Position numbers and translations under genes: made by a program | From: Proteobacteria bacterium SG_bin4 | Lineage (GTDB): Bacteria > Pseudomonadota > Gammaproteobacteria > Burkholderiales > Nitrosomonadaceae | Direction: 5' to 3' | Assembly: GCA_002083395.1 (NCBI GenBank) | Contig: LWDH01000035.1 | Coordinates: forward strand, 41,403 to 105,402 | Length of the DNA: 64,000 nucleotides | The notes under the pieces: generated by a model | What the model was told of the DNA's origin: nothing | What the model saw: only the letters and a program-made list of their open reading frames with translations | Database searches by the model: none | Part shown: in pieces, positions 1 to 64,000 of the stretch | Position numbering within the stretch: position 1 is the stretch's first letter | How the letters are laid out: every line of letters starts with the position of its first letter

Positions 1-1220
1 GAGTCGATTTCCATCTTGATGCGCGCGGCTGCTTCATCGATCAGATCGATGGCTTTGTCTGGCAGGAAACGGTCAGTAATGTAGCGGTGAGAAAGCTCTG
101 CTGCTGCGACGATGGCCGGATCGGTGATTTCCACGCCGTGATGTAGCTCGTATTTTTCCTGCAAGCCGCGCAATATCGCGATGGTAGCTTCAACGGTCGG
201 TTCTTCAACCAGCACCTTCTGGAATCGCCGTTCCAGCGCGGCATCCTTTTCAATATATTTGCGATACTCATCCAGTGTCGTGGCACCGATGCAATGCAAT
301 TCACCGCGTGCCAAAGCCGGTTTCAACATGTTGCCGGCATCCATCGCGCCTTCCGCTTTTCCGGCACCCACCATGGTATGCAGCTCATCAATGAACACAA
401 TGGTTTTTCCTTCGTCTTGCGCAAGTTCCTTCAGCACAGTTTTGAGACGTTCTTCAAATTCCCCGCGGTATTTTGCGCCCGCTAAAAGCGCCGCCATATC
501 GAGTACCAAAACACGTTTTTCTTTAAGGCTTTCGGGCACTTCGCCATTGATAATGCGCTGGGCAAGCCCCTCAACAATGGCGGTTTTACCGACGCCCGGC
601 TCACCGATCAGCACCGGATTATTTTTTGTGCGGCGTTGTAATACTTGAATGGCGCGCCGAATTTCATCGTCACGGCCGATCACCGGATCCAGCTTACCTT
701 GGCGAGCCCGGTCAGTCAGATCCAGCGTATATTTTTTTAGCGCTTCGCGGCTGCTTTCGGCTTCCGCGCTGCTGACCTGTTCTCCGCCGCGCACGGCATT
801 AATCGCCTTTTCCAAAGCGGACGAACTGCCGCCGTGCTGTTTCAGCAGTGCGCCGATATCGCTTTTGTCTTGTAACACCGCTAACAGAAACATTTCGGAT
901 GCGATAAATTGATCGTTGCGTTTCTGCGCTTCTTTATCAGCTAGATTAAGCAAATTATTCAGAGTACGGGAAATAGTAATCTCACCGCCGGAATTTTCCA
1001 CCTTCGGCAAACGCTGAATACTTTGTTTGATACTTTCCTGCAAAGGCGTTGTGTTGACACCGGAGCGCTGCAATAATGACAAAGTGCTGCCATCTTCTTG
1101 CTGCAAGAGCGCCAGTAGCAGATGCTGAGGTTCTATGACCGGATTATCCTGGCCGATTGCAATACTCTGCGCATCAGCGAATGCTTGTTGGAATTTAGTC
1201 GTAAGCTTGTCAAAACGCAT
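1..1220 (-). CDS. clpB: ClpB disaggregase, N-terminal ~406 aa; the gene runs off the left edge
   Basis: My own reverse-strand translation from the ATG at 1220-1218 reads [39 protein letters not shown]...[42 protein letters not shown]...[59 protein letters not shown]. This shows the ClpB N-domain and the NBD1 Walker A and B motifs. A GGGAGAA RBS lies upstream. The gene is absent from the ORF track because it is open at the window edge. Confidence 0.95.
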
Positions 1221-1250
1221 GAAATTCTCCCATCGTAGGTAATTGATGCC

Positions 1251-1279
1251 TACGTGGGGGGAAGCTGCGAAATTTCAAG
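1251..1279 (-). promoter_or_regulatory. Candidate sigma-32 (RpoH) heat-shock promoter of clpB
   Basis: The minus strand reads CTTGAAA-tttcgcagctt-CCCCCCACGTA about 30-60 nt upstream of the clpB ATG. It matches the CTTGAA-N13-17-CCCCATNT consensus well. Confidence 0.55.
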
Positions 1280-1286
1280 TGGGAGA

Positions 1287-3959
1287 TTACTTGACGGAAT
1301 GGATGGCGCGAATCTTGGTTTTTTGCAGAACCGGTTTGAGCATGCTTTCAATCTCAGGCGCCGGTACCGGTTTGCTGAAATAATAACCTTGGTAATGATT
1401 ACATTTTTGTTCGGTAAGGAATGACAACTGTTCTTCTATTTCGATTCCTTCCGCGATGACGTCCAATTCCAGGCTATGCGCCATTGCAATAATCGCCGCA
1501 ACGATGGTTCGATCGTTCTTATCCGTAACAATGTCGCGCACAAAGGATCGGTCAATTTTAAGCGTATGGATGGGGAATTTCTTCAAGTAGCTGAGACTTG
1601 AATAACCGGTTCCAAAATCGTCAATGGAAATGTGTAATCCCATTGCATGCAGGCGGCTCAACGTTTCGACTACTTTATCAATGTTATCAATCAGCATGCT
1701 TTCGGTAATTTCCAGCGAAATATATTTCGCGTCTACCTCTGTTTCCTTAAGAATGCGTGAGATATTGGTAATTAAATCCTTATCGCGGAATTGCCGGGCA
1801 GATAAGTTAATAGCAATCCGTGGCACGTACAGGCCTTGACTTTGCCATGCTTTGATTTGCAAACAGACCGTTTTCAATACCCACTCGCCGATGGGAATAA
1901 TCAATCCTGTCTCTTCCGCCAGGTTGATAAATTTGTCCGGCGATACCAACTGATGCACCGGATGCTTCCAGCGCAACAATGCTTCGAGTCCGTAGAGTTG
2001 ATGATTGGGCATGTCCATCACGGGCTGGTAATGCAGTAACAGCTCGTTCCGTTCCATCGCGTATCGCAGATCCAGACTTAAGGTATGTCTTTCATACGCG
2101 GATTTGTTAAGCTCATCGGTGAAGAACTGGTAATTGTTCCGGCCATTTTCCTTGGCATGGTACATGGCGACATCACTGTTTCTCAGCAACGTTTCAGCGG
2201 TTCCGCCATCGTTGGGGAATACCGCAATGCCGATGCTGCCGCCGATGTGAAGCTCGTTTCCATGAATATAAAAAGGCTGCAGCAAAGAATCCAGAATTTT
2301 TTGTGCAACCTTTGCGGCATCGAGTGATTCGGCAATGGAATTGAGCACGACAATAAATTCATCACCACCTTGACGAGCTACCGTGTCTTCGGTACGGACA
2401 CAAAATTTTAAGCGATTGGCGACGGCTTTTAGCAATAAATCCCCGATATCGTGCCCGAGCGAATCATTAATCGTTTTGAAGTGATCCAAGTCGATAAAAA
2501 GCACTGCCATCTGCCGTTGCCGCCGGGTATCATGGACCAGAGCCTGTTCAACCCGATCCTGCAACAAATGACGATTCGGCAAACCGGTCAATGCATCGTG
2601 CGTCGCCATCTCAACAATGCGTTTCTCGGCTTCCTTACGTTCATACCATCTACCTAGATCGTGAGCGATGGTTCCGATCAGGTTTTGCTGATAAACCAAT
2701 CCATGCGGCGCGCCGCGAGTGAATGCCACTTGCAGCGATCCACACTGCTGGCTGTTTGCGATCACTGCGGCTTCGATACAATCGGGCAAATGATCCTGAT
2801 ATCCCGGGGTGGTAATCTGATTGTTTTCGAGGTTGATTTTGGCGGCGACCGTTTCCTGGTTTTCAAAAGCTGACAGCAAAAAACTTAAAATATTTTTGCA
2901 GGTCTCTTCGATGCTCTGATCTTGTGCCAAACAATTTCTAATTTTCTGCAGGCAGATGTTTTCCTTTAACCGCTCGTTCAAGTAAGATTCTTTCTGTTTA
3001 ATTGATCGTTGGATGAAAGGCAAAGTCAACCAGTGAATTGCTGCGATTCCAAACAATAAAATCAAAGCCAGAAAGGTAACGATGATTTTAACTTGATGCG
3101 TGAGATAGCTATTGAGTTCATCTTTATCTATTTTCAGAACAGCGCCAAGTCCGTAGGCGACGGGTGAATGCGCCGCGACCACATCGACTTGCCGGTAATC
3201 CTTAACAAATTTCGTGCCCGTTTCGCCATTCAATGCATAATGGATGGGTAACGGCTTATTATTCATAATACGCTGTATCCGCTTGAATTGATTGCCGTCA
3301 AAAGCGCGGAAAAAACAATCCATCTCGAGTCTATTGTTTGCGACTGGCGCGCACAGTAAAAAATCGCCGGTTTCGCCAATCAGAGGCGCTTCCGTGAAGA
3401 TTCGCGTGAGATCCGGTAATGGTTCTTCCGTAGTAATGCGGCCAATTAATTGGCGGTCTTGGTTAAATAGCCGGATCGAGTTTTGTAATACAAAGCCTTG
3501 ATTCCAGAACAATAAGGTGTGAACATCGGGATGGGCGTTTAACTCCACGGGAAGCGTGGCTCGCTGCGCGACATTACCATCCGTTATCATCAAGTTATCG
3601 TTAGCATCGTAAATGCTGATACTTGAAAAATGCGTTGTAAGGATTTTTTCCGCAGACTCGCGTAATCCAGCAATACCTTCGGATTTGGATTCATCCGAAT
3701 AAATTTTTTCCAGACTTTGTGTTAAAAAAATGCGCGTGGATATGGCCCGGGTATTTGCTACCGAATGCGTGATCTGATTTTCGATCAGTTTTACAGTGTT
3801 TTCCAGCGTGGCTTTGAGACCGGTAGCCGTCATGGATTCGATCTGCCGTTGCATGACGGTGTAAACCGACAGGCCCGTCAGAATAATCAATGTTGTCAGT
3901 GTCAAGCCACTTATTACAATTGTTTTTGTGCCGCCCTGATTGCTGAAGAAACGAAGCAT
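1287..3959 (-). CDS. Membrane sensor diguanylate cyclase/phosphodiesterase (periplasmic sensor domain, GGDEF and EAL)
   Basis: 890 aa. An N-terminal TM helix, a ~270-aa extracytoplasmic region and a second TM are present. The GGDEF motif (ARQGGDEFIVVL), the EAL motif (LEALLRW) and DDFGTGYSSLSYLK are all intact. ATG start. Confidence 0.9.
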   Translation of the reverse strand: MLRFFSNQGGTKTIVISGLTLTTLIILTGLSVYTVMQRQIESMTATGLKATLENTVKLIENQITHSVANTRAISTRIFLTQSLEKIYSDESKSEGIAGLRESAEKILTTHFSSISIYDANDNLMITDGNVAQRATLPVELNAHPDVHTLLFWNQGFVLQNSIRLFNQDRQLIGRITTEEPLPDLTRIFTEAPLIGETGDFLLCAPVANNRLEMDCFFRAFDGNQFKRIQRIMNNKPLPIHYALNGETGTKFVKDYRQVDVVAAHSPVAYGLGAVLKIDKDELNSYLTHQVKIIVTFLALILLFGIAAIHWLTLPFIQRSIKQKESYLNERLKENICLQKIRNCLAQDQSIEETCKNILSFLLSAFENQETVAAKINLENNQITTPGYQDHLPDCIEAAVIANSQQCGSLQVAFTRGAPHGLVYQQNLIGTIAHDLGRWYERKEAEKRIVEMATHDALTGLPNRHLLQDRVEQALVHDTRRQRQMAVLFIDLDHFKTINDSLGHDIGDLLLKAVANRLKFCVRTEDTVARQGGDEFIVVLNSIAESLDAAKVAQKILDSLLQPFYIHGNELHIGGSIGIAVFPNDGGTAETLLRNSDVAMYHAKENGRNNYQFFTDELNKSAYERHTLSLDLRYAMERNELLLHYQPVMDMPNHQLYGLEALLRWKHPVHQLVSPDKFINLAEETGLIIPIGEWVLKTVCLQIKAWQSQGLYVPRIAINLSARQFRDKDLITNISRILKETEVDAKYISLEITESMLIDNIDKVVETLSRLHAMGLHISIDDFGTGYSSLSYLKKFPIHTLKIDRSFVRDIVTDKNDRTIVAAIIAMAHSLELDVIAEGIEIEEQLSFLTEQKCNHYQGYYFSKPVPAPEIESMLKPVLQKTKIRAIHSVK

Positions 3960-4164
3960 TGCTTGTGATTGCCTGTTATATGAAGTTTTGGAATCGATTC
4001 AAAGGCATGTATTATCGGTTATTCTATACAATACTTAAGTATGCATTTAGATGGTTTTTTCCGCTCAATTCTCAGAATGCAGTATTCCAACGGGGTTTGG
4101 CGGTGACTGCGGTTTTAAAGATCGATAAAGCGGTTGCGATGTTTACCGCTGATAACTTGCTTGG

Positions 4165-5658
4165 TTAATCCGGAATTTTTTTCTTCGCGGCTTCGGGGTA
4201 GGGATACAAAATATTCAGCGCCACACTTTTACCGGCGGTTTCAACGATGCGCACGTGCTCGCGCCGGAATTCGCGCGCATGGCGAAGCCCGCACGAATGC
4301 GCGATCATGTTGATTTCTTTGTTAACATTCCGGGCATAATTGGCGACGCGCAGATATTTTTCTTCCACCACCAGGCCGTTTTGCAGCCGCTCATCGTGCG
4401 TGGTGATACCGGTGGGGCAGGTATTCAAATGGCAACGCATTGCCTGGATGCAACCGAGCGAGAACATGAAACCGCGTGCGGTATTGACAAAATCGGCGCC
4501 GGCGCACAATGCCCAAGCGCCTTCCGCCGATGTCACCAGCTTACCGGCCGCAATAACGATAATGCGTTTTTTCAAATCTGCCTGCAGCAATGCATCGACT
4601 ACCCGCGGTAACGCCTCGGCAATCGGCAAACTGACATGATCCATCAAAGTTTGCGGTGCTGCGCCGCTGCCGCCTTCACCGCCGTCGATGGTGAGAAAAT
4701 CCGGCGCATATTCCAACCCCCGGCGGTTGATGCTGTCGCACAATTCGTTGATGAAATTCCAGCCGCCGATCGCGGTTTTAACGCCGACTGGACGGCCGGT
4801 CAATTCGCGGATGTAACGGATTTTGTCGAGCAACTCGTCGATGTTGTTGATGTCCTTGTGGCGGTTCGGGCTGATCGAATCCTGATGCACCGGGATGCCG
4901 CGAATGGCGGCGATCTCCTCGTGTACCTTACCGGCGGGCAGCAAACCGCCCTTACCGGGTTTCGCGCCCTGCGACAACTTGATTTCAAACGCCTTGACCA
5001 CCTTGCTCAATTCTTTTGCACGTTGCGGCGAGAAATTGCCTTGCTCATCGCGGATGCCGTATTTTGCAGTGCCGATCTGCATAATCACATCGCAATCACC
5101 TTCCAGATGATACGGCGACAACCCGCCTTCGCCGGTATTCAACCAGCAACCCGCTTGCGCCGCGCCCAACGACAACGCTCGCACCGCCGGCTTTGAAATC
5201 GCGCCGTAACTCATGCCGCTGATATTGATGATCGATTTCGCCTCGAACGGATGTTCGCAATAGCCCTCGCCGATCCGCAAAGACGGCGTCGGCAACTGAT
5301 CCTCTTCCTGAATCGGAAAAGCGGCGTTGACGAAAATGATCGAACCCGGCTGGCGCAAATCGTTGGTCGATCCGAAGCCGACCAAACTGCCCTTATTTTT
5401 GGAATTCTTGTAAATCCAGCCGCGGGTGGCGCGGTTGAACGGCATTTCATCGCGGTCATTGGCGAAAAAATACTGCCGGAAATACTTGCCCTGGATTTCG
5501 AAAAAATAGCGCAGCCGACCGATCACCGGATAATTGCGCAGAATCGAATGCTTCTTTTGCGTGATGTCCTGGATGAACCAGACGACGATCAAACCGACAA
5601 CAGCCACACCCAGCATCGTCGCGATACTATAAAAGATAAAGTCAAATGCGCCGGACAT
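4165..5658 (-). CDS. FMN-binding glutamate synthase family protein (GltB domain-2-like) with an N-terminal TM helix
   Basis: 497 aa. Carries SGMSYGAIS, KLSQGAKPGKGG and IDGGEGGSGAAP motifs typical of the GltS FMN domain. An AAGGAG-like RBS is present. Confidence 0.8.
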   Translation of the reverse strand: MSGAFDFIFYSIATMLGVAVVGLIVVWFIQDITQKKHSILRNYPVIGRLRYFFEIQGKYFRQYFFANDRDEMPFNRATRGWIYKNSKNKGSLVGFGSTNDLRQPGSIIFVNAAFPIQEEDQLPTPSLRIGEGYCEHPFEAKSIINISGMSYGAISKPAVRALSLGAAQAGCWLNTGEGGLSPYHLEGDCDVIMQIGTAKYGIRDEQGNFSPQRAKELSKVVKAFEIKLSQGAKPGKGGLLPAGKVHEEIAAIRGIPVHQDSISPNRHKDINNIDELLDKIRYIRELTGRPVGVKTAIGGWNFINELCDSINRRGLEYAPDFLTIDGGEGGSGAAPQTLMDHVSLPIAEALPRVVDALLQADLKKRIIVIAAGKLVTSAEGAWALCAGADFVNTARGFMFSLGCIQAMRCHLNTCPTGITTHDERLQNGLVVEEKYLRVANYARNVNKEINMIAHSCGLRHAREFRREHVRIVETAGKSVALNILYPYPEAAKKKIPD

Positions 5659-5767
5659 GTCGTCTCCTTATTCCGCGGGCCAATCGCTATACTAGCTGTT
5701 CAAGGAACGTTAGTGAACAACTTGAGTACACTATAATGCACGGCTTGACAGCTCAAAAGGATAAAAA

Positions 5768-6613
5768 TTGCAAGATTTACACAATGAAATTCACACCAAC
5801 GTGCAACGCGCATTGCAAGAGGATATCGGCAGCGGCGATCTGACGGCGTCGTTGATTCCGGATGACAAAGCCCTGCAGGCCACTGTGATCAGCCGGGAAA
5901 ACGCGGTGGTATGCGGTACGCAGTGGTTCGACGCATGTTTCCGATCGCTGGATCCGGCGATTGCTGTCGAATGGTTTGCCCAGGATAGCGAGACGGTAGA
6001 GGCCGGGCAGGTGTTATGCGCCATTCGCGGCAATGCCCGCGCATTGTTGACAGCGGAGCGCTCGGCGTTGAATTTTTTGCAATTGCTGTCCGCTGTGGCG
6101 ACGCAAACGCGGCGGTTTGCCGATGCCATCGCCGGAACCGGCGCGGTGATTGTCGATACCCGAAAAACGCTGCCGGGATTGCGGTTGGCGCAGAAATACG
6201 CGGTCACGTGCGGCGGCGGCGTGAATCATCGCATCGGGTTGTACGACGGAATTCTGATCAAGGAAAACCACATCATCGCCGCCGGAGGCATTCAACCGGC
6301 GTTAAACAGAGCCCGGGAAATCGCCCCGCCGGGCGTGTTTATCCAAATTGAAGTGGAATCGTTAGCGGAATTGGGCGAAGCGCTGGCCGCCGGCGCACGC
6401 ATGATATTGCTGGATAATTTTACATTTGCGCAATTAAGCGAAGCCGTCGTATTAACGCGCCAACAGGCGGATGCGCCGGTGATTCTCGAAGCTTCCGGCA
6501 ACATTACCTTGGAAAATGTGCGTCAGGTGGCGGAAACCGGCGTCGACCGGATATCGATCGGCAGCCTGACCAAGAATATCCAAGCGGTGGATTTGTCGAT
6601 GCGGTTCGCATGA
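5768..6613 (+). CDS. nadC: Nicotinate-nucleotide pyrophosphorylase (quinolinate phosphoribosyltransferase)
   Basis: 281 aa. ALQEDIGSGDLTA near the N-terminus, TRKTLPGLR and ILLDNF are NadC hallmarks. The start is TTG at 5768, preceded by AAGGA. Confidence 0.9.
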   Translation: MQDLHNEIHTNVQRALQEDIGSGDLTASLIPDDKALQATVISRENAVVCGTQWFDACFRSLDPAIAVEWFAQDSETVEAGQVLCAIRGNARALLTAERSALNFLQLLSAVATQTRRFADAIAGTGAVIVDTRKTLPGLRLAQKYAVTCGGGVNHRIGLYDGILIKENHIIAAGGIQPALNRAREIAPPGVFIQIEVESLAELGEALAAGARMILLDNFTFAQLSEAVVLTRQQADAPVILEASGNITLENVRQVAETGVDRISIGSLTKNIQAVDLSMRFA

Positions 6614-6614
6614 A

Positions 6615-6640
6615 GCGCGCGCCGGGAACGGGCGCGCGTT
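6615..6640. terminator. GC-rich hairpin between convergent nadC and the DUF2959 gene
   Basis: Stem CGCGCGCC (6616-6623), loop GGGAACG, stem GGCGCGCG (6631-6638). The flanking T/A tracts are weak. Confidence 0.45.
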
Positions 6641-6646
6641 GCGGGA

Positions 6647-7294
6647 TTACTTGCTGTCCATCGTGTTGATGAACGCATTGGCTTCGTTGATCGAGCGTTC
6701 CATCGAAGCGATTAGCGCCGAGACGTCGGATTTGATATTGCCGAGTTCACCTTTGAGCGATGCGATGGCGCGGGCGTTGAGGTTGTGCTTGAGGTACATA
6801 ACTTGATCGTTGAACACCGTCAGAATCGGCTGGATTTTGCTTTCCGCCTGCTTCATCGACGAGATGAGCTGATGGTAATGCGCTTGGGTGGCTTCAAGTT
6901 TACGTTGGCTGTTTTGCCGCATGGAGGCGTTGCTGTATTGCGTGATTTCCTGTTTCCATTCGGTGAATAACGCTTCCGATACGCTTTCGATATCGGCGAT
7001 GCGGCTGCGGACTTCTTCGGCTTTGCCGAGACTGGCTTCATAGGCGTCATTCAGGCGTTTGTAAGTGGCTTCCAGATCGCCGCCCTGGAAGTGGGTGGCG
7101 GCGGTGAATTGTTCCAATGCCGATTTGAATTGTTCCTTAGTTTCCTGCTGGGTGTCGCGGGCTTTTTCAACGCGGTACACCATCACGTCGCGCTTCGGAA
7201 TGCCGACTTTTTCCAGTCCTTCGAGGTACATTGTGGTACAGGCGGTGAGCAGCAGGATTAATACCAGCATGAGTAGACGGATAGACTGATTCAT
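6647..7294 (-). CDS. DUF2959-family lipoprotein
   Basis: 215 aa. Lipobox LLLTAC. The body is coiled-coil-rich and resembles DUF2959 proteins (KRDVMVYRVEKARDTQQETKEQF). GGAGAA RBS. Confidence 0.7.
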   Translation of the reverse strand: MNQSIRLLMLVLILLLTACTTMYLEGLEKVGIPKRDVMVYRVEKARDTQQETKEQFKSALEQFTAATHFQGGDLEATYKRLNDAYEASLGKAEEVRSRIADIESVSEALFTEWKQEITQYSNASMRQNSQRKLEATQAHYHQLISSMKQAESKIQPILTVFNDQVMYLKHNLNARAIASLKGELGNIKSDVSALIASMERSINEANAFINTMDSK

Positions 7295-7344
7295 AGATTT
7301 TCTCCAATGAAAGTTTTGGTGGATAGTTTAATGCATGATGACCG

Positions 7345-8316
7345 TTAGCGTAACACGCCGCGGCGTATGAGCCGGCTGGCGACTTTCAAACCCCACAAGA
7401 TCGGATGGCGGCGCAGCAGCGGCGTGACTTCGACGCGCACGCCGGTGTGGCGTTCGATTTTCCAGGCGGCGTAGTCGACGCTGTTGGCGAAGGTCAGCGT
7501 AGCTTTCGCCAGGCGCAGGATCGACAGAACCCGGCCTTGCCAGCGGCGCACACGCCAGCGCCACAAAGCCTGCTTTTGGGTTGCTGGATCGGTCAGGCAA
7601 CGGTAGCAGCCGTCTGCTTGTTTCTCCAACATATCAGCCAGTAACGGGTGAGCGGCCGCAGTGAAACGGGTGAATGCGGTTAAGTTGGCATTCGCCAGAT
7701 GATTGGCGCGGCCCGCTTTCTCGGCGCGCAGTTCGGCGGCGTAAGTCAGTAACAAGCAGCGAGTCCACAGTTGTTCAACATTGTAACTGCCGGCTTCAAG
7801 CGCCCCTATGCCGGTTCGCAAAAAAGTCAGCACCGAATGCGCCATTGCTGCATACAGCCGCTGGCGGACGGTGCCGTCTCGCGCAAACAGCAGCCGCGAC
7901 GGCTGCGCGAAGCGCGCCCAGATATACGAATGGAACCATCCGCGTGCGCCGGCTTCAAAATCGCCGGTGGAAATCACTGCGTACTTGGCGCGCAGGATTT
8001 TTCCCTGATGCGGCACTTCCAGATAAAACACATTCGGCGGCAGCCAGGCGTTGAAAAGGGCTAAATGCCGTTCGGGATAGGCTTTGCGGTAGTCGTCGAC
8101 AACCACGTACAGATCGACGATACCTTCGTCCAGACTGATCGCGGAATGCAAGCAGGAACCGTACAGCACGACGGCATCGAGTGCATCGCTAAAATGCTGA
8201 ACCAGCGCATCGACCAGCGGTGCAAAATCCGGCGAGACCGGTTGATCGCTTTCTGCCGCGACGGCATCGAGCAACTCGGCGGGCAATGGTTCATGGGTGG
8301 CAGGCGTTAGAGTCAT
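7345..8316 (-). CDS. Tam41/Mmp37-like nucleotidyltransferase-fold protein (candidate CDP-diacylglycerol synthase)
   Basis: 323 aa. The blocks LYGS, DLYVVVDD, PPNVFYLEV, LRAKYAVIS and W..YIWARFAQPSRLL parallel my recollection of yeast Tam41 (YGSGVF, DIIFGV, GVYFNPF, KYGVVS, FYLAGRLQKPVKIL). It is the last gene of a tight three-gene operon. Confidence 0.5.
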   Translation of the reverse strand: MTLTPATHEPLPAELLDAVAAESDQPVSPDFAPLVDALVQHFSDALDAVVLYGSCLHSAISLDEGIVDLYVVVDDYRKAYPERHLALFNAWLPPNVFYLEVPHQGKILRAKYAVISTGDFEAGARGWFHSYIWARFAQPSRLLFARDGTVRQRLYAAMAHSVLTFLRTGIGALEAGSYNVEQLWTRCLLLTYAAELRAEKAGRANHLANANLTAFTRFTAAAHPLLADMLEKQADGCYRCLTDPATQKQALWRWRVRRWQGRVLSILRLAKATLTFANSVDYAAWKIERHTGVRVEVTPLLRRHPILWGLKVASRLIRRGVLR

Positions 8317-8323
8317 GAAGTTC

Positions 8324-9313
8324 CTATAACACCAGAAATGTAACCGGTTCGGTGGCGGCGATGGTGATCGGCGATTGCGGCGCCGAACGGTACAATTCGC
8401 CGTCGACGATGTATTCGTCGTCCATTTCGATGGTCATGCGGGCAGTATTATGGCTGTAATAACCATCTTTTTCCTGCAGCACCTGGCCGCCACCGGATAA
8501 CAGCGGCCACAGCGAACGCCACAAGCGCTTGTGCTGCTGATCGACCAAGGTGACGTGCAGCGGCTCTGGTTCTTTGCCCCAGTACGGGCGGATATTGAGT
8601 AACAGGCAATGCAACGCGCTGACCAGGGCGAACAGGTAAGTGCCGCGGTACGTTCGCCCGTTGGCTTCGGTCAAGGTCAGGGTGACCGGCGACCAGGCGC
8701 TTTGCTGATGGCCGAACAACATGCCGAACAATGAGCGCAGCATGATTAATGCGGTGAAAATGCCGCCGGTGATACCGATCTGCTTGACCGGACTGCGCGA
8801 GAATTTAACGCCGCGGGCAACCAGGCCGACTGCGAAGAACATGCCGTAAATCGCCGGAATGCCTGGCTGTTCGATCCGCAGTACCGGGCGTTGCACCAGA
8901 TGGGGCGCTGTTGGTTGGCGCAGATACTGATGCAAGCGCTGAATGATTGGCTCAGGTTTGCCTTGCATGCCTAAGTCCAGCGGCGTCATGTTGGTGGTGC
9001 CTCCGGGCACGATCATGATGAGCGGCCAGTCGGCGGGCGCGCGGGCCGCGAATAAATGGCCGAAAATCGCATGCGTGGTGCCGTCACCGGCGACGATCAC
9101 GAGCAGATCGATGTCCGCTTGCAGCAATTGCGTAATGGCGGTTCCGAAAGAAGCGGCATCCTGGGCTTCGCATACGATTAAATCCGGGATCGCATGCAGC
9201 GCTTGCCGGATCGAGGCCGCGCGCTTGCGTACTTGACCGCCCATCGGATTGAGCAGGCATCCGGCTTTGGCTGTCCCGGCTTTCAGCCGTTCGATGCGCG
9301 TGGTCAGCGTCAT
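8324..9313 (-). CDS. Diacylglycerol-kinase-family lipid kinase (YegS/BmrU-like)
   Basis: 329 aa. DAGK catalytic-domain pattern with LLVIVAGDGTTH and VPGGTTN. ATG start. It ends 7 nt before the next gene. Confidence 0.75.
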   Translation of the reverse strand: MTLTTRIERLKAGTAKAGCLLNPMGGQVRKRAASIRQALHAIPDLIVCEAQDAASFGTAITQLLQADIDLLVIVAGDGTTHAIFGHLFAARAPADWPLIMIVPGGTTNMTPLDLGMQGKPEPIIQRLHQYLRQPTAPHLVQRPVLRIEQPGIPAIYGMFFAVGLVARGVKFSRSPVKQIGITGGIFTALIMLRSLFGMLFGHQQSAWSPVTLTLTEANGRTYRGTYLFALVSALHCLLLNIRPYWGKEPEPLHVTLVDQQHKRLWRSLWPLLSGGGQVLQEKDGYYSHNTARMTIEMDDEYIVDGELYRSAPQSPITIAATEPVTFLVL

Positions 9314-9338
9314 GAGATTTGTTCAGCAGTTATCAAAG

Positions 9339-10571
9339 CTACGATAGCGGGAATGGTTTTTTCAGATTGACCGGTGCGCGGGTGAAGATTCTGACCGCCA
9401 AGATATCCCGGTCGCGTGCTGGATCGATATCCTGCAGCCAGGATGTCAGGGCTCCGCCTTGCAATTTAATTTTCCACGCGGTGACAACGCGCCAGAGGAG
9501 GAATACGGTGGAAGCCAGATGCCAGATGACGACCATCAGCAATCCGAAATCGGGTTGATCGGTGAGCCAGCCATAGCTGAGCAATACCAGATTCGGGTTG
9601 CGCCTCGCGGTGATGAGGCGGTTGAACGAGTCGAGTTTTTTCCAGATAAACATATCAAACGACGCTAAACCGAATTGGAAAGCGCCTTCGCATAAGCGGC
9701 CGCCGATATATCCGAGAAACATCAATGTCATCAGGACGCCCAGCCCGGTCAGCGGCGTTGCCGTTCCCGCCAGGCCGACGCCCCAGGCCACATACCATAG
9801 CGGCGGGTGGACGATATCCAGGCCGTGATCCAATACATCACCCAAGCGGCTGGATGTGACGGTCACTCGCGCCAGCTTGCCGTCGACGGTGTCGAGGAAA
9901 GTCATGAACCAGCCCATGAACAAACCGATGCCGAACAATCCGTACCAAAACGCGACACCCGCCAGCACGGCCAATACGATGCTGGCGTAGGTAACATGGT
10001 TCGGCTGCCAACCTTGGCGCACGCAGTAATGCGTTGCCCAATACGCAGGGAACGGCCAGACCCATTTGGTGACGAAATCGGTAACGCCTTTATACGATCC
10101 GGAAAACAGTTCTTTTTCCAGCAGTGGTTTGTTTTCCAGGCTGATCGGCAAAATATACGGCGGATCTTTCTTTTTCAAATTTTGCTGGACATCGATTTTC
10201 AGATCTCTCAAACCGATGCGCGGGATTGTCAGCAACGCGAATTTATAGTTGTGGTCTTTGTTGTTGTTGAGATTGCGCAATAACTGCGGTGCGTAGTTAC
10301 CATCGGTGAGGATCGCTGCGGGGCAACCTTCGTCATTGTATAACGCGACTTTTTTATCCAGTTCGAGCAAAGCTTTCAATACCCGCGCATCAAACAGGAA
10401 ATTGGCGTTCAGAAACAGTGCCTGAGCACTGACAGGAATTTTCTCGGCATCGTCGGTGAATTTTAAATGCGTGTAAGGTCTCAGCATCCGCGCCAAGCGT
10501 TCACGCCCGGTTAGTCCCCAAATGGTTATTTCATCTTCACCGAAAATATAAATGTAGGTTGAAGTCGACAT
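9339..10571 (-). CDS. CDP-alcohol phosphatidyltransferase with a ~190-aa N-terminal soluble extension
   Basis: The exact family motif DGKLAR-x8-GDVLDHGLD (DG-x2-AR-x8-G-x3-D-x3-D) is present with multiple TM helices. The ORF track begins at a TTG (10640). I prefer the ATG at 10571 (MSTSTYIYIFG...), so the start is uncertain. Confidence 0.8.
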   Translation of the reverse strand: MSTSTYIYIFGEDEITIWGLTGRERLARMLRPYTHLKFTDDAEKIPVSAQALFLNANFLFDARVLKALLELDKKVALYNDEGCPAAILTDGNYAPQLLRNLNNNKDHNYKFALLTIPRIGLRDLKIDVQQNLKKKDPPYILPISLENKPLLEKELFSGSYKGVTDFVTKWVWPFPAYWATHYCVRQGWQPNHVTYASIVLAVLAGVAFWYGLFGIGLFMGWFMTFLDTVDGKLARVTVTSSRLGDVLDHGLDIVHPPLWYVAWGVGLAGTATPLTGLGVLMTLMFLGYIGGRLCEGAFQFGLASFDMFIWKKLDSFNRLITARRNPNLVLLSYGWLTDQPDFGLLMVVIWHLASTVFLLWRVVTAWKIKLQGGALTSWLQDIDPARDRDILAVRIFTRAPVNLKKPFPLS

Positions 10572-10686
10572 GTGTGATAGCTCAAGGGTGTTATTCTGAT
10601 TGGACCGTCCGATTTCGGGAAAAATGGTCGAGCCTTGCAAGACCCTGCGATTTTAGAGGTTTTCCAGCAACAATAACAGCTTGTTG

Positions 10687-11748
10687 CTAAAAAGTCCGCC
10701 GCAGCCAGATACTGGCGGCCAAAATCATTACAAAGCTGGGTATCAAGGCAATGACGGTGGTATTAACGCGCAGGATCAAGCCGGTATTGGCGATGATTTG
10801 ATCGAGCAAATAAACCGCGATTCCGATCAGGGTGGCGAATACCAGTTTGTTGCTGAGGCCGGTACGGATGGATCCGAACACGAACGGGATCGATAGCAGC
10901 AACATCGCGATTGTCATCAAGGCGCTGCCGATTTTGCGCCAAAATGCCAATGCATAGGAATCGGCGTCTTGTCCGGTGCTGCGTAAAAATTCCACATGCC
11001 GGGCCAGCTCAACCGGCGATAAGCTCTCCGGCGGTTTGGTCAACGTGGCGATGTCGTCGGGTTTGACAAACGAATTCCAGTTGATTGTGTCGGCGCGTGT
11101 TGCAGTAATCTGGCCGTCTTTAAACGTGCGGACGGTGACATTGCTCAACTGCCACATGTCGTTATCGATGATATCGGCATATTGCGCGAGGGTATGTGTC
11201 TGTAAAAAACCTTCCGGGTCCAGTTGCAGCAGTTCGATGTCGGCGGCTCTGGTGTTATGAACAATTTGGCCGATGCGTAAAATGCTGTGTTCGTTCCGGG
11301 TCCAAATGCCGAGATTTCTGCCGAGTTCAACCGATAATTCCAGTGCGTTTGCGCGGTAAGTGATGGCTTTTTGTTGCAATTGCGGCGCTACGAATTGTTC
11401 CAGAATCGCGACGCCCAGCAACAGCACGATCCCGATGCTGAGTGGCGCGAGACTGATGCGTAGTGGCGATAGGCCGGCGACCCGCATCGCAATCAATTCC
11501 GAGTGTACGGCCAGTTTTCCGAGTGCGATCACGGTACCGATCAACGCGATGAAGGGCGCGATTTGAATAAACCGGCGCGGCAACAGCATGGCGGTATAAA
11601 GAAACGCATCGCTGACGCGGTAGGTGCCTTTGCCGACATCGTCCAGTTGATCCAATAAATCAAAAAAACTGAAGAGCGGTAACAGCACTGCGGTGGCAAT
11701 GACAAAACCGACGATTACTTGATTGATAATATAACGATAGAAAATCAT
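10687..11748 (-). CDS. lptG: LPS export ABC transporter permease LptG
   Basis: The YjgP/YjgQ permease pattern starts MIFYRYIINQV. The ATG at 11748 forms an ATGA overlap with the lptF stop, so I trimmed the longer ORF-track start (11826). Confidence 0.9.
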   Translation of the reverse strand: MIFYRYIINQVIVGFVIATAVLLPLFSFFDLLDQLDDVGKGTYRVSDAFLYTAMLLPRRFIQIAPFIALIGTVIALGKLAVHSELIAMRVAGLSPLRISLAPLSIGIVLLLGVAILEQFVAPQLQQKAITYRANALELSVELGRNLGIWTRNEHSILRIGQIVHNTRAADIELLQLDPEGFLQTHTLAQYADIIDNDMWQLSNVTVRTFKDGQITATRADTINWNSFVKPDDIATLTKPPESLSPVELARHVEFLRSTGQDADSYALAFWRKIGSALMTIAMLLLSIPFVFGSIRTGLSNKLVFATLIGIAVYLLDQIIANTGLILRVNTTVIALIPSFVMILAASIWLRRTF

Positions 11749-12824
11749 GATGGGTGTGACAGTTTTTTGTTGCTTGCAATCCATCCATAAACGGCCAGGG
11801 CGAGCAGCATCAAGAATTCCAGCCACCAGACGCCGGGGATGCTGCCGACCACACCTTGTTCCACCCAGGTTTTAGCCAAGCCGCTCAGATTGTAGTAGGC
11901 GGCGAAGATCAGTGCGGCCACCAGATAAGTCCGCTCGGTTTTGTCCTGGCGCGGCGTGAAGCGGATAAAGGCCATTGCGATCAGAGCCAGCAGAATGGTG
12001 GCGAGCGGGCGCGAAATCCGCCATTGCAGTTCCGCAATATCGCGCGGCTGGTCCGATTCCCATAGCGTCCGGGTTGCCGCTGCTTTGCGCCGGTAGTTCA
12101 TGACAGTATCGTTATCGATGTAGTAAGTCATGCTGTTGAAGTGAATCACGTCATCGATAGTGGCTGCATTGGTTAATTGATAGACCACACCGTCGGATAA
12201 TTGAATATTCGGCCGCGGCTCCTGGGCTGTCGGCTGAATCTGATGCGCTCTTCGGGCGAATACGATTTCACTGCTATCCGGCTTTCTCATGAAATGGAAT
12301 ATGTTGTGCATTTCCTTGTTGAATTCGTCTTTAGTCCGCACATACACAATCCTGCCGGATTTTTCGCTGCCGTAAAAGCGGCCGGCTTGAAAGCGGTTAG
12401 TGTTTAATTCCGCTTCCGCTTGCGCATCCAGAATGTAACTTTCGCCGTAAGCCCAAGGCCGGACATACGACGACAGCGTGCCGCTCAAAATACCAACCGG
12501 AATCGCCACGGACAGCACAATGAGCACCAGGCGCGAACCGCTCAAACCGAAGGTGCGCATCACAATCAATTCATGATCTTTATTGAGTCTGCCCAGACCG
12601 ACGATGACCGAGATATAGAGTGCGATGGGAATCAATACTTCCAGCGCGATGAGCGTCTTGAGAAAAACCAGTTTAATCAACGCCGCGATGCCCAAAGTTT
12701 CCGTGACCGCACCGGCCAGCAGCCGGGCGCTGCTGAAACTGGCAAACAAACCGATCAAAATGAACGCTACGACAGTAAAGGGCAGCATGATTTCCCGTGC
12801 GATATACCGTTCGATCAATTTCAT
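11745..12824 (-). CDS. lptF: LPS export ABC transporter permease LptF
   Basis: 359 aa. Starts MKLIERYIAREIMLPF, the typical LptF N-terminus. It has a 6-TM YjgP/YjgQ architecture and is translationally coupled to lptG. Confidence 0.9.
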   Translation of the reverse strand: MKLIERYIAREIMLPFTVVAFILIGLFASFSSARLLAGAVTETLGIAALIKLVFLKTLIALEVLIPIALYISVIVGLGRLNKDHELIVMRTFGLSGSRLVLIVLSVAIPVGILSGTLSSYVRPWAYGESYILDAQAEAELNTNRFQAGRFYGSEKSGRIVYVRTKDEFNKEMHNIFHFMRKPDSSEIVFARRAHQIQPTAQEPRPNIQLSDGVVYQLTNAATIDDVIHFNSMTYYIDNDTVMNYRRKAAATRTLWESDQPRDIAELQWRISRPLATILLALIAMAFIRFTPRQDKTERTYLVAALIFAAYYNLSGLAKTWVEQGVVGSIPGVWWLEFLMLLALAVYGWIASNKKLSHPS

Positions 12825-12894
12825 CGGCCACTACCTGAAATTAAGGAAAGCCAGCGGCTTTGGGGTGCGGTAAAGCTTGCGGTTGGTTCGTCAC

Positions 12895-14046
12895 TCATAA
12901 TAATTTCTGATAGATGCGGTAACGTTTGTATTGTTCGCAACCGATTTTGTCGAGGATGTGACGCATGGCGGTGTTATCTTCCAAAATCCATGACATTTCA
13001 ACTTCTTTGAAACCGCGCGCAAGCCCGGCTTGACGAGGTGCGTCGATGACCAGGCAAGCCAATGCGATACCGATGGGAGTGTTGTGATACTGCCTGCGCA
13101 CGCCCATCAGCGGCACGCGACCGGTTCGAATTTTCCGGTTCTTAATGCGACTGATAAGTTTGAGCCAGCCGAACGGCAGCAAGCGTCCGTTTAATTCCGA
13201 CAGTACTTCATTAAGATTGGGGATACCGACCATGAATGCCGCCGGTTTACCGTCGACTTCGGCGATCTGGATAAAGTCATCCGGCAACAGCAACCGGAAA
13301 ATACTGCCCAGTTCGGCGAATTCTTCCTGGGTGAACGGGATAAACCCCCAGTTTTCAGACCAGGCATCGTTAAAGATGCTGCGTAAAATTTCAATTTCTT
13401 CGTCGAAGCGGTCACGCTGCAAAGTTCTTAACCGGATTTGCGGAGCAAAGCGGTTCATGATCATTTGCATGACCGGCGGTATTTCAAAATCGATGTTGAC
13501 TTTGTAAGCCAGCAAATCTTTTGCCGGATGATATGCTTGTTCTTCGAGTAACCGGCCATACCAGCGCGCAGAGTGCGGCATCATGATAACCGGCGGTGTG
13601 TCGAAGCCTTCCACCAGAATGCCGCATTCCTGATTGATTGACAGATTGAACGGACCGCTGATCCGGCGGATTTCCCTCGCTGCCAGCCATGCTTCGGCAT
13701 TCAGGATCAGCGCGGCAAATACCTCGGAATCGTCGATACATTCGAGCAGGCCGAAATGACCGCTATCCGATCCATACCGTTCCTGGTGCAGTTTGTCGAT
13801 TTGCGCACTGATGCGGCCAACAGGTTGGCCGTTCCGGTACGCAATCCAGGCTTGCCATTCGCCATGTTTAAAATAAGGATTGAAACGGGAGAAATGAAGG
13901 CGGCGTTCGAGACGTAACGGCGGCACCCACATCGGGTCATCGGCATAGACGTGCCATGGGACATCGATAAACTTACCCATATCCCGATATGACATAACCG
14001 GTTTGACGGTTATGCGGGAATTGGCCGGCATCGGGTGATTACTCAT
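12895..14046 (-). CDS. GNAT-like N-acetyltransferase family protein (function unknown)
   Basis: 383 aa. The N-terminus FIDVPWHVYADDPMWVPPLRLERR resembles a conserved proteobacterial family usually annotated as N-acetyltransferase. ATG start. Confidence 0.55.
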   Translation of the reverse strand: MSNHPMPANSRITVKPVMSYRDMGKFIDVPWHVYADDPMWVPPLRLERRLHFSRFNPYFKHGEWQAWIAYRNGQPVGRISAQIDKLHQERYGSDSGHFGLLECIDDSEVFAALILNAEAWLAAREIRRISGPFNLSINQECGILVEGFDTPPVIMMPHSARWYGRLLEEQAYHPAKDLLAYKVNIDFEIPPVMQMIMNRFAPQIRLRTLQRDRFDEEIEILRSIFNDAWSENWGFIPFTQEEFAELGSIFRLLLPDDFIQIAEVDGKPAAFMVGIPNLNEVLSELNGRLLPFGWLKLISRIKNRKIRTGRVPLMGVRRQYHNTPIGIALACLVIDAPRQAGLARGFKEVEMSWILEDNTAMRHILDKIGCEQYKRYRIYQKLL

Positions 14047-14172
14047 CGATGATGGAGCACCGTTTCTGGTAAATGTTGCAACGAGCCGCGAGCGATAATC
14101 TATTCACTGGGTAACGAAATGATTCTGATGATTAACAACGGATAAATACAGCAGCCCGGCGCGATAGCGAAA

Positions 14173-14643
14173 TTATTTAAAATGCGTGTGTTTCAGTAAG
14201 TTTTCGATCAACTTATGAAAAACTTCTTTGGGATCCGGTTCATTGCTTGGCGGTTGGCCGGATACCGGAGATTGCTCCGCTGCAGCAATCTTTTCATCAG
14301 TGAGATTGCGGCAGAAATCCCGGAAATTGTTCCAATCGGCATTATATTCGGGCAAGTTTTTTTGAGGAATGAACACGCGGAGCACTTCAAAATTTTGATG
14401 CATTTCCGGTAACCGGACGGTGAGGTAATGATTGATATTTTTGGGCCAACGCTTATGCACAGGGTACATATCCGCCAGCTCCTCCTCAATAGTGGCACGG
14501 AAGTTTTCGATGGCATAAGTGCGCCGTTTGCGGTTGACGATGTCGATCATCAATGCCACCACTCCCAAGAAGCCAAAAATTAAAAAAGGCCACAACGGAA
14601 CGGTCTCAAAATATACGGCGATTTGTTCAAAAAATTCGTTCAA
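14173..14643 (-). CDS. Hypothetical membrane-anchored protein
   Basis: 156 aa with one N-terminal TM helix (WPFLIFGFLGVVALMIDIV). TTG start, weak RBS and no recognisable domain. Confidence 0.4.
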   Translation of the reverse strand: MNEFFEQIAVYFETVPLWPFLIFGFLGVVALMIDIVNRKRRTYAIENFRATIEEELADMYPVHKRWPKNINHYLTVRLPEMHQNFEVLRVFIPQKNLPEYNADWNNFRDFCRNLTDEKIAAAEQSPVSGQPPSNEPDPKEVFHKLIENLLKHTHFK

Positions 14644-15053
14644 GATCGTCTCAATAAATGTTAATGGTTATTCAATTGATTCTGTTTGTAAGATCTCTAC
14701 CTGAAAAACATAGGGAGATTAGCGGTTCACTGAATGAGAGGCAATGTTCCGGAAGATTTATGAAAAAAATTAATAGACTCCCGCTCATGCTAGCTCAGGT
14801 CTGTATCTTGCCATAGTCGGTTTCATGTATCAATATCGCGGTTATGGATGGCATTCGTTAAACGAAACGGAGACTTCATCCACCGATGTCATTCAACCTT
14901 GTCGGGCTATTAAAAAAAACCTTTGGATTGCTGTTCCAGTGTTTTCCTAAATTTGCATTGACCTGATACGGCTTATTGCGTTATTTTTACCCATTTTTAT
15001 AAATGAACCATCAATATGGTCTCTATCGGTTTTATTAGCTGGCTTACGTTTTT

Positions 15054-15308
15054 ATGACCAAATCATCGAAGCAAACTGCTTCGGCTCAACCAGAGAGTTT
15101 TGAAGCGGCGTCGGCTGAACTCGAAAAAATAGTGGCAGCCATGGAAGCAGGACAAATGTCATTGGAAGACTCACTATCAGCCTATCAGCGCGGTGCGGAA
15201 TTAATAAAGTATTGTCAGGGCAAACTTCAAGATGCGCAACAACAAGTGCGGGTATTAGAATCCGGCATGTTAAAAAATTTATCAAAATCGGATAGCGATG
15301 AACAATGA
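15054..15308 (+). CDS. xseB: Exodeoxyribonuclease VII small subunit
   Basis: 84 aa. SFEAASAELEKIVAAMEAGQMSLEDSLSAYQRGAELIKYCQGKL is the canonical XseB core. It overlaps the ispA start. Confidence 0.9.
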   Translation: MTKSSKQTASAQPESFEAASAELEKIVAAMEAGQMSLEDSLSAYQRGAELIKYCQGKLQDAQQQVRVLESGMLKNLSKSDSDEQ

Positions 15309-16191
15309 TTTTCAAAACTGGGCCAGCAGCTGTCAGGCGCGGATTGAAGCCTTTCTGGAAGCAAGATTACCGGCCTGGGATTGCGTTCCCGAACGCTTAC
15401 ATAAGGCCATGCGCTATTCTGTGCTGGGAGGTGGTAAACGGGTCCGGCCGTTATTATCATTCGCAGCAGGAGAACTTGCGGTAGCGGATGTTGAACGCGT
15501 CACGATCGTGGCTGCGGCGGTGGAGCTGATCCATGCGTATTCATTGGTGCATGATGATTTGCCGTGCATGGATGATGATATCTTGCGTCGCGGCAAGCCG
15601 ACTTGCCATGTTGAATTCGACGAAGCGACGGCGTTATTGACCGGAGATAGCCTGCAAACCCTCGCGTTTGAGTTATTAGCGGAAAAGCGTATCGCTGACG
15701 CCGCGGAAACGCAATTGGAGATGATTACGCAATTGGCGCTGGCCTCCGGTTCGCGCGGCATGGCGGGTGGGCAAGCCTTTGATTTGGATAGCGTCGGCAA
15801 GATGCTCAGTCTTCCGGAATTGGAATTCATGCATATTCACAAAACCGGGGCATTGATTCGCGCCGCGGTGATGCTGGGAGCGCGTTGCAGTAGTTATTTG
15901 CGTGACGATCAATTGGCGAAATTGGATCATTTTGCCAAATGTGTCGGTTTAGCCTTTCAAGTCGTTGACGATTTACTTGATTCCGAAGCGACGACCGCGA
16001 CGCTTGGCAAGACTGCTGGAAAAGATGCGGTCAATAATAAGCCAACGTATGTCAGTATTCTGGGGGTCAACCAAGCCCGTGAATTGGCCGAGAAACTCCA
16101 GCACGATGCGCACCAGGCACTTAATGAATTCGGTGATTCTGCGTTAAGATTGCGGCAGGTAGCCGATTTTATTATTAAACGTAAATTCTGA
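15298..16191 (+). CDS. ispA: Farnesyl diphosphate synthase ((2E,6E)-FPP synthase)
   Basis: 297 aa. First DDxxD motif (LVHDDLPCMDDDILRRG) and second (FQVVDDLLD). It sits in the conserved xseB-ispA-dxs order. Confidence 0.9.
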   Translation: MNNDFQNWASSCQARIEAFLEARLPAWDCVPERLHKAMRYSVLGGGKRVRPLLSFAAGELAVADVERVTIVAAAVELIHAYSLVHDDLPCMDDDILRRGKPTCHVEFDEATALLTGDSLQTLAFELLAEKRIADAAETQLEMITQLALASGSRGMAGGQAFDLDSVGKMLSLPELEFMHIHKTGALIRAAVMLGARCSSYLRDDQLAKLDHFAKCVGLAFQVVDDLLDSEATTATLGKTAGKDAVNNKPTYVSILGVNQARELAEKLQHDAHQALNEFGDSALRLRQVADFIIKRKF

Positions 16192-16226
16192 TTGTTTTTT
16201 TCACACTTTTTATTTTCAGGCATTGA

Positions 16227-18071
16227 ATGTATCCACTGTTAGATACCATTAACTCACCATCCCAATTACGCGAACTGGATCAAAAAAAATTACCGCAACT
16301 CTCCAATGAGTTACGTAACTTTCTGATTGATTCGGTAGCACAGACCGGTGGGCACTTATCATCTAATTTGGGGACTGTCGAATTAACGGTCGCGCTGCAT
16401 TATGTGTTCAATACCCCTTACGACCAATTGGTGTGGGATGTCGGACATCAAACCTATGCGCACAAAATTCTGACGGGGCGGCGAGAAGGCATGAGCAAGC
16501 TGCGCATGCACGGCGGAATCGCCGGATTTCCGCGCCGCGATGAAAGCGAATACGATGCCTTCGGTACCGCGCATTCGAGCACTTCGATCAGCGCTGCGCT
16601 GGGAATGGCGGTTGCAGCGCGGCTCAATAACACCGGCCGGCGTGCCATCGCCATTATCGGCGACGGCGCGATGAGCGCCGGCATGGCTTTCGAAGCGTTG
16701 AACAACGCCGGAGTGATGGACGCCAACCTGCTGGTGATTCTGAACGACAACGATATGTCGATTTCCCGGCCGGTTGGTGCGCTGAATAATTATCTGGCCA
16801 AGCTGATGTCGGGAAAATTCTATGCCACTGCCCGGCGGGCCGGCGAGAAAGTGCTGGGGGTTGTGCCGCCGGTATTGGAACTGGCCAAGCGCGCCGAAGA
16901 GCATGTCAAAGGCATGGTAACCCCGGGGACCTTGTTTGAAGAATTCGGATTCAACTATATCGGACCGATCGATGGTCACGATCTGGAGGTGTTGGTTACC
17001 ACGCTGAATAACATCAAGGAGCTGGACGGCCCGCAATTTTTGCACGTAGTGACCCGGAAAGGCGCCGGGTATAAGGTGGCGGAAGAAGATCCGATTTTGT
17101 ATCACGGGGTCGGCAAGTTCGATCCGAAGAAAGGCATCGTCACGAAAGCGAGCGGCAAACCGGCTTACACGCAGATATTTGGTGATTGGTTATGCGACAT
17201 GGCGGCGCTGGATTCCCGCTTGATCGGAATTACCCCGGCGATGCGGGAAGGTTCCGGATTGGTGCGGTTTTCCCAGGAATATCCCGACCGCTATTTCGAT
17301 GTCGGCATCGCTGAGCAACATGCTGTCACTTTTGCCGCCGGTGCGGCATGCGACGGGCTGAAACCGGTGGTCGCGATTTACTCGACCTTTTTACAGCGCG
17401 CTTACGATCAACTGATTCATGATGTTGCAATTCAGAATCTGCCGGTGGTGTTTGCGATTGACCGGGCCGGTTTGGTCGGCGCGGATGGACCGACGCATGC
17501 CGGCAGTTTTGACTTGTCCTATTTGCGTTGCATTCCCAACATGACGGTGATGGCGCCGGCTGATGAGAACGAGTGCCGGCAGATGTTATATACTGCTTTT
17601 CAATTGGATACTCCATCGGCGGTTCGTTATCCACGCGGAACCGGACCGGGCGTTAACGTTCAAAAGGAAATGCAGGCATTGCCGGTTGGCCGGGGTGAAA
17701 TCCGGCGTCAAGGCGGTAAAATTGCATTACTGGCATTTGGCAGCATGTTGACGCCTTGCTTACAAGCCGCCGAGGAATTAAACGCAACCGTTGCCAATAT
17801 GCGTTTTATCAAGCCATTGGACGATGATCTGGTGGCGTCGTTAGCGGCGCAGCATGATTTGCTGGTAACGGTGGAAGAAAATACCGTGATGGGAGGCGCT
17901 GGCAGTGCGGTAACGGAATCGCTCCACAGCCAAGGACTTCATGTCAAAGTGTTACAGCTCGGTTTGCCGGATATCTTCATTGATCAGGGCGATCATGCAC
18001 AGATGCTGGCGGATTGCGGATTAGACAAGAATGGAATCATTCAATCAGTGCGAGCCATAATATCTGCATAA
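16227..18071 (+). CDS. dxs: 1-deoxy-D-xylulose-5-phosphate synthase
   Basis: 614 aa. Carries [20 protein letters not shown], the ThDP motif [16 protein letters not shown] and the [15 protein letters not shown] motif. Confidence 0.95.
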
Positions 18072-18142
18072 CGTCACTGGAGTTGGTGAATTATCAGATT
18101 CGTCGGTCAATGAACCCGGCCTCGTCGCACAGGAGATAAAAC

Positions 18143-18949
18143 ATGAATAAGGAAATAGATTTACCGATTGCCGACGTGCAAAGTTCACCCGATACCCGGC
18201 GTATTGCGATTGACCGGGTCGGAATCAAAGCCATCCGCCACCCAGTCGTTGTGGCGGACAAAAGCGACGGCGTGCAGCATACCATCGCGGTTTTCAATAT
18301 GTATGTGAATTTGCCGCATAATTTCAAGGGAACGCACATGTCGCGTTTCGTCGAAATTCTCAACAGCCACGAACGGGAAATATCGGTTGAATCCTTTCAG
18401 ATTATCTTGCGGGAAATGATCGAAAGATTGGAAACGGATTCCGGCCATATCGAAATGACTTTTCCGTATTTCATCAATAAATCGGCGCCGGTTTCCAAAG
18501 TAAAAAGCTTACTGGATTACGAAGTGACCTTCATTGGTGAGATTAAAAGCGGTGAATATTTTTTCACGATGAAAGTGCAGGTGCCGGTGACCAGCTTGTG
18601 CCCGTGCTCCAAGAAAATATCCGATTACGGCGCGCATAACCAACGCTCGCACGTGACCATTTCGGTGCGTACCAATAGTTTCGTGTGGATCGAAGACATT
18701 ATCCGCATTGCCGAGATGAATGCCTCCTGCGAATTGTACGGCTTGCTGAAACGTCCCGATGAGAAGTATGTGACGGAGCGGGCTTACGACAATCCCAAGT
18801 TTGTCGAGGACATCGTCAGGGACATCGCTGAAGTGCTCAATCACGATGACCGTGTCGATGCCTATGTTGTCGAATCGGAAAACTTCGAATCAATCCATAA
18901 CCATTCGGCGTACGCGCTGATTCAGAACGATAAAAACCAGCGTGCTTGA
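18143..18949 (+). CDS. folE2: GTP cyclohydrolase FolE2 (type IB)
   Basis: 268 aa. [27 protein letters not shown] and SLCPCSK are FolE2 signatures. AGGAG RBS. Confidence 0.9.
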
Positions 18950-19042
18950 TTGCGCGCGGCGGTAACTGCTGATGTGCTGTTTTAGTGCTGCGATTCAAAT
19001 CCGGTTAGCAGTCGATTGACCGGATTCCACCGGAGAAGAGCA

Positions 19043-20128
19043 ATGATAAACAACGCGATCCGGGATCGTGCCGCCGGTGCGATCATGGGCGCTTTCATCG
19101 GCGATGCTTTGGCGCTCGGTCCGCACTGGTATTACGATCTCGCGCAAATGCGCCGCGATTACGGTGATTGGATTACTACTTACACCGACCCCAAACCAAA
19201 CCGCTATCACAGCGGCTGCAGAGCCGGGCAATTGTCGCAAGCCGGGTTCATCCTGACACTGATGCTGCATTCCCTCGTCGAGCACAACGGCTACGATGAA
19301 GCCGATTTCTGCCGCCGTTTGGACGAAGCGCTTTTTCCGTTACTCGATGGAACACCGGTCTGCGGGCCGGGTGGCTATACCAGCCAGTCGATCCGGCATG
19401 CTTGGCGTTGCCGGGTAGAACAAAAACTGCCGTGGGGCAGAACCGGAGGACACGCAGACACCACCGAAGCCATCGAACGCACGCTGGCAATCGCCGTCCG
19501 TTACGCGCTGCAACCCGATCGATTGGCTGTTTCTGTCGCCAGCAACGCGTGCCTGACGCAAATCGACGATACCGTGCTGTCGATGACGGTGGCTTATGCC
19601 GCCGTGCTGGGTATGCTGGTGCAAGGGCACGCGTTGGACGAAACCTTGTCCGGCAAGCTGATGCAACTGGTCAAAATCGGTCAATTGCCGTTTCACGTAG
19701 TCACGGTAGACGACTTGCAACCCCCGCGTCCGGGGGATCCCGATCCGCCGCGCGCCGGGCGCTTCGCATCGCCGGATGCATTACTGACGCCTTCGTGCAT
19801 CGCGGCGGCCGCCGCCGATCCCGCGATTTCGATTGAACCGGCGTGGAAAGTTTCGGTGGTGTACGGGATGCCGTGCGCTATTTATCATCAACTGCCCGCC
19901 GCGTATTATCTGGCATCCCGCTTCCGTCACGATTTTGAGTCCGCGGTACTGCATGCGGTCAACGGTGGCGGGCAGAATTTGGCGCGTGCTATCCTGACCG
20001 GTGCATTAGTTGGGGCGCAGGCCGGTTTGTCCGGGATTCCGCAACGGTTTCTTGACGGGCTGGAAAATGCGCCGGTATTGCTGGCATTGGCAAACGATCT
20101 GGCCGGACAGATCGGCACCGGCCGTTAA
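19043..20128 (+). CDS. ADP-ribosylglycohydrolase family protein
   Basis: The N-terminus IRDRAAGAIMGAFIGDALALGPHWYYD is typical of the family. I use the ATG at 19043 with a GGAGAAG RBS, rather than the TTG at 19016 in the ORF track. Confidence 0.8.
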   Translation: MINNAIRDRAAGAIMGAFIGDALALGPHWYYDLAQMRRDYGDWITTYTDPKPNRYHSGCRAGQLSQAGFILTLMLHSLVEHNGYDEADFCRRLDEALFPLLDGTPVCGPGGYTSQSIRHAWRCRVEQKLPWGRTGGHADTTEAIERTLAIAVRYALQPDRLAVSVASNACLTQIDDTVLSMTVAYAAVLGMLVQGHALDETLSGKLMQLVKIGQLPFHVVTVDDLQPPRPGDPDPPRAGRFASPDALLTPSCIAAAAADPAISIEPAWKVSVVYGMPCAIYHQLPAAYYLASRFRHDFESAVLHAVNGGGQNLARAILTGALVGAQAGLSGIPQRFLDGLENAPVLLALANDLAGQIGTGR

Positions 20129-20146
20129 TTTTCCGACCGCGCCAGT

Positions 20147-21181
20147 TCAAGGTTTGCGGCCGGTCACGATGCTGTAGTAACCGAACGCTTTGTGAATCTG
20201 AATGTCGATAAAGCCGATTTCCTGCAACATCGCCGATAATTCCAATCCCGAATATTGCTTGCCCTCGGTCCAGCCCATCATCATCATACCGAAGGCAGCC
20301 GGAGCAAACGGGCCGGTCTTATCGTCGTTGCACAACATTTCATGAATCACGATACGTCCGCCGCATTCCAGGTACCGGAAGCTTTTTGCAGTTAAGAAAT
20401 GGCATTTTTCCGGCGGCCAGTCATGATACATATTGGAGAAGAAATGCAGATCGGCGGATGGCCAATGATCATTCCAGATATTCGCGCCGCAGGTTTTAAT
20501 GCGCTCTTGCAGGTTATATTCAACAATGTATCCTTCGGCCACTTCGCATACCGGAGGAAAATCCAGAACAATCGCCTGCAGATCAGGCAATCGCAAAGCC
20601 GCGCCGATCGAATGCGCGCCGGAACTGCCGCCGATATCCAGCATGATGCGGTGCCGGGAGAAATCCAGAGCCCCTGGCCAAACCAGCGCTGAAGCCATGC
20701 TCATGCTGTGCATGCCGCTGGTGAAACGATGCAGCAACTCAATCTGCTCTTCGTGCGATTGATAAATGCTGCCTCCGCCGTATGTCTGCGGCGAATCGGT
20801 CAGAATCGCTTTTTCCAGGCTGGTGAAGGAACAGACCTGATAATTGTCGATCATCAGGTCCCAGAGAAAACCGAAATAATTGGGGCTCGTCTGCAGCAGA
20901 TACTCTTCTGATACCGCAGTGAGCGCATAACGTCCTTGCTGTAGCGACAAGAAACCCAGCGAAGCCGCGACGGTCAGCATGGCTTCCGCCGGGCGTGGCT
21001 TGATGCTGAGCGCATCGCAAATCTCCGTCAGCGTGCGCGGATTATCCGCCAGCAAAGCAAAGACTTTGAGCCGGTACGCCAGCAATAAAGCCGGATAACC
21101 ATAAACCGCGAACACCACGTCCCATACCGGACGATCATCGACGCGAGGTATTGGAATATTGGGAGAAGTATTTTGTGTCAT
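20147..21181 (-). CDS. Class I SAM-dependent O-methyltransferase (dimerisation domain plus Methyltransf_2-like)
   Basis: 344 aa. Winged-helix dimerisation N-domain and SAM motif MLDIGGSSGAHS. ATG start. Confidence 0.75.
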   Translation of the reverse strand: MTQNTSPNIPIPRVDDRPVWDVVFAVYGYPALLLAYRLKVFALLADNPRTLTEICDALSIKPRPAEAMLTVAASLGFLSLQQGRYALTAVSEEYLLQTSPNYFGFLWDLMIDNYQVCSFTSLEKAILTDSPQTYGGGSIYQSHEEQIELLHRFTSGMHSMSMASALVWPGALDFSRHRIMLDIGGSSGAHSIGAALRLPDLQAIVLDFPPVCEVAEGYIVEYNLQERIKTCGANIWNDHWPSADLHFFSNMYHDWPPEKCHFLTAKSFRYLECGGRIVIHEMLCNDDKTGPFAPAAFGMMMMGWTEGKQYSGLELSAMLQEIGFIDIQIHKAFGYYSIVTGRKP

Positions 21182-21257
21182 CAGTGCTCCTTTGATCCTA
21201 TCCGGTTTATGAAACAGTTATCGCGTAAAACAAAACATCCGGAGACGGCTGGCGCTC

Positions 21258-21749
21258 TCATGATTTTTCCGCTTCGACCAAACGTTTGATGTTTTGCACC
21301 GTACGTTCCGCGCCATCTTTGATGGCGACACGAACCAATCCTTCAAAAGGCCGCATAATCGCCAGAATTTCCAGCAACTCGAACGAAAATGTCAGCTTGG
21401 TTGACTGCGACGGATTGATTTCCTGCAACTCGTAAGTGCAGCGGAATGGATCGGATACGCCAACCAGCGTAATGCGCTGCCCCGGCTCGAAGGTTGAAAT
21501 TTTAAACTTCGATTCCGAACGCCGCCCTTGATCGACACGCACCTGCCGGCCTTCGGTGCCGAGCCGGACCGGCCCCGGCGTCAACTGCTCCAGCTCTTTG
21601 ACTTCCGGTGACCATTTCGGGTAATTGTCAAACAGACCGTCCCCGAGAAAGTGGAATAACTCAGCCGCCGGGCAGGATACGATCGTATTCGCCCGTCCGA
21701 TGACCGGATCGGTCGAACCCAGATTGAGCATGGAACCTAAATTGAACAT
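21258..21749 (-). CDS. SRPBCC (START/polyketide cyclase-like) family protein
   Basis: About 163 aa from the ATG at 21749; the ORF-track start at 21812 is a TTG. The size and pattern (IVSCPAAELFHFL...KWSPEV) fit the SRPBCC fold. Confidence 0.6.
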   Translation of the reverse strand: MFNLGSMLNLGSTDPVIGRANTIVSCPAAELFHFLGDGLFDNYPKWSPEVKELEQLTPGPVRLGTEGRQVRVDQGRRSESKFKISTFEPGQRITLVGVSDPFRCTYELQEINPSQSTKLTFSFELLEILAIMRPFEGLVRVAIKDGAERTVQNIKRLVEAEKS

Positions 21750-21960
21750 GGCGCTAACCCTTGATGGAAAATCCGGTTTGTCGATTGGCAGTGAATAGAG
21801 ACCATAAACCAATCAAGGGGGGATTTCAAGCAATTTGGGTGTTTGCCGAGTATTAAGGAAGGGAGAACGATGCAATCAAATTTGAATTCTTCTTCAGCTA
21901 TCAGGCGAAACATTCTGGAATTGGATAAATTGTTTAACTTTCTAAGACCCTGAGCATACT

Positions 21961-22324
21961 ATGATATCGCTGAGGGCGAGGTTACGAAGCTACAATATTT
22001 TCATTCAGGTCGGAGTGCTTTTGGTTCAATGAAATAGCTGTTAGTTAAAAGCTGCAAAGAAATGTCGATACAGAAGTTAGTAAAATTGACCTGAAGTAAC
22101 GCTACGAACCATTATCTGTATTCATCATGGAGAAAATGAATTTGCCAATGGAAAGCAGCATGTTAACAGTATCGAATCTTTCTGAAGTTTTGCAGAGAGG
22201 TCTGGCAAAATCAATGATTTTCTATTTGTATCTGAAAGAAACTGAATTTCGTTTTAATTATTATCGCGATAATCTCGACTATGAAATTCTCAACAAAACC
22301 CTAATACAGATATTATTTAAGTGA
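21961..22324 (+). pseudogene. Decayed IS1595-family (ISXO2-like) transposase remnant
   Basis: The 22127-22324 ORF ends ...LQRGLAKSMIFYLYLKETEFRFNYYRDNLDYEIL. This matches the conserved C-terminal tail (..AKRRL.KF.G....F.LYLKE.EFRFN.R..NL) of ISXO2-like transposases. Upstream frames show frame-shifted fragments (EGEVTKLQYFHSGR, GRGYEATIF) reminiscent of the DDE region. No intact ORF and no terminal inverted repeats were seen. Confidence 0.5.
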
Positions 22325-22337
22325 TAAAAACAAGCAA

Positions 22338-23243
22338 ATGAATAGAACACTTTTTCCACCGATTGAGGAGTCAGAAGAACAAGAACTAATTACCTCAGTT
22401 TATGAATTTGTAAAAGTAATAACTAGCGATAAATTTTATGACGAAAAATCTTTAATTGCATTTCGTGGGCATGCAGATGAATCATTCAAATTAGAACCTA
22501 AAGTTTTGCGGAAAGAACATTATAAAAAAAACGAAGATAGGCTATTGCGTGATCTAATTGCTTCACATCCCCATGAATTTAATTATGATCGAACTATGTT
22601 TGATAAATTAGTCAGGATGCAACATGTTGGCCTCCCTACTCGCCTTCTTGACGTTACAACCAATCCTTTGGTTGCGCTTTGGTTTGCAGTCAGTGAGAAA
22701 AAAGAAACCGATGGGGCAGTGGTGGTTTTTTTTATCAATTCAAAAGTAAAGTGCTATTTCGACAGCGATAAAGTAAGTCTCTTATCAAATTTGGCAGCTC
22801 TTCCTTACGAGGATAAGGAGTGCATCAAAAATAAAATTCTTGATGACCGCCTTCAAACTACACAATCAATCACGAGGTTTTTGCATTTCATCAAAGACGA
22901 GAAGCCATACTTTGAATCTAAAATTGACTTTCTTGATTTGCTAAAGGTTTTATACGTTATCCCAAAAATGAGCAATAAGCGGATTCTTGCACAGTCAGGA
23001 GCTTTTCTTCTTTTTGGTATTGATAAGAAGGATATTTATTACAATATAGAGGAGACGCAAGATAATGGAAATCCAAATTCATCCTTGATCTCCACAAAAA
23101 GAATCAAACTCGATCATGGATATAAGCCACAAATGAAGAAAGATCTTGAGAAACTAGGAATTCATGCTGGAACACTTTTCCCAGATTTCGATAAGAGTGC
23201 TGAATACCTTTCAGATCGATATAACAGGGTTACTGATACTTAA
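22338..23243 (+). CDS. FRG domain-containing protein
   Basis: 301 aa. The eponymous motif AFRGHADESFKLEPKV is followed by MQHVGLPTRLLDVTTNPLVALWFAV. The gene is strongly AT-rich compared with its flanks. Confidence 0.85.
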   Translation: MNRTLFPPIEESEEQELITSVYEFVKVITSDKFYDEKSLIAFRGHADESFKLEPKVLRKEHYKKNEDRLLRDLIASHPHEFNYDRTMFDKLVRMQHVGLPTRLLDVTTNPLVALWFAVSEKKETDGAVVVFFINSKVKCYFDSDKVSLLSNLAALPYEDKECIKNKILDDRLQTTQSITRFLHFIKDEKPYFESKIDFLDLLKVLYVIPKMSNKRILAQSGAFLLFGIDKKDIYYNIEETQDNGNPNSSLISTKRIKLDHGYKPQMKKDLEKLGIHAGTLFPDFDKSAEYLSDRYNRVTDT

Positions 23244-23552
23244 AAATAGTCTGCTTATTTTATCTTCTTAGTTCTAATCTCAATGTTCTACGCCACAAAT
23301 ACTCAAGTCTGCGCAGACACGAACTTGTAGGTGTCGATTGGAGAGAGGAATTATCTACCAATTACTCCTGTGCATTCATGATCAACATGGAATGTCCGGA
23401 TAAGCCATTCAACTCGACACAATTAATCGAATGCAGATTGGCGTTTTCTATGTATCTGACTCGGGCAATTCTCTTAGTTTTGGTGTCGCCGAGTAGCATC
23501 ACTTTAAGTTTAATTTTAACGAGCAACAGGAGCAAGAGAACGCCCAAATATA

Positions 23553-25091
23553 CTACAACGTCTGCCGTTGAGTGAAGTCTTTTAAGCGGAATCCGAGCAG
23601 CCAGAGCGCGGCGAAATAACTGGCGGCACCGGCGATGACTACGCCGCTGAGTTGCGTGGCGCGGGATAATGCCGAGCCGCTCAGCCAGGCGGCGTCATTG
23701 CCGGCGGCGAACCACAGCACGATGCCCATGACCGCCAGCGCCAGCAGTATTTTGGCAAAGAAAACCAGCCAGCCGGGTTGCGGTTGGTAAATGGCTTGCT
23801 TACGCAGTTGGTAAAACAACAATCCTGCATTCAAGCAAGCGCCGAGTCCGATCGCCAGCGCCAGCCCGGCGTGCTGCAGCGGCGTGATGAAAATCAAGTT
23901 CATCAGTTGCGTGGCGATCAAGGTGATGACGGCGATTTTGACCGGTGTTTTGATGTTCTGGCGGGCATAGAATCCCGGCGCGAGCACTTTTACCAGGATG
24001 ATGCCAAGCAAGCCGACGCTGTACGCAACCAGGGCTTCGCGTGTCATCCAAACATCGTGTTCGGTGAAAGCGCCATGATGGAACAGGGTGGTGATCAGCG
24101 GTACCGACAACAAAGCGAGCGCGAGTGCGGCTGGGAGCGTCAGCAGCATGGTCATGCGCAAGCCCCAGTCGAGCAGCCGGGAATATTCATCGTTGCTGTT
24201 GGTGCTGTAATGCTTGGCCAGCGACGGCAGCAAAATGGTGCCGAGCGCGACGCCGAGCAGACCGGCGGGAAATTCCATCAGCCGGTCGGCGTAATACATC
24301 CAGGAAACGCTGCCGGTTACCAGCAACGAAGCGAATATGGTATTGATCAACAGGCTGAGCTGGCTGACCGATACGCCGAAAATCGCCGGTCCCATGAGTT
24401 TGAGCACGCGCCACGCGCCGGTATCCGGATTGCGGAACTGGATACGCGGCATTAATCTGAGTTTCAACAAAAAAGGGATTTGGAACGCCAGCTGTAAAAT
24501 GCCGCCGATAAAAACCGCCCAAGCCAGCGCTAGAACCGGCGGATCGATCAAGGGTGTCAACCAGAATGCGCAACCGATGAAGGATAAATTCAGCAGCGCC
24601 GGGGTGATGGCCGGTACATTGAATTTCCCGTAAGTATTGAGGATGCCGCCTGCCAACGCCACGAAAGAAATAAACAAAATATAGGGAAAGGTGATTTGCA
24701 GCAGTTGCACGGTTAAATCGAATTTTTCCGGATCGGCAGAGAATCCGGGCGCGCTGGCGTAGATGATGAACGGTGCCGCGATAATGCCGAGGGCTGTCAC
24801 CAGGAACAGCACGCCGCCGAGCAGCATTGTGATGTGATCGATCAAACTGCGGGTTTCTTCATGCGTGCGGGTGTTTTTATATTCGGCGAGGATCGGAACG
24901 AAAGCCTGCGAAAAAGCCCCTTCGGCGAACAGCCGCCGCAGCAGGTTGGGGATGCGAAACGCGACAAAAAAAGCATCGGTTGCCATTCCTGCACCAAAAA
25001 TCCGTGCGATCAGGATGTCGCGCACGAAACCGAGGATGCGTGACACGAAAGTCATACTGCTGACCGCGGCGAGGGCTTTAAGGAGATTCAA
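23553..25091 (-). CDS. murJ: Lipid II flippase MurJ (MviN)
   Basis: 512 aa. [35 protein letters not shown] is the canonical MurJ N-terminus. The protein is polytopic. TTG start. Confidence 0.95.
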
Positions 25092-25137
25092 TGGCTTGAG
25101 ATATTTATGCTAGTAGTGGGCAACGGTGTGATAACTG

Positions 25138-25163
25138 CAGGCTGGATTTTTCAATCCAGCCTG
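25138..25163 (-). terminator. Perfect 11-bp hairpin downstream of the 25213-25935 gene
   Basis: CAGGCTGGATT-tttc-AATCCAGCCTG. No clear U-tract follows on the minus strand, so a terminator function is uncertain. Confidence 0.3.
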
Positions 25164-25212
25164 GTCTGAGTGATTTAATTTTGTGACTGTGTAATTGGAT
25201 AGGGAAGACAAT

Positions 25213-25935
25213 CTAAAAAAGGCAACTTACTTTCTTCAGCAGACCTTCTTCTTCCCAATTCCACTGCAGGCAATATTCCGCGCCCCGTTTCGGGTTTTTC
25301 ACTTCCGCATCGATTTTTGTGTTTCCGGAGATTACGGGAGGCAATAACGCTTCTTCTTTACCGTCATGGACGCAGAAAAAACGCGCAGTTGCAATGGCGC
25401 GTCCTGAAGGCAGTTCGACGGTCATGTGCAAGCGTTGCGTATCGTCGTCGACGACATGCGACAGTATGCCTTCGTTTTGGGTGAAAGCACCTTCGCATTG
25501 ATACGTTAAAGTTAAATCGGAACCGTCAATCACTTTCAACTCAGGCGGGAATTTCATGCAGACATGGTAGTTGTCGTTTTCTTTTCTTTGTTCAGCCGGG
25601 TCGCCATTGTTGATGCGGAAATTGCTGATGCTGCCGATGGCGCGGATATTTTTGAACCAGTATTCTGAATTATCGCTATGGCATGCGGTGATCATTTGTG
25701 TTTGTGTCACAGTTGCTTTTTTTCCGCAGGTATCATGCACGGTCAGTATTTTTCTTAAATCCGAGATGGAAAATGCAAACTTGTTTTGTCTGATTTGGTC
25801 GGCGATCAGCAGCGCGGCGCAAAGAGCGAAAATCAATCCGATCGCTATGAAATCGGTCGCCAGTGCGACGAACACACCAAAGGCAAGCATGACGATGTTG
25901 ATGTAAAAAATAATCTGGTTAGGTTTGTCAAACAT
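25213..25935 (-). CDS. Hypothetical membrane protein (two N-terminal TM helices plus a ~170-aa soluble domain)
   Basis: 240 aa. ATG with an AAGGAG RBS. No recognisable domain. Lower GC than the housekeeping flanks. Confidence 0.6.
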   Translation of the reverse strand: MFDKPNQIIFYINIVMLAFGVFVALATDFIAIGLIFALCAALLIADQIRQNKFAFSISDLRKILTVHDTCGKKATVTQTQMITACHSDNSEYWFKNIRAIGSISNFRINNGDPAEQRKENDNYHVCMKFPPELKVIDGSDLTLTYQCEGAFTQNEGILSHVVDDDTQRLHMTVELPSGRAIATARFFCVHDGKEEALLPPVISGNTKIDAEVKNPKRGAEYCLQWNWEEEGLLKKVSCLF

Positions 25936-26035
25936 TCGGAACTCCTTAAGTTAGCAGGCGTATTTTTATAATAATTTTCGAAGCGCTGAGTTTATCAGAG
26001 AGGCGCATTCAAAAAAAGAAAGATAGGGTAGGGAA

Positions 26036-26170
26036 GCATTGATTAATTGCCTGCGCTAGTGATTTGCTGCGTTGAGCGGTGCTCAGAAACTTGTCTATCG
26101 TATTGATATATCTCGTTCCTTGCGCTTCATCCGCCTTGCATCTCATCTTACCCGGTGAATTGATAAGCGT
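26036..26170 (+). repeat. Intergenic palindromic element, copy A (decayed arms)
   Basis: Collinear with copy B over its whole length, for example TGATTAATTG..CTGCGTTGAGCGGTGCTC..GTCTATCGTATTGATAT..CGCCTTGCATCTCATC..GAATTGATAAGCG. It lies about 70 nt upstream of the hvfA-like gene. Confidence 0.55.
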
Positions 26171-26238
26171 TTCCTTTGTTTTAATTCGGCGTTATCATCA
26201 TCGATTGTCGTTGTTTTAATTTTTTATGGAGATAAAAG

Positions 26239-26577
26239 ATGTCGAAAAAATCAGTTAAACCAGTTTCACTCGCGGTAAGTGCTGCATTGGTCACCAGTCT
26301 TGGTGCCGGTGATTTGTTGGCGGATAGCAGCGCCAATCCGTTTGCGATGAATGAATTATCCGGCGGTTACATGCAACTGGCCGATGCCAGCAGCGCCAAT
26401 AAACCGGCGCAAGAAAGCGGTAAAGAATCCAAACAAAATATGGAAGGTAAATGCGGCGAAGGCAAGTGTGGCGGCAAAACTGAGATGAAGCAAAACATGG
26501 AAGGCAAGTGCGGCGGTAAGAAGGCCGAACAAGAAGGTAAATGCGGCGAAGGCAAATGCGGTTCTTCTAAAAAGTAA
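26239..26577 (+). CDS. hvfA: HvfA-family exported RiPP precursor/metallophore protein with five EGKCG motifs
   Basis: 112 aa. It has a Sec-type signal peptide (MSKKSVKPVSLAVSAALVTSLGAGDLLA), a conserved NPFAMNELSGGYMQL block, then EGKCGEGKCGG, EGKCGG and EGKCGEGKCG (Cys72, 77, 91, 102, 107). GGAGA RBS. It lies immediately upstream of the DUF692 and DUF2063 genes. Confidence 0.8.
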   Translation: MSKKSVKPVSLAVSAALVTSLGAGDLLADSSANPFAMNELSGGYMQLADASSANKPAQESGKESKQNMEGKCGEGKCGGKTEMKQNMEGKCGGKKAEQEGKCGEGKCGSSKK

Positions 26578-26580
26578 CCA

Positions 26581-27447
26581 ATGCAACCCATGAGCAGCCG
26601 GTCATTTCCTGTTCATGGCGCGGGCCTGGGTCTGCGGCGTTCGATGCTGAGCTCGCTGACGGATCAGGCCACGCAATCCGTCGATTTCTGGGAAGTGGCT
26701 CCGGAAAACTGGATTGGTGTCGGTGGCCGGTACGGCCACCAATTTCGACAGCTGACCGAGCGATTTCCTTTTATCTGCCACGGACTTTCGTTGTCGATCG
26801 GCGGTCCGTCACCGCTTGACGAAGCTTTCTTGCACAAGCTCAAGCGTTTCCTGAAAGATCATCATATCCGCACTTACAGCGAGCATTTGAGTTATTGCAG
26901 CGATGACGGTCATTTATACGATTTGCTGCCGATCCCGTTTACCGAAGAAGCGGTTTTTTATGTAGCAAGCCGGATCCGGCGCGTTCAAGAAATCCTTGAA
27001 CAACGTATCGCAATCGAGAATGTTTCTTATTATGCGGCGCCTGGAAAGCAACTGGAGGAAGCCGACTTCATCAATGCGGTATTGCAGGAAGCCGATTGCG
27101 ATTTGCTGTTGGATGTGAATAATATTTATGTCAACAGCGTCAACCATGACTACGATGCCGAGGCATTTCTGCTGCGCTTGCCGGTGGAACGTATCCGCTA
27201 TCTTCATGTGGCCGGACACTATCAGGAAGCAGCCGATCTGATCGTCGATACGCACGGCGCCGATGTCATCGATCCGGTATGGCAATTGCTCGATAAAACC
27301 TATCAGCGTTTGGGTGTTATTCCAACCTTGCTTGAGCGCGATTTCAATATTCCACCGATCGCTGATTTGTTGCGTGAAGTGGCAACGATCCATTCGCTTC
27401 AAACCAAATGGCGCAATGAAACGGGCGGTTACTTACAACACGCCTGA
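26581..27447 (+). CDS. hvfB: MNIO (DUF692/MbnB-family) RiPP maturase, HvfB-like
   Basis: 288 aa. Carries [44 protein letters not shown] and LHVAGH, the TIM-barrel multinuclear non-heme iron enzyme pattern of DUF692. It starts 3 nt after the precursor stop. Confidence 0.9.
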
Positions 27448-28201
27448 CCGGCCGGATTTTGTGCGCCAGCAATATGCCTTTGCAGCGCACATTCGTGATC
27501 CGGAAAAAAATCCGCATCCACAAGCCGTCGAGGCACGGCGCATGAAGCTCTACTGCGAGCTGTTTTATAACAACGTGGAGGATATAATTGCCAATACCTT
27601 TCCGGTATTGCGGAAGATTTTACCGGATAATCATTGGCATGCATTAATCCGGGATTATTTCGCCCATCATGTGTCGCGAACTCCTTTGTTTCCGGAGATA
27701 CCTCGGGAGTTTCTGAAATACCTCGAGTCTGAGCGGAAAAACAGCGCTGACGATCCGCCTTTCCTGTTCGAGTTGGCGCATTATGAATGGGTGGAGCTGG
27801 CGCTTGCTATTTTTGATGAAAGCCTGATCGAGGCTGAAGCCGATGCTGCTGGCGATTTACTGGACGGAATCCCGGCAGTTTCGCCGTTAGCGTGGTTACT
27901 TTGTTACTCGTTTCCTGTGCATCGGATAACTGCGGACTTTCAGCCCGATAGGGCGGGCGCATTAAAGACGAATCTGATCATTTACCGGGATCGGGAATTT
28001 GATGTGCAGTTTATTGAAATCAATAAAATAACAGCGCGTTTACTGCATTTGATCGGTGAAAATAAAATCAAGTCCGGGTTGATGCTGTTGCACCAAGTAG
28101 CCGCGGAAATGAATCATCCGCAACCCGAAACGGTTATTCAGGGCGGCATTCAAATTTTGAACGATCTCAGGAAGCTCGGGGTGGTTTATCGTTTGCCATA
28201 G
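27416..28201 (+). CDS. hvfC: DUF2063-family RiPP maturation partner, HvfC/MbnC-like
   Basis: About 261 aa from the ATG at 27416, overlapping the hvfB end by 32 nt. [17 protein letters not shown]...[29 protein letters not shown] is the typical DUF2063 N-domain. The ORF-track start at 27263 lies inside hvfB and was rejected. Confidence 0.85.
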
Positions 28202-28301
28202 AACTCTCTGATTTTGATTGTAAAACTACAGATTCAATGTGCGCTGCCGTTAAGCTGCGTATGAAAAATGATGAGGACGTTGGTTTTACGGTATTTCAAA
28301 A

Positions 28302-29027
28302 ATGAGCGTATCTGAGAACAACAATTCGAACACTGGTAACTTTTCCGCTGAACCCGATCTGATGAATTTCCTGGTATCTTCGATTCATGATACTAAGAAT
28401 TCGGTGTGTCTGTTATTGAACAGCCTGGAAAAAGCGCTGGCGAATGCCGATGCTAGGAAACTCGCTGCGCATACCGAACTGGTACGAGTGAATGCCGAAG
28501 CAAAACGCGTTAACAATAACCTGGTGCAATTGTTGACGCTCTATCAATTCGGACAAAGAGTCTATCCTTTGGATGTGCAATATATCAGTCTAAGGGATTT
28601 TATAAGCGGTATTGTTGCGCAATATTCCGATTTACTGCGATTTCGTGAAATTACCCTTGAAGCCCATATAAATCCGGAGCTGCATTGGTATTTTGACGAG
28701 GACCTGGTTAATGCGGTTATCGGCAATGCCATCAATAATGCCATCCGTTATACCCGAGACCGTATTCGTATTGCCGCCGAAGAGAGAGATGGGCGGTTGT
28801 TACTGCGCGTGGAAGATAATGGGCGCGGTTATCCGGTTGCAATGCTGCAGGATAACGATGGTAATTTCATCCACCGTATAGATCCTTTGGAGAATAGTAC
28901 TGGATTGGGTTTTTATTTTTCAGCCAAGGTTGCACGAATGCACCGGAACCATGGCGTGGCGGGAAAATTGAAGCTGGAAAACGGCGGTTCTATGCAGGGT
29001 GCTTGTTTTCTCCTGTATCTTCCTTAA
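28302..29027 (+). CDS. Soluble minimal histidine kinase (DHp plus HATPase_c, no sensor or TM domain)
   Basis: 241 aa. H-box SSIHDTKNSV, N-box NAINNAIRYT, G1 EDNGRGY and G2 GLGFYF. Confidence 0.8.
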   Translation: MSVSENNNSNTGNFSAEPDLMNFLVSSIHDTKNSVCLLLNSLEKALANADARKLAAHTELVRVNAEAKRVNNNLVQLLTLYQFGQRVYPLDVQYISLRDFISGIVAQYSDLLRFREITLEAHINPELHWYFDEDLVNAVIGNAINNAIRYTRDRIRIAAEERDGRLLLRVEDNGRGYPVAMLQDNDGNFIHRIDPLENSTGLGFYFSAKVARMHRNHGVAGKLKLENGGSMQGACFLLYLP

Positions 29028-29048
29028 TAAATTTCAAGATCTTAAAAC

Positions 29049-30689
29049 ATGATTACAAGTCCTACCAATTTTTCTCCCGTTAGCTTGAATCTCTCCGGAA
29101 AAAATATTCTGATTGTCGATGACTATCAGGAAATGCGGACAATCCTGCGCGATATTTTGCGCAATCTGGGTGCCGATGTTAAGAGAATGCATATGGTTGC
29201 AACGGGTGAAGAAGCGATTGCAATACTGAGGAAGGTGCAATTTGATGTGGTTTTGTGCGATCTTGTATTGGGCACAGGAAAAAATGGCCAGCAAGTGCTT
29301 GAAGAGGCAAAGTACCATTCGCTGATTAGTCCATCTTGTTTGTGGGTAATGATTTCCGCTGAAAAAGCCGCAGAAGCTGTTACCGGTGCGGCGGAATTCC
29401 AACCCGATGCATATTTGATTAAGCCCGTCACGGAAACGAATTTATGCATACGGCTGGAAAAGATCTGTCTAAAAAAGAAAGCTTTTGCCGAAATTCATCA
29501 GGCGATCAAGCGCTCTGATTATGGTGAAGCACTGAGTTTGTGTGATCAGAAGCTGGTATCCGATAAGGCGAATACGGCTGATTTGCTGCGTACGAAATGC
29601 AATTTATTAGGGATGACCGGGGAACTGGATCGAGCCCAAAGTTTATTGGAAGAAATTCTTTCTAAGCGCGAATTGCCGTGGGCCAAAGTGGCATTGGCAA
29701 GAATCTTTCTGAAGAAAAACGAATTGAACCAGGCCAAGATGCTGTTGGAAGAGACCATTGAAATTAATCCCGCGTATATTGAAGCCCATGATCTCTTGGC
29801 GCAATCGCTGCAAGCAATGGATGATTTGGAAGGAGCCAATGATGTGCTGGAGCGTGCAGCTAAGCTGTCACCCAATTCTGTGATACGGCAACAAAATCTG
29901 GGAAGCTTGTCGCTAAAACTTGGGAAATTGGAAAATGCCGAACGCGCTTTCCGGAAGAGCATCGCTCTGGGTGAAAATTCAGCACTGAAGAAAGCGGATA
30001 ATTATCTGGGGCTGGTCAAAGTATGCAACGCAAAAAATAATTCCGATGAAGCGCTGAGGGTGTTGGGTCAGCTCACCAAGAATCTTAATGGCGATGATGT
30101 TCGCCGCAGGTCTTTGGCGGCTGCGGGATTAATCCATCATCAGAGGGGGGATGTGGAAAAAGCCGCGCAACTCGCTTTAGAGTTGGACCAGTCGTTGCCT
30201 AACCAAGATGAGCGTGCTTTATCGAGCGAGGAATCGCTGGAGGTGGCTCATTTATTGCTGGTCGCCGGGGATAAGGAGAAAGCCATCCGGCTACTGCAAA
30301 GCGAAATCAAAAATAATCCCGAGAACCCGGCTTTGCATAAAGATGTTTCAAATATCTTCGAGCAAGTTGGCATGCAAGAGGAAGGCAGCCAGTTGATTGA
30401 GGCTACGCGCCAGGAAGCGATGCTGGTGATGAATCGTGGCGTGTTACTGGTTAGCAAAGGGGAATATGAGGAAGCACTTTGCGCGATGCGTGAAGCTCGT
30501 GCTGCAATGCCGTCCAATGTGCGGGTATTATTGAATCTGGCGCATGTGATTATTGCGTATATCCAGAAAAACGGCGCTGCACCCGACCTGGTTGAGGAAG
30601 CGCGCAACAGTCTTATGGCGGCAAACGAACTATCTCCGGGAGAGCCTCGCTTTAAACGATTGCTGGCTTCATTGAATGAACTCGTTTAG
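29049..30689 (+). CDS. Response regulator with a receiver domain and a long TPR-repeat output region
   Basis: 546 aa. REC domain (ILIVDDYQEM..., phospho-acceptor in DVVLCDLVLG, KP motif LIKPV), then about 400 aa of TPR-like repeats. No DNA-binding domain. Confidence 0.85.
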   Translation: MITSPTNFSPVSLNLSGKNILIVDDYQEMRTILRDILRNLGADVKRMHMVATGEEAIAILRKVQFDVVLCDLVLGTGKNGQQVLEEAKYHSLISPSCLWVMISAEKAAEAVTGAAEFQPDAYLIKPVTETNLCIRLEKICLKKKAFAEIHQAIKRSDYGEALSLCDQKLVSDKANTADLLRTKCNLLGMTGELDRAQSLLEEILSKRELPWAKVALARIFLKKNELNQAKMLLEETIEINPAYIEAHDLLAQSLQAMDDLEGANDVLERAAKLSPNSVIRQQNLGSLSLKLGKLENAERAFRKSIALGENSALKKADNYLGLVKVCNAKNNSDEALRVLGQLTKNLNGDDVRRRSLAAAGLIHHQRGDVEKAAQLALELDQSLPNQDERALSSEESLEVAHLLLVAGDKEKAIRLLQSEIKNNPENPALHKDVSNIFEQVGMQEEGSQLIEATRQEAMLVMNRGVLLVSKGEYEEALCAMREARAAMPSNVRVLLNLAHVIIAYIQKNGAAPDLVEEARNSLMAANELSPGEPRFKRLLASLNELV

Positions 30690-30711
30690 ATTTGCCTCGC
30701 GTTAAGTTCTC

Positions 30712-32346
30712 TCAGCTAACATAGAAATTCCGCATCATACCCATATCCTCGTGTTCGAGATTGTGGCAATGGTAAAGAAAAAAGCCTTTGAAATCATTAA
30801 AAGGTTTGATTATCTCAATTTCTTCCCCCGGCATCACCAGAACGGTATCTTTCCAGCCGCTGTTGATAAAACCGTGTTTCACAGTTTCGTAGGCGCTATC
30901 CTGATGAGTTTGCATCCGCGAGAGGATTTGAAACTGTTGACCATGCAAATGGATGGGATGCGGCATCGACATCATCATTCCCATCCCCATGCCTCCACCG
31001 CGTCCACCGCGGCGCATGCCACCGCCCATTCCCCGATTATCATGAAATATCTTAATTCTTTGAATGGAATTAACCGGAATTTGCTCGGATTCCATGTAAT
31101 CGTACATATCAAATGTTCTGCCATTTAGCTGGAACGCCATGTGCCGCATGCCGATGGCGATTGGAACAACTCTGTCAGGGTGGGTGAGGTCCTGAGGCGT
31201 TAAACGCGGCATTGGGATAAGTGTTTCCGGTAACTTCGGTGAATCGCTGATCTGCTCGGCGATCTGGAATTTTGCGATGGTGATTGTTTCATCCTGGCCA
31301 AAGGGAGCACCCATCATGCCCATTCCATCGCCTCCCATGCCACGGCGCATCCCTCCTCGCATGCCGCCGCCTCCCATATGAGAACTGGAGTCGCCAAAAG
31401 CCAGGCTTTGCAATGTGATGTCAGAACCTGGTTTGCGGCCGCTGAAATCAATCCACAATTCTACGCGCTCAGCGGGGGCAAGCATCACATAGGGTAAGTT
31501 TTGCGGCTTTTCCAGTAAACCGCCGTCGGTTGCGATTGCAGTGATCGGGGTGCCGTCACTCCATGCGAGTTTATAAATCCGCGCATTTGATCCATTCAGG
31601 ATGCGCAAGCGATAGGCTCTGGTTTTTACCGGAATGGAATAGTCTTTCTGTCCGTTTGCGAGAATGACATCGCCATGAAACCCCCGCATTCTTTGGTGCA
31701 TGCCTAGTATGTAGCGAAGCTGATTACCGCTGGAGAAGCTGCGATCCTGAATAATCAGCGGGATATCGAATTCGCCGCTAGGCAGACCTAATTTCCGTTC
31801 TTTCTCATCGGAAACCGTGATAAGTCCCGCTAAGCCTTGATAAACTTGCGGCGCGGTTAGCTCGTGGGTATGCGAATGATACCAGTTGGTACCGGCTGGA
31901 TTGGTTACCTCGAATTCATATAAGTACTGTTCGTCCCGATGGATGGCATACATCGGATGTCCGTCCATCGGTTGGGGGACATGCATGCCGTGCCAGTGCG
32001 TAATGCATGGCTCCGGTAATTGATTGCTGAAATAGATTCGAACTTTCTGACCTTGCTCAAAATTGAGAATAGGACCTAAATAGCCTGGCAACTCTTTAAG
32101 CGTAGATGAAGGTCCTTTAAGCAGTTTGCCAGTGTATTTAAAAACATGCGTGAGCGGACCGGGTAATATGGAAACATCGGAAGTCTGCGCATTCAATGCG
32201 ATTTCTACATCGGCCTTGAATAAAGGATTGGGTGTCATGTTACTTCCCTGTCTTGTCGCACAACTCAATCCCGGGATTGTTGCGGCAAAAGTGCCTGCTG
32301 CTGCATATTGTAGGAATTGACGTCTTTTATAATTGATATTTGTCAT
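30712..32346 (-). CDS. TAT-exported multicopper oxidase (CueO/CopA-like) with two Met/Gly/Arg-rich inserts
   Basis: Twin-arginine signal YKRRQFLQYAAAG. Copper motifs HWHGMH, WYHSHTH, HPIHLHG and HCHNLEHEDMGMM. The ATG at 32346 with a GAAGAGGG RBS is preferred over 32364. Confidence 0.9.
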   Translation of the reverse strand: MTNINYKRRQFLQYAAAGTFAATIPGLSCATRQGSNMTPNPLFKADVEIALNAQTSDVSILPGPLTHVFKYTGKLLKGPSSTLKELPGYLGPILNFEQGQKVRIYFSNQLPEPCITHWHGMHVPQPMDGHPMYAIHRDEQYLYEFEVTNPAGTNWYHSHTHELTAPQVYQGLAGLITVSDEKERKLGLPSGEFDIPLIIQDRSFSSGNQLRYILGMHQRMRGFHGDVILANGQKDYSIPVKTRAYRLRILNGSNARIYKLAWSDGTPITAIATDGGLLEKPQNLPYVMLAPAERVELWIDFSGRKPGSDITLQSLAFGDSSSHMGGGGMRGGMRRGMGGDGMGMMGAPFGQDETITIAKFQIAEQISDSPKLPETLIPMPRLTPQDLTHPDRVVPIAIGMRHMAFQLNGRTFDMYDYMESEQIPVNSIQRIKIFHDNRGMGGGMRRGGRGGGMGMGMMMSMPHPIHLHGQQFQILSRMQTHQDSAYETVKHGFINSGWKDTVLVMPGEEIEIIKPFNDFKGFFLYHCHNLEHEDMGMMRNFYVS

Positions 32347-32528
32347 GATTAATCCCTCTTCCATCAGTGAGATAGCAGCGGTACGCGGTCAACAATTCAA
32401 CGCGTAATTTATCTGCGATACTGGGATTAGTGTATCAGTTCAAGCATGACAAGTAATGTACTTTATGCTTAAGTGATTGAGCGTAAGAAGTTTTGAGGCT
32501 CAGGATCAGGGTAACGGAAACCGATGCA

Positions 32529-34250
32529 TCAAGTGAGAAGCGCTAACAACATTTGCGGGGAAGAATTCGCTTGTGCCAGCACCGCAGTGGCAGCTTGCTG
32601 CATGATTTGTGTTTTTGTAAGTGAGGTTGTTTCAACTGCATAATCGGTATCTTGTATTCGTGATTTGCTGGCAGTTGCGGATTCCACGCTGGTTTGATTG
32701 TTGGTAATGACCGATTGCAAACGGTTCAATTGTGCGCCGATTTTCGATCGCTCTCCGTTAATGTGATTGAGAGCCAGATCTACTTTAAAAGTCGTAAAAC
32801 CGGCATTGTTGATCAAATCCAGATCTTGGATGCTGAGTGCGCCCGTGTTGACCGCTCCCATGCTGATATCCAGTGTATCGGCTTTATTTGCACCGACCTG
32901 CAGACGCTTGTTGTTTCCGACTGCTGCTGCTTCGATATCTTCCCAGATTTCATTGAATCCGCTAGTCGGATTGGTTCCGCCACGCGAACCGGTATCGATG
33001 ACAACGCTCTCGGCAGTTTTAACGGAGCCGCCATCGGCATTTGATCCGCCGACTGCTCCGGTATCACTGTCTGTAAGGTTCATACTTGAAATATAGGTCG
33101 CACCATTTGCGACAAAGTCTGCATTAAAAGCATCGGCATTTGCATATAAGCCGCCGGTAGCGGCGCTGATTGCGTCATTTAAGGTGGCGCTTTGATGCTG
33201 GTTCAAATAAACCATGACATCTCTGATACCCGAACCACCGTTATCTTTAATGACCTGATGCAGATAGCGGACTGCTGTATAAGCGGCGGAATAATCATCC
33301 GATGATCCTCCCCACGATGCGCCTGCCGAACCAAAAGTCGAAGCTCTAGCCATAACACCGCCAATACCGACGCTGCTTATCGAAGCTTGCAAGCGTTCAT
33401 CGGCGCCATGGATAAATTCGGCGGCACCTTCCAGAAACCAAGTTTGATCAACCGTTGGATTGAACATCGAGCCGATATTCATGCTGCGGTACATCACGGC
33501 GTGTACCATTTCATGCGCAATAATTCGATCGTTGTAAAATGGTGCATTACCACCGTTTGGCAGATTGGCCGGTGTAAAATCGCTCATATCAATCTGAAGT
33601 TTGACATCCGCTGCTTTACCAGTATAGGTGCCCGGTATCGAACCAACAACCCGGGCCGCAGTGCCACCGGCGCCGTCGGTGAATGTTGTCAATTCGATAT
33701 TCATGTCAGCGCCATCCGCCGAAATTCCGAAATACTGCTGTATCATATTTTCCGCTTCTTCCAGCCAGCCGTATTGTAGACCGTAGACGACAGCCAGCTG
33801 GTTAGAGTCTCCGAGAACGCTGCTTCCGGAAAAGTCAAAAATACTATCCCCGTTGAAGGTGCTGGTTGTCGAGACCTTTTCTAGTTCTTGAATTAACTGA
33901 TTGGTTTCTTCTTGAAGCGCTTTCTTGTCAGCAAGGCTATTGGTTGAATTCGCGGCTTGGATGGATAATTCACGGATACGTTGCAATGCGGAAGTCATGG
34001 AAGTCAATGCGCCATCAGCTGTTTGTAACATTGAAATGCCATCATTGGCATTTCTGGTAGCTTGATTCAAGCCACGTATCTGGGCGGTCATTCGTTCAGA
34101 AATTGCAAGACCGGCTGCATCGTCTCTGGCGCTATTAATACGCATACCGGATGATAGCCGCTCTAAGGAGCGACTCAAATCCGTGGTGGTTGCTGATAAA
34201 TACCGTGAGGTATTTAACGCACCCAAGTTGGTATTAATGGATAATGACAT
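32529..34250 (-). CDS. fliC: Flagellin with an enlarged central domain carrying an HExxH...E zinc-metallopeptidase signature
   Basis: 573 aa. Canonical flagellin N-terminus (MSLSINTNLGALNTSRYL...RLSSGMRINSARDDAAGLAISERM) and C-terminus (...VLAQANSSPQMLLALLT). The central region contains HEMVHAVMY (nt 33501-33515) followed by FLEGAAEF. Confidence 0.9.
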   Translation of the reverse strand: MSLSINTNLGALNTSRYLSATTTDLSRSLERLSSGMRINSARDDAAGLAISERMTAQIRGLNQATRNANDGISMLQTADGALTSMTSALQRIRELSIQAANSTNSLADKKALQEETNQLIQELEKVSTTSTFNGDSIFDFSGSSVLGDSNQLAVVYGLQYGWLEEAENMIQQYFGISADGADMNIELTTFTDGAGGTAARVVGSIPGTYTGKAADVKLQIDMSDFTPANLPNGGNAPFYNDRIIAHEMVHAVMYRSMNIGSMFNPTVDQTWFLEGAAEFIHGADERLQASISSVGIGGVMARASTFGSAGASWGGSSDDYSAAYTAVRYLHQVIKDNGGSGIRDVMVYLNQHQSATLNDAISAATGGLYANADAFNADFVANGATYISSMNLTDSDTGAVGGSNADGGSVKTAESVVIDTGSRGGTNPTSGFNEIWEDIEAAAVGNNKRLQVGANKADTLDISMGAVNTGALSIQDLDLINNAGFTTFKVDLALNHINGERSKIGAQLNRLQSVITNNQTSVESATASKSRIQDTDYAVETTSLTKTQIMQQAATAVLAQANSSPQMLLALLT

Positions 34251-34340
34251 TTCGTCTTAATGGCGACATAACAAGTATTGCTAATTAACGTTACGTTGTT
34301 TTGTTTTCTTTAGATTTGAGAGTTTCTCAATACACCGGCA

Positions 34341-34372
34341 TCGATCGGGCAGCAATGGTATGTCTTAAAATA
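34341..34372 (-). promoter_or_regulatory. Candidate sigma-28 (FliA) promoter of the flagellin gene
   Basis: The minus strand reads TAAG-N15-CCCGATCG about 90 nt upstream of the flagellin ATG. The consensus is TAAA-N15-GCCGATAA and the CCGAT core is present. Confidence 0.35.
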
Positions 34373-34436
34373 GAGACACGATATTCCAGGAATTTATTCC
34401 GCAGATCCGGAAAAGATAAATGCGAATGCAACGAGT

Positions 34437-35804
34437 TTAATTACTCAAAAAATGAGTTATCAGAATGGAATAACCCAATCCCGCACTTGCACAAGCACCG
34501 ATGACCGTGACCAACCCAATTTTATGTTTGAACAAAGCATAAAATGCGATGCCGCCAATCACGGCTGAGAACCATTCAAATGGCCCGCCAAAGCCGTTTG
34601 GCCAGAGTACATGGTAAGCAAAAAAAACCGCCAAATTTACAATAACGCCGACCACGGCTGCGGTGATGCCTGTCAGCGGCGCGGTGAATTTGACATCGTG
34701 ACGGGTAGCCTCGACTGCAGGAGCGCCCAATAAGATAAAAAGGAATGAAGGCAAAAACGTAAAGAGCGTGGCAATCAATGCACCGGCAATGCCTGCTAGA
34801 TATAACAGATCGGCTCCAAAAAGCGCTTTGGTCCAGCCACCGACAAATCCCACAAAAGCAACGATCATGATGAGCGGACCAGGTGTGGTTTCACCCAAAG
34901 CCAATCCATCGATCATTTGCGTTGCGCTCAACCAAGCATAGTGCTCGACGCCTCCTTGATAGACGTAAGGTAACACTGCATAAGCACCGCCAAAAGTCAT
35001 TAGCGCAGCTTTTGTGAAAAACCAACCCATCTGTGTCAGCGTGCCGTTCCAGCCATATTGAACCGATAACAAAGCCATTACCGCGCACCAGATAGTGAGT
35101 CCGATCAGCGCAAAAGCAATAAAACGGCTCCATTTGAAACGAGCATGTTCCGGAAGCGGCGAATCATTATCAATGATCGCGGGGCCGTAGCGATGGCTTG
35201 AATCGATAGCGTGTTTGCCAGCTTGAAATTTGTCCGGCATGAAATGCGAGCCGATATAACCGATCAGGCCAGCCGATACCACGATGTAAGGAAAGGGAAA
35301 ATCGAAAACAAAGATCGCGATAAAAGCTAATATTGCGATAGCGCGCAATAGATTGTTCCTTAAAGCTTTGCTGCCGATACGGTAAGCTGCAAATAAGACA
35401 ATAGCGGTTACCGCTGGCTTGATGCCGTACAAAATTCCGGCAACTGCCGGAATTTCGCTGTAAATTAGGTAGATCCATGTCAGAACTATCAAAATAAGCA
35501 GCGACGGTAATACAAATAAGGTGCCGGCAACAATTCCACCCCAAGTGCCATGCATCAACCAGCCGATATAAATCGCCAGCTGCTGGGCCTCCGGGCCAGG
35601 TAGCACCATCGTATAATTCAATGCATGCATGAAGCGCTGTTCAGAAATCCAACGCCGTTGTTCGACCAGCTCTTGATGCATCAGGCTGATTTGGCCGGCT
35701 GGCCCGCCGAAACTAATGAAGCCAAGCTTAAGCCAGTATCGAAAAGCCTCCCAAAATGATACCGGCCCGGGTGGAGCGGGAGCATGCTCGGTTGTTTCTG
35801 ACAT
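34437..35804 (-). CDS. chrA: Chromate transporter ChrA (CHR family, two-domain long form)
   Basis: 455 aa. FWEAFRYWLKLGFISFGGPAGQISLMHQELVEQRRWISEQRF is the CHR signature. A second repeat contains FGGAYAVLPY. Confidence 0.9.
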   Translation of the reverse strand: MSETTEHAPAPPGPVSFWEAFRYWLKLGFISFGGPAGQISLMHQELVEQRRWISEQRFMHALNYTMVLPGPEAQQLAIYIGWLMHGTWGGIVAGTLFVLPSLLILIVLTWIYLIYSEIPAVAGILYGIKPAVTAIVLFAAYRIGSKALRNNLLRAIAILAFIAIFVFDFPFPYIVVSAGLIGYIGSHFMPDKFQAGKHAIDSSHRYGPAIIDNDSPLPEHARFKWSRFIAFALIGLTIWCAVMALLSVQYGWNGTLTQMGWFFTKAALMTFGGAYAVLPYVYQGGVEHYAWLSATQMIDGLALGETTPGPLIMIVAFVGFVGGWTKALFGADLLYLAGIAGALIATLFTFLPSFLFILLGAPAVEATRHDVKFTAPLTGITAAVVGVIVNLAVFFAYHVLWPNGFGGPFEWFSAVIGGIAFYALFKHKIGLVTVIGACASAGLGYSILITHFLSN

Positions 35805-35864
35805 CTTTGTTCCTTGAATGAGTTATCCGATTTCTATCAAAATGCGGTGCCGGTTGGTCGGGGA

Positions 35865-36962
35865 TTAACGTTCAACAATCGTCCATTGCCGCTGGTCTTC
35901 AGAAGCTTTCTGCAAAACTGAATTTCTTTCTTCTTTGGGAAGTTTACTGATTTTTGTGACCGCATCGAAAAATTTATTCATGTCCTGGTCGTTCTGCGCA
36001 AGGATTGTCTGAAATGCCGGTACCAATTGAGAATAAATCGAAACCGTCGCCAGTAATGCATTATTCAAAGGCTGAGAGAACCATGAATCATAGAGACTAA
36101 GCTCTGGATCACCGGTTTTCAAGTCAGCGAATTCTGTGCGCAATTCATCAAATATCCGTGCCTTATGAGCACGCTTCTCAACTTCGCTGAGATCCGATTG
36201 GAATAAATCCTGCAAGTGCTTGCGATATTTGAAAACCAGATCGGTGAAGATGGTTTCCCGTTCTCGCCGGGCGCTTAATGCCGATTGTTGCAATACAGTG
36301 CCGTTATGAGCGAACCAGCGCTTAATGCCTTCTTGTTCGACCGCTGTCGCAAAAGATTCGTTAAAGACGGTATCGCCGGGCACATAGACAACTTGATGCG
36401 CCAGCTCATGAAAAATCAACCGCGCGAGATTTATTTCAGAGTAGCTTATGAAAGTATTGAGCACCGGATCGCTGAACCAGCCCAGCGTGGAATAGGCGCG
36501 AACTCCGCCGACGTGAACATCATAGCCTTCATTTCTGAGTTCTTCAGCATAACGTTCCGCCTTAGCTTGAGAAAAAAAGCCACGGTAATTAACACAACCC
36601 ACTTTTAGAAAGCACCATTCTTTGAGCTGAAGGGATAATTCCGGGGATGCGAAAACATTCCAGACGACAAAGGGGCGTTCTAAATTCGCATAACTGGTGT
36701 AGCTCCGGTTATCCGGCAATTTCAATTCGCGGCTCGCAAATTGACGCAATTGAACGATTTTGGTCAGCGAATTTTTTAAATTCTGATCGGTATCCGGATT
36801 CTCGATAATGGTACTGATCGGTTGCGCTCGACGCAGAACTTCCAGATGTCCGTCGATCGCTTGCGCATAATAAGGAAGATTCGCGCATGCACTGAGCCAA
36901 GTAACGGAAGTCAGAGTCATGACAAATCTGAAAATCGTGAAGGATCGGGATACCGCGCTCAT
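35865..36962 (-). CDS. Predicted zinc aminopeptidase lipoprotein (DUF2265 family)
   Basis: 365 aa. Lipobox WLSAC and HExxH motif (FHELAHQ). The overall pattern matches the putative-aminopeptidase family. Confidence 0.65.
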   Translation of the reverse strand: MSAVSRSFTIFRFVMTLTSVTWLSACANLPYYAQAIDGHLEVLRRAQPISTIIENPDTDQNLKNSLTKIVQLRQFASRELKLPDNRSYTSYANLERPFVVWNVFASPELSLQLKEWCFLKVGCVNYRGFFSQAKAERYAEELRNEGYDVHVGGVRAYSTLGWFSDPVLNTFISYSEINLARLIFHELAHQVVYVPGDTVFNESFATAVEQEGIKRWFAHNGTVLQQSALSARRERETIFTDLVFKYRKHLQDLFQSDLSEVEKRAHKARIFDELRTEFADLKTGDPELSLYDSWFSQPLNNALLATVSIYSQLVPAFQTILAQNDQDMNKFFDAVTKISKLPKEERNSVLQKASEDQRQWTIVER

Positions 36963-37219
36963 GGATGCATACTTTGAAGTTAAAAAATCGACATTTTAAT
37001 GGGGCATTCTAGCTAATTTTCAAGATTTCTTTTCAACTGGGGTTGAACGCACCCGCTCAATTTTGTAGCAAGGTGATTATCAGATTTAATTTTTCCTGAT
37101 TAATTCCAGGTTTAGTTTCGCTTATCAACCGCTATAAATATTTTACCGATATTGCCGAAATAAATATCCGTATTTAAAAGGAAAATTCAAGTGATGTCGT
37201 TTCCGTTTAAGTTTCTTGG

Positions 37220-37648
37220 ATGCTATGTGTATTGACTATGAAAATAATGACAGAAGAATGGCTGATTTTAGGCATCACTTCCGAGGACCGGACATTCCGG
37301 CCCAGTGATTGGTCAGAAAGGCTTTGCGGAGCGCTTGCAAGCTATAACGAGAAGGGGCGCTGGGAGTATTCCGATTATGCGCAACCGGTAATCTACGAGG
37401 GCAAGATTGCTGTTCGAGTGCGAACTTCGTTAAGCATTATCAACAAAACGCATTATCAGTTCATTATGGATTTTGCGGCCAATAACCGGCTCAAAATTAT
37501 TCCTGCTGGAAAAAGTATTTCTCTCGAAGACCCTGTTGAAGAAACTATCGAACAAGCAGAAGTCGTATGGTCTTTAGGAAACTGGATCTTGGCGTTGCTA
37601 TTGCACCAATGGAAAGTGCGATCGCTGTTCAAAAATTTACCCCGCTGA
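37220..37648 (+). CDS. DUF3579 family protein
   Basis: EEWLILGITSEDRTFRPSDWSERLCGALASY resembles the DUF3579 N-terminus. The start is ambiguous, with ATGs at 37220, 37238 and 37247. Confidence 0.55.
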   Translation: MLCVLTMKIMTEEWLILGITSEDRTFRPSDWSERLCGALASYNEKGRWEYSDYAQPVIYEGKIAVRVRTSLSIINKTHYQFIMDFAANNRLKIIPAGKSISLEDPVEETIEQAEVVWSLGNWILALLLHQWKVRSLFKNLPR

Positions 37649-37678
37649 AAAAAGCAACATCACGGTGCTGTGAATTTC

Positions 37679-39748
37679 TCAAAGCGACTTAAGGAACTCA
37701 ATCAAGTCCAATCGTTGTTCTTTATTCAGAGCTGGAAGAATGGAGCCGTCAGGTAGCGGCGTCCGTCCGGAGGCATACTCATGACCCTCGTTATAATTCC
37801 CCCAAATATGGGTGCGGAATAAAAATCCTTGATATCCTGTTGTCTTAAAACCCACTTTTTCGGGATCGAATTCACGCGAGCCGACCATGAATTCGTCTGG
37901 ACGATATTCACCGTCATCAGGATCGCCGGGACGCTTTTTAGGCAATAGCAAATCATAGAGCGTTGGAACAGAACCGTTATGCAAATAGGGCGCTGTAGCC
38001 CAGATACCGTTCAAAGGCCGCGCCTTATAGGCCATTGCGGATGCAAAAGGAGATACGGTGCTGTCGGGGGCATAGTTGCCAGTCTTTAAAGATGATCGCA
38101 CCTCATTATCAAAAAAGGTGTAGGCGAAATCGAACGATCGCTCGAGCCATCGCCGGATAAACCATGTGTCGTTGTCGGGGGTGGTGACGACATTGCGCGT
38201 TGCTGCGGTTAGCAGCGCCACAACGGGTGCTTGTTGCTGCAATAAAATATCTCCGGTGCTGACGCTCACATACTGATTTCTTAAGATGCCGCTATAACCG
38301 GGAAATTCAATTGCATTTGTCGCCATTTTTGAATCTGTCCCAACCGAATGAACCGAGATCATTCGAGCGACAATCCGCCGATCCGGGTCAGTGCGATTGA
38401 TAAGGCTATGGCAGGCGGCGCAGTACTCCGAATAAATTTCCGCGCCTCGAGCCATTCGTGTTTTGTCGATGCGCGGCAGGATATGCTCAGGCCATGACGG
38501 GGAAGTTAATTTGCGCAGATGATTTTCCACCCGGCGCAGATTCCGGATATCGATTGAGGACTGGAAGTCGATATGTTTAGAACCGAATCCTTGCCCGCCT
38601 AATACCGAAGATAAAGTGAAACCGTCCTTTTCCTGCCAATCCAATGTCGCGAAAACGCCAATGACCTGCCCGGCGTTGCGAGCCATAGGTCCTAATCCGC
38701 TATTATCAACCCGGCCATTCCATTGGATATAGTCATGCTGCGGAACATCCCAGAGAAAAGGGTAACTGACGGGTGCATCGGCCGGGTTATAGATTTTGTT
38801 GCGTAGCCGGATCAATTGTTTGTCGGTTAAAAAATTTTGAGTTTTTTCTATCACGTGATCGCGATCTTGGCTGCTCAAAACCGATTCGACATTGGACAGG
38901 ACTGTTGCCAGTTCATCTTCGGACAGAATGTCAGCCAGCAACTCGCGTAGTTGCTGCGCGCTCATAATATGTTCCAACACACGATTATAAATCCGTCCGA
39001 ATGCATCCAGCCGGGCGTAGCCATAGCGTGTCAGCGGGCGTTTGCTATCTCGCGGTGAGTTGATGATGGTGTACGTTTTAATGCGCTGGGTGTATTTCTT
39101 GAGATCGGACAAAATATCGCTAGCGTTATCGTAGCCGTCTCGTTTCAACACATTCGCGATAAAACGATCCCGTTTTTCAGGATTTTCCAGGGTAGCGTGC
39201 AGGGCGGCTGCCAGGTCCACCATGAAGGTTTCCATATCGGAATTTGCCGGTCCGCCATCGATGCGTATTCCAGTGCCTTGGTAATTGATTTGCGTGGTGT
39301 GACAAGCCGCGCAGGTGAATCCCATATAGGCTTTGCCTTGATATTCGTCACGTACCATACCGGCAGGGAGACCGTCCGGATTGCTGGCGGTTGGCCGCTG
39401 CGGAAGATAACCGTACCGATCCATATTTTCATTACTGCGGAACAAAGCCGTAGAGTCCGCTTGCTCAAGCGCTAGAAAAAAACTATACGGCAATAAATTG
39501 GAACCTTGCGTGACGGCATAGAACCACAGGCTATCGGCGGCAGACCAACCCTGATCAAGATAGGCAATTCGTGAGAAAGAGCCGCTAAATTTGTCTGTGC
39601 CGCTAGTAATCGCGCCGCGCTCTGCATCGGCGTCGCGTAATTCGTACGAACGCCAGGAAATCCCAACTACAAGCCATGTCATCGCTAATAGGATGATTAT
39701 CAGTAGTAATTTTTTCAATGGATAACTTCTTCGATGCTTGGGGTTCAT
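37679..39748 (-). CDS. Large di-heme c-type cytochrome (CCP/MauG superfamily, RoxA-like)
   Basis: 689 aa with an N-terminal signal anchor. It has two CxxCH motifs (CAACH at residues 146-150 and 443-447). YPFLWD and APYLHNGSVPTL blocks are typical of di-heme peroxidase-like proteins. Confidence 0.75.
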   Translation of the reverse strand: MNPKHRRSYPLKKLLLIIILLAMTWLVVGISWRSYELRDADAERGAITSGTDKFSGSFSRIAYLDQGWSAADSLWFYAVTQGSNLLPYSFFLALEQADSTALFRSNENMDRYGYLPQRPTASNPDGLPAGMVRDEYQGKAYMGFTCAACHTTQINYQGTGIRIDGGPANSDMETFMVDLAAALHATLENPEKRDRFIANVLKRDGYDNASDILSDLKKYTQRIKTYTIINSPRDSKRPLTRYGYARLDAFGRIYNRVLEHIMSAQQLRELLADILSEDELATVLSNVESVLSSQDRDHVIEKTQNFLTDKQLIRLRNKIYNPADAPVSYPFLWDVPQHDYIQWNGRVDNSGLGPMARNAGQVIGVFATLDWQEKDGFTLSSVLGGQGFGSKHIDFQSSIDIRNLRRVENHLRKLTSPSWPEHILPRIDKTRMARGAEIYSEYCAACHSLINRTDPDRRIVARMISVHSVGTDSKMATNAIEFPGYSGILRNQYVSVSTGDILLQQQAPVVALLTAATRNVVTTPDNDTWFIRRWLERSFDFAYTFFDNEVRSSLKTGNYAPDSTVSPFASAMAYKARPLNGIWATAPYLHNGSVPTLYDLLLPKKRPGDPDDGEYRPDEFMVGSREFDPEKVGFKTTGYQGFLFRTHIWGNYNEGHEYASGRTPLPDGSILPALNKEQRLDLIEFLKSL

Positions 39749-39976
39749 ATTTGATTTATGCCATTGTTCAGCAAGCGTTCAGGTTTTGTTTGCTTAAATC
39801 CGGTGCAATTTTATGGGTAACTTCTCCAAATATTGAGTGTTGTTCTTAAACAACGATAAAAGCCCCTATTAAAGCTGATATTAATACTATGAAATGATTG
39901 ATTTCATATATGATGATCAGCTCGTTTTGTGTGAAGAAGATGTGAAGAACTTCATGGTTTTTTTACAAAGGATGTT

Positions 39977-41395
39977 ATGCAAACTTATCTACTTAAGTAC
40001 CTGCTTCCAAGCTTAATCGTCATAATCGCATCAAATATCACTTTAGCGCAACCGATGGCTCCTCTTCCTTTAGGAGCGGATTCATTAAGACAGCCCGAGC
40101 CGTCATCACCCGCTGTGCGCGAAATGGCGCCAGCCATGGTGCCGTTCAAAAGTGAATTACCTAAGTCGGATGTGTCGTTGCCGGCGGGTGAAGCGCAAGA
40201 ACCGGCTGTACTGTATACCATAGAGGAAATACAACGCATCGGGTTAGAAGCGAACGGTCTTGTCCAAGCCGCTCGTTCGCAAATTAATATGGCGAAAGCT
40301 GGTGTAGTAGCAGCTTCCGCATTCCTCAATCCCGAAGTTACGGTAACGGCCGGACCTGATAGCAATCGCTACTCCTTGGCTATTACCGGACCTACATCGA
40401 TGCAGCGCTCTGTAACCGTTAATCAGCCGATTGAGAATCCTTTCATGCGTAGCGCTCGCATTAATGCATCGGAAGCCATTGTTGATGCCAGCCGCGCCAG
40501 CTTTGATCAAGTACGCGCCGATTTGGCAGCACAATTGCGTGTCCGCGCTTACGAATTGCTGTTGCGCCAAGAACAAGCCACCATTGAACAAGGTATTTAT
40601 GATTTATTAGAAACTCTGCGTAACCGCATTGCTGCCAATGTTGAAAGAGGTGAAGTCGCACGATTTGAATTAATTCGTGCCGACACAGAATTGCAGAGTG
40701 CAGCTAACCGCGCTCAAGCAGCACGCCTGACGGTGCAGCGTGCAAGAGTTTTGCTATTGCAATTGTTGGCGGGCGCAATTCCAGGCAATTTTCAAATTAG
40801 AAATTCTTTGAAAGACCCTATTCAGTTGCCCTCGCTGGAAGAATTGCGCGAACAAGTACCTAAAATCAATCCCGATGTCATGCGCCTGCAAGCAGAACAG
40901 GAACGAGCCAATCATCGAATCAGTCAAGAAAAAGCTTCTGTATTGCCACAAATCAGTGTGTTGTACACCAATTATCAGGATGCGCAATTCACATCCAATA
41001 TTGCCGGTGCGAGTGTTCGAATTCCGATCTGGTACCGTCGCCGCGGTGAAATCGATACTGCCATTCATGATTCTGCACGTATCCGGGAAACGCTCGAATT
41101 CCGCCGCTACGAAATCAGCCAATTATTTGAGGCAGCATGGCAAGCCTTGGAAATTGCGCAACGGCGAGTGGACATATTTGAAGGCGGTTTGATCAAAGAA
41201 GCAGAAAATGTCGTGCAAGTCGCCCAGACTGCTTATCGATTTGGTGAACGTGGTTTAATCGAGTTTCTCGATTCGCAACGCATTTTCCGCGGCATCATAA
41301 GCGATTCCATGCTGGCACGTTTTGAACTGCAATCGGCAGCCGCTGAAATTGATCGTCTGCGCGCACATTATCCCAAGGAGTTAATTCCAGAATGA
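39977..41395 (+). CDS. TolC-family outer-membrane efflux protein (CzcC/CusC-like)
   Basis: 472 aa. Signal peptide and two-repeat OEP architecture. It overlaps the next gene by 4 nt (ATGA). Confidence 0.85.
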   Translation: MQTYLLKYLLPSLIVIIASNITLAQPMAPLPLGADSLRQPEPSSPAVREMAPAMVPFKSELPKSDVSLPAGEAQEPAVLYTIEEIQRIGLEANGLVQAARSQINMAKAGVVAASAFLNPEVTVTAGPDSNRYSLAITGPTSMQRSVTVNQPIENPFMRSARINASEAIVDASRASFDQVRADLAAQLRVRAYELLLRQEQATIEQGIYDLLETLRNRIAANVERGEVARFELIRADTELQSAANRAQAARLTVQRARVLLLQLLAGAIPGNFQIRNSLKDPIQLPSLEELREQVPKINPDVMRLQAEQERANHRISQEKASVLPQISVLYTNYQDAQFTSNIAGASVRIPIWYRRRGEIDTAIHDSARIRETLEFRRYEISQLFEAAWQALEIAQRRVDIFEGGLIKEAENVVQVAQTAYRFGERGLIEFLDSQRIFRGIISDSMLARFELQSAAAEIDRLRAHYPKELIPE

Positions 41396-42546
41396 ATGCC
41401 AAGTTACTATTAATCGGCCTTACGGCTGTTACTGTTTTATTGTCAACGGGTTGTGGAAGTAACGATTCGAACGACGAGAAAAGTACGCAATCATCTGAAG
41501 AACGGGATTTTAACCATATTGTCGCGCGGCCTGAGGTACTACCTCGGCTGGAATTGGGGCATCCATTTTTGGTTGATTTGGCCGACAAAATTCAAGTGCC
41601 AAGCCGGGTGACGGTCGATGAAGAAAGAACCGCGCATATCGGATCCTATATTACCGGACGAGTCACCGATATGTTTGTCATTCTGGGCGACTACGTCAAG
41701 CCGGGGCAACCGCTGGCACGGGTTACCAGCCCTGATCTGACAAATTCACAATTAGCGTATTTGCGTGCCTTATCACGGGAAGTTGTGACCTCCAAAGCCT
41801 ATGAACGTGCAAGGCATTTGCTTGCTGCTGATGCGATTCCGGTGGCCGAAGTCGAGCGCCGGCAATCGGAATTAGAAATCGCGCAAGCAGAATTGGCTGC
41901 AGCAACCGACCAATTGCGATTGTTCGGTTTGGGAGATGCAGAATTAAAAACGCTGAATAAAAAAAGAAAAGTTTTACCGTGGCTGGATATTAAGGCAACC
42001 CGGGAAGGTTATGTGATTGCTCGTAATGTATTGGTCGGTCAGGTGGTACAACCGTCCGATCCGTTGTTTCAAATAGCCGACTTATCGCATGTCTGGGTGG
42101 TCGGAGATGTTCCCGAACAAATCGCGCGCGATGTCGAATTGGATCAACATGTCGAAATCCAGGTGCCCGCATTAAATCAGCAACTGGACGGCATCATCAT
42201 CTTTGTTTCCGATACGGTTAACCGGCTAACACGTACGGTCATGACGCGCGTGATGGTGGAAAATCCGGAACGTAAACTGAAACCGGATATGATGGCCAAC
42301 ATGCACATTACCGATTCGGACCATAAAGTGCTCGTGGTGCCCGAATCTGCAGTCGTGCGTGAATTAAATCAGGATTATGTGTTTGTCGCATTGACGGATA
42401 ACGAATTTCAACGCGTGCCGGTTGAATTGGCCAAAGAAGTGGCGAATCTACGGCCAATAGTGAATGGATTGACCATCGAACAACGCATTGTCACTTCCGG
42501 TGCTTTTCATTTGGATAGCGAGCGCAAGCTTGCCGAATTGGAGTAA
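41392..42546 (+). CDS. RND efflux periplasmic adaptor (membrane fusion protein, CzcB/CusB-like)
   Basis: 384 aa. Lipobox LSTGC. HlyD-like barrel-sandwich and beta-barrel pattern. Confidence 0.85.
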   Translation: MNAKLLLIGLTAVTVLLSTGCGSNDSNDEKSTQSSEERDFNHIVARPEVLPRLELGHPFLVDLADKIQVPSRVTVDEERTAHIGSYITGRVTDMFVILGDYVKPGQPLARVTSPDLTNSQLAYLRALSREVVTSKAYERARHLLAADAIPVAEVERRQSELEIAQAELAAATDQLRLFGLGDAELKTLNKKRKVLPWLDIKATREGYVIARNVLVGQVVQPSDPLFQIADLSHVWVVGDVPEQIARDVELDQHVEIQVPALNQQLDGIIIFVSDTVNRLTRTVMTRVMVENPERKLKPDMMANMHITDSDHKVLVVPESAVVRELNQDYVFVALTDNEFQRVPVELAKEVANLRPIVNGLTIEQRIVTSGAFHLDSERKLAELE

Positions 42547-42552
42547 CTCGGG

Positions 42553-45500
42553 ATGAAAGCTATCGTTAGTGCCATGCTAAGACAGCGCTTGATCGTGCTG
42601 ATTATGGGTTTAATCCTATGCGCTGCCGGTGTCGGCGCAATCAAAGTTCTCTCAGTCGATGCATTTCCCGATGTCACCAACATTCAGGTACAAGTGGCTA
42701 CAGTCGCCATTGGCCGCAGCCCCGAAGAAATGGAAAGATTGGTGACGGTACCGGTCGAGATCGCGATGACCGGCTTGCCGGGTCTGGTTGAAATGCGTTC
42801 CATGAATAAGAGTGGATTGTCACTGATCACATTGGTTTTTACCGACCAAACCGACGTATTCTTTGCACGGCAATTGGTGATGGAACGCATCATCGACGTG
42901 ACACCGCGGTTGATACCCGGCATTACCCCGGTTCTCGGTCCGGTTTCAACCGGCCTGGGTGAAGTGTATCAATATACGATTGATCACCCGGATGACGGAA
43001 AACGCCAGCTCACCGTCGAGGAACTGATGGAGCGGCGCACCGTGCAGGATTGGGTGGTGCGTCCGATGCTGCGCTCGATTCGCGGTGTCGCGGAAGTCAA
43101 TTCAATGGGTGGACATGTCAAAGAATATCAAGTCTACGTTGATCCAAACAAATTGCGGCATTACGATTTAACCTTGACCGATGTGGATCGCGCCTTAGCC
43201 AACAATAACGCCAATGCCAGCGGCAACATTTTGGCATTACAGTACGAACAATATCTGATCCGTGGTGTCGGCTTGATCGCTACATTGGATGATATCCGCA
43301 ATATTATTCTGCGCGAAATGGACGGCGTGCCGGTTTACGTGCGCGATGTCGCACATGTTACCTTCGGCGGCGAAGTGCGTCAGGGGGCGAGCATTAAAAA
43401 CGGTGACACCGAAGCGGTGGCCGGTATCGTGATGATGTTGCGCGGCGGCAATGCGAAGGAAATTGTCGGGCGCATTAAGGAAAAAGTAAATGAAGTGAAT
43501 GAAAAAGGGATGTTGCCGAATGGCTTGCAAATCGTCCCTTTTTATGACCGTACCGATCTGGTCGATAGTGCATTGGGGACGGTGCAAAGCACACTGACAG
43601 AATCCCTGATTCTGGTAATCGTGGTGTTGTCGATTTTTCTGGGTACTGTGCGTACCAGCATCGTCGTGTGTTTTACGCTCATTATTACACCGCTGGTTAC
43701 TTTCCTGGTGATGAATTATTACGGCCTGCCGGCTAATCTGATGTCGTTGGGTGGCTTGACGATTGCTTTGGGCATGATGGTCGATCCGACTGTGGTGGTA
43801 GTCGAGAACATATACCAGCGCTTAGGCGAGGCGAAAGACAGCGGAAAATCGAAATTCGATGTTATCGTCGATGCGACCGCCGAGGTCGGTACGCCGGTTA
43901 TCTTCGGTTTGATCGTAACGGTGCTGGTTTTCTTGCCGCTGATGACGCTGGAAGGCATGGAAGGCAAAACTTTCAGTCCACTGGCCGTCACGATTTCGAT
44001 TTCACTGTTTATTGCACTGATCGTATCGCTATTGTTATCGCCAGTGCTGAGTGACTATTTAATCAAAGGCGGCAGTGAACAAGACACCAAAATCGTTGCG
44101 ACGATGAAAAACGCTTATTTGTGGTTTTTCGATCTGGCGTATAACAATCAGAAAAAAACCATGATCATTGCCATCAGCTCGTTAGCGGTTGCGATCGCAT
44201 TGTTTCCGTTGCTCGGTAAATCATTCATTCCGATCATGAAAGAAGGCGCGATTACGCCGGTGATTATACGTGCGCCATCGATTTCTCTGGACGAAGCGAT
44301 CAAAATCGAAACCGAGGCGATGAAATTGATTGCTGCGGTCCCCGGTGTTAAATCGGTGGTTTCCAAATTAGGCCGGGGCGATACCCCTGCCGATCCGGCA
44401 TCGCAAAACGAATCCGATCCGATCGCCGATTTGGATTTGGAGGGGTCGGGCCGTACTCAAGCCGAGATCGAGGAAGATATTCGTAAAGCATTATCGGTAC
44501 TGCCGGGTGCCAATATTGTGCTTTCGCAACCGATTGCGCAGCGTGTCGATGAAATGTTGACCGGTGTGCGTTCACAAGTCGCGATCAAGATTTTTGGAGA
44601 CGACCTGGAACAACTGCGCAAACTTTCCGAGCAAGTCGCGCGTATTGTTAAATCGACGCCGGGGGCGCGGGATATCCGTATCGAACGCTTGTCCGGCCAG
44701 CAGGAATTGACAGTTAATATTGATCGCCGTGCAATTGCCCGTCACGGTCTGAATGTGTCTGATGTCAATGAGATGATCGCTACGGCGGTGGGCGGTAAGT
44801 TTGTATCGCAAGTTTTTGAAGGCGAGCGGCGTTTTACTTTGTTGTTACGTTTTCCTGAAGAATTCCGGCACGATGTGGAAGCTATCAAAGAGCTATTGCT
44901 AAGACCTGCGATCCGAACGCCAAATGGCGCAGGATCTGGAAGTATGCTGATACCGCTGAGCGCGGTAGCAGATATACAAGTTGTCGATGGTCCGGCGATC
45001 ATTTCGCGTGAATTTGCAAGGCGCAGGGTGGTTATTGGTGTGAATGTGCATGGCCGCGATTTGGGCGGGTTTGTTGCCGAACTGCAAGAACGTACTGCAA
45101 AGGAAATTAGATTACCATCCGGCTATTATTTTGTTTGGGGTGGTCAGTTTGAAAACATGGAACGCGCGATGGCGAAACTGAGCATTATCGTACCGATTAC
45201 GCTCGCCGCGATTTTCTTCATGCTGTTCACCTTATTCAATTCAGTCAAAATGGCGGTGCTGATTTATCTGGTATTGCCGTTCGCATCGGTCGGTGGTGTC
45301 GTGGGGCTTTTCCTTACCGGGCAATACTTGTCGGTACCTGCATCGGTCGGCTTTATCGCGGTATGGGGAACTTCCATCTTGAATGGTGTTGTATTGATTT
45401 CGTTTCTGCGCGAATTGCGTCAGAAAGGATTAAACGTAAGAGATGCGGCCCGGCAAGCCTGTTCTCAGCGTTTCCGTCCGGTCATGATGACCGCTGCGAC

Positions 45501-45741
45501 TACCGTGCTGGGACTGGCGCCTTTCCTTGCCGCAACGGGATTGGGTTCCGAAATTCAAAAACCGCTCGCTGTGGTGGTTATTTTCGGATTGACGACAGCG
45601 ACGATGATGACGATGGTGGTGATGCCGATGATTTATCGCTGGTTTGACGATATACCGGATAAAAAGCTACCTGAACCCGATAACCAGCCTGAGCTTTTAC
45701 CTTTGGCTGATGAAGGACAAAATTCTGTCAAGAACTCCTGA
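42553..45741 (+). CDS. Heavy-metal efflux RND pump, CusA/CzcA family
   Basis: 1062 aa with the 12-TM RND layout. TM4 carries GMMVDPTVVVVEN (D..EN proton relay). The size and N-terminus are typical of HME-RND. The metal specificity cannot be read from the sequence. Confidence 0.95.
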   Translation: MKAIVSAMLRQRLIVLIMGLILCAAGVGAIKVLSVDAFPDVTNIQVQVATVAIGRSPEEMERLVTVPVEIAMTGLPGLVEMRSMNKSGLSLITLVFTDQTDVFFARQLVMERIIDVTPRLIPGITPVLGPVSTGLGEVYQYTIDHPDDGKRQLTVEELMERRTVQDWVVRPMLRSIRGVAEVNSMGGHVKEYQVYVDPNKLRHYDLTLTDVDRALANNNANASGNILALQYEQYLIRGVGLIATLDDIRNIILREMDGVPVYVRDVAHVTFGGEVRQGASIKNGDTEAVAGIVMMLRGGNAKEIVGRIKEKVNEVNEKGMLPNGLQIVPFYDRTDLVDSALGTVQSTLTESLILVIVVLSIFLGTVRTSIVVCFTLIITPLVTFLVMNYYGLPANLMSLGGLTIALGMMVDPTVVVVENIYQRLGEAKDSGKSKFDVIVDATAEVGTPVIFGLIVTVLVFLPLMTLEGMEGKTFSPLAVTISISLFIALIVSLLLSPVLSDYLIKGGSEQDTKIVATMKNAYLWFFDLAYNNQKKTMIIAISSLAVAIALFPLLGKSFIPIMKEGAITPVIIRAPSISLDEAIKIETEAMKLIAAVPGVKSVVSKLGRGDTPADPASQNESDPIADLDLEGSGRTQAEIEEDIRKALSVLPGANIVLSQPIAQRVDEMLTGVRSQVAIKIFGDDLEQLRKLSEQVARIVKSTPGARDIRIERLSGQQELTVNIDRRAIARHGLNVSDVNEMIATAVGGKFVSQVFEGERRFTLLLRFPEEFRHDVEAIKELLLRPAIRTPNGAGSGSMLIPLSAVADIQVVDGPAIISREFARRRVVIGVNVHGRDLGGFVAELQERTAKEIRLPSGYYFVWGGQFENMERAMAKLSIIVPITLAAIFFMLFTLFNSVKMAVLIYLVLPFASVGGVVGLFLTGQYLSVPASVGFIAVWGTSILNGVVLISFLRELRQKGLNVRDAARQACSQRFRPVMMTAATTVLGLAPFLAATGLGSEIQKPLAVVVIFGLTTATMMTMVVMPMIYRWFDDIPDKKLPEPDNQPELLPLADEGQNSVKNS

Positions 45742-45763
45742 TCTTTTTATTGGTAGCCTTGTT

Positions 45764-45802
45764 GCAGCACTGTAATTTCATCTATTGCAGTGCTGCTTTT
45801 TT
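45764..45802. terminator. Bidirectional rho-independent terminator
   Basis: Stem GCAGCACTG (45764-45772), 15-nt loop, stem CAGTGCTGC (45788-45796), then TTTTTT. It lies between a convergent gene pair. Confidence 0.7.
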
Positions 45803-47063
45803 ATAGCACCCGGAAAGCAATGATGGTTACGATTGTTGGTGGCAGTGCGGCGATCAATAAACCAAGCGGATGAATCGTTTGTTCTTCGAATTTGCTGCGT
45901 AAAATGGCAAATCCGGCAGGGTTTGGTGCATTGGCGATTACCGTCAAACCGCCGCCGGTTACTGCGCCGGCGACCAGTGCCACTTTGAATTCATCGGTCA
46001 GTCCTTCCACCAATGAACCCAAATACGTTAATGCCGCATTATCGGTAATCGCTGTTAAGGCCGCTGCGCCGAAGAATACTGCGGTATCGTCCATATCCAT
46101 CAGCAATGGTTGCAGCCACCACTGTTGTTGCCCGCCAAGCACCACCAAACCGGCAAGAAAGAATGCCACCAATAGCGCCTCTCGCAAAATTAGAGGATTC
46201 TGATATTGTTGATACGCTGTGGTAAATCCCAGGAAGAACAAAAAAATGCCCATGAATGCCGCTGGGTGATGCGCAAAAACAACTACCAAGGTAAGAAAAA
46301 TTAAATGTATCAGGACAATAGAGGCGGGCATTTTAGTTTCATTGCTATCGGTAGTTTTCTGACTCATATGCCCTAGTTGATGCCGGAACAATAGCATTGC
46401 CGAGGCGGCGTTGATAAAAACAGCCACAGCGGCTTTCCAGCCGAACGTCGAAACCATGAACCACAGATCCCAATTCCATTTGCTGGCTACCATTAATACC
46501 GGCGGTGCGGCAAACGGTGTCAATGTGCCGCCGATGGAAATATTCACAAACAGAACGCCTACTGTTACATATTTCAGTTTGGTGGAGACTTCTCTATTAA
46601 ACAACATGTCGCGCAGCATTAATGCCGCCAGTGTCATGGCCGCCGGTTCGGTAATGAAGGAGCCGAGCAATGGAACGAAAGCCAGCACTAGAAAATACAG
46701 CGCCATGCCGCGATTGATTGGTACGTAATTGGCAATCCACTTTACGGAGGCAGCAGTAAAATCCAGAATAGGGCGTGTACCGGCTATGACCATAATGACA
46801 AAAACGAACATCGGCTCGGTAAAGTCACGCGAATCAAGATATCCCATTGCTTCTGACTTGCCGCTCAGGACCAGCATAGTCAATATCAATACCATTGCCC
46901 AGAAACCGAAAACCACTTCCACCTCGCCCAGCAAATGCCAGATACCGGCGTGTTTTGGCTGGATATGAGCCAAATGTTCGAAGTACTTGGTCGAAAAAGT
47001 ATGTATGACCGCTATTGTAAAAAGCGAAGCGGCGATAACTTGTATGGTTGTAGGATTCATCAT
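45801..47063 (-). CDS. Polytopic inner-membrane transporter-like protein (possibly of the putative Na+/H+ antiporter family)
   Basis: 420 aa with at least 10 predicted TM segments. My family assignment from memory is weak. Confidence 0.6.
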   Translation of the reverse strand: MMNPTTIQVIAASLFTIAVIHTFSTKYFEHLAHIQPKHAGIWHLLGEVEVVFGFWAMVLILTMLVLSGKSEAMGYLDSRDFTEPMFVFVIMVIAGTRPILDFTAASVKWIANYVPINRGMALYFLVLAFVPLLGSFITEPAAMTLAALMLRDMLFNREVSTKLKYVTVGVLFVNISIGGTLTPFAAPPVLMVASKWNWDLWFMVSTFGWKAAVAVFINAASAMLLFRHQLGHMSQKTTDSNETKMPASIVLIHLIFLTLVVVFAHHPAAFMGIFLFFLGFTTAYQQYQNPLILREALLVAFFLAGLVVLGGQQQWWLQPLLMDMDDTAVFFGAAALTAITDNAALTYLGSLVEGLTDEFKVALVAGAVTGGGLTVIANAPNPAGFAILRSKFEEQTIHPLGLLIAALPPTIVTIIAFRVL

Positions 47064-47133
47064 GACAATTTGAGTATGGTGAAGTGGTTCACGATATTAA
47101 GAAATGACCATAATAATAGCATCAGCTATTGGA

Positions 47134-47919
47134 TTAATGATTTAATTCGGACAGGAAAGACCGGATGCGTTGAGCGTTCACCCCAAGATCGCCCTTTCCG
47201 ACTCTGGAAACCGATCGCATATCAACGCGTGTTCGATTGCCTTCGGTTTGAATCCGAATCACCACATCATCTTTAAATCCCATCAAGAGGGTAGTGTCGG
47301 TTGCTTCGATCCGGCCATTGGCGGCGGATACCAAAGCGATTTCCCAGCCGCGTTGTTTTACCAGCGTAACCGCTTGCTCGAACACTTGCTCGAAGGGCCG
47401 GTCAATGAATAGCGTGCTCAGATCGGCGTAATGTTCTTGTTGCAGATTGATCAAGTTCTCCGGATCAGAACGGTCCAGCGGATTGTCGCTGGTTGATCGA
47501 AGCGCTGGAATGGCAATAAATTCAGGGGGATTTTGCAAGTCGGTGGAAATATCATGGATCATCGGCTTTCCAATACCCGTCACAGCGGTTGCAAGCAGCG
47601 GAACGACGATCAGTAACGCAAGCGTCGAGCCGCCAAGCGTTGCGGCAAGCTCTGGTTCCTTAGCTTGCTTGGCGCGCCAGGTTCCGACTGCTCCGAAAAA
47701 AATCGCGAACAATCCGCTGGCGGCGCTCAGAAGAAGTCCTAACAAAGCCGCGCGGTAATCGATCAGACCCAGACGGTGGCAAATGATCGCGAGCAAAGCA
47801 AGGATGGCGGCAAGTACCGCCGTTTTCATGCTTCGGGCGGTCAAATCGGACCGTTGTTTGATGATAGCTGGGGCCGGTTGCGCGGGAATACTTTTTCTTT
47901 TGTTTTTGGTCGGTTTCAT
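47134..47919 (-). CDS. Membrane protein with a C-terminal DUF1499-like domain
   Basis: 261 aa. Three or four N-terminal TM helices, then an HDISTDLQNPPEF block as I recall from DUF1499 proteins. Confidence 0.5.
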   Translation of the reverse strand: MKPTKNKRKSIPAQPAPAIIKQRSDLTARSMKTAVLAAILALLAIICHRLGLIDYRAALLGLLLSAASGLFAIFFGAVGTWRAKQAKEPELAATLGGSTLALLIVVPLLATAVTGIGKPMIHDISTDLQNPPEFIAIPALRSTSDNPLDRSDPENLINLQQEHYADLSTLFIDRPFEQVFEQAVTLVKQRGWEIALVSAANGRIEATDTTLLMGFKDDVVIRIQTEGNRTRVDMRSVSRVGKGDLGVNAQRIRSFLSELNH

Positions 47920-48105
47920 GATTGATGAAAATAAAAGAATTGTGGTTGCAATTTTTACTGGCCTTGGTGAAGATGTGCAATTGTATTAGGATTTTTTTCC
48001 TATGGCTTCTTGAATGATCGATCTCCGGTATTGTCTACGGGATTATTTGATTAACCTGCTGATTTAGCGATTAGACTGTTTTTTATTGTTCCGGCGCTAC
48101 CTTTC

Positions 48106-49857
48106 ATGAAACGCACATTGATACTGCTAAGCCTGGTGCTTATAACGATGATCTCAAGTTTGAGCGCCAAAGCTGCCATCCAAGCCGCTGAAGAATATCC
48201 CGCAGCGATCGGGCAATATATTCAAATCTTTCAGCCCGAAAATCACGATTTTAACGTAGATGACGCGCTGCGCGCTTTCAAGAGCGGCAGCTTCGCGCCA
48301 TCCCAATCCGACGTGATGAATTTCGGGGTCGGTGCAAAACCGGTGTGGCTTGCTTTGCAAGTCGGTAGTGCGCAGCATGAGCCCATGATCCGGAAGTTAT
48401 TATTGGAAAATGCCTGGCTGGATAAAATCGATGTGTTCTTTTTTCAAGATGAACAATTAGTCAGCGGCTATCATACCGGTGACAGCTTGCCATTTGCACA
48501 GCGGCCGGTCAATCACCGTTTTTTCGTGATCGAACATGCATTCAATCACGGTGACACGCTGGTCCTAATTCGCGTGGAAGCGGATGACGCGATGGTTTTA
48601 CCCATTTACTTTACCAATGCCGAGCAATTAGCCAGCAAGGATTTGTTGAATGCCTATAGTTACGGTGTGATGTACGGCGCGATTCTGGCGCTGGTTGCAT
48701 ATAATCTGGTGTTATATATCGGTCTGCGCATCAGTTCCTATCTGCTGTATTCGATCTTCTTGTTGTTATTTATCGCTTTGAATCTGGCTTATACCGGTCA
48801 CGGTTATCAATGGTTGTGGCCGGAATCCCCATTCTGGCAGCGCTGGGCTAGTGCAGTTTTAATCGCAGCAGGCACCACCGGCGGATTTGCGTTTATGTTG
48901 CAATTTCTGAATATCAAACTGACCTGGCCGCGTTTGTATCGATTCATTATCTTTGGCTGCTTAGGTTTTTGTGCCTTGGTATTGATAACGATGCTGTTTG
49001 ACGAGCTGGTCATTGCCTTATTGACATCTTTTGTTTTTACTTTCAGTTTCTATATCGCAGCGGTGATTCTCGGGATAATGTCGCTGAAAATCGGGAACAA
49101 GTTTGCGAAATACTTTTTGATCGCTTCGATTTTGACGATCTGCGGGGGGGCGATTACCGCGAATGCCGTGTGGGGCGTTATTCCATTTAACTGGTTGACA
49201 TACCGCGCTGTGGATATTGGCATGACGTTGGATGCGATTTTGTTGGCATTGGCGCTTGCGGCGCGGTTCAATATCACTCAAAACGAGAAACTGGTTGCCG
49301 AGAAAATGGCCGGGATCGACGTGCTGACAAACCTGAACAACCGCCGTTCTTTTTACAAATATGTGCAGCCGATCTGGTCTATAAGCTTACGCAGCAAAAG
49401 TAATACGTCGATCATCATGCTGGATATCGACGATTTTAAATTAATCAATGACAGTTACGGCCATGCATTGGGCGATCAGGTTTTGGTGAAATTGGCGGAA
49501 ACCTTACAAAAAGAAGCTCGAAGCGGCGATATTCTGGCGCGCTGGGGGGGTGAGGAGTTTCTGATTTTTTTACCGGAAACACGGTTGCAAGACGCAGTAA
49601 CCATTGCGGAAAGGGTGCGTAACAAGGTTGGTTCTTTGCAAGTGACATCCGCGAAAGGAGAAAAGCTTGCGATTTCGGCGAGTTTCGGCGTTGCAAGCAA
49701 TCGAAACGATTATGTGGTGCTGGACGAATTAATTGCCAGCGCGGATCAGCAGTTATACCGCGCTAAAAAACAAGGCCGTAATTGCGTGTGCTCGGATTTT
49801 GCAGCGGCCGGAGACCGCGGTTCGGAAGCAACATCATCAGGCAGACCATTGCAATAG
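48106..49857 (+). CDS. 7TMR-DISM-type diguanylate cyclase
   Basis: 583 aa. Signal peptide, extracellular DISMED2-like domain and 7 TM helices. The GGDEF domain has an active GGEEF motif and an RxxD I-site (RSGD) five residues upstream. Confidence 0.9.
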   Translation: MKRTLILLSLVLITMISSLSAKAAIQAAEEYPAAIGQYIQIFQPENHDFNVDDALRAFKSGSFAPSQSDVMNFGVGAKPVWLALQVGSAQHEPMIRKLLLENAWLDKIDVFFFQDEQLVSGYHTGDSLPFAQRPVNHRFFVIEHAFNHGDTLVLIRVEADDAMVLPIYFTNAEQLASKDLLNAYSYGVMYGAILALVAYNLVLYIGLRISSYLLYSIFLLLFIALNLAYTGHGYQWLWPESPFWQRWASAVLIAAGTTGGFAFMLQFLNIKLTWPRLYRFIIFGCLGFCALVLITMLFDELVIALLTSFVFTFSFYIAAVILGIMSLKIGNKFAKYFLIASILTICGGAITANAVWGVIPFNWLTYRAVDIGMTLDAILLALALAARFNITQNEKLVAEKMAGIDVLTNLNNRRSFYKYVQPIWSISLRSKSNTSIIMLDIDDFKLINDSYGHALGDQVLVKLAETLQKEARSGDILARWGGEEFLIFLPETRLQDAVTIAERVRNKVGSLQVTSAKGEKLAISASFGVASNRNDYVVLDELIASADQQLYRAKKQGRNCVCSDFAAAGDRGSEATSSGRPLQ

Positions 49858-49862
49858 GTAGG

Positions 49863-50081
49863 CTATTTATCGTTGTGATGGTCCGGTTTTAAGTTATTTT
49901 GTGTGATTTCCGGCGGTGTTTCTCCACCAGAATCGTCATGGCTGATTTCCAGCTCATCGATCAATTTGACGATGCGGCTGTCAGGAATCATGCCATCGGC
50001 TAAAACACCTTCGTCGTCAATATCAATTTCGTTGCTTTTGTTGCCATCAAGTTTCTCGGCAGAGAGTTTTTTGCTGAACAT
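49863..50081 (-). CDS. Small acidic hypothetical protein (72 aa)
   Basis: The ATG at 50081 is preceded by a strong AAGGAGG RBS, so the ORF-track start at 50141 was trimmed. The sequence is Asp/Glu-rich with no recognisable domain. Confidence 0.5.
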   Translation of the reverse strand: MFSKKLSAEKLDGNKSNEIDIDDEGVLADGMIPDSRIVKLIDELEISHDDSGGETPPEITQNNLKPDHHNDK

Positions 50082-50230
50082 AACAAACCTCCTTACTTCA
50101 GGGGTAGGGTGATGGTTATAGTAAAGCATGCCGGGAATCAAATTAAATCAACGAGTAAAGTCAGTTTTTGGCAGCATTTTGAGGGTTGGGAAAGCAGTAC
50201 TGCGAAGCGAAGCCCGGCAGCGGAATGTGC

Positions 50231-50381
50231 TTAAAGAAGCGCTGATTAATTGACTGCACGAGCGAATTGCTTCGTTGCGCGGTACTCGCTCTCTCGTCTA
50301 TCTGATTGATATGCCTCGGTTACTGCGTTCCGTGCGCCTCGCACTTCATCACGCTCGTCGAATTAATCAGCGCTTCCTTAA
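50231..50381 (+). repeat. Intergenic palindromic element, copy B
   Basis: The 21-nt terminal inverted repeats TTAAAGAAGCGCTGATTAATT (50231-50251) and AATTAATCAGCGCTTCCTTAA (50361-50381) differ by one mismatch. The core is collinear with copy A. Confidence 0.7.
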
Positions 50382-50559
50382 ATTTTTTTGGAGACTGTTG
50401 AGCGGTTGGAAAGAGCGCGGATTGCGTCTATGGAATACGGATTTTTATATACTACGAACGAGCTTTCGATTATCATTGCAAGCCATTGAGATACAATGAA
50501 AATGACATAATAGAATAGCGGCTTTCCAGAGAACCAGAGGCTCATTAATTCCAGTTATT

Positions 50560-51579
50560 ATGATTGAACGGCGCAATTATTATCGTATTCTTCATGTCCA
50601 GCCCGATGCGCCAATGACGGTGATTAATGAGAGTTACCGGATTCTGATGCAGAAACTCAAAGCCCATCCGGAATTGGAAAGCCCGGACTGGAATGCCGGT
50701 TTACTGAATATTGCCTTTAATACCTTACGGGATCCTTTAAAGCGGGCCGAATATGACCGTGAATTATTGAAGCGCTATCACATTAAGATACTGAGCCAAG
50801 GCGCACTGGGTGCGACGACGGCAAATCCCGGCACGGACCACTCGCACGCGGAAGGTGCTGCGAATTTTAAACAGCGCAATTATTACCGGATTTTGCAGGT
50901 GCAAGCCGATGCGCCGATTACCACGATCACTGCGAGCTATTGGGCGTTGAGAAAAAATTCACCGCACGATCATGCCTTGCTTGACGAAGCCTACCGGATA
51001 TTATCCAATCCAGCATCGCGCAAACATTATGACGCGTTACTCGCGGGCGATATGTGGCAGGCGGCCAGAAAGGAGATGGAAGCCAAGAGCGATCAGCTTC
51101 CGGCGCTGTTTGCGAATTTTTCTAACCCGGTATCATCGGCGATCGAACCCTATCATGCGGTGATCACGCATTACTGCTCTTTTTGCAAAACGCCTTATGT
51201 TGCGCAGACCGGTTATTACCGGAGTGACAATTGCCTGGAGTGCTTCAGCCCTTTGGCGGTTTTCGAGCAAGGCCACCTGGAATCGCCTTTTCGCACGCTA
51301 ACCCGCATCAATGTGCGCGGGGAATTGTCTTTTTATTTGTTTTGGCCAGGACGGCCATGCCAAGGAGTATTTCAGGATTTGTCGCCAGCCGGTATCCGGT
51401 TTCTGACGCAAGTGATGCTGGACCGGAGCGATATTATTAAAATCGATGCGCCTAATTTTCAGGCAGTGGCGGAAGTTACCCATACACGGCAAGAAAATGG
51501 CGGGTTTTCGGTTGGTACACGGTTTTTGGCCGCGAAATTCGATCAACGGCATGGCAATTTTGTGTCGCTGCAAGTTTGA
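50560..51579 (+). CDS. J-domain-like (x2) / zinc-ribbon / PilZ domain protein
   Basis: 339 aa. The first J-like domain has HPE instead of HPD (NYYRILHVQPDAP...KLKAHPE...LRDPLKRAEYD). A second, truncated J-like repeat follows, then CSFC...CLEC. The PilZ motifs RTLTR (RxxxR) and DLSPAG (DxSxxG) lie at nt 51292-51393. Confidence 0.75.
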   Translation: MIERRNYYRILHVQPDAPMTVINESYRILMQKLKAHPELESPDWNAGLLNIAFNTLRDPLKRAEYDRELLKRYHIKILSQGALGATTANPGTDHSHAEGAANFKQRNYYRILQVQADAPITTITASYWALRKNSPHDHALLDEAYRILSNPASRKHYDALLAGDMWQAARKEMEAKSDQLPALFANFSNPVSSAIEPYHAVITHYCSFCKTPYVAQTGYYRSDNCLECFSPLAVFEQGHLESPFRTLTRINVRGELSFYLFWPGRPCQGVFQDLSPAGIRFLTQVMLDRSDIIKIDAPNFQAVAEVTHTRQENGGFSVGTRFLAAKFDQRHGNFVSLQV

Positions 51580-51626
51580 ATGGCAAAAAGGGCCGAGCTG
51601 TATTTTTCAGCCCATGTGCCGAGCTT

Positions 51627-52487
51627 TCAAATCAAGTTAACCGGAATTTTTAGATAAGCGACGCCGTTGGATTCGGCTTCAGGCATTCTGCCGGCTCTGA
51701 TATTGATCTGGATGGATGGCAACAGCAAGTTAGGCATTTCCAGCGTGGCATCCCGTTTGTTGCGCATCGCTACAAAAGCTTCTTCGCTAATGCCATCGTG
51801 CACATGAATGTTGTGCGCTCGCTGGTCAGCAACGGTGCTTTCCCAAGCGGGGGAACGGTTGCCCGGTGGATAATCGTGACACATCAATAATCTGGTTTCA
51901 GGCGGGAATGCTAATATTTTCTGGATGGCGTGAAATAAGTGGCGGGCGTCGCCGCCTGGGAAATCCGCGCGAGCCGTACCGACATCCGGCATGAACAAGG
52001 TATCGCCGACAAAAATGGCGTCGCCAAATTGATAGGCCATATCGGCTGGTGTGTGACCGGATACTGAAATCGCTTTGGCGGTCAAATTTCCGACTTGGAA
52101 AACTTCATTGTCGGCGAATAAATGATCGAAATGACGGCCATCGGGGGTGAAATCGTCACCGAGGTTGAAAATTTTCTTAAACGTTTGTTGCACGACCGGA
52201 ATGTTACTGCCGATCGCTGTTTTGCCGCCAAGCTGGGCTTTGAGATAGTCGGCAGCGGATAGATGATCCGCATGCGCATGGGTTTCAAGGATCCATTGCA
52301 CCGTCAGCCGCTGGTTGCGGATAAATTCGATCAATCGGTTGGCGCTATGTGTGCGGGTTCGGCTGGCTTTCGGATCATAATCAAGCACGGGATCAATAAT
52401 GGCGCAGCTTCCGCCGGCTTCATCGAATACAACATAACTGACGGTCCAGGTGGCGGGATCAAAGGTCGCATGGATTTGGGGTTTCAT
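51627..52487 (-). CDS. MBL-fold persulfide dioxygenase (Blh/ETHE1-related)
   Basis: 286 aa. ETHAHADH metal motif and the overall pattern of about-290-aa bacterial persulfide dioxygenases. It is divergent from the yeeE-bigR genes. Confidence 0.8.
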   Translation of the reverse strand: MKPQIHATFDPATWTVSYVVFDEAGGSCAIIDPVLDYDPKASRTRTHSANRLIEFIRNQRLTVQWILETHAHADHLSAADYLKAQLGGKTAIGSNIPVVQQTFKKIFNLGDDFTPDGRHFDHLFADNEVFQVGNLTAKAISVSGHTPADMAYQFGDAIFVGDTLFMPDVGTARADFPGGDARHLFHAIQKILAFPPETRLLMCHDYPPGNRSPAWESTVADQRAHNIHVHDGISEEAFVAMRNKRDATLEMPNLLLPSIQINIRAGRMPEAESNGVAYLKIPVNLI

Positions 52488-52525
52488 AGGTAACTCCAGA
52501 GAGGATGATCATTGTTTTTTGAGTA

Positions 52526-52545
52526 ATTATCACTATATTGATAAT
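52526..52545. promoter_or_regulatory. Candidate operator palindrome in the pdo/yeeE divergent promoter region
   Basis: ATTATCA-ctatat-TGATAAT is a perfect 7-bp inverted repeat. It shares TATCA...TGATA half-sites with the palindrome upstream of the ArsR-family gene. Confidence 0.4.
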
Positions 52546-52629
52546 ATGTATCACAATATAACATATATAATTTATACGTAAATAAATGGTGAAACTTTTC
52601 GTCCACTATAAGCGATTGAGAGACTGACT

Positions 52630-53061
52630 ATGAATATTTTACTGGAATCGATGCCATGGCATGCCGCCGCCGGTGGAGCGGTAATCGGTGTGGCAGTAGC
52701 GTTATTGCTGTTTTTAAATGGGCGAGTCGCCGGTATCTCCGGAATTGTAGGCGGGTTGTTCCGGATGCAAAAGGGTGATATCAGTTGGCGGGTTGCCTTT
52801 ATTGCGGGATTGGTTTTGTCGGTTGCGATGTGGAAACTTTTTTGGGTTATGCCGGAGATAAAGATTGAAACCGGTTACGGCATGCTGGCGCTGGCGGGGT
52901 TGCTGGTAGGCTACGGTACGCGGCTGGGTTCGGGCTGTACCAGCGGTCACGGCGTTTGCGGTTTATCGCGACGATCACCGCGTTCGATTGCAGCGACTGT
53001 TGTTTTTATGACCATGGGTTTTTTGACGGTTTTTTTGATTCGTCACGTAGGAGTATTTTAG
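52630..53061 (+). CDS. YeeE/YedE-family sulfur-transport membrane protein (half-size)
   Basis: 143 aa with 4 TM helices and the GSGCTSGHGVCG motif. Confidence 0.8.
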   Translation: MNILLESMPWHAAAGGAVIGVAVALLLFLNGRVAGISGIVGGLFRMQKGDISWRVAFIAGLVLSVAMWKLFWVMPEIKIETGYGMLALAGLLVGYGTRLGSGCTSGHGVCGLSRRSPRSIAATVVFMTMGFLTVFLIRHVGVF

Positions 53062-53095
53062 AAAGAGGTGAGCGTGAGCTTAAGGAGGATATGAC

Positions 53096-53512
53096 ATGAA
53101 TAGCATAACTGCTTTGCTTGCAGGTCTGGTTTTTGGCGCCGGGTTGATTCTATCGGGCATGGTGAATCCGGCCATTGTTCTGGCCTTTCTGGATGTGGCG
53201 GGCGATTGGGATTCCTCACTGTTGTGGGTGATGGGAGGCGCTGTTACGATTGGTTCTGTTGCATTTGCCATGGCAAAGAAACGGAAATCCAGTTTTTTGG
53301 GTGCGCCGATGCAAATACCTGTTGCGACAAAAATAGATAAGCGATTGTTATTAGGGAGTTTCCTCTTCGGTATCGGTTGGGGAATCGCCGGTATTTGCCC
53401 TGGTCCGGCGTTGGTGCTGGCCGGTTCCGGAGAAACCGAAATTTTTGTTTTCTTAGCGGCGATGCTCTTGGGAATGGGTGTTTTTGAAATCATCGAGAAA
53501 AAACAACGGTAA
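53096..53512 (+). CDS. YeeE/YedE-related membrane protein (second half-size paralogue)
   Basis: 138 aa with 4 TM helices and a GIGWGIAGICPGPA motif. AAGGAGGA RBS. Confidence 0.8.
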   Translation: MNSITALLAGLVFGAGLILSGMVNPAIVLAFLDVAGDWDSSLLWVMGGAVTIGSVAFAMAKKRKSSFLGAPMQIPVATKIDKRLLLGSFLFGIGWGIAGICPGPALVLAGSGETEIFVFLAAMLLGMGVFEIIEKKQR

Positions 53513-53596
53513 GATTCTACTGACAATCCCATAAAAATAAATTAGCATAAATGTCCTTGCAGTCATTGTAGGATTCGTGGTCTCGTTAATAATTAC

Positions 53597-53609
53597 TATC
53601 ATAATGATA
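53597..53609. promoter_or_regulatory. Candidate autoregulatory operator upstream of the ArsR-family gene
   Basis: Perfect palindrome TATCAT-a-ATGATA, 8 nt upstream of the ATG. Confidence 0.4.
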
Positions 53610-53616
53610 AATAAAT

Positions 53617-53952
53617 ATGAAAACTCAACCGGCATTAAACGATATGGCAGCACTGCATGCGTCAGCCTCGGATGCATGTGCTTTGCTGAAAATTCTGGCG
53701 AATGAAGATCGATTGCTTATTTTATGCGAACTTAGCCGAGGAACCCGGAATGTAGGGGAATTGGAAGAGATTCTGGGGATACACCAACCGACATTGTCAC
53801 AGCAATTGACCGTGTTGCGCGAAGAAAATCTGGTTGCGACAGAGCGCAAGGGCAAGTATATCTATTACAGTTTGGCGAGTCAGGAAGCCATCAAAGTCAT
53901 GGAAACTTTATTCGAGTTGTACTGCAAAACAACGTGTGAAGAGGTAAGCTGA
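53617..53952 (+). CDS. ArsR/SmtB-family repressor, BigR/SqrR-like persulfide sensor candidate
   Basis: 111 aa. wHTH region (LKILANEDRLLILCEL...GELEEILGIHQPTLSQQLTVLREENLV). Cys37 in the LILCEL helix and C-terminal Cys103/Cys107 fit the BigR/SqrR Cys pair. Confidence 0.8.
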   Translation: MKTQPALNDMAALHASASDACALLKILANEDRLLILCELSRGTRNVGELEEILGIHQPTLSQQLTVLREENLVATERKGKYIYYSLASQEAIKVMETLFELYCKTTCEEVS

Positions 53953-53998
53953 GTCCGCGCATTCAGCGATGTCACCCTTTTGCCTTTGCGCTTTAGCG

Positions 53999-54132
53999 GG
54001 CCGTTGAAAAACTATCTGCGTTGCCGCTACGGTGTTAAAAACAAGCTCAAAATGCTCATTTATACCGCATAAACTGTGTTTTTCGCCTGTTTTTGCCTTG
54101 TATGGCTGCCTCGAAAACGTTTTTCAACGGCC
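53999..54132 (+). repeat. Intergenic palindromic element, copy C
   Basis: Perfect 14-nt arms GGCCGTTGAAAAAC (53999-54012) and GTTTTTCAACGGCC (54119-54132). Core blocks GTTAAAAA, AAATGCTCATTTA, TAAACT, TTTTTCGC and TTTTTGCCTT are shared with copy D. Confidence 0.75.
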
Positions 54133-54206
54133 TGTTAGTCAGGCCGCGCTAATCACCGGACGGTCAAGCAGGCGGAGCCGTTCGATCGTTTTCATCGGGA
54201 GAGGGT

Positions 54207-55817
54207 ATGACTGTTACTATTACGAAGCTGGATCACAAGTTATCGGTATGCGGTCAGATCAGCATCGACGACATCAGCGAGATTGCCGCAACGGGTTACC
54301 GGTCTATTATTTGTAACCGTCCGGATTTCGAAGGCGGCGAAAACCAACCGTCCAGTGAAGCACTGGAAACGATGGCTAAATCGCTGGGGGTGACGTTCGT
54401 CTATTTGCCGGTCAATATGGGTGCGATACCGGATGAACGTGTGGCAGCTTTTCAGAAATTGCTGGCGGAGTTGCCGAAGCCGGTGCTGGCATTCTGTAAT
54501 TCCGGCAGGCGTGCGGCCGCGTTGCATGAAATGACCCAACAGCGTGCCAGCGATGAAGCAGAGGAGCAGGAATCAGTCGTCGATGCTTGCAATTGGGGCG
54601 ATGAATTCGATGTGGTAGTGATCGGCGGCGGTTCGGCGGGGATCGGCGTCACGGCCAGTTTGCTGCAGCGGCGTCCGGCGTTGCGCATCGCAATAATCGA
54701 ACCGGGCGATCAGCATTATTACCAGCCCGCCTGGACGCTGGTCGGCGGCGGGGCATACGAGATTACCAAAACAGCCAAGCCGATGGCGGCGGTGATTCCC
54801 GAAAAAGCGCAATGGATTCAATCAGCGGCGGTCAGGATCGACCCTCAGCATCACCGGGTGTATTTAACAGACGGCCGTGTCATGGGCTACCGGCAGTTGA
54901 TCGTTTGCCCAGGAATCCGCACAGCTTGGGAGAAGATTGAAGGACTACAGGAAACACTCGGTCAAAACGGCGTAACTTCCAATTACCGCTTCGATCTGGC
55001 GCCGTATACCTGGGAACTGGTGCAAGGGCTTAAATCCGGCGCTGCGCTGTTCACTCAGCCGCCGATGCCCATCAAATGCGCCGGCGCGCCGCAAAAAGCC
55101 ATGTACCTGGCTTGTGATCACTGGTTGCGGGCCGGTTGTCTGGAGCAAATCGACGTCGAATTCGATACCGCAACCGCAGTGTTGTTCGGGGTGGCCGATT
55201 TCGTGCCGCCCTTGATGGAGTATGTGCGGCGCTATCATGCCCATCTGGTTTTCAATTCCAATCTGGTCAAAGTCGACGGTGAGCAAAAAATTGCGTATTT
55301 CGAAAGAAAAAGCGCGGATGGTACGGTCACTGTCGAAGCCAAGCCGTTTGACATGCTGCACGTGACGCCGCCGCAGGTCGCTCCGGATTTTATCCGGGAC
55401 AGCGGTTTGGGAGATGCCGGCGGTTTCTGCCAAGTCAATGAAAAAACGCTGCAACATACCGATTATCCGGCGATTTTCTCGCTGGGCGATGCGTGCTCGT
55501 CGCCGAATACCAAAACCGCGGCAGCAGCCAGAAAACAAATTGTCGTGGTTGCCGAGAATCTGCTGGCTGCCAAAGAAGATCGCGAATTGACCGCGTTTTA
55601 CGACGGCTATGGCGCATGTCCGCTGACGGTGGAAAACGGCAAGGTGCTATTGGCGGAATTCGGCTTCGGCGGCAAATTATTGCCGACTTTTCCGCTGGAT
55701 CCCACCATCCCTAGCAAGTTCTATTGGTTTCTGAAAACAACGGTTTTTCCATGGATTTACTGGAATGGCATGTTAAAGGGCAAAGAATGGCTTGCCCGGC
55801 CAGGCCGGTCCCGTTGA
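54207..55817 (+). CDS. DUF442 (sulfurtransferase/phosphatase-like) domain fused to a type II sulfide:quinone oxidoreductase-like flavoprotein
   Basis: 536 aa. The first ~110 aa are DUF442-like (LSVCGQISIDDISEIAATGYRSIICNRPD...AFCNSGRR). These are followed by the FAD motif VVVIGGGSAGIG and the redox Cys blocks PIKCAGAPQK and LGDACSSPNTKTAAA. Confidence 0.85.
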   Translation: MTVTITKLDHKLSVCGQISIDDISEIAATGYRSIICNRPDFEGGENQPSSEALETMAKSLGVTFVYLPVNMGAIPDERVAAFQKLLAELPKPVLAFCNSGRRAAALHEMTQQRASDEAEEQESVVDACNWGDEFDVVVIGGGSAGIGVTASLLQRRPALRIAIIEPGDQHYYQPAWTLVGGGAYEITKTAKPMAAVIPEKAQWIQSAAVRIDPQHHRVYLTDGRVMGYRQLIVCPGIRTAWEKIEGLQETLGQNGVTSNYRFDLAPYTWELVQGLKSGAALFTQPPMPIKCAGAPQKAMYLACDHWLRAGCLEQIDVEFDTATAVLFGVADFVPPLMEYVRRYHAHLVFNSNLVKVDGEQKIAYFERKSADGTVTVEAKPFDMLHVTPPQVAPDFIRDSGLGDAGGFCQVNEKTLQHTDYPAIFSLGDACSSPNTKTAAAARKQIVVVAENLLAAKEDRELTAFYDGYGACPLTVENGKVLLAEFGFGGKLLPTFPLDPTIPSKFYWFLKTTVFPWIYWNGMLKGKEWLARPGRSR

Positions 55818-55827
55818 GCCGGCGCTC

Positions 55828-56646
55828 ATGACGCTCATCAGTATTGCGCTGGGCGCGCTAACCGGTTTGGTGCTGGCGTTGGCCGGTGCGGGTGGCGCCA
55901 TCATCGCGGTGCCATTGCTCATTTTTGGGTTACATTTGACGGTGGCGCAAGCAGCGCCGGTTGCGTTGCTTGCAGTATGCCTATCGGCCGGGATTGGCGC
56001 GTTGATTGCGCATCGCCAGCGGCTAGTGCGCTACCGGGCCGCCGGGTTTATCGCCATCACCGGTATCATCACTGCCCCGCTCGGCATTTGGCTGGCGCAG
56101 CATCTGCCGAATACTCCGCTTACCTTGTTGTTTGCCGCCGTCTTGCTGTTTGTCGCGGTCAGGATGTTGTTACACAGTAAAGCTCCGAGTCAACCACCCA
56201 TCGAACAACCCTGCGAATCGGTTTCGGTGCCATGCCGTTTGGAATATGACCAAGGCCGGTTGGTCTGGAACTGGCCGTGTGCGCGCGCACTGGGTTTATC
56301 CGGCGCAGTTACCGGTTTTTTGTCGGGACTGCTGGGCGTGGGCGGCGGGTTTGTGGTGGTGCCGGCGTTGCAAAAAGCGACCAATTTGCCGATGCAATCG
56401 ATTCTCGCAACCTCGCTAGCGGTAATCGCGCTGGTCTCGGCGATGGGCGTGATCACCGCCAGCTCCCTGGGCGGGATGAACTGGCTGGTGGCGTTGCCGT
56501 TTGCGGCGGGTGCTTTGGGTGGCATGCTGATCGGGCGGCTGGCTGCCAGCCGTCTGGAAGGCCCCCGGCTGCAGCAAGCCTTCGCGCTGGTTGCCATTCT
56601 GGTAGCGCTCGGGCTAGCGGTTAAAGCGATCCTGCCATTGATTTAA
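55828..56646 (+). CDS. TauE/SafE-family sulfite/anion exporter
   Basis: About 272 aa from the ATG at 55828. The ORF-track start at 55792 overlaps the upstream gene. DUF81 pattern GAGGAIIAVPLL and GVGGGFVVVPAL. Confidence 0.85.
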   Translation: MTLISIALGALTGLVLALAGAGGAIIAVPLLIFGLHLTVAQAAPVALLAVCLSAGIGALIAHRQRLVRYRAAGFIAITGIITAPLGIWLAQHLPNTPLTLLFAAVLLFVAVRMLLHSKAPSQPPIEQPCESVSVPCRLEYDQGRLVWNWPCARALGLSGAVTGFLSGLLGVGGGFVVVPALQKATNLPMQSILATSLAVIALVSAMGVITASSLGGMNWLVALPFAAGALGGMLIGRLAASRLEGPRLQQAFALVAILVALGLAVKAILPLI

Positions 56647-56652
56647 AACAGG

Positions 56653-56793
56653 GAGGCCTTTGCACGGTGTCATGAGCGGTACGAGAATAAGGCAAAAATT
56701 TGCGAAAAAGCGGAGTTTACACGAGGTAAATGAGCATTTTTCGCGAATTTTTAACGCAATTATCGTGCCGCGTAGTAACCGTGCAAAGGTCTC
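56653..56793 (-). repeat. Intergenic palindromic element, copy D (inverted relative to copy C)
   Basis: Arms GAGGCCTTTGCACGGT (56653-56668) and ACCGTGCAAAGGTCTC (56778-56793) differ by one mismatch. Its reverse complement shares the five core blocks of copy C in the same order. Confidence 0.75.
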
Positions 56794-56803
56794 ACAGGAT
56801 ACG

Positions 56804-57973
56804 TCAGCGGATTTGCCGCGGTTCCTCGTTGGCCATTTCCAATATCTGACTCGCCGTCAATTGTCCCTCCATATTACCGTCCCAGGTGGCATTGAACGGC
56901 AGCGTATTTTGCACATGCTTGGCGTGGTTCAGATAGGCTTGCAACGAAATTTCCGGTTGCGTGACCGGTACTGCGACCGCGCGCGGATTGGCTGCGGTTT
57001 CGGTCAATAAAGCCTGATTGATTTTTGCTTGCGGGCGCGGGTTGCGTTTTGCTTTCGCGGTGGTGCGCACGGCGCGCAGCGATTTTTTCAGCAACTGGCC
57101 GTGATCGCGCTTGTCGTCTTCCAGTACCGGGTAAGCTTGCAGGTACAAATCATCGCCGCGCCAGCCGAGCAAGCGCGGCTGGTTCACTACGCGAACCGGC
57201 GTGTCGACCGCCACGTTGTTAAAAATACCGACGATGTCCTCCGGGTACATGCGCACGCAGCCGTGGCTGCCGCGCAAGCCGATGCTCGGCGGTTTGTCGG
57301 TGCCGTGAATGGCGTAGTTCGGCCAGTCGAGTTTCAACACATGCGTACCCATTGGGTTATCCGGCCCCGGCGGCACGATGGCGGGCAGCGGATTGCCGTT
57401 CTTGGCGTGTTCCTTGCGGATCGAAGGCGTTGGAATCCATGCCGGATTGGCTTTCTTCGATGCAACGCGAGTCATGCCCACCGGCGTTTTCCATTCCACC
57501 CGGCCGATGCCGACCGGATGCGTGATGACGCGCTGCAATTCGCCGGGCTTGGCTTTCGGGTAATAAAACAACCGCATCGCCGCGAGATTGATCACGATGC
57601 CTTGGCGCGGCGCATCGGGCAACACGAACTGCGTCGGCACCACGACGCGGGTGCCGGCTTTCGGCAGCCACGGATCGACGCCGGGATTGGCGCTGACGAT
57701 TTCTTCATAACCGACGTTAAAACGCCGCGCGATATCCGACAGTGTATCGTCCGGCTGCGCGGTGACGATTTGCACCGTGCCGACGACGTCGTCGCGCGCC
57801 GCATCGAAACTGAATTCGTGACTGGCCACCGGCATCGGCAGCGATTGAACCCGCGGGGCGGGGGACGGCGCCGGGCCGGTGCTGAAAGTCTGGCAACCGC
57901 TTAACAGAAAAACACTGGCGCAAACACCGTAGGCAAGGCCGTCACGCAAATAGGAAAGTTTATTTTTATACAT
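56804..57973 (-). CDS. LysM-domain L,D-transpeptidase lipoprotein (YkuD family)
   Basis: Lipobox FLLSGC after the ATG at 57973; the longer ORF-track start at 58054 was rejected. LysM segment (DTLSDIARRFNVGYEEIVSANP) and YkuD catalytic motif GSHGCVRM. Confidence 0.85.
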   Translation of the reverse strand: MYKNKLSYLRDGLAYGVCASVFLLSGCQTFSTGPAPSPAPRVQSLPMPVASHEFSFDAARDDVVGTVQIVTAQPDDTLSDIARRFNVGYEEIVSANPGVDPWLPKAGTRVVVPTQFVLPDAPRQGIVINLAAMRLFYYPKAKPGELQRVITHPVGIGRVEWKTPVGMTRVASKKANPAWIPTPSIRKEHAKNGNPLPAIVPPGPDNPMGTHVLKLDWPNYAIHGTDKPPSIGLRGSHGCVRMYPEDIVGIFNNVAVDTPVRVVNQPRLLGWRGDDLYLQAYPVLEDDKRDHGQLLKKSLRAVRTTAKAKRNPRPQAKINQALLTETAANPRAVAVPVTQPEISLQAYLNHAKHVQNTLPFNATWDGNMEGQLTASQILEMANEEPRQIR

Positions 57974-58183
57974 AAAATCAATGAAATTATAAAAAATTGG
58001 CGTGACCCACAGCGGCCAATTTACAAGGTTTTGAACGATGGCACAACCGTTCATTGAAACAAATCAAGGAATTTTCGCCGTCAGTTGATGTGATAGATGA
58101 GAGATTGCATCGCATTTTTTGACCGGCAAAATCGAATGCCAGTATGATGAGCGCTTTGAAGCAATATCCGGTCGAATCGTTTC

Positions 58184-59896
58184 ATGTCCAAAATTTTCAT
58201 CAACTACCGCCGCGAAGATAGCGCGGATTACGCAAACCGTTTGTACGACCGGCTAGCCGGTCATTTCGGCGCGGATCAAGTGTTCATGGACATCGATCAA
58301 ATCGAGCCGGGTGAAGTGTTCGATCAAGTGATTCACGATAAGCTGGCGGCGGGACAAGCCGCCGTGGTGCTGATCGGGTCGCACTGGCTGGAGATCGCCG
58401 ATGCCAACGGCCAGCGGCGGCTGGACAATCCTGACGATTGGGTGCGGCTCGAGATTGCCGCAGTGCTCGAGCGCAATATCCGCGTCATCCCAGTGCTGGT
58501 CGGCGGCGCGGCGATGCCGAAATCGACGCAACTGCCCGAATGCCTGGTACCGTTGGCTCGGCGTCAAGCGAGTGAAATTACCAGTCATGCGCGTTTTCAT
58601 GCGGATGCCGACAAACTGATCAAGGCATTGGAAAAAATTGTGGGTGTGCCGGTTCCTTCAAAATCTGAACCGCCTAAAAAACCGGAAGAACCGGAGAAAT
58701 CCGGTTTACTGCGTTTCGCGGCGATCGCCGGAATCCTCGGAATCGTGTTGGCGGCGGGAACTTATTTTGGAAGGACGCCGAATAAATTGGAACCAGAAGT
58801 GCCAGTGATCGAACCAATCGCCGCAACAGCAAACATTGGAACAAAACCCGCTCCAGCCAAAGCACCGGTTACGGAACAGTCGCAACAAACAACCCCCAGC
58901 GCGATTACCCAAGCGGTAATTGAGTCACCCAAAGCCGCAATCATCGAACCGGAAATAAAGCGATTAGATGATAATTCGCTTACTGAAACAGATTCTGCTA
59001 CAGCGAAGGAATCCATCGCAGAGCAACCGCAACAGGGAACGCTCATATCAGCGGATCAATCTGGCGCCGCTCAATCTCCGCAAAAAATTCCGCCGATCAA
59101 AAGGAAGCCCTTGGTGGAACAGCGCAATGAAGAGCCTCCAATAGAGCAAAAAATATCGACAGTAGAACAGCCTAAAGTCACTGTCATCGAACCTAAGATG
59201 GTGCGCATCCCACCCGGTAAATTCTGGATGGGTTCCCCGGAAAACGAAGAAGGGCGATGGGGTATCGAAGGTCCGCAACATGAAGTTACGATCAATTATT
59301 CCTTTGAAATCGGCAAATACGAAGTGACATTCGACGAATACGACGCGTTTGCCAAAGCAACCCAACGTAAACTGCCAAGCGATAGAGGTTGGGGGCGTGG
59401 CAAGCGGCCGGTGATTAATGTGACGTTTAACAATGCACAAGCGTATGCTCAATGGTTGGCCAAGCAAACGGGTCAAAAATACCGGCTGCCGACCGAAGCG
59501 GAATGGGAATATGCCGCACGGGCGGGTACAAAAACCCGCTACTGGTGGGGAGATGACATCGGCAAAAACAATGCCAATTGCAACGATTGCGGCAGTCAAT
59601 GGGATGACAAACAAACTGCGCCGGTGGGGTCATTCAAAGCGAATGCGTTTGGATTACACGATACCGCCGGTAACGTCTGGGAATGGACGCAGGATTGCTG
59701 GCATGACAATTACGGCAACGCGCCGGGTGATGGCTCGGCGTGGCTGGACAAGGACGGCGGTTATTGCAGCAGCCGGGTTGTTCGGGGCGGTTCGTGGTTT
59801 AACTTTCCGGAGTACTTGCGGTCGGCTCAACGTGGCACCGACGACTCCAATGTTATCAACCTCAACCAGGGTTTTCGTATCGCTAGGGATTTTTGA
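58184..59896 (+). CDS. TIR domain / single TM / Pro-rich linker / SUMF1-FGE-family domain protein
   Basis: 570 aa. N-terminal TIR-like domain (IFINYRREDS...DDWVRLEIAAVL), TM helix LLRFAAIAGILGIVLAAGTYF and a low-complexity linker. The C-terminal FGE-sulfatase fold carries FWMGSP, RLPTEAEWEYAARAG, GNVWEWTQDCW and VVRGGSW. Confidence 0.85.
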   Translation: MSKIFINYRREDSADYANRLYDRLAGHFGADQVFMDIDQIEPGEVFDQVIHDKLAAGQAAVVLIGSHWLEIADANGQRRLDNPDDWVRLEIAAVLERNIRVIPVLVGGAAMPKSTQLPECLVPLARRQASEITSHARFHADADKLIKALEKIVGVPVPSKSEPPKKPEEPEKSGLLRFAAIAGILGIVLAAGTYFGRTPNKLEPEVPVIEPIAATANIGTKPAPAKAPVTEQSQQTTPSAITQAVIESPKAAIIEPEIKRLDDNSLTETDSATAKESIAEQPQQGTLISADQSGAAQSPQKIPPIKRKPLVEQRNEEPPIEQKISTVEQPKVTVIEPKMVRIPPGKFWMGSPENEEGRWGIEGPQHEVTINYSFEIGKYEVTFDEYDAFAKATQRKLPSDRGWGRGKRPVINVTFNNAQAYAQWLAKQTGQKYRLPTEAEWEYAARAGTKTRYWWGDDIGKNNANCNDCGSQWDDKQTAPVGSFKANAFGLHDTAGNVWEWTQDCWHDNYGNAPGDGSAWLDKDGGYCSSRVVRGGSWFNFPEYLRSAQRGTDDSNVINLNQGFRIARDF

Positions 59897-59930
59897 CCTT
59901 TGTCCTTTGTGCTTTTGCCCTTTGCGGGGT

Positions 59931-59967
59931 GCAGGGGCGTAGCCCCTGCGGGTTTTGGTTTTTGGGG
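59931..59967 (+). terminator. Rho-independent terminator of the TIR-SUMF1 gene
   Basis: GCAGGGGC-gta-GCCCCTGC followed by GGGTTTTGGTTTTTGG. Confidence 0.65.
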
Positions 59968-59969
59968 TT

Positions 59970-60103
59970 GTAGGGTGGATAAGCGTAGCGTCATCCACCA
60001 TAATGCGGTTACATGCGCTGGTGTCCGGTGGATGGCGCTTTGCTTATCCACCCTACGGGGAAGGATTGTGCAGTAGGGTGGATAAATGCAATGCCATCCA
60101 CCA
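59970..60103. repeat. Cluster of three REP-like palindromic units in alternating orientation
   Basis: Unit 1 is GTAGGGTGGATAAGCGTAGCGTCATCCACCA (59970-60000). Unit 2 is its inverted form GGTGGATGGCGCTTTGCTTATCCACCCTAC (60028-60056). Unit 3 is GTAGGGTGGATAAATGCAATGCCATCCACCA (60073-60103). Confidence 0.75.
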
Positions 60104-60144
60104 CAGCATTACCCGCCAGCGCAGGAAATTTTTTTGAAACAACA

Positions 60145-61059
60145 ATGACAACTATGACCACACTCGGTTTTATCGGTCTCGGCATCATGGGCAAACCCAT
60201 GGCCGGGCATTTGATCAACGGCGGACACCGCTTGTTGCTGCATTCGCGCAGCGGCGTGCCGGCGGATTTGGTTGCGGCAGGTGGCATTGCAGTGCCATCG
60301 CCGCAAGCGGTAGCAATGCAGGCGGATATCATCGTCACCATGCTGCCGGATACGCCGGATGTGGAAAAAGTGCTGTTTGATGACAACGGTATTGCCAGCG
60401 GTTTGCAAGCTTCGGCGGGCGGGCGCAAAGTTGTCGTCGACATGAGCTCGATTTCGCCGCTGGCGACGCGCGAATTCGCCGCGCGGCTGAACGCGCTCGG
60501 ACACGATTACGCCGATGCGCCGGTATCGGGCGGCGATATCGGCGCGCAGAATGCCACATTGACGATCATGGTGGGCGCGAGCCAAGCGGTGTTTGATCGC
60601 ATCCAGCCGATCCTGGCGTTGATGGGAAAAAGTGTCACGCATATCGGCGATGTCGGCGCCGGACAGGTGTGCAAGGTCGCCAATCAGATCGTGGTGTCGT
60701 CGGCAATCGAAGCGGTGGGCGAAGCGTTGCTGTTTGCATCCAAGGCCGGTGTCGATCCGGCGAAGGTGCGGCAAGCATTGCTCGGCGGATTTGCCACGTC
60801 GAAGGCGCTGGAAGTGCACGGGCTGCGCATGATCGATCGGCGTTTCGAGCCGGGCTTTCGCATCGAACTACATCACAAGGATTTGAACATCGCGCTGCAA
60901 AGCGCCGCCGAATTGGGCGTGAGCCTGCCGACTACTGCGGCGGTGCGCGAATTGTTTTCCGCCTGTCTCGCGCACGGCGGCGCAACATGGGATAATTCCG
61001 CCATTGTCAAAATGCTGGAAAAACTGGCCAATCATGAAATTTACAAGCATCCGGAATAA
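60145..61059 (+). CDS. 2-hydroxy-3-oxopropionate (tartronate semialdehyde) reductase-like NAD-binding dehydrogenase
   Basis: About 304 aa from the ATG at 60145. Rossmann motif LGFIGLGIMGKPMAGHL and the 6-phosphogluconate dehydrogenase-like C-domain. The ORF-track start at 60013 translates REP units and was rejected. Confidence 0.85.
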   Translation: MTTMTTLGFIGLGIMGKPMAGHLINGGHRLLLHSRSGVPADLVAAGGIAVPSPQAVAMQADIIVTMLPDTPDVEKVLFDDNGIASGLQASAGGRKVVVDMSSISPLATREFAARLNALGHDYADAPVSGGDIGAQNATLTIMVGASQAVFDRIQPILALMGKSVTHIGDVGAGQVCKVANQIVVSSAIEAVGEALLFASKAGVDPAKVRQALLGGFATSKALEVHGLRMIDRRFEPGFRIELHHKDLNIALQSAAELGVSLPTTAAVRELFSACLAHGGATWDNSAIVKMLEKLANHEIYKHPE

Positions 61060-61065
61060 TCCATG

Positions 61066-61204
61066 GACGTCTCTAAAAAATCATATTTTGTTACAATACT
61101 TTGTTGCTCACAAAAAATATTTCCTTGCATATCAGTAATATGTTGCGTCAATATTTTTTGTTCTCGCCTCGTCTTGTTTAAAAATCTGAATTTTTAGAGT
61201 CGCC
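61066..61204 (+). repeat. Intergenic palindromic element, copy E (AT-rich, divergent)
   Basis: Arms CTCTAAAAA (61071-61079) and TTTTTAGAG (61191-61199) have extended imperfect pairing. The core blocks CTTTGTTGCTCAC, TATCAGTAATATG and CTCGCCTCG are collinear with copies A and B. It ends 4 nt before the glcD ATG. Confidence 0.45.
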
Positions 61205-61207
61205 CAC

Positions 61208-62662
61208 ATGTCTGTTCAAACCCTAGCCGATCGCTTCCGCTCATTCTTACCACGCGAAGCGGTGTTATTTGAAGCCGAGGATCTGCGGCCGTACGAATGC
61301 GATGGCTTGTCAGCATACCGGCAACTGCCGGGAGCGGTGGTGTTGCCGCAAACCGAGGAACAGATCGTCAAGATTTTGCAGCTTTGCCACGCCACCCGCA
61401 CGCCGCTGGTGGCGCGCGGCGCGGGTACCGGTTTGTCGGGCGGCGCGTTGCCGCATGCGCAAGGGGTGCTGATGTCACTCGCAAAGCTCAATCGCATCAT
61501 TGCTATCGATCCACTGGCGCGCACCGCACGGGTGCAGCCCGGCGTGCGCAATCTGGCGATCAGCGAAGCGGCGGCACCTTATGGTTTGTATTACGCGCCC
61601 GATCCTTCGTCGCAGATCGCTTGCTCGATCGGCGGCAATATCGCGGAAAATTCCGGCGGGGTGCATTGCCTGAAATACGGATTGACGGTGCACAATATTC
61701 TTAAATTGCGGGTGCTGACCATTGACGGCGAATGTCTGGAAATCGGCGGCGACAGCCTGGACAGCGCCGGTTACGATTTGCTGGCGTTGATGACCGGCTC
61801 TGAGGGCATGCTCGGCATCGTCACCGAGATTACCGTGAAACTGCTTCCGAAACCGGAAAAAGCGCAGCTGGTGATGGCGGCGTTCGACGACGTGCTGAAA
61901 GCGGGCAACGCGGTGGCGAATGTCATTGCCGCCGGGATCATTCCCGCCGGGATGGAAATGATGGATAAAATCACCATCCATGCGGTCGAGGAATTTTTGC
62001 ACGCCGGTTATGACTTGAACGCGGCAGCGATTTTGCTGTGCGAATCGGATGGCAGCGCCGAGGAAGTCGCCGATGAAATCGAACGCATCCACACGATCAT
62101 GCAGCAAAGCGGCGCGACCGGCATCCGCACCTCGCGCGATGAAGCCGAGCGGCTCAAGCTTTGGGCGGGACGCAAAGCGGCATTCCCAGCCGCGGGGCGG
62201 GTGTCACCCGATTATTACTGCATGGACGGCACGATACCGCGCAAGCGTCTGGCGGAGGTGTTGCACGGCATCGATCAGTTGTCGCAGCACTATGGGCTGC
62301 GGTGCATGAACGTGTTTCATGCCGGCGATGGCAATTTGCACCCGCTGATTTTGTACGACGCCAACCAGCCCGGTGAATTGGAAAAAGCGGAAGAGTTCGG
62401 CGGCAAAATCCTGGAAATGTGTATTCATGCCGGTGGCACGATTACCGGCGAGCATGGTGTGGGTATGGAAAAAATCAATCAAATGTGCATCCAATTCAAA
62501 ACCGATGAGCTGCAGCTATTTCATGCGGTGAAAGCGGCGTTCGATCCTTTGGGGCTGCTGAACCCCGGCAAGGCGGTACCGACCTTGCACCGTTGCGCGG
62601 AATTGGGCGCGATGCACGTGCACCACGGCGAGCTGAAATTCGCGGATTTGCCGCGATTCTAA
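61208..62662 (+). CDS. glcD: Glycolate oxidase subunit GlcD (FAD-linked oxidase)
   Basis: 484 aa. FAD-binding PCMH domain (VARGAGTGLSGGALP) and C-terminal EHGVGMEK. It sits in the conserved glcD-glcE-glcF order. Confidence 0.9.
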   Translation: MSVQTLADRFRSFLPREAVLFEAEDLRPYECDGLSAYRQLPGAVVLPQTEEQIVKILQLCHATRTPLVARGAGTGLSGGALPHAQGVLMSLAKLNRIIAIDPLARTARVQPGVRNLAISEAAAPYGLYYAPDPSSQIACSIGGNIAENSGGVHCLKYGLTVHNILKLRVLTIDGECLEIGGDSLDSAGYDLLALMTGSEGMLGIVTEITVKLLPKPEKAQLVMAAFDDVLKAGNAVANVIAAGIIPAGMEMMDKITIHAVEEFLHAGYDLNAAAILLCESDGSAEEVADEIERIHTIMQQSGATGIRTSRDEAERLKLWAGRKAAFPAAGRVSPDYYCMDGTIPRKRLAEVLHGIDQLSQHYGLRCMNVFHAGDGNLHPLILYDANQPGELEKAEEFGGKILEMCIHAGGTITGEHGVGMEKINQMCIQFKTDELQLFHAVKAAFDPLGLLNPGKAVPTLHRCAELGAMHVHHGELKFADLPRF

Positions 62663-62667
62663 TCCCC

Positions 62668-63741
62668 ATGCAAGCGATCATCGAACAGTATCAAGCCATT
62701 ATTCGCGCCGCGGCGGACAACCAAACCCCGTTGCAGATACGCGGCGGCGGCACCAAGCATTTTTATGGCAACGCACCAGCCCAACAACCGGCTGCATTCT
62801 TCGATACCACGGCTTACCACGGCATTGTCGATTACGAACCGACCGAACTGGTGCTGACTGCACGCGCCGGAACCCGGTTGGCGGATGTCGAAGCGTTATT
62901 GGCCGAACATGGTCAAATGCTGGCGTTCGAGCCGCCGCATTTCGGCGCGGCTGCAACCTTGGGCGGTTGCATCGCCGCCGGTTTGTCCGGTCCGCGCCGC
63001 GCTACTGCCGGAGCGGTGCGCGATTTTGTGTTGGGGCTGCGCTTGCTCGATGGAACCGGCAAGGATTTGCGGTTTGGCGGGCAGGTGATGAAAAATGTCG
63101 CCGGTTACGATGTGTCGCGGTTGATGGCCGGGGCGATGGGCACTTTGGGTGTGATACTGGAAGTATCGCTCAAGGTGTTGCCGAAGCCGCCGGCTGAAGT
63201 GACGCTACGATTAGCCATGAGCGAAGCGGCGGCCATCGAACAAATGAACCAGTGGGCGGGTAAACCGCTGCCGGTTTCCGCGACTTGCCATGCCGACGGC
63301 GAATTGTTGGTGCGCTTGTCCGGCGCGGAATCGACGGTTCGAGCCGCTCAAATCAAGCTGGGCGGTGAAGTGCTGCCGGATAGCGCAGCATTTTGGCAAT
63401 CAATACGCGAACAAACGCATGGTTTTTTTCAATCCGGCCAACCGCTGTGGCGCTTATCGGTTCGATCCACCGCCGCGCCGTTGGCGTTGCCGGGAAAACA
63501 ACTGCTCGAATGGAACGGCGGCTTGCGCTGGTTATCGGGGGGCGATGGCTTGGACGTGGAAACGATTCGCCAATGGGCGAAAGATGCGGGCGGGCATGCA
63601 ACATTGTTTCGTAATCTAACATCGCAGCTGCCGGTGTTTCATCCACTGGAACCGGCGCTGATGGCCATTCATCGTTCGTTGAAACAACAATTCGATCCTG
63701 CGGGAATTTTTAACCGCGGAAGACTTTATCCGGATTTATAA
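62668..63741 (+). CDS. glcE: Glycolate oxidase FAD-binding subunit GlcE
   Basis: About 357 aa from the ATG at 62668. LQIRGGGTKHFYG and KNVAGYDVSRLM motifs. The ORF-track start at 62593 overlaps glcD. Confidence 0.85.
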   Translation: MQAIIEQYQAIIRAAADNQTPLQIRGGGTKHFYGNAPAQQPAAFFDTTAYHGIVDYEPTELVLTARAGTRLADVEALLAEHGQMLAFEPPHFGAAATLGGCIAAGLSGPRRATAGAVRDFVLGLRLLDGTGKDLRFGGQVMKNVAGYDVSRLMAGAMGTLGVILEVSLKVLPKPPAEVTLRLAMSEAAAIEQMNQWAGKPLPVSATCHADGELLVRLSGAESTVRAAQIKLGGEVLPDSAAFWQSIREQTHGFFQSGQPLWRLSVRSTAAPLALPGKQLLEWNGGLRWLSGGDGLDVETIRQWAKDAGGHATLFRNLTSQLPVFHPLEPALMAIHRSLKQQFDPAGIFNRGRLYPDL

Positions 63742-64000
63742 ATGCAAACCAAGCTTGCCGATTTCATCAAACACTCTGCGGAAGGCCAGGAAGCCGACGA
63801 GATCCTGCGTAGCTGCGTGCACTGCGGCTTTTGTCTGGCGACATGCCCGACGTATCAGCTGCTGGGCGATGAACTGGACAGTCCGCGCGGGCGTATTTAT
63901 TTGATGAAGCAACTGCTCGAAGGGCAACCGGTGACCGAGAAAACCCAGTTGCACCTGGATCGCTGCCTGACTTGCCGCGCATGTGAAACCACGTGTCCGT
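63742..64000 (+). CDS. glcF: Glycolate oxidase iron-sulfur subunit GlcF, N-terminal 86 aa; the gene runs off the right edge
   Basis: My own translation reads [61 protein letters not shown]...[14 protein letters not shown]. It shows two CxxCxxCxxxCP ferredoxin motifs. The ATG follows the glcE stop directly. Confidence 0.85.

Follow-up and report, generated by a model that had tools for sequence, protein, structure and literature searches.

An hvfABC-type operon in a Nitrosomonas of the oligotropha/ureae lineage, predicted to direct the formation of a copper-binding thiooxazole peptide

The DNA analysed here, a 64-kb stretch of the SG_bin4 genome (hereafter, the window), belongs to an ammonia-oxidising Nitrosomonas from the oligotropha/ureae lineage and carries on its forward strand a unit of three genes in the order precursor, MNIO (DUF692) enzyme and DUF2063 partner: hvfA (positions 26239-26577), hvfB (26581-27447) and hvfC (27416-28201). 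Re-reading of the sequence matched, to the base, the tight three-gene unit described in an earlier annotation made from the letters of this DNA (the sequence-only reading): the ATG of hvfB at 26581 comes 3 nt past the TAA of hvfA, and the ATG of hvfC at 27416, with the hvfB stop at 27447, gives an overlap of 32 nt. The mechanically longest hvfC ORF would begin at 27263, but the start at 27416 is favoured by the homologue alignments and by the HvfC family model, whose match to the resulting 261-aa form starts at residue 18. An overlap of 1 to about 60 nt between the second and third genes is the rule across related loci and is consistent with translational coupling of the HvfB-HvfC heterodimer. 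The base composition at the locus gives no sign of a foreign island; an Rfam scan of 25000-31000 at E ≤ 1 returned zero matches, and a PADLOC scan of the neighbours returned nothing for the hvf locus itself.

The first gene codes for a 112-aa precursor of the HvfA family, of the captophorin or Buf_EGKCG-oxazolin type. The protein scores 42.9 bits against NF050137 (KCGExKCG_twice, HvfA family; cut-off 19.5) and 27.6 bits against the strict HvfA equivalog NF050188 (cut-off 95), to which only residues 61-109 align; it is thus a member of the family, but no HvfA orthologue in the strict sense. A Pfam scan of the precursor gave no match, hence none to DUF2282. A total of 641 homologues were found, the nearest of which are from Nitrosomonas, and the Nitrosomonas homologues are already named HvfA family in UniRef. 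Residues 1-28 (26239-26322, forward strand) are predicted to form a Sec-type signal peptide, as had been proposed: inspection and the hydropathy profile reveal a basic n-region (MSKKSVK), then a core of hydrophobic residues from 8 to 22 (11-residue Kyte-Doolittle mean of up to 2.1) and an Ala residue at position 28, invariant in the homologue alignment, that precedes a polar stretch. Cleavage probably occurs after Ala28, in the sequence LLA/DSS.

The core region of the precursor (26443-26562, forward strand) holds five EGKCG motifs, arranged as a pair, a single motif and a second pair, and starting at nt 26443, 26458, 26500, 26533 and 26548; a DNA repeat family, D1, spans these motifs. The number agrees with the earlier count, and the motif occurs nowhere else in the six frames of the window (base-shuffled copies average 0.02 occurrences). 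The Cys residues of the precursor are all inside the motifs, and Cys72, Cys77, Cys91, Cys102 and Cys107 are the predicted targets of modification. The first pair, EGKCGEGKCG, is invariant in 25 homologues and the remaining sites vary; the precursors of related loci have 2 to 14 Cys residues, and several Nitrosomonas homologues keep only two. In vitro, FonBC leaves a peptide with a single EGKCG repeat unmodified; for Cys91, in the isolated middle motif, modification is accordingly predicted with less certainty than for the two pairs.

A second conserved element, NPFAMNELSGGYMQLA, follows the signal peptide (residues 33-48; 26335-26382, forward strand). Its residues P34, F35, E39, L40, G43, Y44, M45 and A48 are invariant among 25 homologues, and the strict pattern is present in 41 of the 63 related loci for which a precursor was found, gammaproteobacterial loci included, most of the others having near-variants. 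We infer that this element could be recognized by HvfC. A single-site Ala scan of the pre-core residues of FonA revealed no single essential position, and those parts of the literature on the captophorins FonABC and NgoABC that were available to us assign no role to the NPFxxxELxxGYM segment conserved here; strongly conserved as it is, the segment is a testable candidate for the recognition site of the partner protein. AlphaFold2, run on the precursor with a 25-sequence alignment, returned a pLDDT of 52, a pTM of 0.11 and no secondary structure, and disorder is predicted for the precursor. A beta-helix fold has been reported for family members of middle size; this model does not support it for the short precursor. 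Nor does the term "protein-sized", used for the RiPP in the sequence-only reading, suit a mature product of about 84 aa for which no fold is predicted.

The second gene codes for HvfB, an MNIO (DUF692) multinuclear non-haem iron oxidase of 288 aa, predicted to be cytoplasmic; the N-termini of HvfB and HvfC are not hydrophobic, in contrast to that of the precursor with its signal peptide. HvfB matches Pfam PF05114 (E = 4.3e-107) and scores 453.2 bits against the HvfB family model NF003818 (cut-off 360), 271.6 bits against the BufB model NF050167, under the cut-off of 310, and 42.6 bits against the MbnB equivalog TIGR04159, under the cut-off of 325. The nearest solved structure is 3BWW (E = 1.6e-80). 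The blocks usual in DUF692 proteins were all located, HGLS at residue 67, SEHLS at 100, IENVS at 145, DVNN at 178 and HVAGH at 209. The iron ligands of MbnB are H54, H90, E133, D163, N166, H192, D208, H210 and E239 (PMC9060507); by spacing and HMMER alignments, all nine have counterparts in HvfB, at H67, H102, E146, D178, N181, H209, D223, H225 and E252, and these, together with the catalytic base D254, are invariant in 79 sequences. The alignment to 3BWW spans all nine ligands; those to MbnB (7DZ9) and TglH (8HCI) begin at about residues 115-130 and cover the last six or seven, so that the first two His residues are mapped to MbnB by spacing and through 3BWW only. The site-3 residues needed for the activity of H. 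influenzae HvfB (N175, D242 and H244; 10.64898/2026.07.17.739211) have their equivalents in N181, D223 and H225. The determinants of Lys-Cys substrates in FonB (Arg15/Arg16, the base Asp249, and Phe250) correspond to R19/R20, D254 and F255; R19 and F255 are invariant in the 79 sequences, and R20 is replaced by Lys in one of them.

The third gene codes for HvfC, a 261-aa DUF2063 or PME-type-1 partner protein that ends in an NGO1945_C domain. It matches Pfam PF09836 (85.5 bits) and PF22106 (99.6 bits), scores 306.9 bits against the HvfC family model NF050145 (cut-off 142), and matches PDB 3DEE (NGO1945; E = 1.6e-7). The HMM searches that the sequence-only reading had suggested thus place all three proteins above the cut-offs of curated NCBI models (HvfA-family domain, HvfB and HvfC), Pfam agrees for HvfB and HvfC, and the family assignment is upheld. 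The SG_bin4 locus is an ordinary, uncharacterised member of the well-described bacterial HvfABC system.

By its sequence, the locus looks like the source of an exported RiPP in which up to five Cys residues are modified and bind copper. What follows on chemistry, copper binding, the sequence of modification and export, and physiological function is proposed here by analogy with HvfABC of H. influenzae, FonABC of F. thermophila and NgoABC of N. gonorrhoeae. Translation of hvfA would yield the 112-aa precursor, which, while still in the cytoplasm, would be bound by an HvfB-HvfC heterodimer, probably via the NPFxxxELxxGYMQLA segment; HvfB, the enzyme, would have a TIM-barrel fold and a di/tri-iron site, and its DUF2063 partner would be HvfC. 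An O2-dependent four-electron oxidation would then convert each EGKCG Cys to a 5-thiooxazole, the expected signature of which is a change of -4 Da per Cys and a chromophore near 302-305 nm. The modified peptide would be exported by Sec, with the signal peptide cut after Ala28, and the resulting periplasmic peptide, about 84 aa long, rich in Lys, Glu and Gly and probably unstructured, would chelate Cu(I), with as many as five thiooxazoles as sulfur/nitrogen donors; periplasmic copper would in this way be buffered. We assign a probability of about 85% to this reading, in which the locus is an hvfABC-type ("captophorin") operon of a Nitrosomonas and directs, by the proposed mechanism, the formation of a periplasmic Cu(I)-buffering thiooxazole peptide.

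The sequence-only reading had placed oxazolone/thioamide groups on the EGKCG motifs, a view since overtaken by the revision of the product to 5-thiooxazole, in 2025-2026, by two groups, the original authors included. That the Cys residues here become oxazolone/thioamide pairs, as in methanobactin, instead of 5-thiooxazoles, is in our view highly improbable. HvfA was at first assigned this modification (PMC11252979), the two structures entail the same mass change and a similar absorbance, and the names in NCBIfam and UniRef still read "oxazolone/thioamide-modified". However, oxazolin, fontiphorin and gonophorin have been reassigned to 5-thiooxazole (10.1101/2025.11.18.689057 = PMC13097082; 10.64898/2026.06.05.730506): the original authors revised the HvfA product by selective 13C/15N labelling (10.64898/2026.06.05.730506), and an independent group found 5-thiooxazole in the hvf, fon and ngo products (PMC13097082). 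Moreover, the enzyme encoded here is an HvfB (453 bits) and not an MbnB (42.6 bits, cut-off 325), and its partner is a DUF2063 protein, not MbnC.

A function of the peptide in the handling of another metal or in redox stress, or a modification of the sites that is only partial in vivo, also seems improbable. Links to oxidative stress and to metals other than copper have been described for bufferin-type clusters, and partial modification would be in keeping both with the natural range of 2 to 14 Cys sites in related loci and with the failure of FonBC to process a single EGKCG repeat in vitro. Against this, all characterised EGKCG products bind copper, and the active-site and specificity residues of the enzyme described above are intact and invariant.

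Upstream of hvfA, and on the same strand, a Shine-Dalgarno sequence, GGAG (26228-26231), was read 7 nt before the ATG and is conserved in the upstream alignment, and a -10-like hexamer, TATCAT (26193-26198), is a candidate element of the hvfA promoter. Across 14 aligned upstream regions from Nitrosomonas, some of them from loci with a different upstream gene context, the positions T-A-T-x-A-T do not vary; the role of the hexamer is nevertheless putative, because a consensus scan called no full sigma-70 promoter there. In the promoter and terminator scan of 25800-29100, matches were no commoner than in shuffles, and the stretch from hvfC to the kinase gene downstream yielded no terminator. A search for upstream repeats that might form an operator returned only short and unconvincing ones, absent as conserved elements in the other loci. 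Neither a copper-responsive operator nor a copper-responsive regulator was found by the promoter scan, the upstream alignment or the repeat search.

Downstream of hvfC are the genes for a soluble histidine kinase (28302-29027) and, after it, for a REC-TPR protein (29049-30689). If this pair belonged to the system, a five-gene unit would couple the peptide to a phosphorelay. The order hvfA-hvfB-hvfC-kinase-response regulator is kept within Nitrosomonas in two flanking contexts (MurJ/hyp240 ... c9/TonB-receptor, and bacterioferritin/c11 ... c15/ABC transporter), and the gap between hvfC and the kinase gene, in which no terminator is called, is only about 100 nt. However, the kinase and REC-TPR genes form a free-standing two-gene cassette, without hvf and in unrelated contexts, in other Betaproteobacteria (L081, L083 and L084); loci of the N. 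ureae type, although flanked in the same way, have hvfABC but not the pair; the pair is absent from all the non-Nitrosomonas hvf loci examined; and the response regulator is devoid of a DNA-binding output domain. Since the pair stands alone elsewhere, as established by a homologue search and in three genomic contexts, we largely reject the idea that the two proteins are dedicated hvf regulators, and we judge it unlikely that they belong to the system.

The metal-rich neighbourhood pointed out in the sequence-only reading is in part borne out. A gene for a CueO-like multicopper oxidase (30712-32364, reverse strand), chrA (34437-35804, reverse strand) and the genes for an HME-RND efflux system, with a CusA/CzcA-family RND pump, an adaptor and an outer-membrane factor (39977-45741, forward strand), are all present, but the arrangement is conserved only in the closest relative. 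Among the related loci, only that relative (L001) has a multicopper oxidase gene after the hvf locus, and the adjacency was for this reason rejected as conserved functional evidence. Genes for flagellin, an aminopeptidase, a DUF3579 protein and a cytochrome c peroxidase are found between the hvf locus and the RND pump.

The hvfABC unit itself is kept in at least 30 Nitrosomonas loci; an exact-sequence look-up of the enzyme gave no record, and the closest genome locus has 89% identity. DoxX is a membrane protein whose gene is a frequent, though optional, fourth member of hvfABCX and bufABCD clusters. A DoxX gene follows hvfC in 21 of 80 related loci, every one of them outside Nitrosomonas; there is none in the Nitrosomonas loci examined, and in the six frames of the 64-kb window, tblastn with six confirmed DoxX proteins from those loci and a profile built from them gave nothing better than E = 0.2. 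The DoxX-free operon is thus a minimal form, the fourth gene being dispensable in the whole genus. The Nitrosomonas homologues constitute a natural series, with 2 to 8 target Cys residues around the invariant EGKCGEGKCG pair, that could help to define the minimal functional unit. The novelty of the locus was, on the other hand, overstated before: catalogues list about 2,000 precursors of the Buf_EGKCG/oxazolin type and over 24,000 MNIO-PME1 loci (PMC12452194; 10.1101/2025.11.18.689057), and, as mentioned, UniRef already assigns the Nitrosomonas precursors to the HvfA family. The chemistry, enzymology and bioinformatics of the family are already defined, so that the locus brings no new principle to it; what it does is to place a captophorin operon among ammonia oxidisers, in a lineage whose central enzyme is copper-dependent. 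A literature search returned nothing relevant that links Nitrosomonas to DUF692, MNIO or bufferin.

This setting raises a different role for the same chemistry, in which the peptide would store copper in the periplasm, or deliver it as a chaperone, for cupro-enzymes such as ammonia monooxygenase, NirK and multicopper oxidases, rather than act chiefly as a buffer for detoxification. As an ammonia oxidiser, the Nitrosomonas host has a very high demand for copper; the hvf unit has been retained in many lineages of the genus; a CueO-like oxidase is encoded close by, and in other lineages (L032-L034) a small multicopper-oxidase-like gene of the same orientation immediately precedes the unit; and the literature calls the physiological role of EGKCG peptides unresolved. 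Yet metal excess induces the relatives that have been characterised, and these confer protection against copper stress (PMC12452194), the adjacency to an oxidase gene is not conserved, and the several Nitrosomonas homologues with two Cys residues would have a modest storage capacity. We consider the store or chaperone role unlikely. Still less probable is a fuller version, in which the DoxX-less hvfABC would provide a disordered periplasmic thiooxazole reservoir or chaperone of copper for ammonia monooxygenase and other cupro-enzymes, with its level tied, in the oligotropha lineage, to the adjacent kinase/REC-TPR phosphorelay and not to a classical copper-sensing transcription factor. If it were true, the Nitrosomonas peptide would be the functional counterpart of methanobactin in methanotrophs.

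With the methanobactin system, MbnABC, the preferred reading of the locus, as the source of a Cu(I)-buffering captophorin, shares an enzyme of the MNIO superfamily with the same set of iron ligands and, as predicted here, a copper-chelating heterocycle derived from Cys. In contrast to MbnABC, however, the enzyme scores far below the MbnB cut-off (42.6 against 325), the partner is a DUF2063 protein and not MbnC, the precursor has a Sec signal and not a leader peptide, the expected product is a 5-thiooxazole and not an oxazolone/thioamide, and there are no genes for MbnT and MbnE transport. The bufferins (BufABCD; Buf1 = DUF2282, Buf2 = Buf_6/12Cys; PMC11626156, PMC12452194) are nearer: they too have a Sec-exported precursor and closely related MNIO and DUF2063 enzymes, and the 5-thiooxazole chemistry and periplasmic copper sequestration found for them are predicted here. 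They differ in that the precursor described here has EGKCG repeats, without DUF2282, in place of a folded 4- or 6-Cys domain, that HvfB is below the cut-off of the BufB model (271.6 against 310), and that the locus is not flanked by genes for DoxX, a sigma factor or NrsF.

The oxazolin system HvfABC(X) of nontypeable Haemophilus influenzae (PMC11252979; 10.64898/2026.06.05.730506; 10.64898/2026.07.17.739211) has the same gene order, precursor, MNIO and DUF2063 partner, a precursor with a Sec signal peptide and repeated EGKCG(EGKCG) motifs, and an enzyme and partner of the families whose models HvfB and HvfC match above cut-off, with all the iron ligands, including the site-3 Asn, Asp and His. 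HvfX, which is DoxX-like, has no counterpart here; the targets number five Cys residues, arranged 2+1+2, as against six in the three AEGKCGEGKCG repeats of HvfA; the N-terminal disulfide Cys pair of HvfA is missing from the precursor; and an insert of roughly 13 residues between the HxAGH and DTHG blocks of the HvfB homologue 3BWW is absent. The hosts also differ, a free-living chemolithoautotroph here and a pathogen there. The captophorins fontiphorin (FonABC, Fontimonas thermophila) and gonophorin (NgoABC, Neisseria gonorrhoeae) come from other taxa and have other repeat numbers and spacers. All of them share the EGKCG core repeat (PMC13097082), an MNIO with a PME-type-1 partner, and the Arg-Arg and Asp-Phe signature of Lys-Cys-type MNIOs, and an odd number of sites has its precedent in FonA, with seven, as compared with five in the precursor described here.

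By every testable criterion, the locus is a member of the HvfABC/FonABC family. The three genes lie on the forward strand, and on re-reading of the sequence their placement agreed exactly with that of the sequence-only reading, including the gap of 3 nt between the first two genes and the overlap of 32 nt between the second and third. The precursor gene (gene A; 26239-26577, 112 aa) has a ribosome-binding site, GGAG, 7 nt upstream; gene B, coding for the MNIO (288 aa), begins 3 nt past its stop; and the best start of gene C, as judged from homologue alignments and the HvfC profile, is the ATG at 27416, with which the overlap is obtained. A longer mechanical ORF for gene C, from 27263, was supported by neither the alignments nor the profile. 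Profile searches for the HvfA, DUF692 and DUF2063 families, which had been proposed, matched all three genes. In Pfam, gene B is PF05114 (MbnB_TglH_ChrH; E = 4e-107) and gene C is DUF2063 plus NGO1945_C; gene A had no match. In NCBIfam, all three scored above cut-off: gene A for the "HvfA family ... RiPP metallophore" domain (NF050137; 42.9 bits, cut-off 19.5), gene B for the "HvfB family MNIO-type RiPP peptide maturase" (NF003818; 453.2 bits, cut-off 360) and gene C for the "HvfC family RiPP maturation protein" (NF050145; 306.9 bits, cut-off 142). Gene B fell below the cut-offs for BufB (271.6 bits, cut-off 310) and MbnB (42.6 bits, cut-off 325). Among solved structures, 3BWW is nearest to gene B (E = 1.6e-80) and 3DEE to gene C.

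The nine iron ligands of MbnB (H54, H90, E133, D163, N166, H192, D208, H210 and E239; PMC9060507) have their counterparts in gene B at H67, H102, E146, D178, N181, H209, D223, H225 and E252. The alignment with 3BWW spans all nine; those with MbnB and TglH, which start near residue 115-130, take in the later ligands only. Missing ligands would, by the sequence-only reading, have refuted the assignment; all nine were found, and all are invariant among 79 homologues. Of the residues described for FonB, from Fontimonas thermophila, both the catalytic Asp (D249) and those for Lys-Cys specificity (R15, R16 and F250) are likewise present, as D254 and as R19, R20 and F255, respectively.

The precursor begins with the basic sequence MSKKSVK, followed by a core that is hydrophobic by its hydropathy profile (residues 8-22), and has a Lys/Glu/Gly-rich tail in which we counted the five EGKCG motifs first reported, in the order pair, single, pair. 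The motif occurs nowhere else in the six frames of the whole 64 kb (mean of 0.02 in base-shuffled copies of the window), and the five form a repeat family in the DNA as well. Two antisense ORFs of 74-76 aa lie opposite the repeats (26356-26591, reverse strand), as do similar ORFs in related loci, and are regarded as artefacts of repetitive, GC-balanced coding sequence, not genes. In the precursor alignment, the signal-peptide frame, Ala28, the segment NPFxxxELxxGYM(Q)LA directly past the predicted cleavage site, and one EGKCGEGKCG pair are invariant; other sites vary. The strict NPF...GY pattern was present in 41 of the 63 loci with a precursor found, with near-variants in most others. The number of Cys residues ranges from 2 to 8 in Nitrosomonas, a natural series of targets within one genus, and reaches 14 in gammaproteobacterial homologues. 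Several Nitrosomonas precursors (loci L007, L012, L021, L017-L020 and L032) retain just the invariant pair, their later motif positions being decayed and Cys-less (e.g., MEDKGD, EGKDG).

Gene A is most closely related to sequences of Nitrosomonas, from genomes as well as metagenomes, and UniRef already gives several of them the name "HvfA family oxazolone/thioamide-modified RiPP metallophore". In the genome scan, the best locus was that of Nitrosomonas sp. ACE_PRO53 (89% identity for gene B), followed by N. oligotropha Nm45 (82%), N. ureae Nm13 (77%) and gammaproteobacterial MAGs (65-77%). The A-B-C unit was found in all Nitrosomonas loci of the scan, and the overlap of genes B and C is kept across related loci (1 to about 60 nt), in keeping with a heterodimer whose subunits are translationally coupled. 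Upstream, just two signals are conserved, a -10-like TATCAT (26193-26198) and the ribosome-binding site; no Rfam element and no convincing operator or terminator were found at the locus, whose base composition is unremarkable.

Directly 3' of hvfC lie genes for a histidine kinase without membrane or sensor domain (28302-29027, forward; 241 aa) and a REC-TPR protein without DNA-binding domain (29049-30689, forward). Within Nitrosomonas, loci of the N. oligotropha type have this pair behind hvfC, in flanking contexts of two different kinds. As it also occurs by itself, among unrelated neighbours, in Rhodocyclaceae and further Betaproteobacteria (loci L081, L083 and L084) and is missing from N. 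ureae-type hvf loci, we set it aside as a component and treat it as a neighbour. Of the metal-rich neighbourhood described in the sequence-only reading, the genes themselves exist: a CueO-like multicopper oxidase with a TAT signal (30712-32364, reverse), chrA (34437-35804, reverse) and an RND pump of the CusA/CzcA family accompanied by a CzcB/CusB-like adaptor and an outer-membrane factor (39977-45741, forward). However, the oxidase follows the hvf locus elsewhere only in that of the closest relative (L001), and genes for flagellin, an aminopeptidase, a DUF3579 protein and a di-haem cytochrome c peroxidase are interposed; the context is thus no conserved evidence of function.

The oxidase, whose gene is convergent with that of the REC-TPR protein, has two Met/Gly/Arg-rich inserts (e.g., GGGGMRGGMRRGMGGDGMGMMG and GMGGGMRRGGRGGGMGMGMMMSM). 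The peroxidase-family protein (37679-39748, reverse; 689 aa) has a RoxA-like cytochrome c segment, and its gene adjoins, divergently, the three-gene heavy-metal efflux operon. In other Nitrosomonas lineages (L032-L034; L007, L012, L021) different genes precede hvfA on the same strand, coding in some for a 347-aa small multicopper-oxidase-like protein (as in L033, 6516-7559) and in others for a bacterioferritin-like protein and then a 217-aa protein, an independent second case of metal-related genes beside the hvf unit. Divergent from hvfA in the window is a gene (25213-25935, reverse) whose 240-aa product is hydrophobic at its N-terminus and has no match in Pfam, NCBIfam or PADLOC; it lies between murJ and hvfA in many Nitrosomonas loci (65-85% identity), beside the hvf genes in L024 (54% identity, no murJ detected), and is absent from other hvf contexts. 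Further upstream, an FRG-domain protein (PF08867; 22338-23243, forward) has a PADLOC match to PDC-S15, a candidate defence family (E = 1.9e-96). The stretch in which it lies (~21500-23500) is low in GC, 0.35-0.41 compared with about 0.45-0.56 in its surroundings, and is possibly a small defence islet of acquired origin.

The mechanism proposed here rests on characterised homologues. HvfB-HvfC, FonB-FonC and NgoB-NgoC are heterodimers with up to three Fe, and the active state of HvfBC is a mixed-valent diiron cluster formed only with HvfC present. The characterised pairs oxidise the Cys of each EGKCG (-4 Da per Cys; chromophore at 302-305 nm), and the products bind Cu(I) (PMC13097082; PMC11252979). 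The oxazolone/thioamide claimed for EGKCG in the sequence-only reading, which was also the original assignment (PMC11252979), is outdated; both the Mitchell group (10.1101/2025.11.18.689057 = PMC13097082) and the original authors (10.64898/2026.06.05.730506) now assign a 5-thiooxazole. By analogy, the precursor would first be modified in the cytoplasm, then exported through Sec, with cleavage following Ala28, yielding a periplasmic peptide of ~84 aa with up to five thiooxazoles, which would buffer copper. Since FonBC left a one-repeat peptide unprocessed in vitro, Cys91, in the isolated third motif, would be the least certain modification site. For the precursor, AlphaFold2 predicted no fold (pLDDT 52), in agreement with the idea that copper binding by EGKCG peptides is loosely ordered.

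The locus thus probably works, by analogy, like HvfABC/FonABC. Unlike HvfA of H. influenzae, however, its precursor is not a strict HvfA orthologue (NF050188; 27.6 bits, cut-off 95), and the locus is without the fourth gene frequent in such clusters, DoxX (HvfX/BufD), which lies downstream of hvfC in 21/80 loci, all non-Nitrosomonas (Pfam-confirmed), and was found neither in the whole 64-kb window nor in any Nitrosomonas locus. About 2,000 Buf_EGKCG precursors and >24,000 MNIO-PME1 loci are already catalogued (PMC12452194; 10.1101/2025.11.18.689057); no paper was found linking Nitrosomonas to an MNIO/DUF692/bufferin system. The Nitrosomonas locus is a new, uncharacterised addition to an already known system, its value lying mainly in the copper-centred physiology of the host and in the naturally varying number of target Cys residues.

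Follow-up and report, generated by a model that had tools for sequence, protein, structure and literature searches.

What kind of protein results when the variable middle of a flagellin carries the signature of a zinc protease, and how far can that signature be trusted? The question is raised by a gene on the minus strand of the window, the 64,000-nucleotide stretch of DNA analysed here, where an open reading frame of 573 codons occupies 32529..34250 and ends with its stop codon at 32529-32531. A preliminary description of the locus proposed that the exposed central part of a flagellin holds a zinc-protease domain, within nucleotides 33201-33803 (residues 150-350 of the 573-residue protein), and both profile and structure searches support this central claim. 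In our assessment the gene very probably encodes a flagellinolysin, that is, a proteolytic flagellin of MEROPS family M101, belonging to a Nitrosomonas and displayed as a protease on the filament.

The ends of the protein are those of a canonical flagellin, as had been proposed. Pfam places Flagellin_N on residues 5-139, the N-terminal D0/D1 region (33834..34238, minus strand; E 8.9e-42), and Flagellin_C on residues 489-572, the C-terminal D1/D0 region (32535..32786, minus strand; E 3.4e-19), and in a PDB sequence search both ends match many solved flagellins. Between them, residues 141-480 (32811..33830, minus strand) form a predicted surface-exposed zinc metallopeptidase domain of M101, or M9-like, type. 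The evidence that carries the identification is the NCBIfam equivalog NF033876, “flagellinolysin”, which matches residues 112-504 with 425.2 bits (E 3.1e-127) against a curated cutoff of 205 bits, over model positions 1-384 of 384. By this profile match the central domain is a member of the flagellinolysin family. Apart from the two flagellin ends and the peptidase, Pfam finds no further domains in the 573-residue protein.

More distant homology points the same way. The bacterial collagenase family Peptidase_M9 (PF01752) matches residues 245-332 with E 1.9e-5 and 24.5 bits, below the Pfam gathering score of 26, over model positions 163-250 of 289 only. Given this sub-gathering score and partial coverage, assignment to Peptidase M9 proper was rejected; judged by sequence, the protein is related to M9 and is not a member of it. 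When the central region alone is compared with PDB sequences, collagenases are the sole matches (7esi and 9l5o; E 0.0015-0.003), and the alignment with 7esi, a Vibrio collagenase, pairs HEMVH with HEYVH and FLEGAAEF with WSEGIAEY. The peptidase homology sought in the central domain was thus found in NF033876, in Peptidase_M9 and, in register, in 7esi.

Structure prediction yields a compatible picture. The full-length AlphaFold2 model has a pLDDT of 84.8, and residues 141-480 modelled alone reach a pLDDT of 86.2 with a pTM of 0.84. In both models a three-stranded sheet leads into a helix bearing the HExxH motif (residues 240-254) and on to a helix with E274 and A277 (residues 270-281), while the full-length model flanks the domain with long N-terminal helices (9-34, 41-100 and 106-129) and a C-terminal helix (483-572). 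Searching Foldseek with the full-length model returns flagellin filaments only, the D0/D1 helices dominating. With the domain model, the best match is the peptidase domain of the collagenase ColH, 4ar1 (probability 0.94, E 0.017, TM ~0.37), the same template that the discoverers of flagellinolysin used (PMC5595980), followed by lugdulysin (M30) and ColG (7zbv), so that the top three are all zinc metallopeptidases. A peptidase fold therefore does appear in the structure search; the match to 4ar1 is statistically weak, yet it agrees with the sequence evidence, and the models suggest a thermolysin-like gluzincin fold related to M9.

The putative active site can be mapped in some detail. HEMVH lies exactly where it had been placed, at residues 246-250 (33501..33515, minus strand), every other coordinate proposed for the gene being equally accurate, and the downstream glutamate of the HExxH arrangement is found in FLEGAAEFIHG at residues 272-282 (33405..33437, minus strand), where E274 follows H250 by 24 residues. 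In FliA(H), the flagellinolysin of Clostridium haemolyticum, zinc is held by H233, H237 and E262, E234 is the general base, A265 forms the basement and Asp206 lies at the Ca2+ site (PMC5595980). By analogy, H246 and H250 are the predicted first two zinc ligands and E247 the predicted general base; E274 would be the third ligand and A277 the hydrophobic “basement”, a mapping onto E262 and A265 that draws on the spacing of the residues and the alignment with M9. D221 (33588..33590, minus strand) is a probable candidate for the acidic residue of the Ca2+ site, which is Asp206 in FliA(H) and Glu430 in ColH, a mapping suggested by conservation, by its alignment to the Glu of “LEGD” in the Vibrio collagenase and by spacing: the acidic residue precedes the first His by 25 residues here, by 27 in FliA(H) and by 25 in ColH. 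D224 is equally invariant and may be the Ca ligand instead.

Conservation and selection bear on whether these residues matter to the organism. In an alignment of 58 homologs, 53-96% identical, D221, D224, H246, E247, H250, E274, G275, A277 and E278 are invariant, and the predicted catalytic residues of the window protein are all intact. Variable regions of flagellins usually evolve fast. Here, comparison with the 91%-identical ortholog in locus L082 gives a dN/dS of 0.03 in the central domain and of 0.05 in the D0/D1 termini, at a dS of ~1.2 that is approaching saturation, and the central domain is constrained at least as much as the filament core. Strong purifying selection acts on the whole protein.

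The closest database proteins are 91-96% identical, one of them annotated as “flagellinolysin [Nitrosomonas sp.]” (MBX3617375.1 / WP_292917621.1). Among species-representative genomes, N. marina Nm71 and Nm22 are closest (76%), with Nitrosomonas MAGs at 70-78%; Spongiibacter, Zhongshania, Steroidobacteraceae, Hylemonella (51-52%), Acidovorax, Massilia and others follow. The window itself is colinear over 20.4 kb with the Nitrosomonas sp. MAG GCA_019635155.1 at ~79% nucleotide identity; the organism is thus a Nitrosomonas, distinct at the species level from that MAG.

The surroundings of the gene are not flagellar. It had been described as solitary, and a Pfam scan of 52 of the 53 window ORFs (non-overlapping, at least 80 aa) bears this out, with no FliD, FliS, FlaG or other flagellar family; the ORF left out, 42553-45741, is an RND transporter by synteny. 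The upstream neighbour is a chromate transporter and the downstream neighbour, on the same strand, a multicopper oxidase; a PF10023 aminopeptidase-like lipoprotein two genes away, a RoxA-like cytochrome and an RND efflux system lie nearby. The flagellinolysin gene here sits, in other words, among metal-homeostasis genes. In N. marina Nm22 it is flanked by genes for a GGDEF-EAL response regulator and threonine synthase, and none of 17 neighbouring window proteins finds a match in the 10 kb to either side of it; in a third relative the gene is preceded by alanine dehydrogenase. Since the neighbourhood is kept only in the close MAG and the three contexts differ, there is no conserved operon partner.

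How such a gene is transcribed is a natural question, and the preliminary description pointed to a promoter of the sigma-28 type. Scored against a 12-position consensus, TAAA-N15-GCCGATAA, the best candidate is TAAA-N16-AACGTTAA at 34312..34285 on the minus strand, 34 nt before the ATG, with 9 of 12 positions. A candidate is therefore present, but a single match of this quality is at chance level, because the window holds 280 matches of at least 9/12. What lends it some weight is comparison: the orthologous locus L081 carries TAAA-N15-ATCGTTAA and L001 TAAA-N15-TCCGTTGA, 31-39 nt before the ATG, and when the upstream regions are aligned these elements coincide in position with that of the window. 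Family-wide, 15 of 26 orthologous loci have a match of at least 10/12 within 200 nt upstream, against a background of ~3% of random 200-nt windows. An alternative element, TAAG-N14-CCCGATCG at 34367..34342, 91 nt upstream, may be the one intended in the preliminary description; it was rejected, as it scores 8/12 only and has no obvious counterpart at the aligned position in the close ortholog L081; by sequence, TAAA-N16-AACGTTAA is the better promoter candidate. For the family, late-flagellar transcription is plausible; for the window gene it is a tentative reading. On the coding strand 3′ of the gene, no canonical intrinsic terminator was found before the multicopper oxidase.

Taken together with what is known of C. 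haemolyticum and Hylemonella gracilis, these observations allow a mechanism to be sketched. Transcription would probably be monocistronic and probably start from a late-flagellar (sigma-28-type) promoter, despite the non-flagellar location. The monomer would be exported via the flagellar type III apparatus, and its D0/D1 helices would polymerise it into the filament, probably interspersed with structural flagellin encoded elsewhere. The filament surface would then show a Ca2+-stabilised, Zn2+-dependent gluzincin endopeptidase, in whose active site H246, H250 and E274 would hold the zinc and E247 would activate the water.

Co-assembly with a structural flagellin is an assumption in this scheme, because the window holds no structural flagellin, fliS or fliD. 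Ordinary Nitrosomonas flagellins do exist. When the ordinary flagellin of L071 was used as query, such proteins turned up in N. ureae, N. supralitoralis and many MAGs, with no named N. marina entry, and neither this search nor a comparison of accessions placed an ordinary flagellin and a flagellinolysin in one Nitrosomonas genome. MBX3617375 is separated from MBX3628607 and MBX3639182 by accession gaps of ~11,000 and ~22,000, which exceed the expected content of one Nitrosomonas genome, so that more than one MAG is probably the source of these proteins.

Other readings of the gene deserve to be weighed against a filament-displayed protease. The simplest holds that this is an ordinary flagellin with an HExxH that arose by chance in its variable region. 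From the amino-acid composition of the window, a bare HExxH is expected ~0.016 times in 573 aa and ~0.55 times across all window ORFs, and the window has another, HELAH, in an aminopeptidase-like gene at 35865-36962. The bare motif is thus uninformative, and for that reason the identification rests on profile evidence. It is that evidence, the NF033876 match and the M9 homology, that refutes a chance motif, and the zinc metallopeptidases at the top of the Foldseek results speak against it as well. So does the comparison with ordinary Nitrosomonas flagellins (L071, L045 and that of N. ureae; ~569 aa), which have a different central region devoid of HExxH; PF07196 (Flagellin_IN) occurs in many homologs of these proteins. 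An ordinary structural Nitrosomonas flagellin was itself tried as an identification and rejected, since it matches at the termini only and PF07196 is absent from the window protein. We regard a chance motif as having practically no likelihood. A subtler proposal is that the central domain is catalytically silent, an adhesin or structural sheath that merely retains an ancestral motif. It could appeal to the full-length H. gracilis protein, whose activity in vitro was minor (PMC7643111), but it sits poorly with catalytic and metal-binding positions that are all invariant across 58 homologs and with the dN/dS over the peptidase core; moreover, both family members tested so far are active, and the substitution E234A abolishes activity. 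We consider a silent domain very unlikely.

The filament itself may instead be the part to question: the flagellin termini might serve as a type III export signal only, the monomer being released or its central domain shed, so that the product would be a secreted protease. The authors of PMC7643111 raised this prospect themselves, and it fits a gene that lies outside flagellar clusters in all three Nitrosomonas neighbourhoods examined, with no gene for a FliS chaperone or a FliD cap nearby. An export signal would not, however, call for a complete and conserved D0/D1 under a dN/dS of 0.05, and the C. haemolyticum protein has been located on filaments by immunogold labelling and mass spectrometry, there as a minority subunit among structural flagellin (PMC5595980; for the minority role also PMC7643111). 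Secretion is, in our judgment, unlikely. Two further ideas would build on the filament-displayed protease: that in this lineage of ammonia oxidisers the proteolytic flagellum serves nitrogen and energy acquisition, and, separately, that flagellinolysin is the sole flagellin of the genome, giving an all-protease filament. Were the former true, the filament endopeptidase would free peptides, possibly acting with the PF10023 aminopeptidase, and so yield ammonium to a chemolithoautotroph that lives on ammonia. The whole basis of these ideas is gene proximity in two close relatives, and we hold them to be decidedly improbable. A flagellinolysin displayed on the filament is the reading we retain.

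How new is such a protein? That flagellinolysins form enzymatically active filaments was presented as established; experiments have shown activity and incorporation into filaments for the C. haemolyticum protein and activity for that of H. gracilis (PMC5595980, PMC7643111). The accompanying suggestion that organisms of this type had yet to be studied in this respect does not hold as worded: the betaproteobacterial enzyme of H. gracilis is biochemically characterised, the N. marina sequence WP_090628462 is already among the ten sequences aligned in Supplementary Figure 8 (PMC7643111), and NCBI names Nitrosomonas orthologs flagellinolysin. The family was described in 2017 from 86 sequences in 74 species (Eckhard et al. 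2017; PMC5595980) and extended in 2020 to 265 sequences in 194 species, as MEROPS M101 (PMC7643111). The 2017 supplement lists no Nitrosomonas and the main text of neither paper mentions the genus, the one appearance found being in the supplementary alignment of PMC7643111, and in the literature mentioning flagellinolysin we found no experimental work on an ammonia oxidiser. The window gene is accordingly a correct but ordinary identification within an already-known family. Flagellinolysin was a real surprise in 2017 as the first case of enzymatic flagella, to which the window copy adds one more sequence. The remaining interest is ecological: it is puzzling that, in an obligate ammonia-oxidising autotroph, strong purifying selection should maintain a flagellin that bears a protease. 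Published proposals for what flagellinolysins do include the generation of peptides that augment sensing, attack on the flagella of competitors and secretion as a free protease; a further role, in remodelling biofilms, is our guess.

Several known systems resemble the window protein. Nearest are the Nitrosomonas orthologs, of 573 aa and free of indels (N. marina Nm22 and Nm71 76% identical, the MAG 91%); N. marina WP_090628462 (NmaFlaMP) differs in its unrelated gene neighbourhood. Among betaproteobacteria, HgrFlaMP of H. gracilis is of similar size (565 aa), carries its HExxH at 249-253 and is likewise encoded outside any flagellar cluster (PMC7643111), and flagellinolysins of Hylemonella sp. 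MAGs show full-length identities of 51-52%, with HEMVH at residue 246. The H. gracilis enzyme belongs to a heterotrophic freshwater member of the Comamonadaceae and its activity is demonstrated, whereas here the host is a chemolithoautotrophic ammonia oxidiser and the assignment is sequence-based.

C. haemolyticum FliA(H) (UniProt Q8RR94) shares the entire layout of Flagellin_N, M9-like gluzincin domain and Flagellin_C. Not only does it match NF033876 too, but its HExxH is followed by a Glu 25 residues after the second His (24 here), with an Ala at +3 in both proteins. Its host is a Gram-positive anaerobic pathogen, however, and its gene lies within a flagellar cluster (PMC7643111). The M9 collagenases (4ar1, 7zbv and 7esi) have the same gluzincin active-site architecture, with HExxH and EGxAE in alignment, yet identity is only ~12-13%, and the protein described here differs in carrying its peptidase domain as an insertion within a flagellin.

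The flagellinolysin gene (32529-34250, minus strand), which encodes a flagellin with a central zinc-metallopeptidase domain, has orthologs in unrelated neighbourhoods. The genus has seen either relocation of this gene or rearrangement of the DNA around it. In Nitrosomonas marina Nm22 the ortholog is flanked by the genes for threonine synthase and a GGDEF-EAL response regulator (locus L002, 4073-17757), and a gene for a Peptidase_Mx protein is found some 5 kb from it. On a metagenome contig of another relative the ortholog immediately follows alanine dehydrogenase. Nor is flagellinolysin the only long flagellin of the group. Other Nitrosomonas and Nitrosomonadales carry a flagellin of about 566-569 amino acids whose variable region is conserved and of a non-protease kind, found at L071 7418-9124, at L056 10001-11698 and, as a copy cut short at 346 amino acids, at L045 1847-2884. 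Many homologs of the L071 protein contain the Flagellin_IN domain (PF07196). With this non-protease form besides flagellinolysin, long flagellins across the genus as a whole fall into two very different types.

Within the window, metal-related genes surround the flagellinolysin gene: a multicopper oxidase with a Tat-like RRQFLQ motif (30712-32364, minus strand), a ChrA chromate transporter (34437-35804, minus strand) and a group of OEP, MFP and RND efflux genes of CzcB/CusB type (39977-45741, plus strand). A spacer of 164 nt (32365-32528, minus strand) separates the flagellinolysin stop codon from the predicted start of the multicopper oxidase ORF, and its predicted fold is more stable than those of shuffled controls (z = -2.7). 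This spacer holds no hairpin followed by a U-run on the minus strand, and the multicopper oxidase gene may be transcribed by read-through from the flagellinolysin gene. Two genes upstream of flagellinolysin, in a position kept in the close relatives' loci L081-L083, lies a gene for a PF10023 "putative aminopeptidase" (35865-36962, minus strand; E = 2e-123), the product of which has a lipobox-like LSAC sequence and a HELAH motif of its own. One could speculate that this protein partners flagellinolysin in extracellular proteolysis.

Two c-di-GMP signalling proteins are also encoded in the window, a GGDEF-EAL protein of 890 amino acids (1287-3959, minus strand) and a 7TMR-DISM-GGDEF protein of 583 amino acids (48106-49857, plus strand), and both may be relevant to a switch between motility and biofilm. 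Elsewhere, a protein of 570 amino acids (58184-59896, plus strand) combines a TIR_2 domain at its N-terminus with a SUMF1-like FGE-sulfatase domain, which is an unusual pairing. GC content falls to 0.41 at 22001-24000, against about 0.49 nearby, in a patch containing an FRG-domain ORF (22338-23243, plus strand). The colinear match to locus L082 of the Nitrosomonas MAG stops near 23554, which is where the compared L082 sequence ends; in L081, the sister locus, a gene resembling a DUF772 transposase begins just past the shared MurJ gene. The low-GC patch may mark a variable or mobile spot.

A set of three genes at 26239-28201 (plus strand), all of which are also carried by L081-L083, is a candidate operon for a metal-binding RiPP. 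Its first ORF encodes 112 amino acids, which begin with a segment resembling a signal peptide and include five EGKCG repeats, and is followed by genes for an MbnB/TglH/ChrH-family enzyme (PF05114) and then a DUF2063/HvfC protein. We take this arrangement to resemble the metal-binding RiPP operons of the HvfA/bufferin type.
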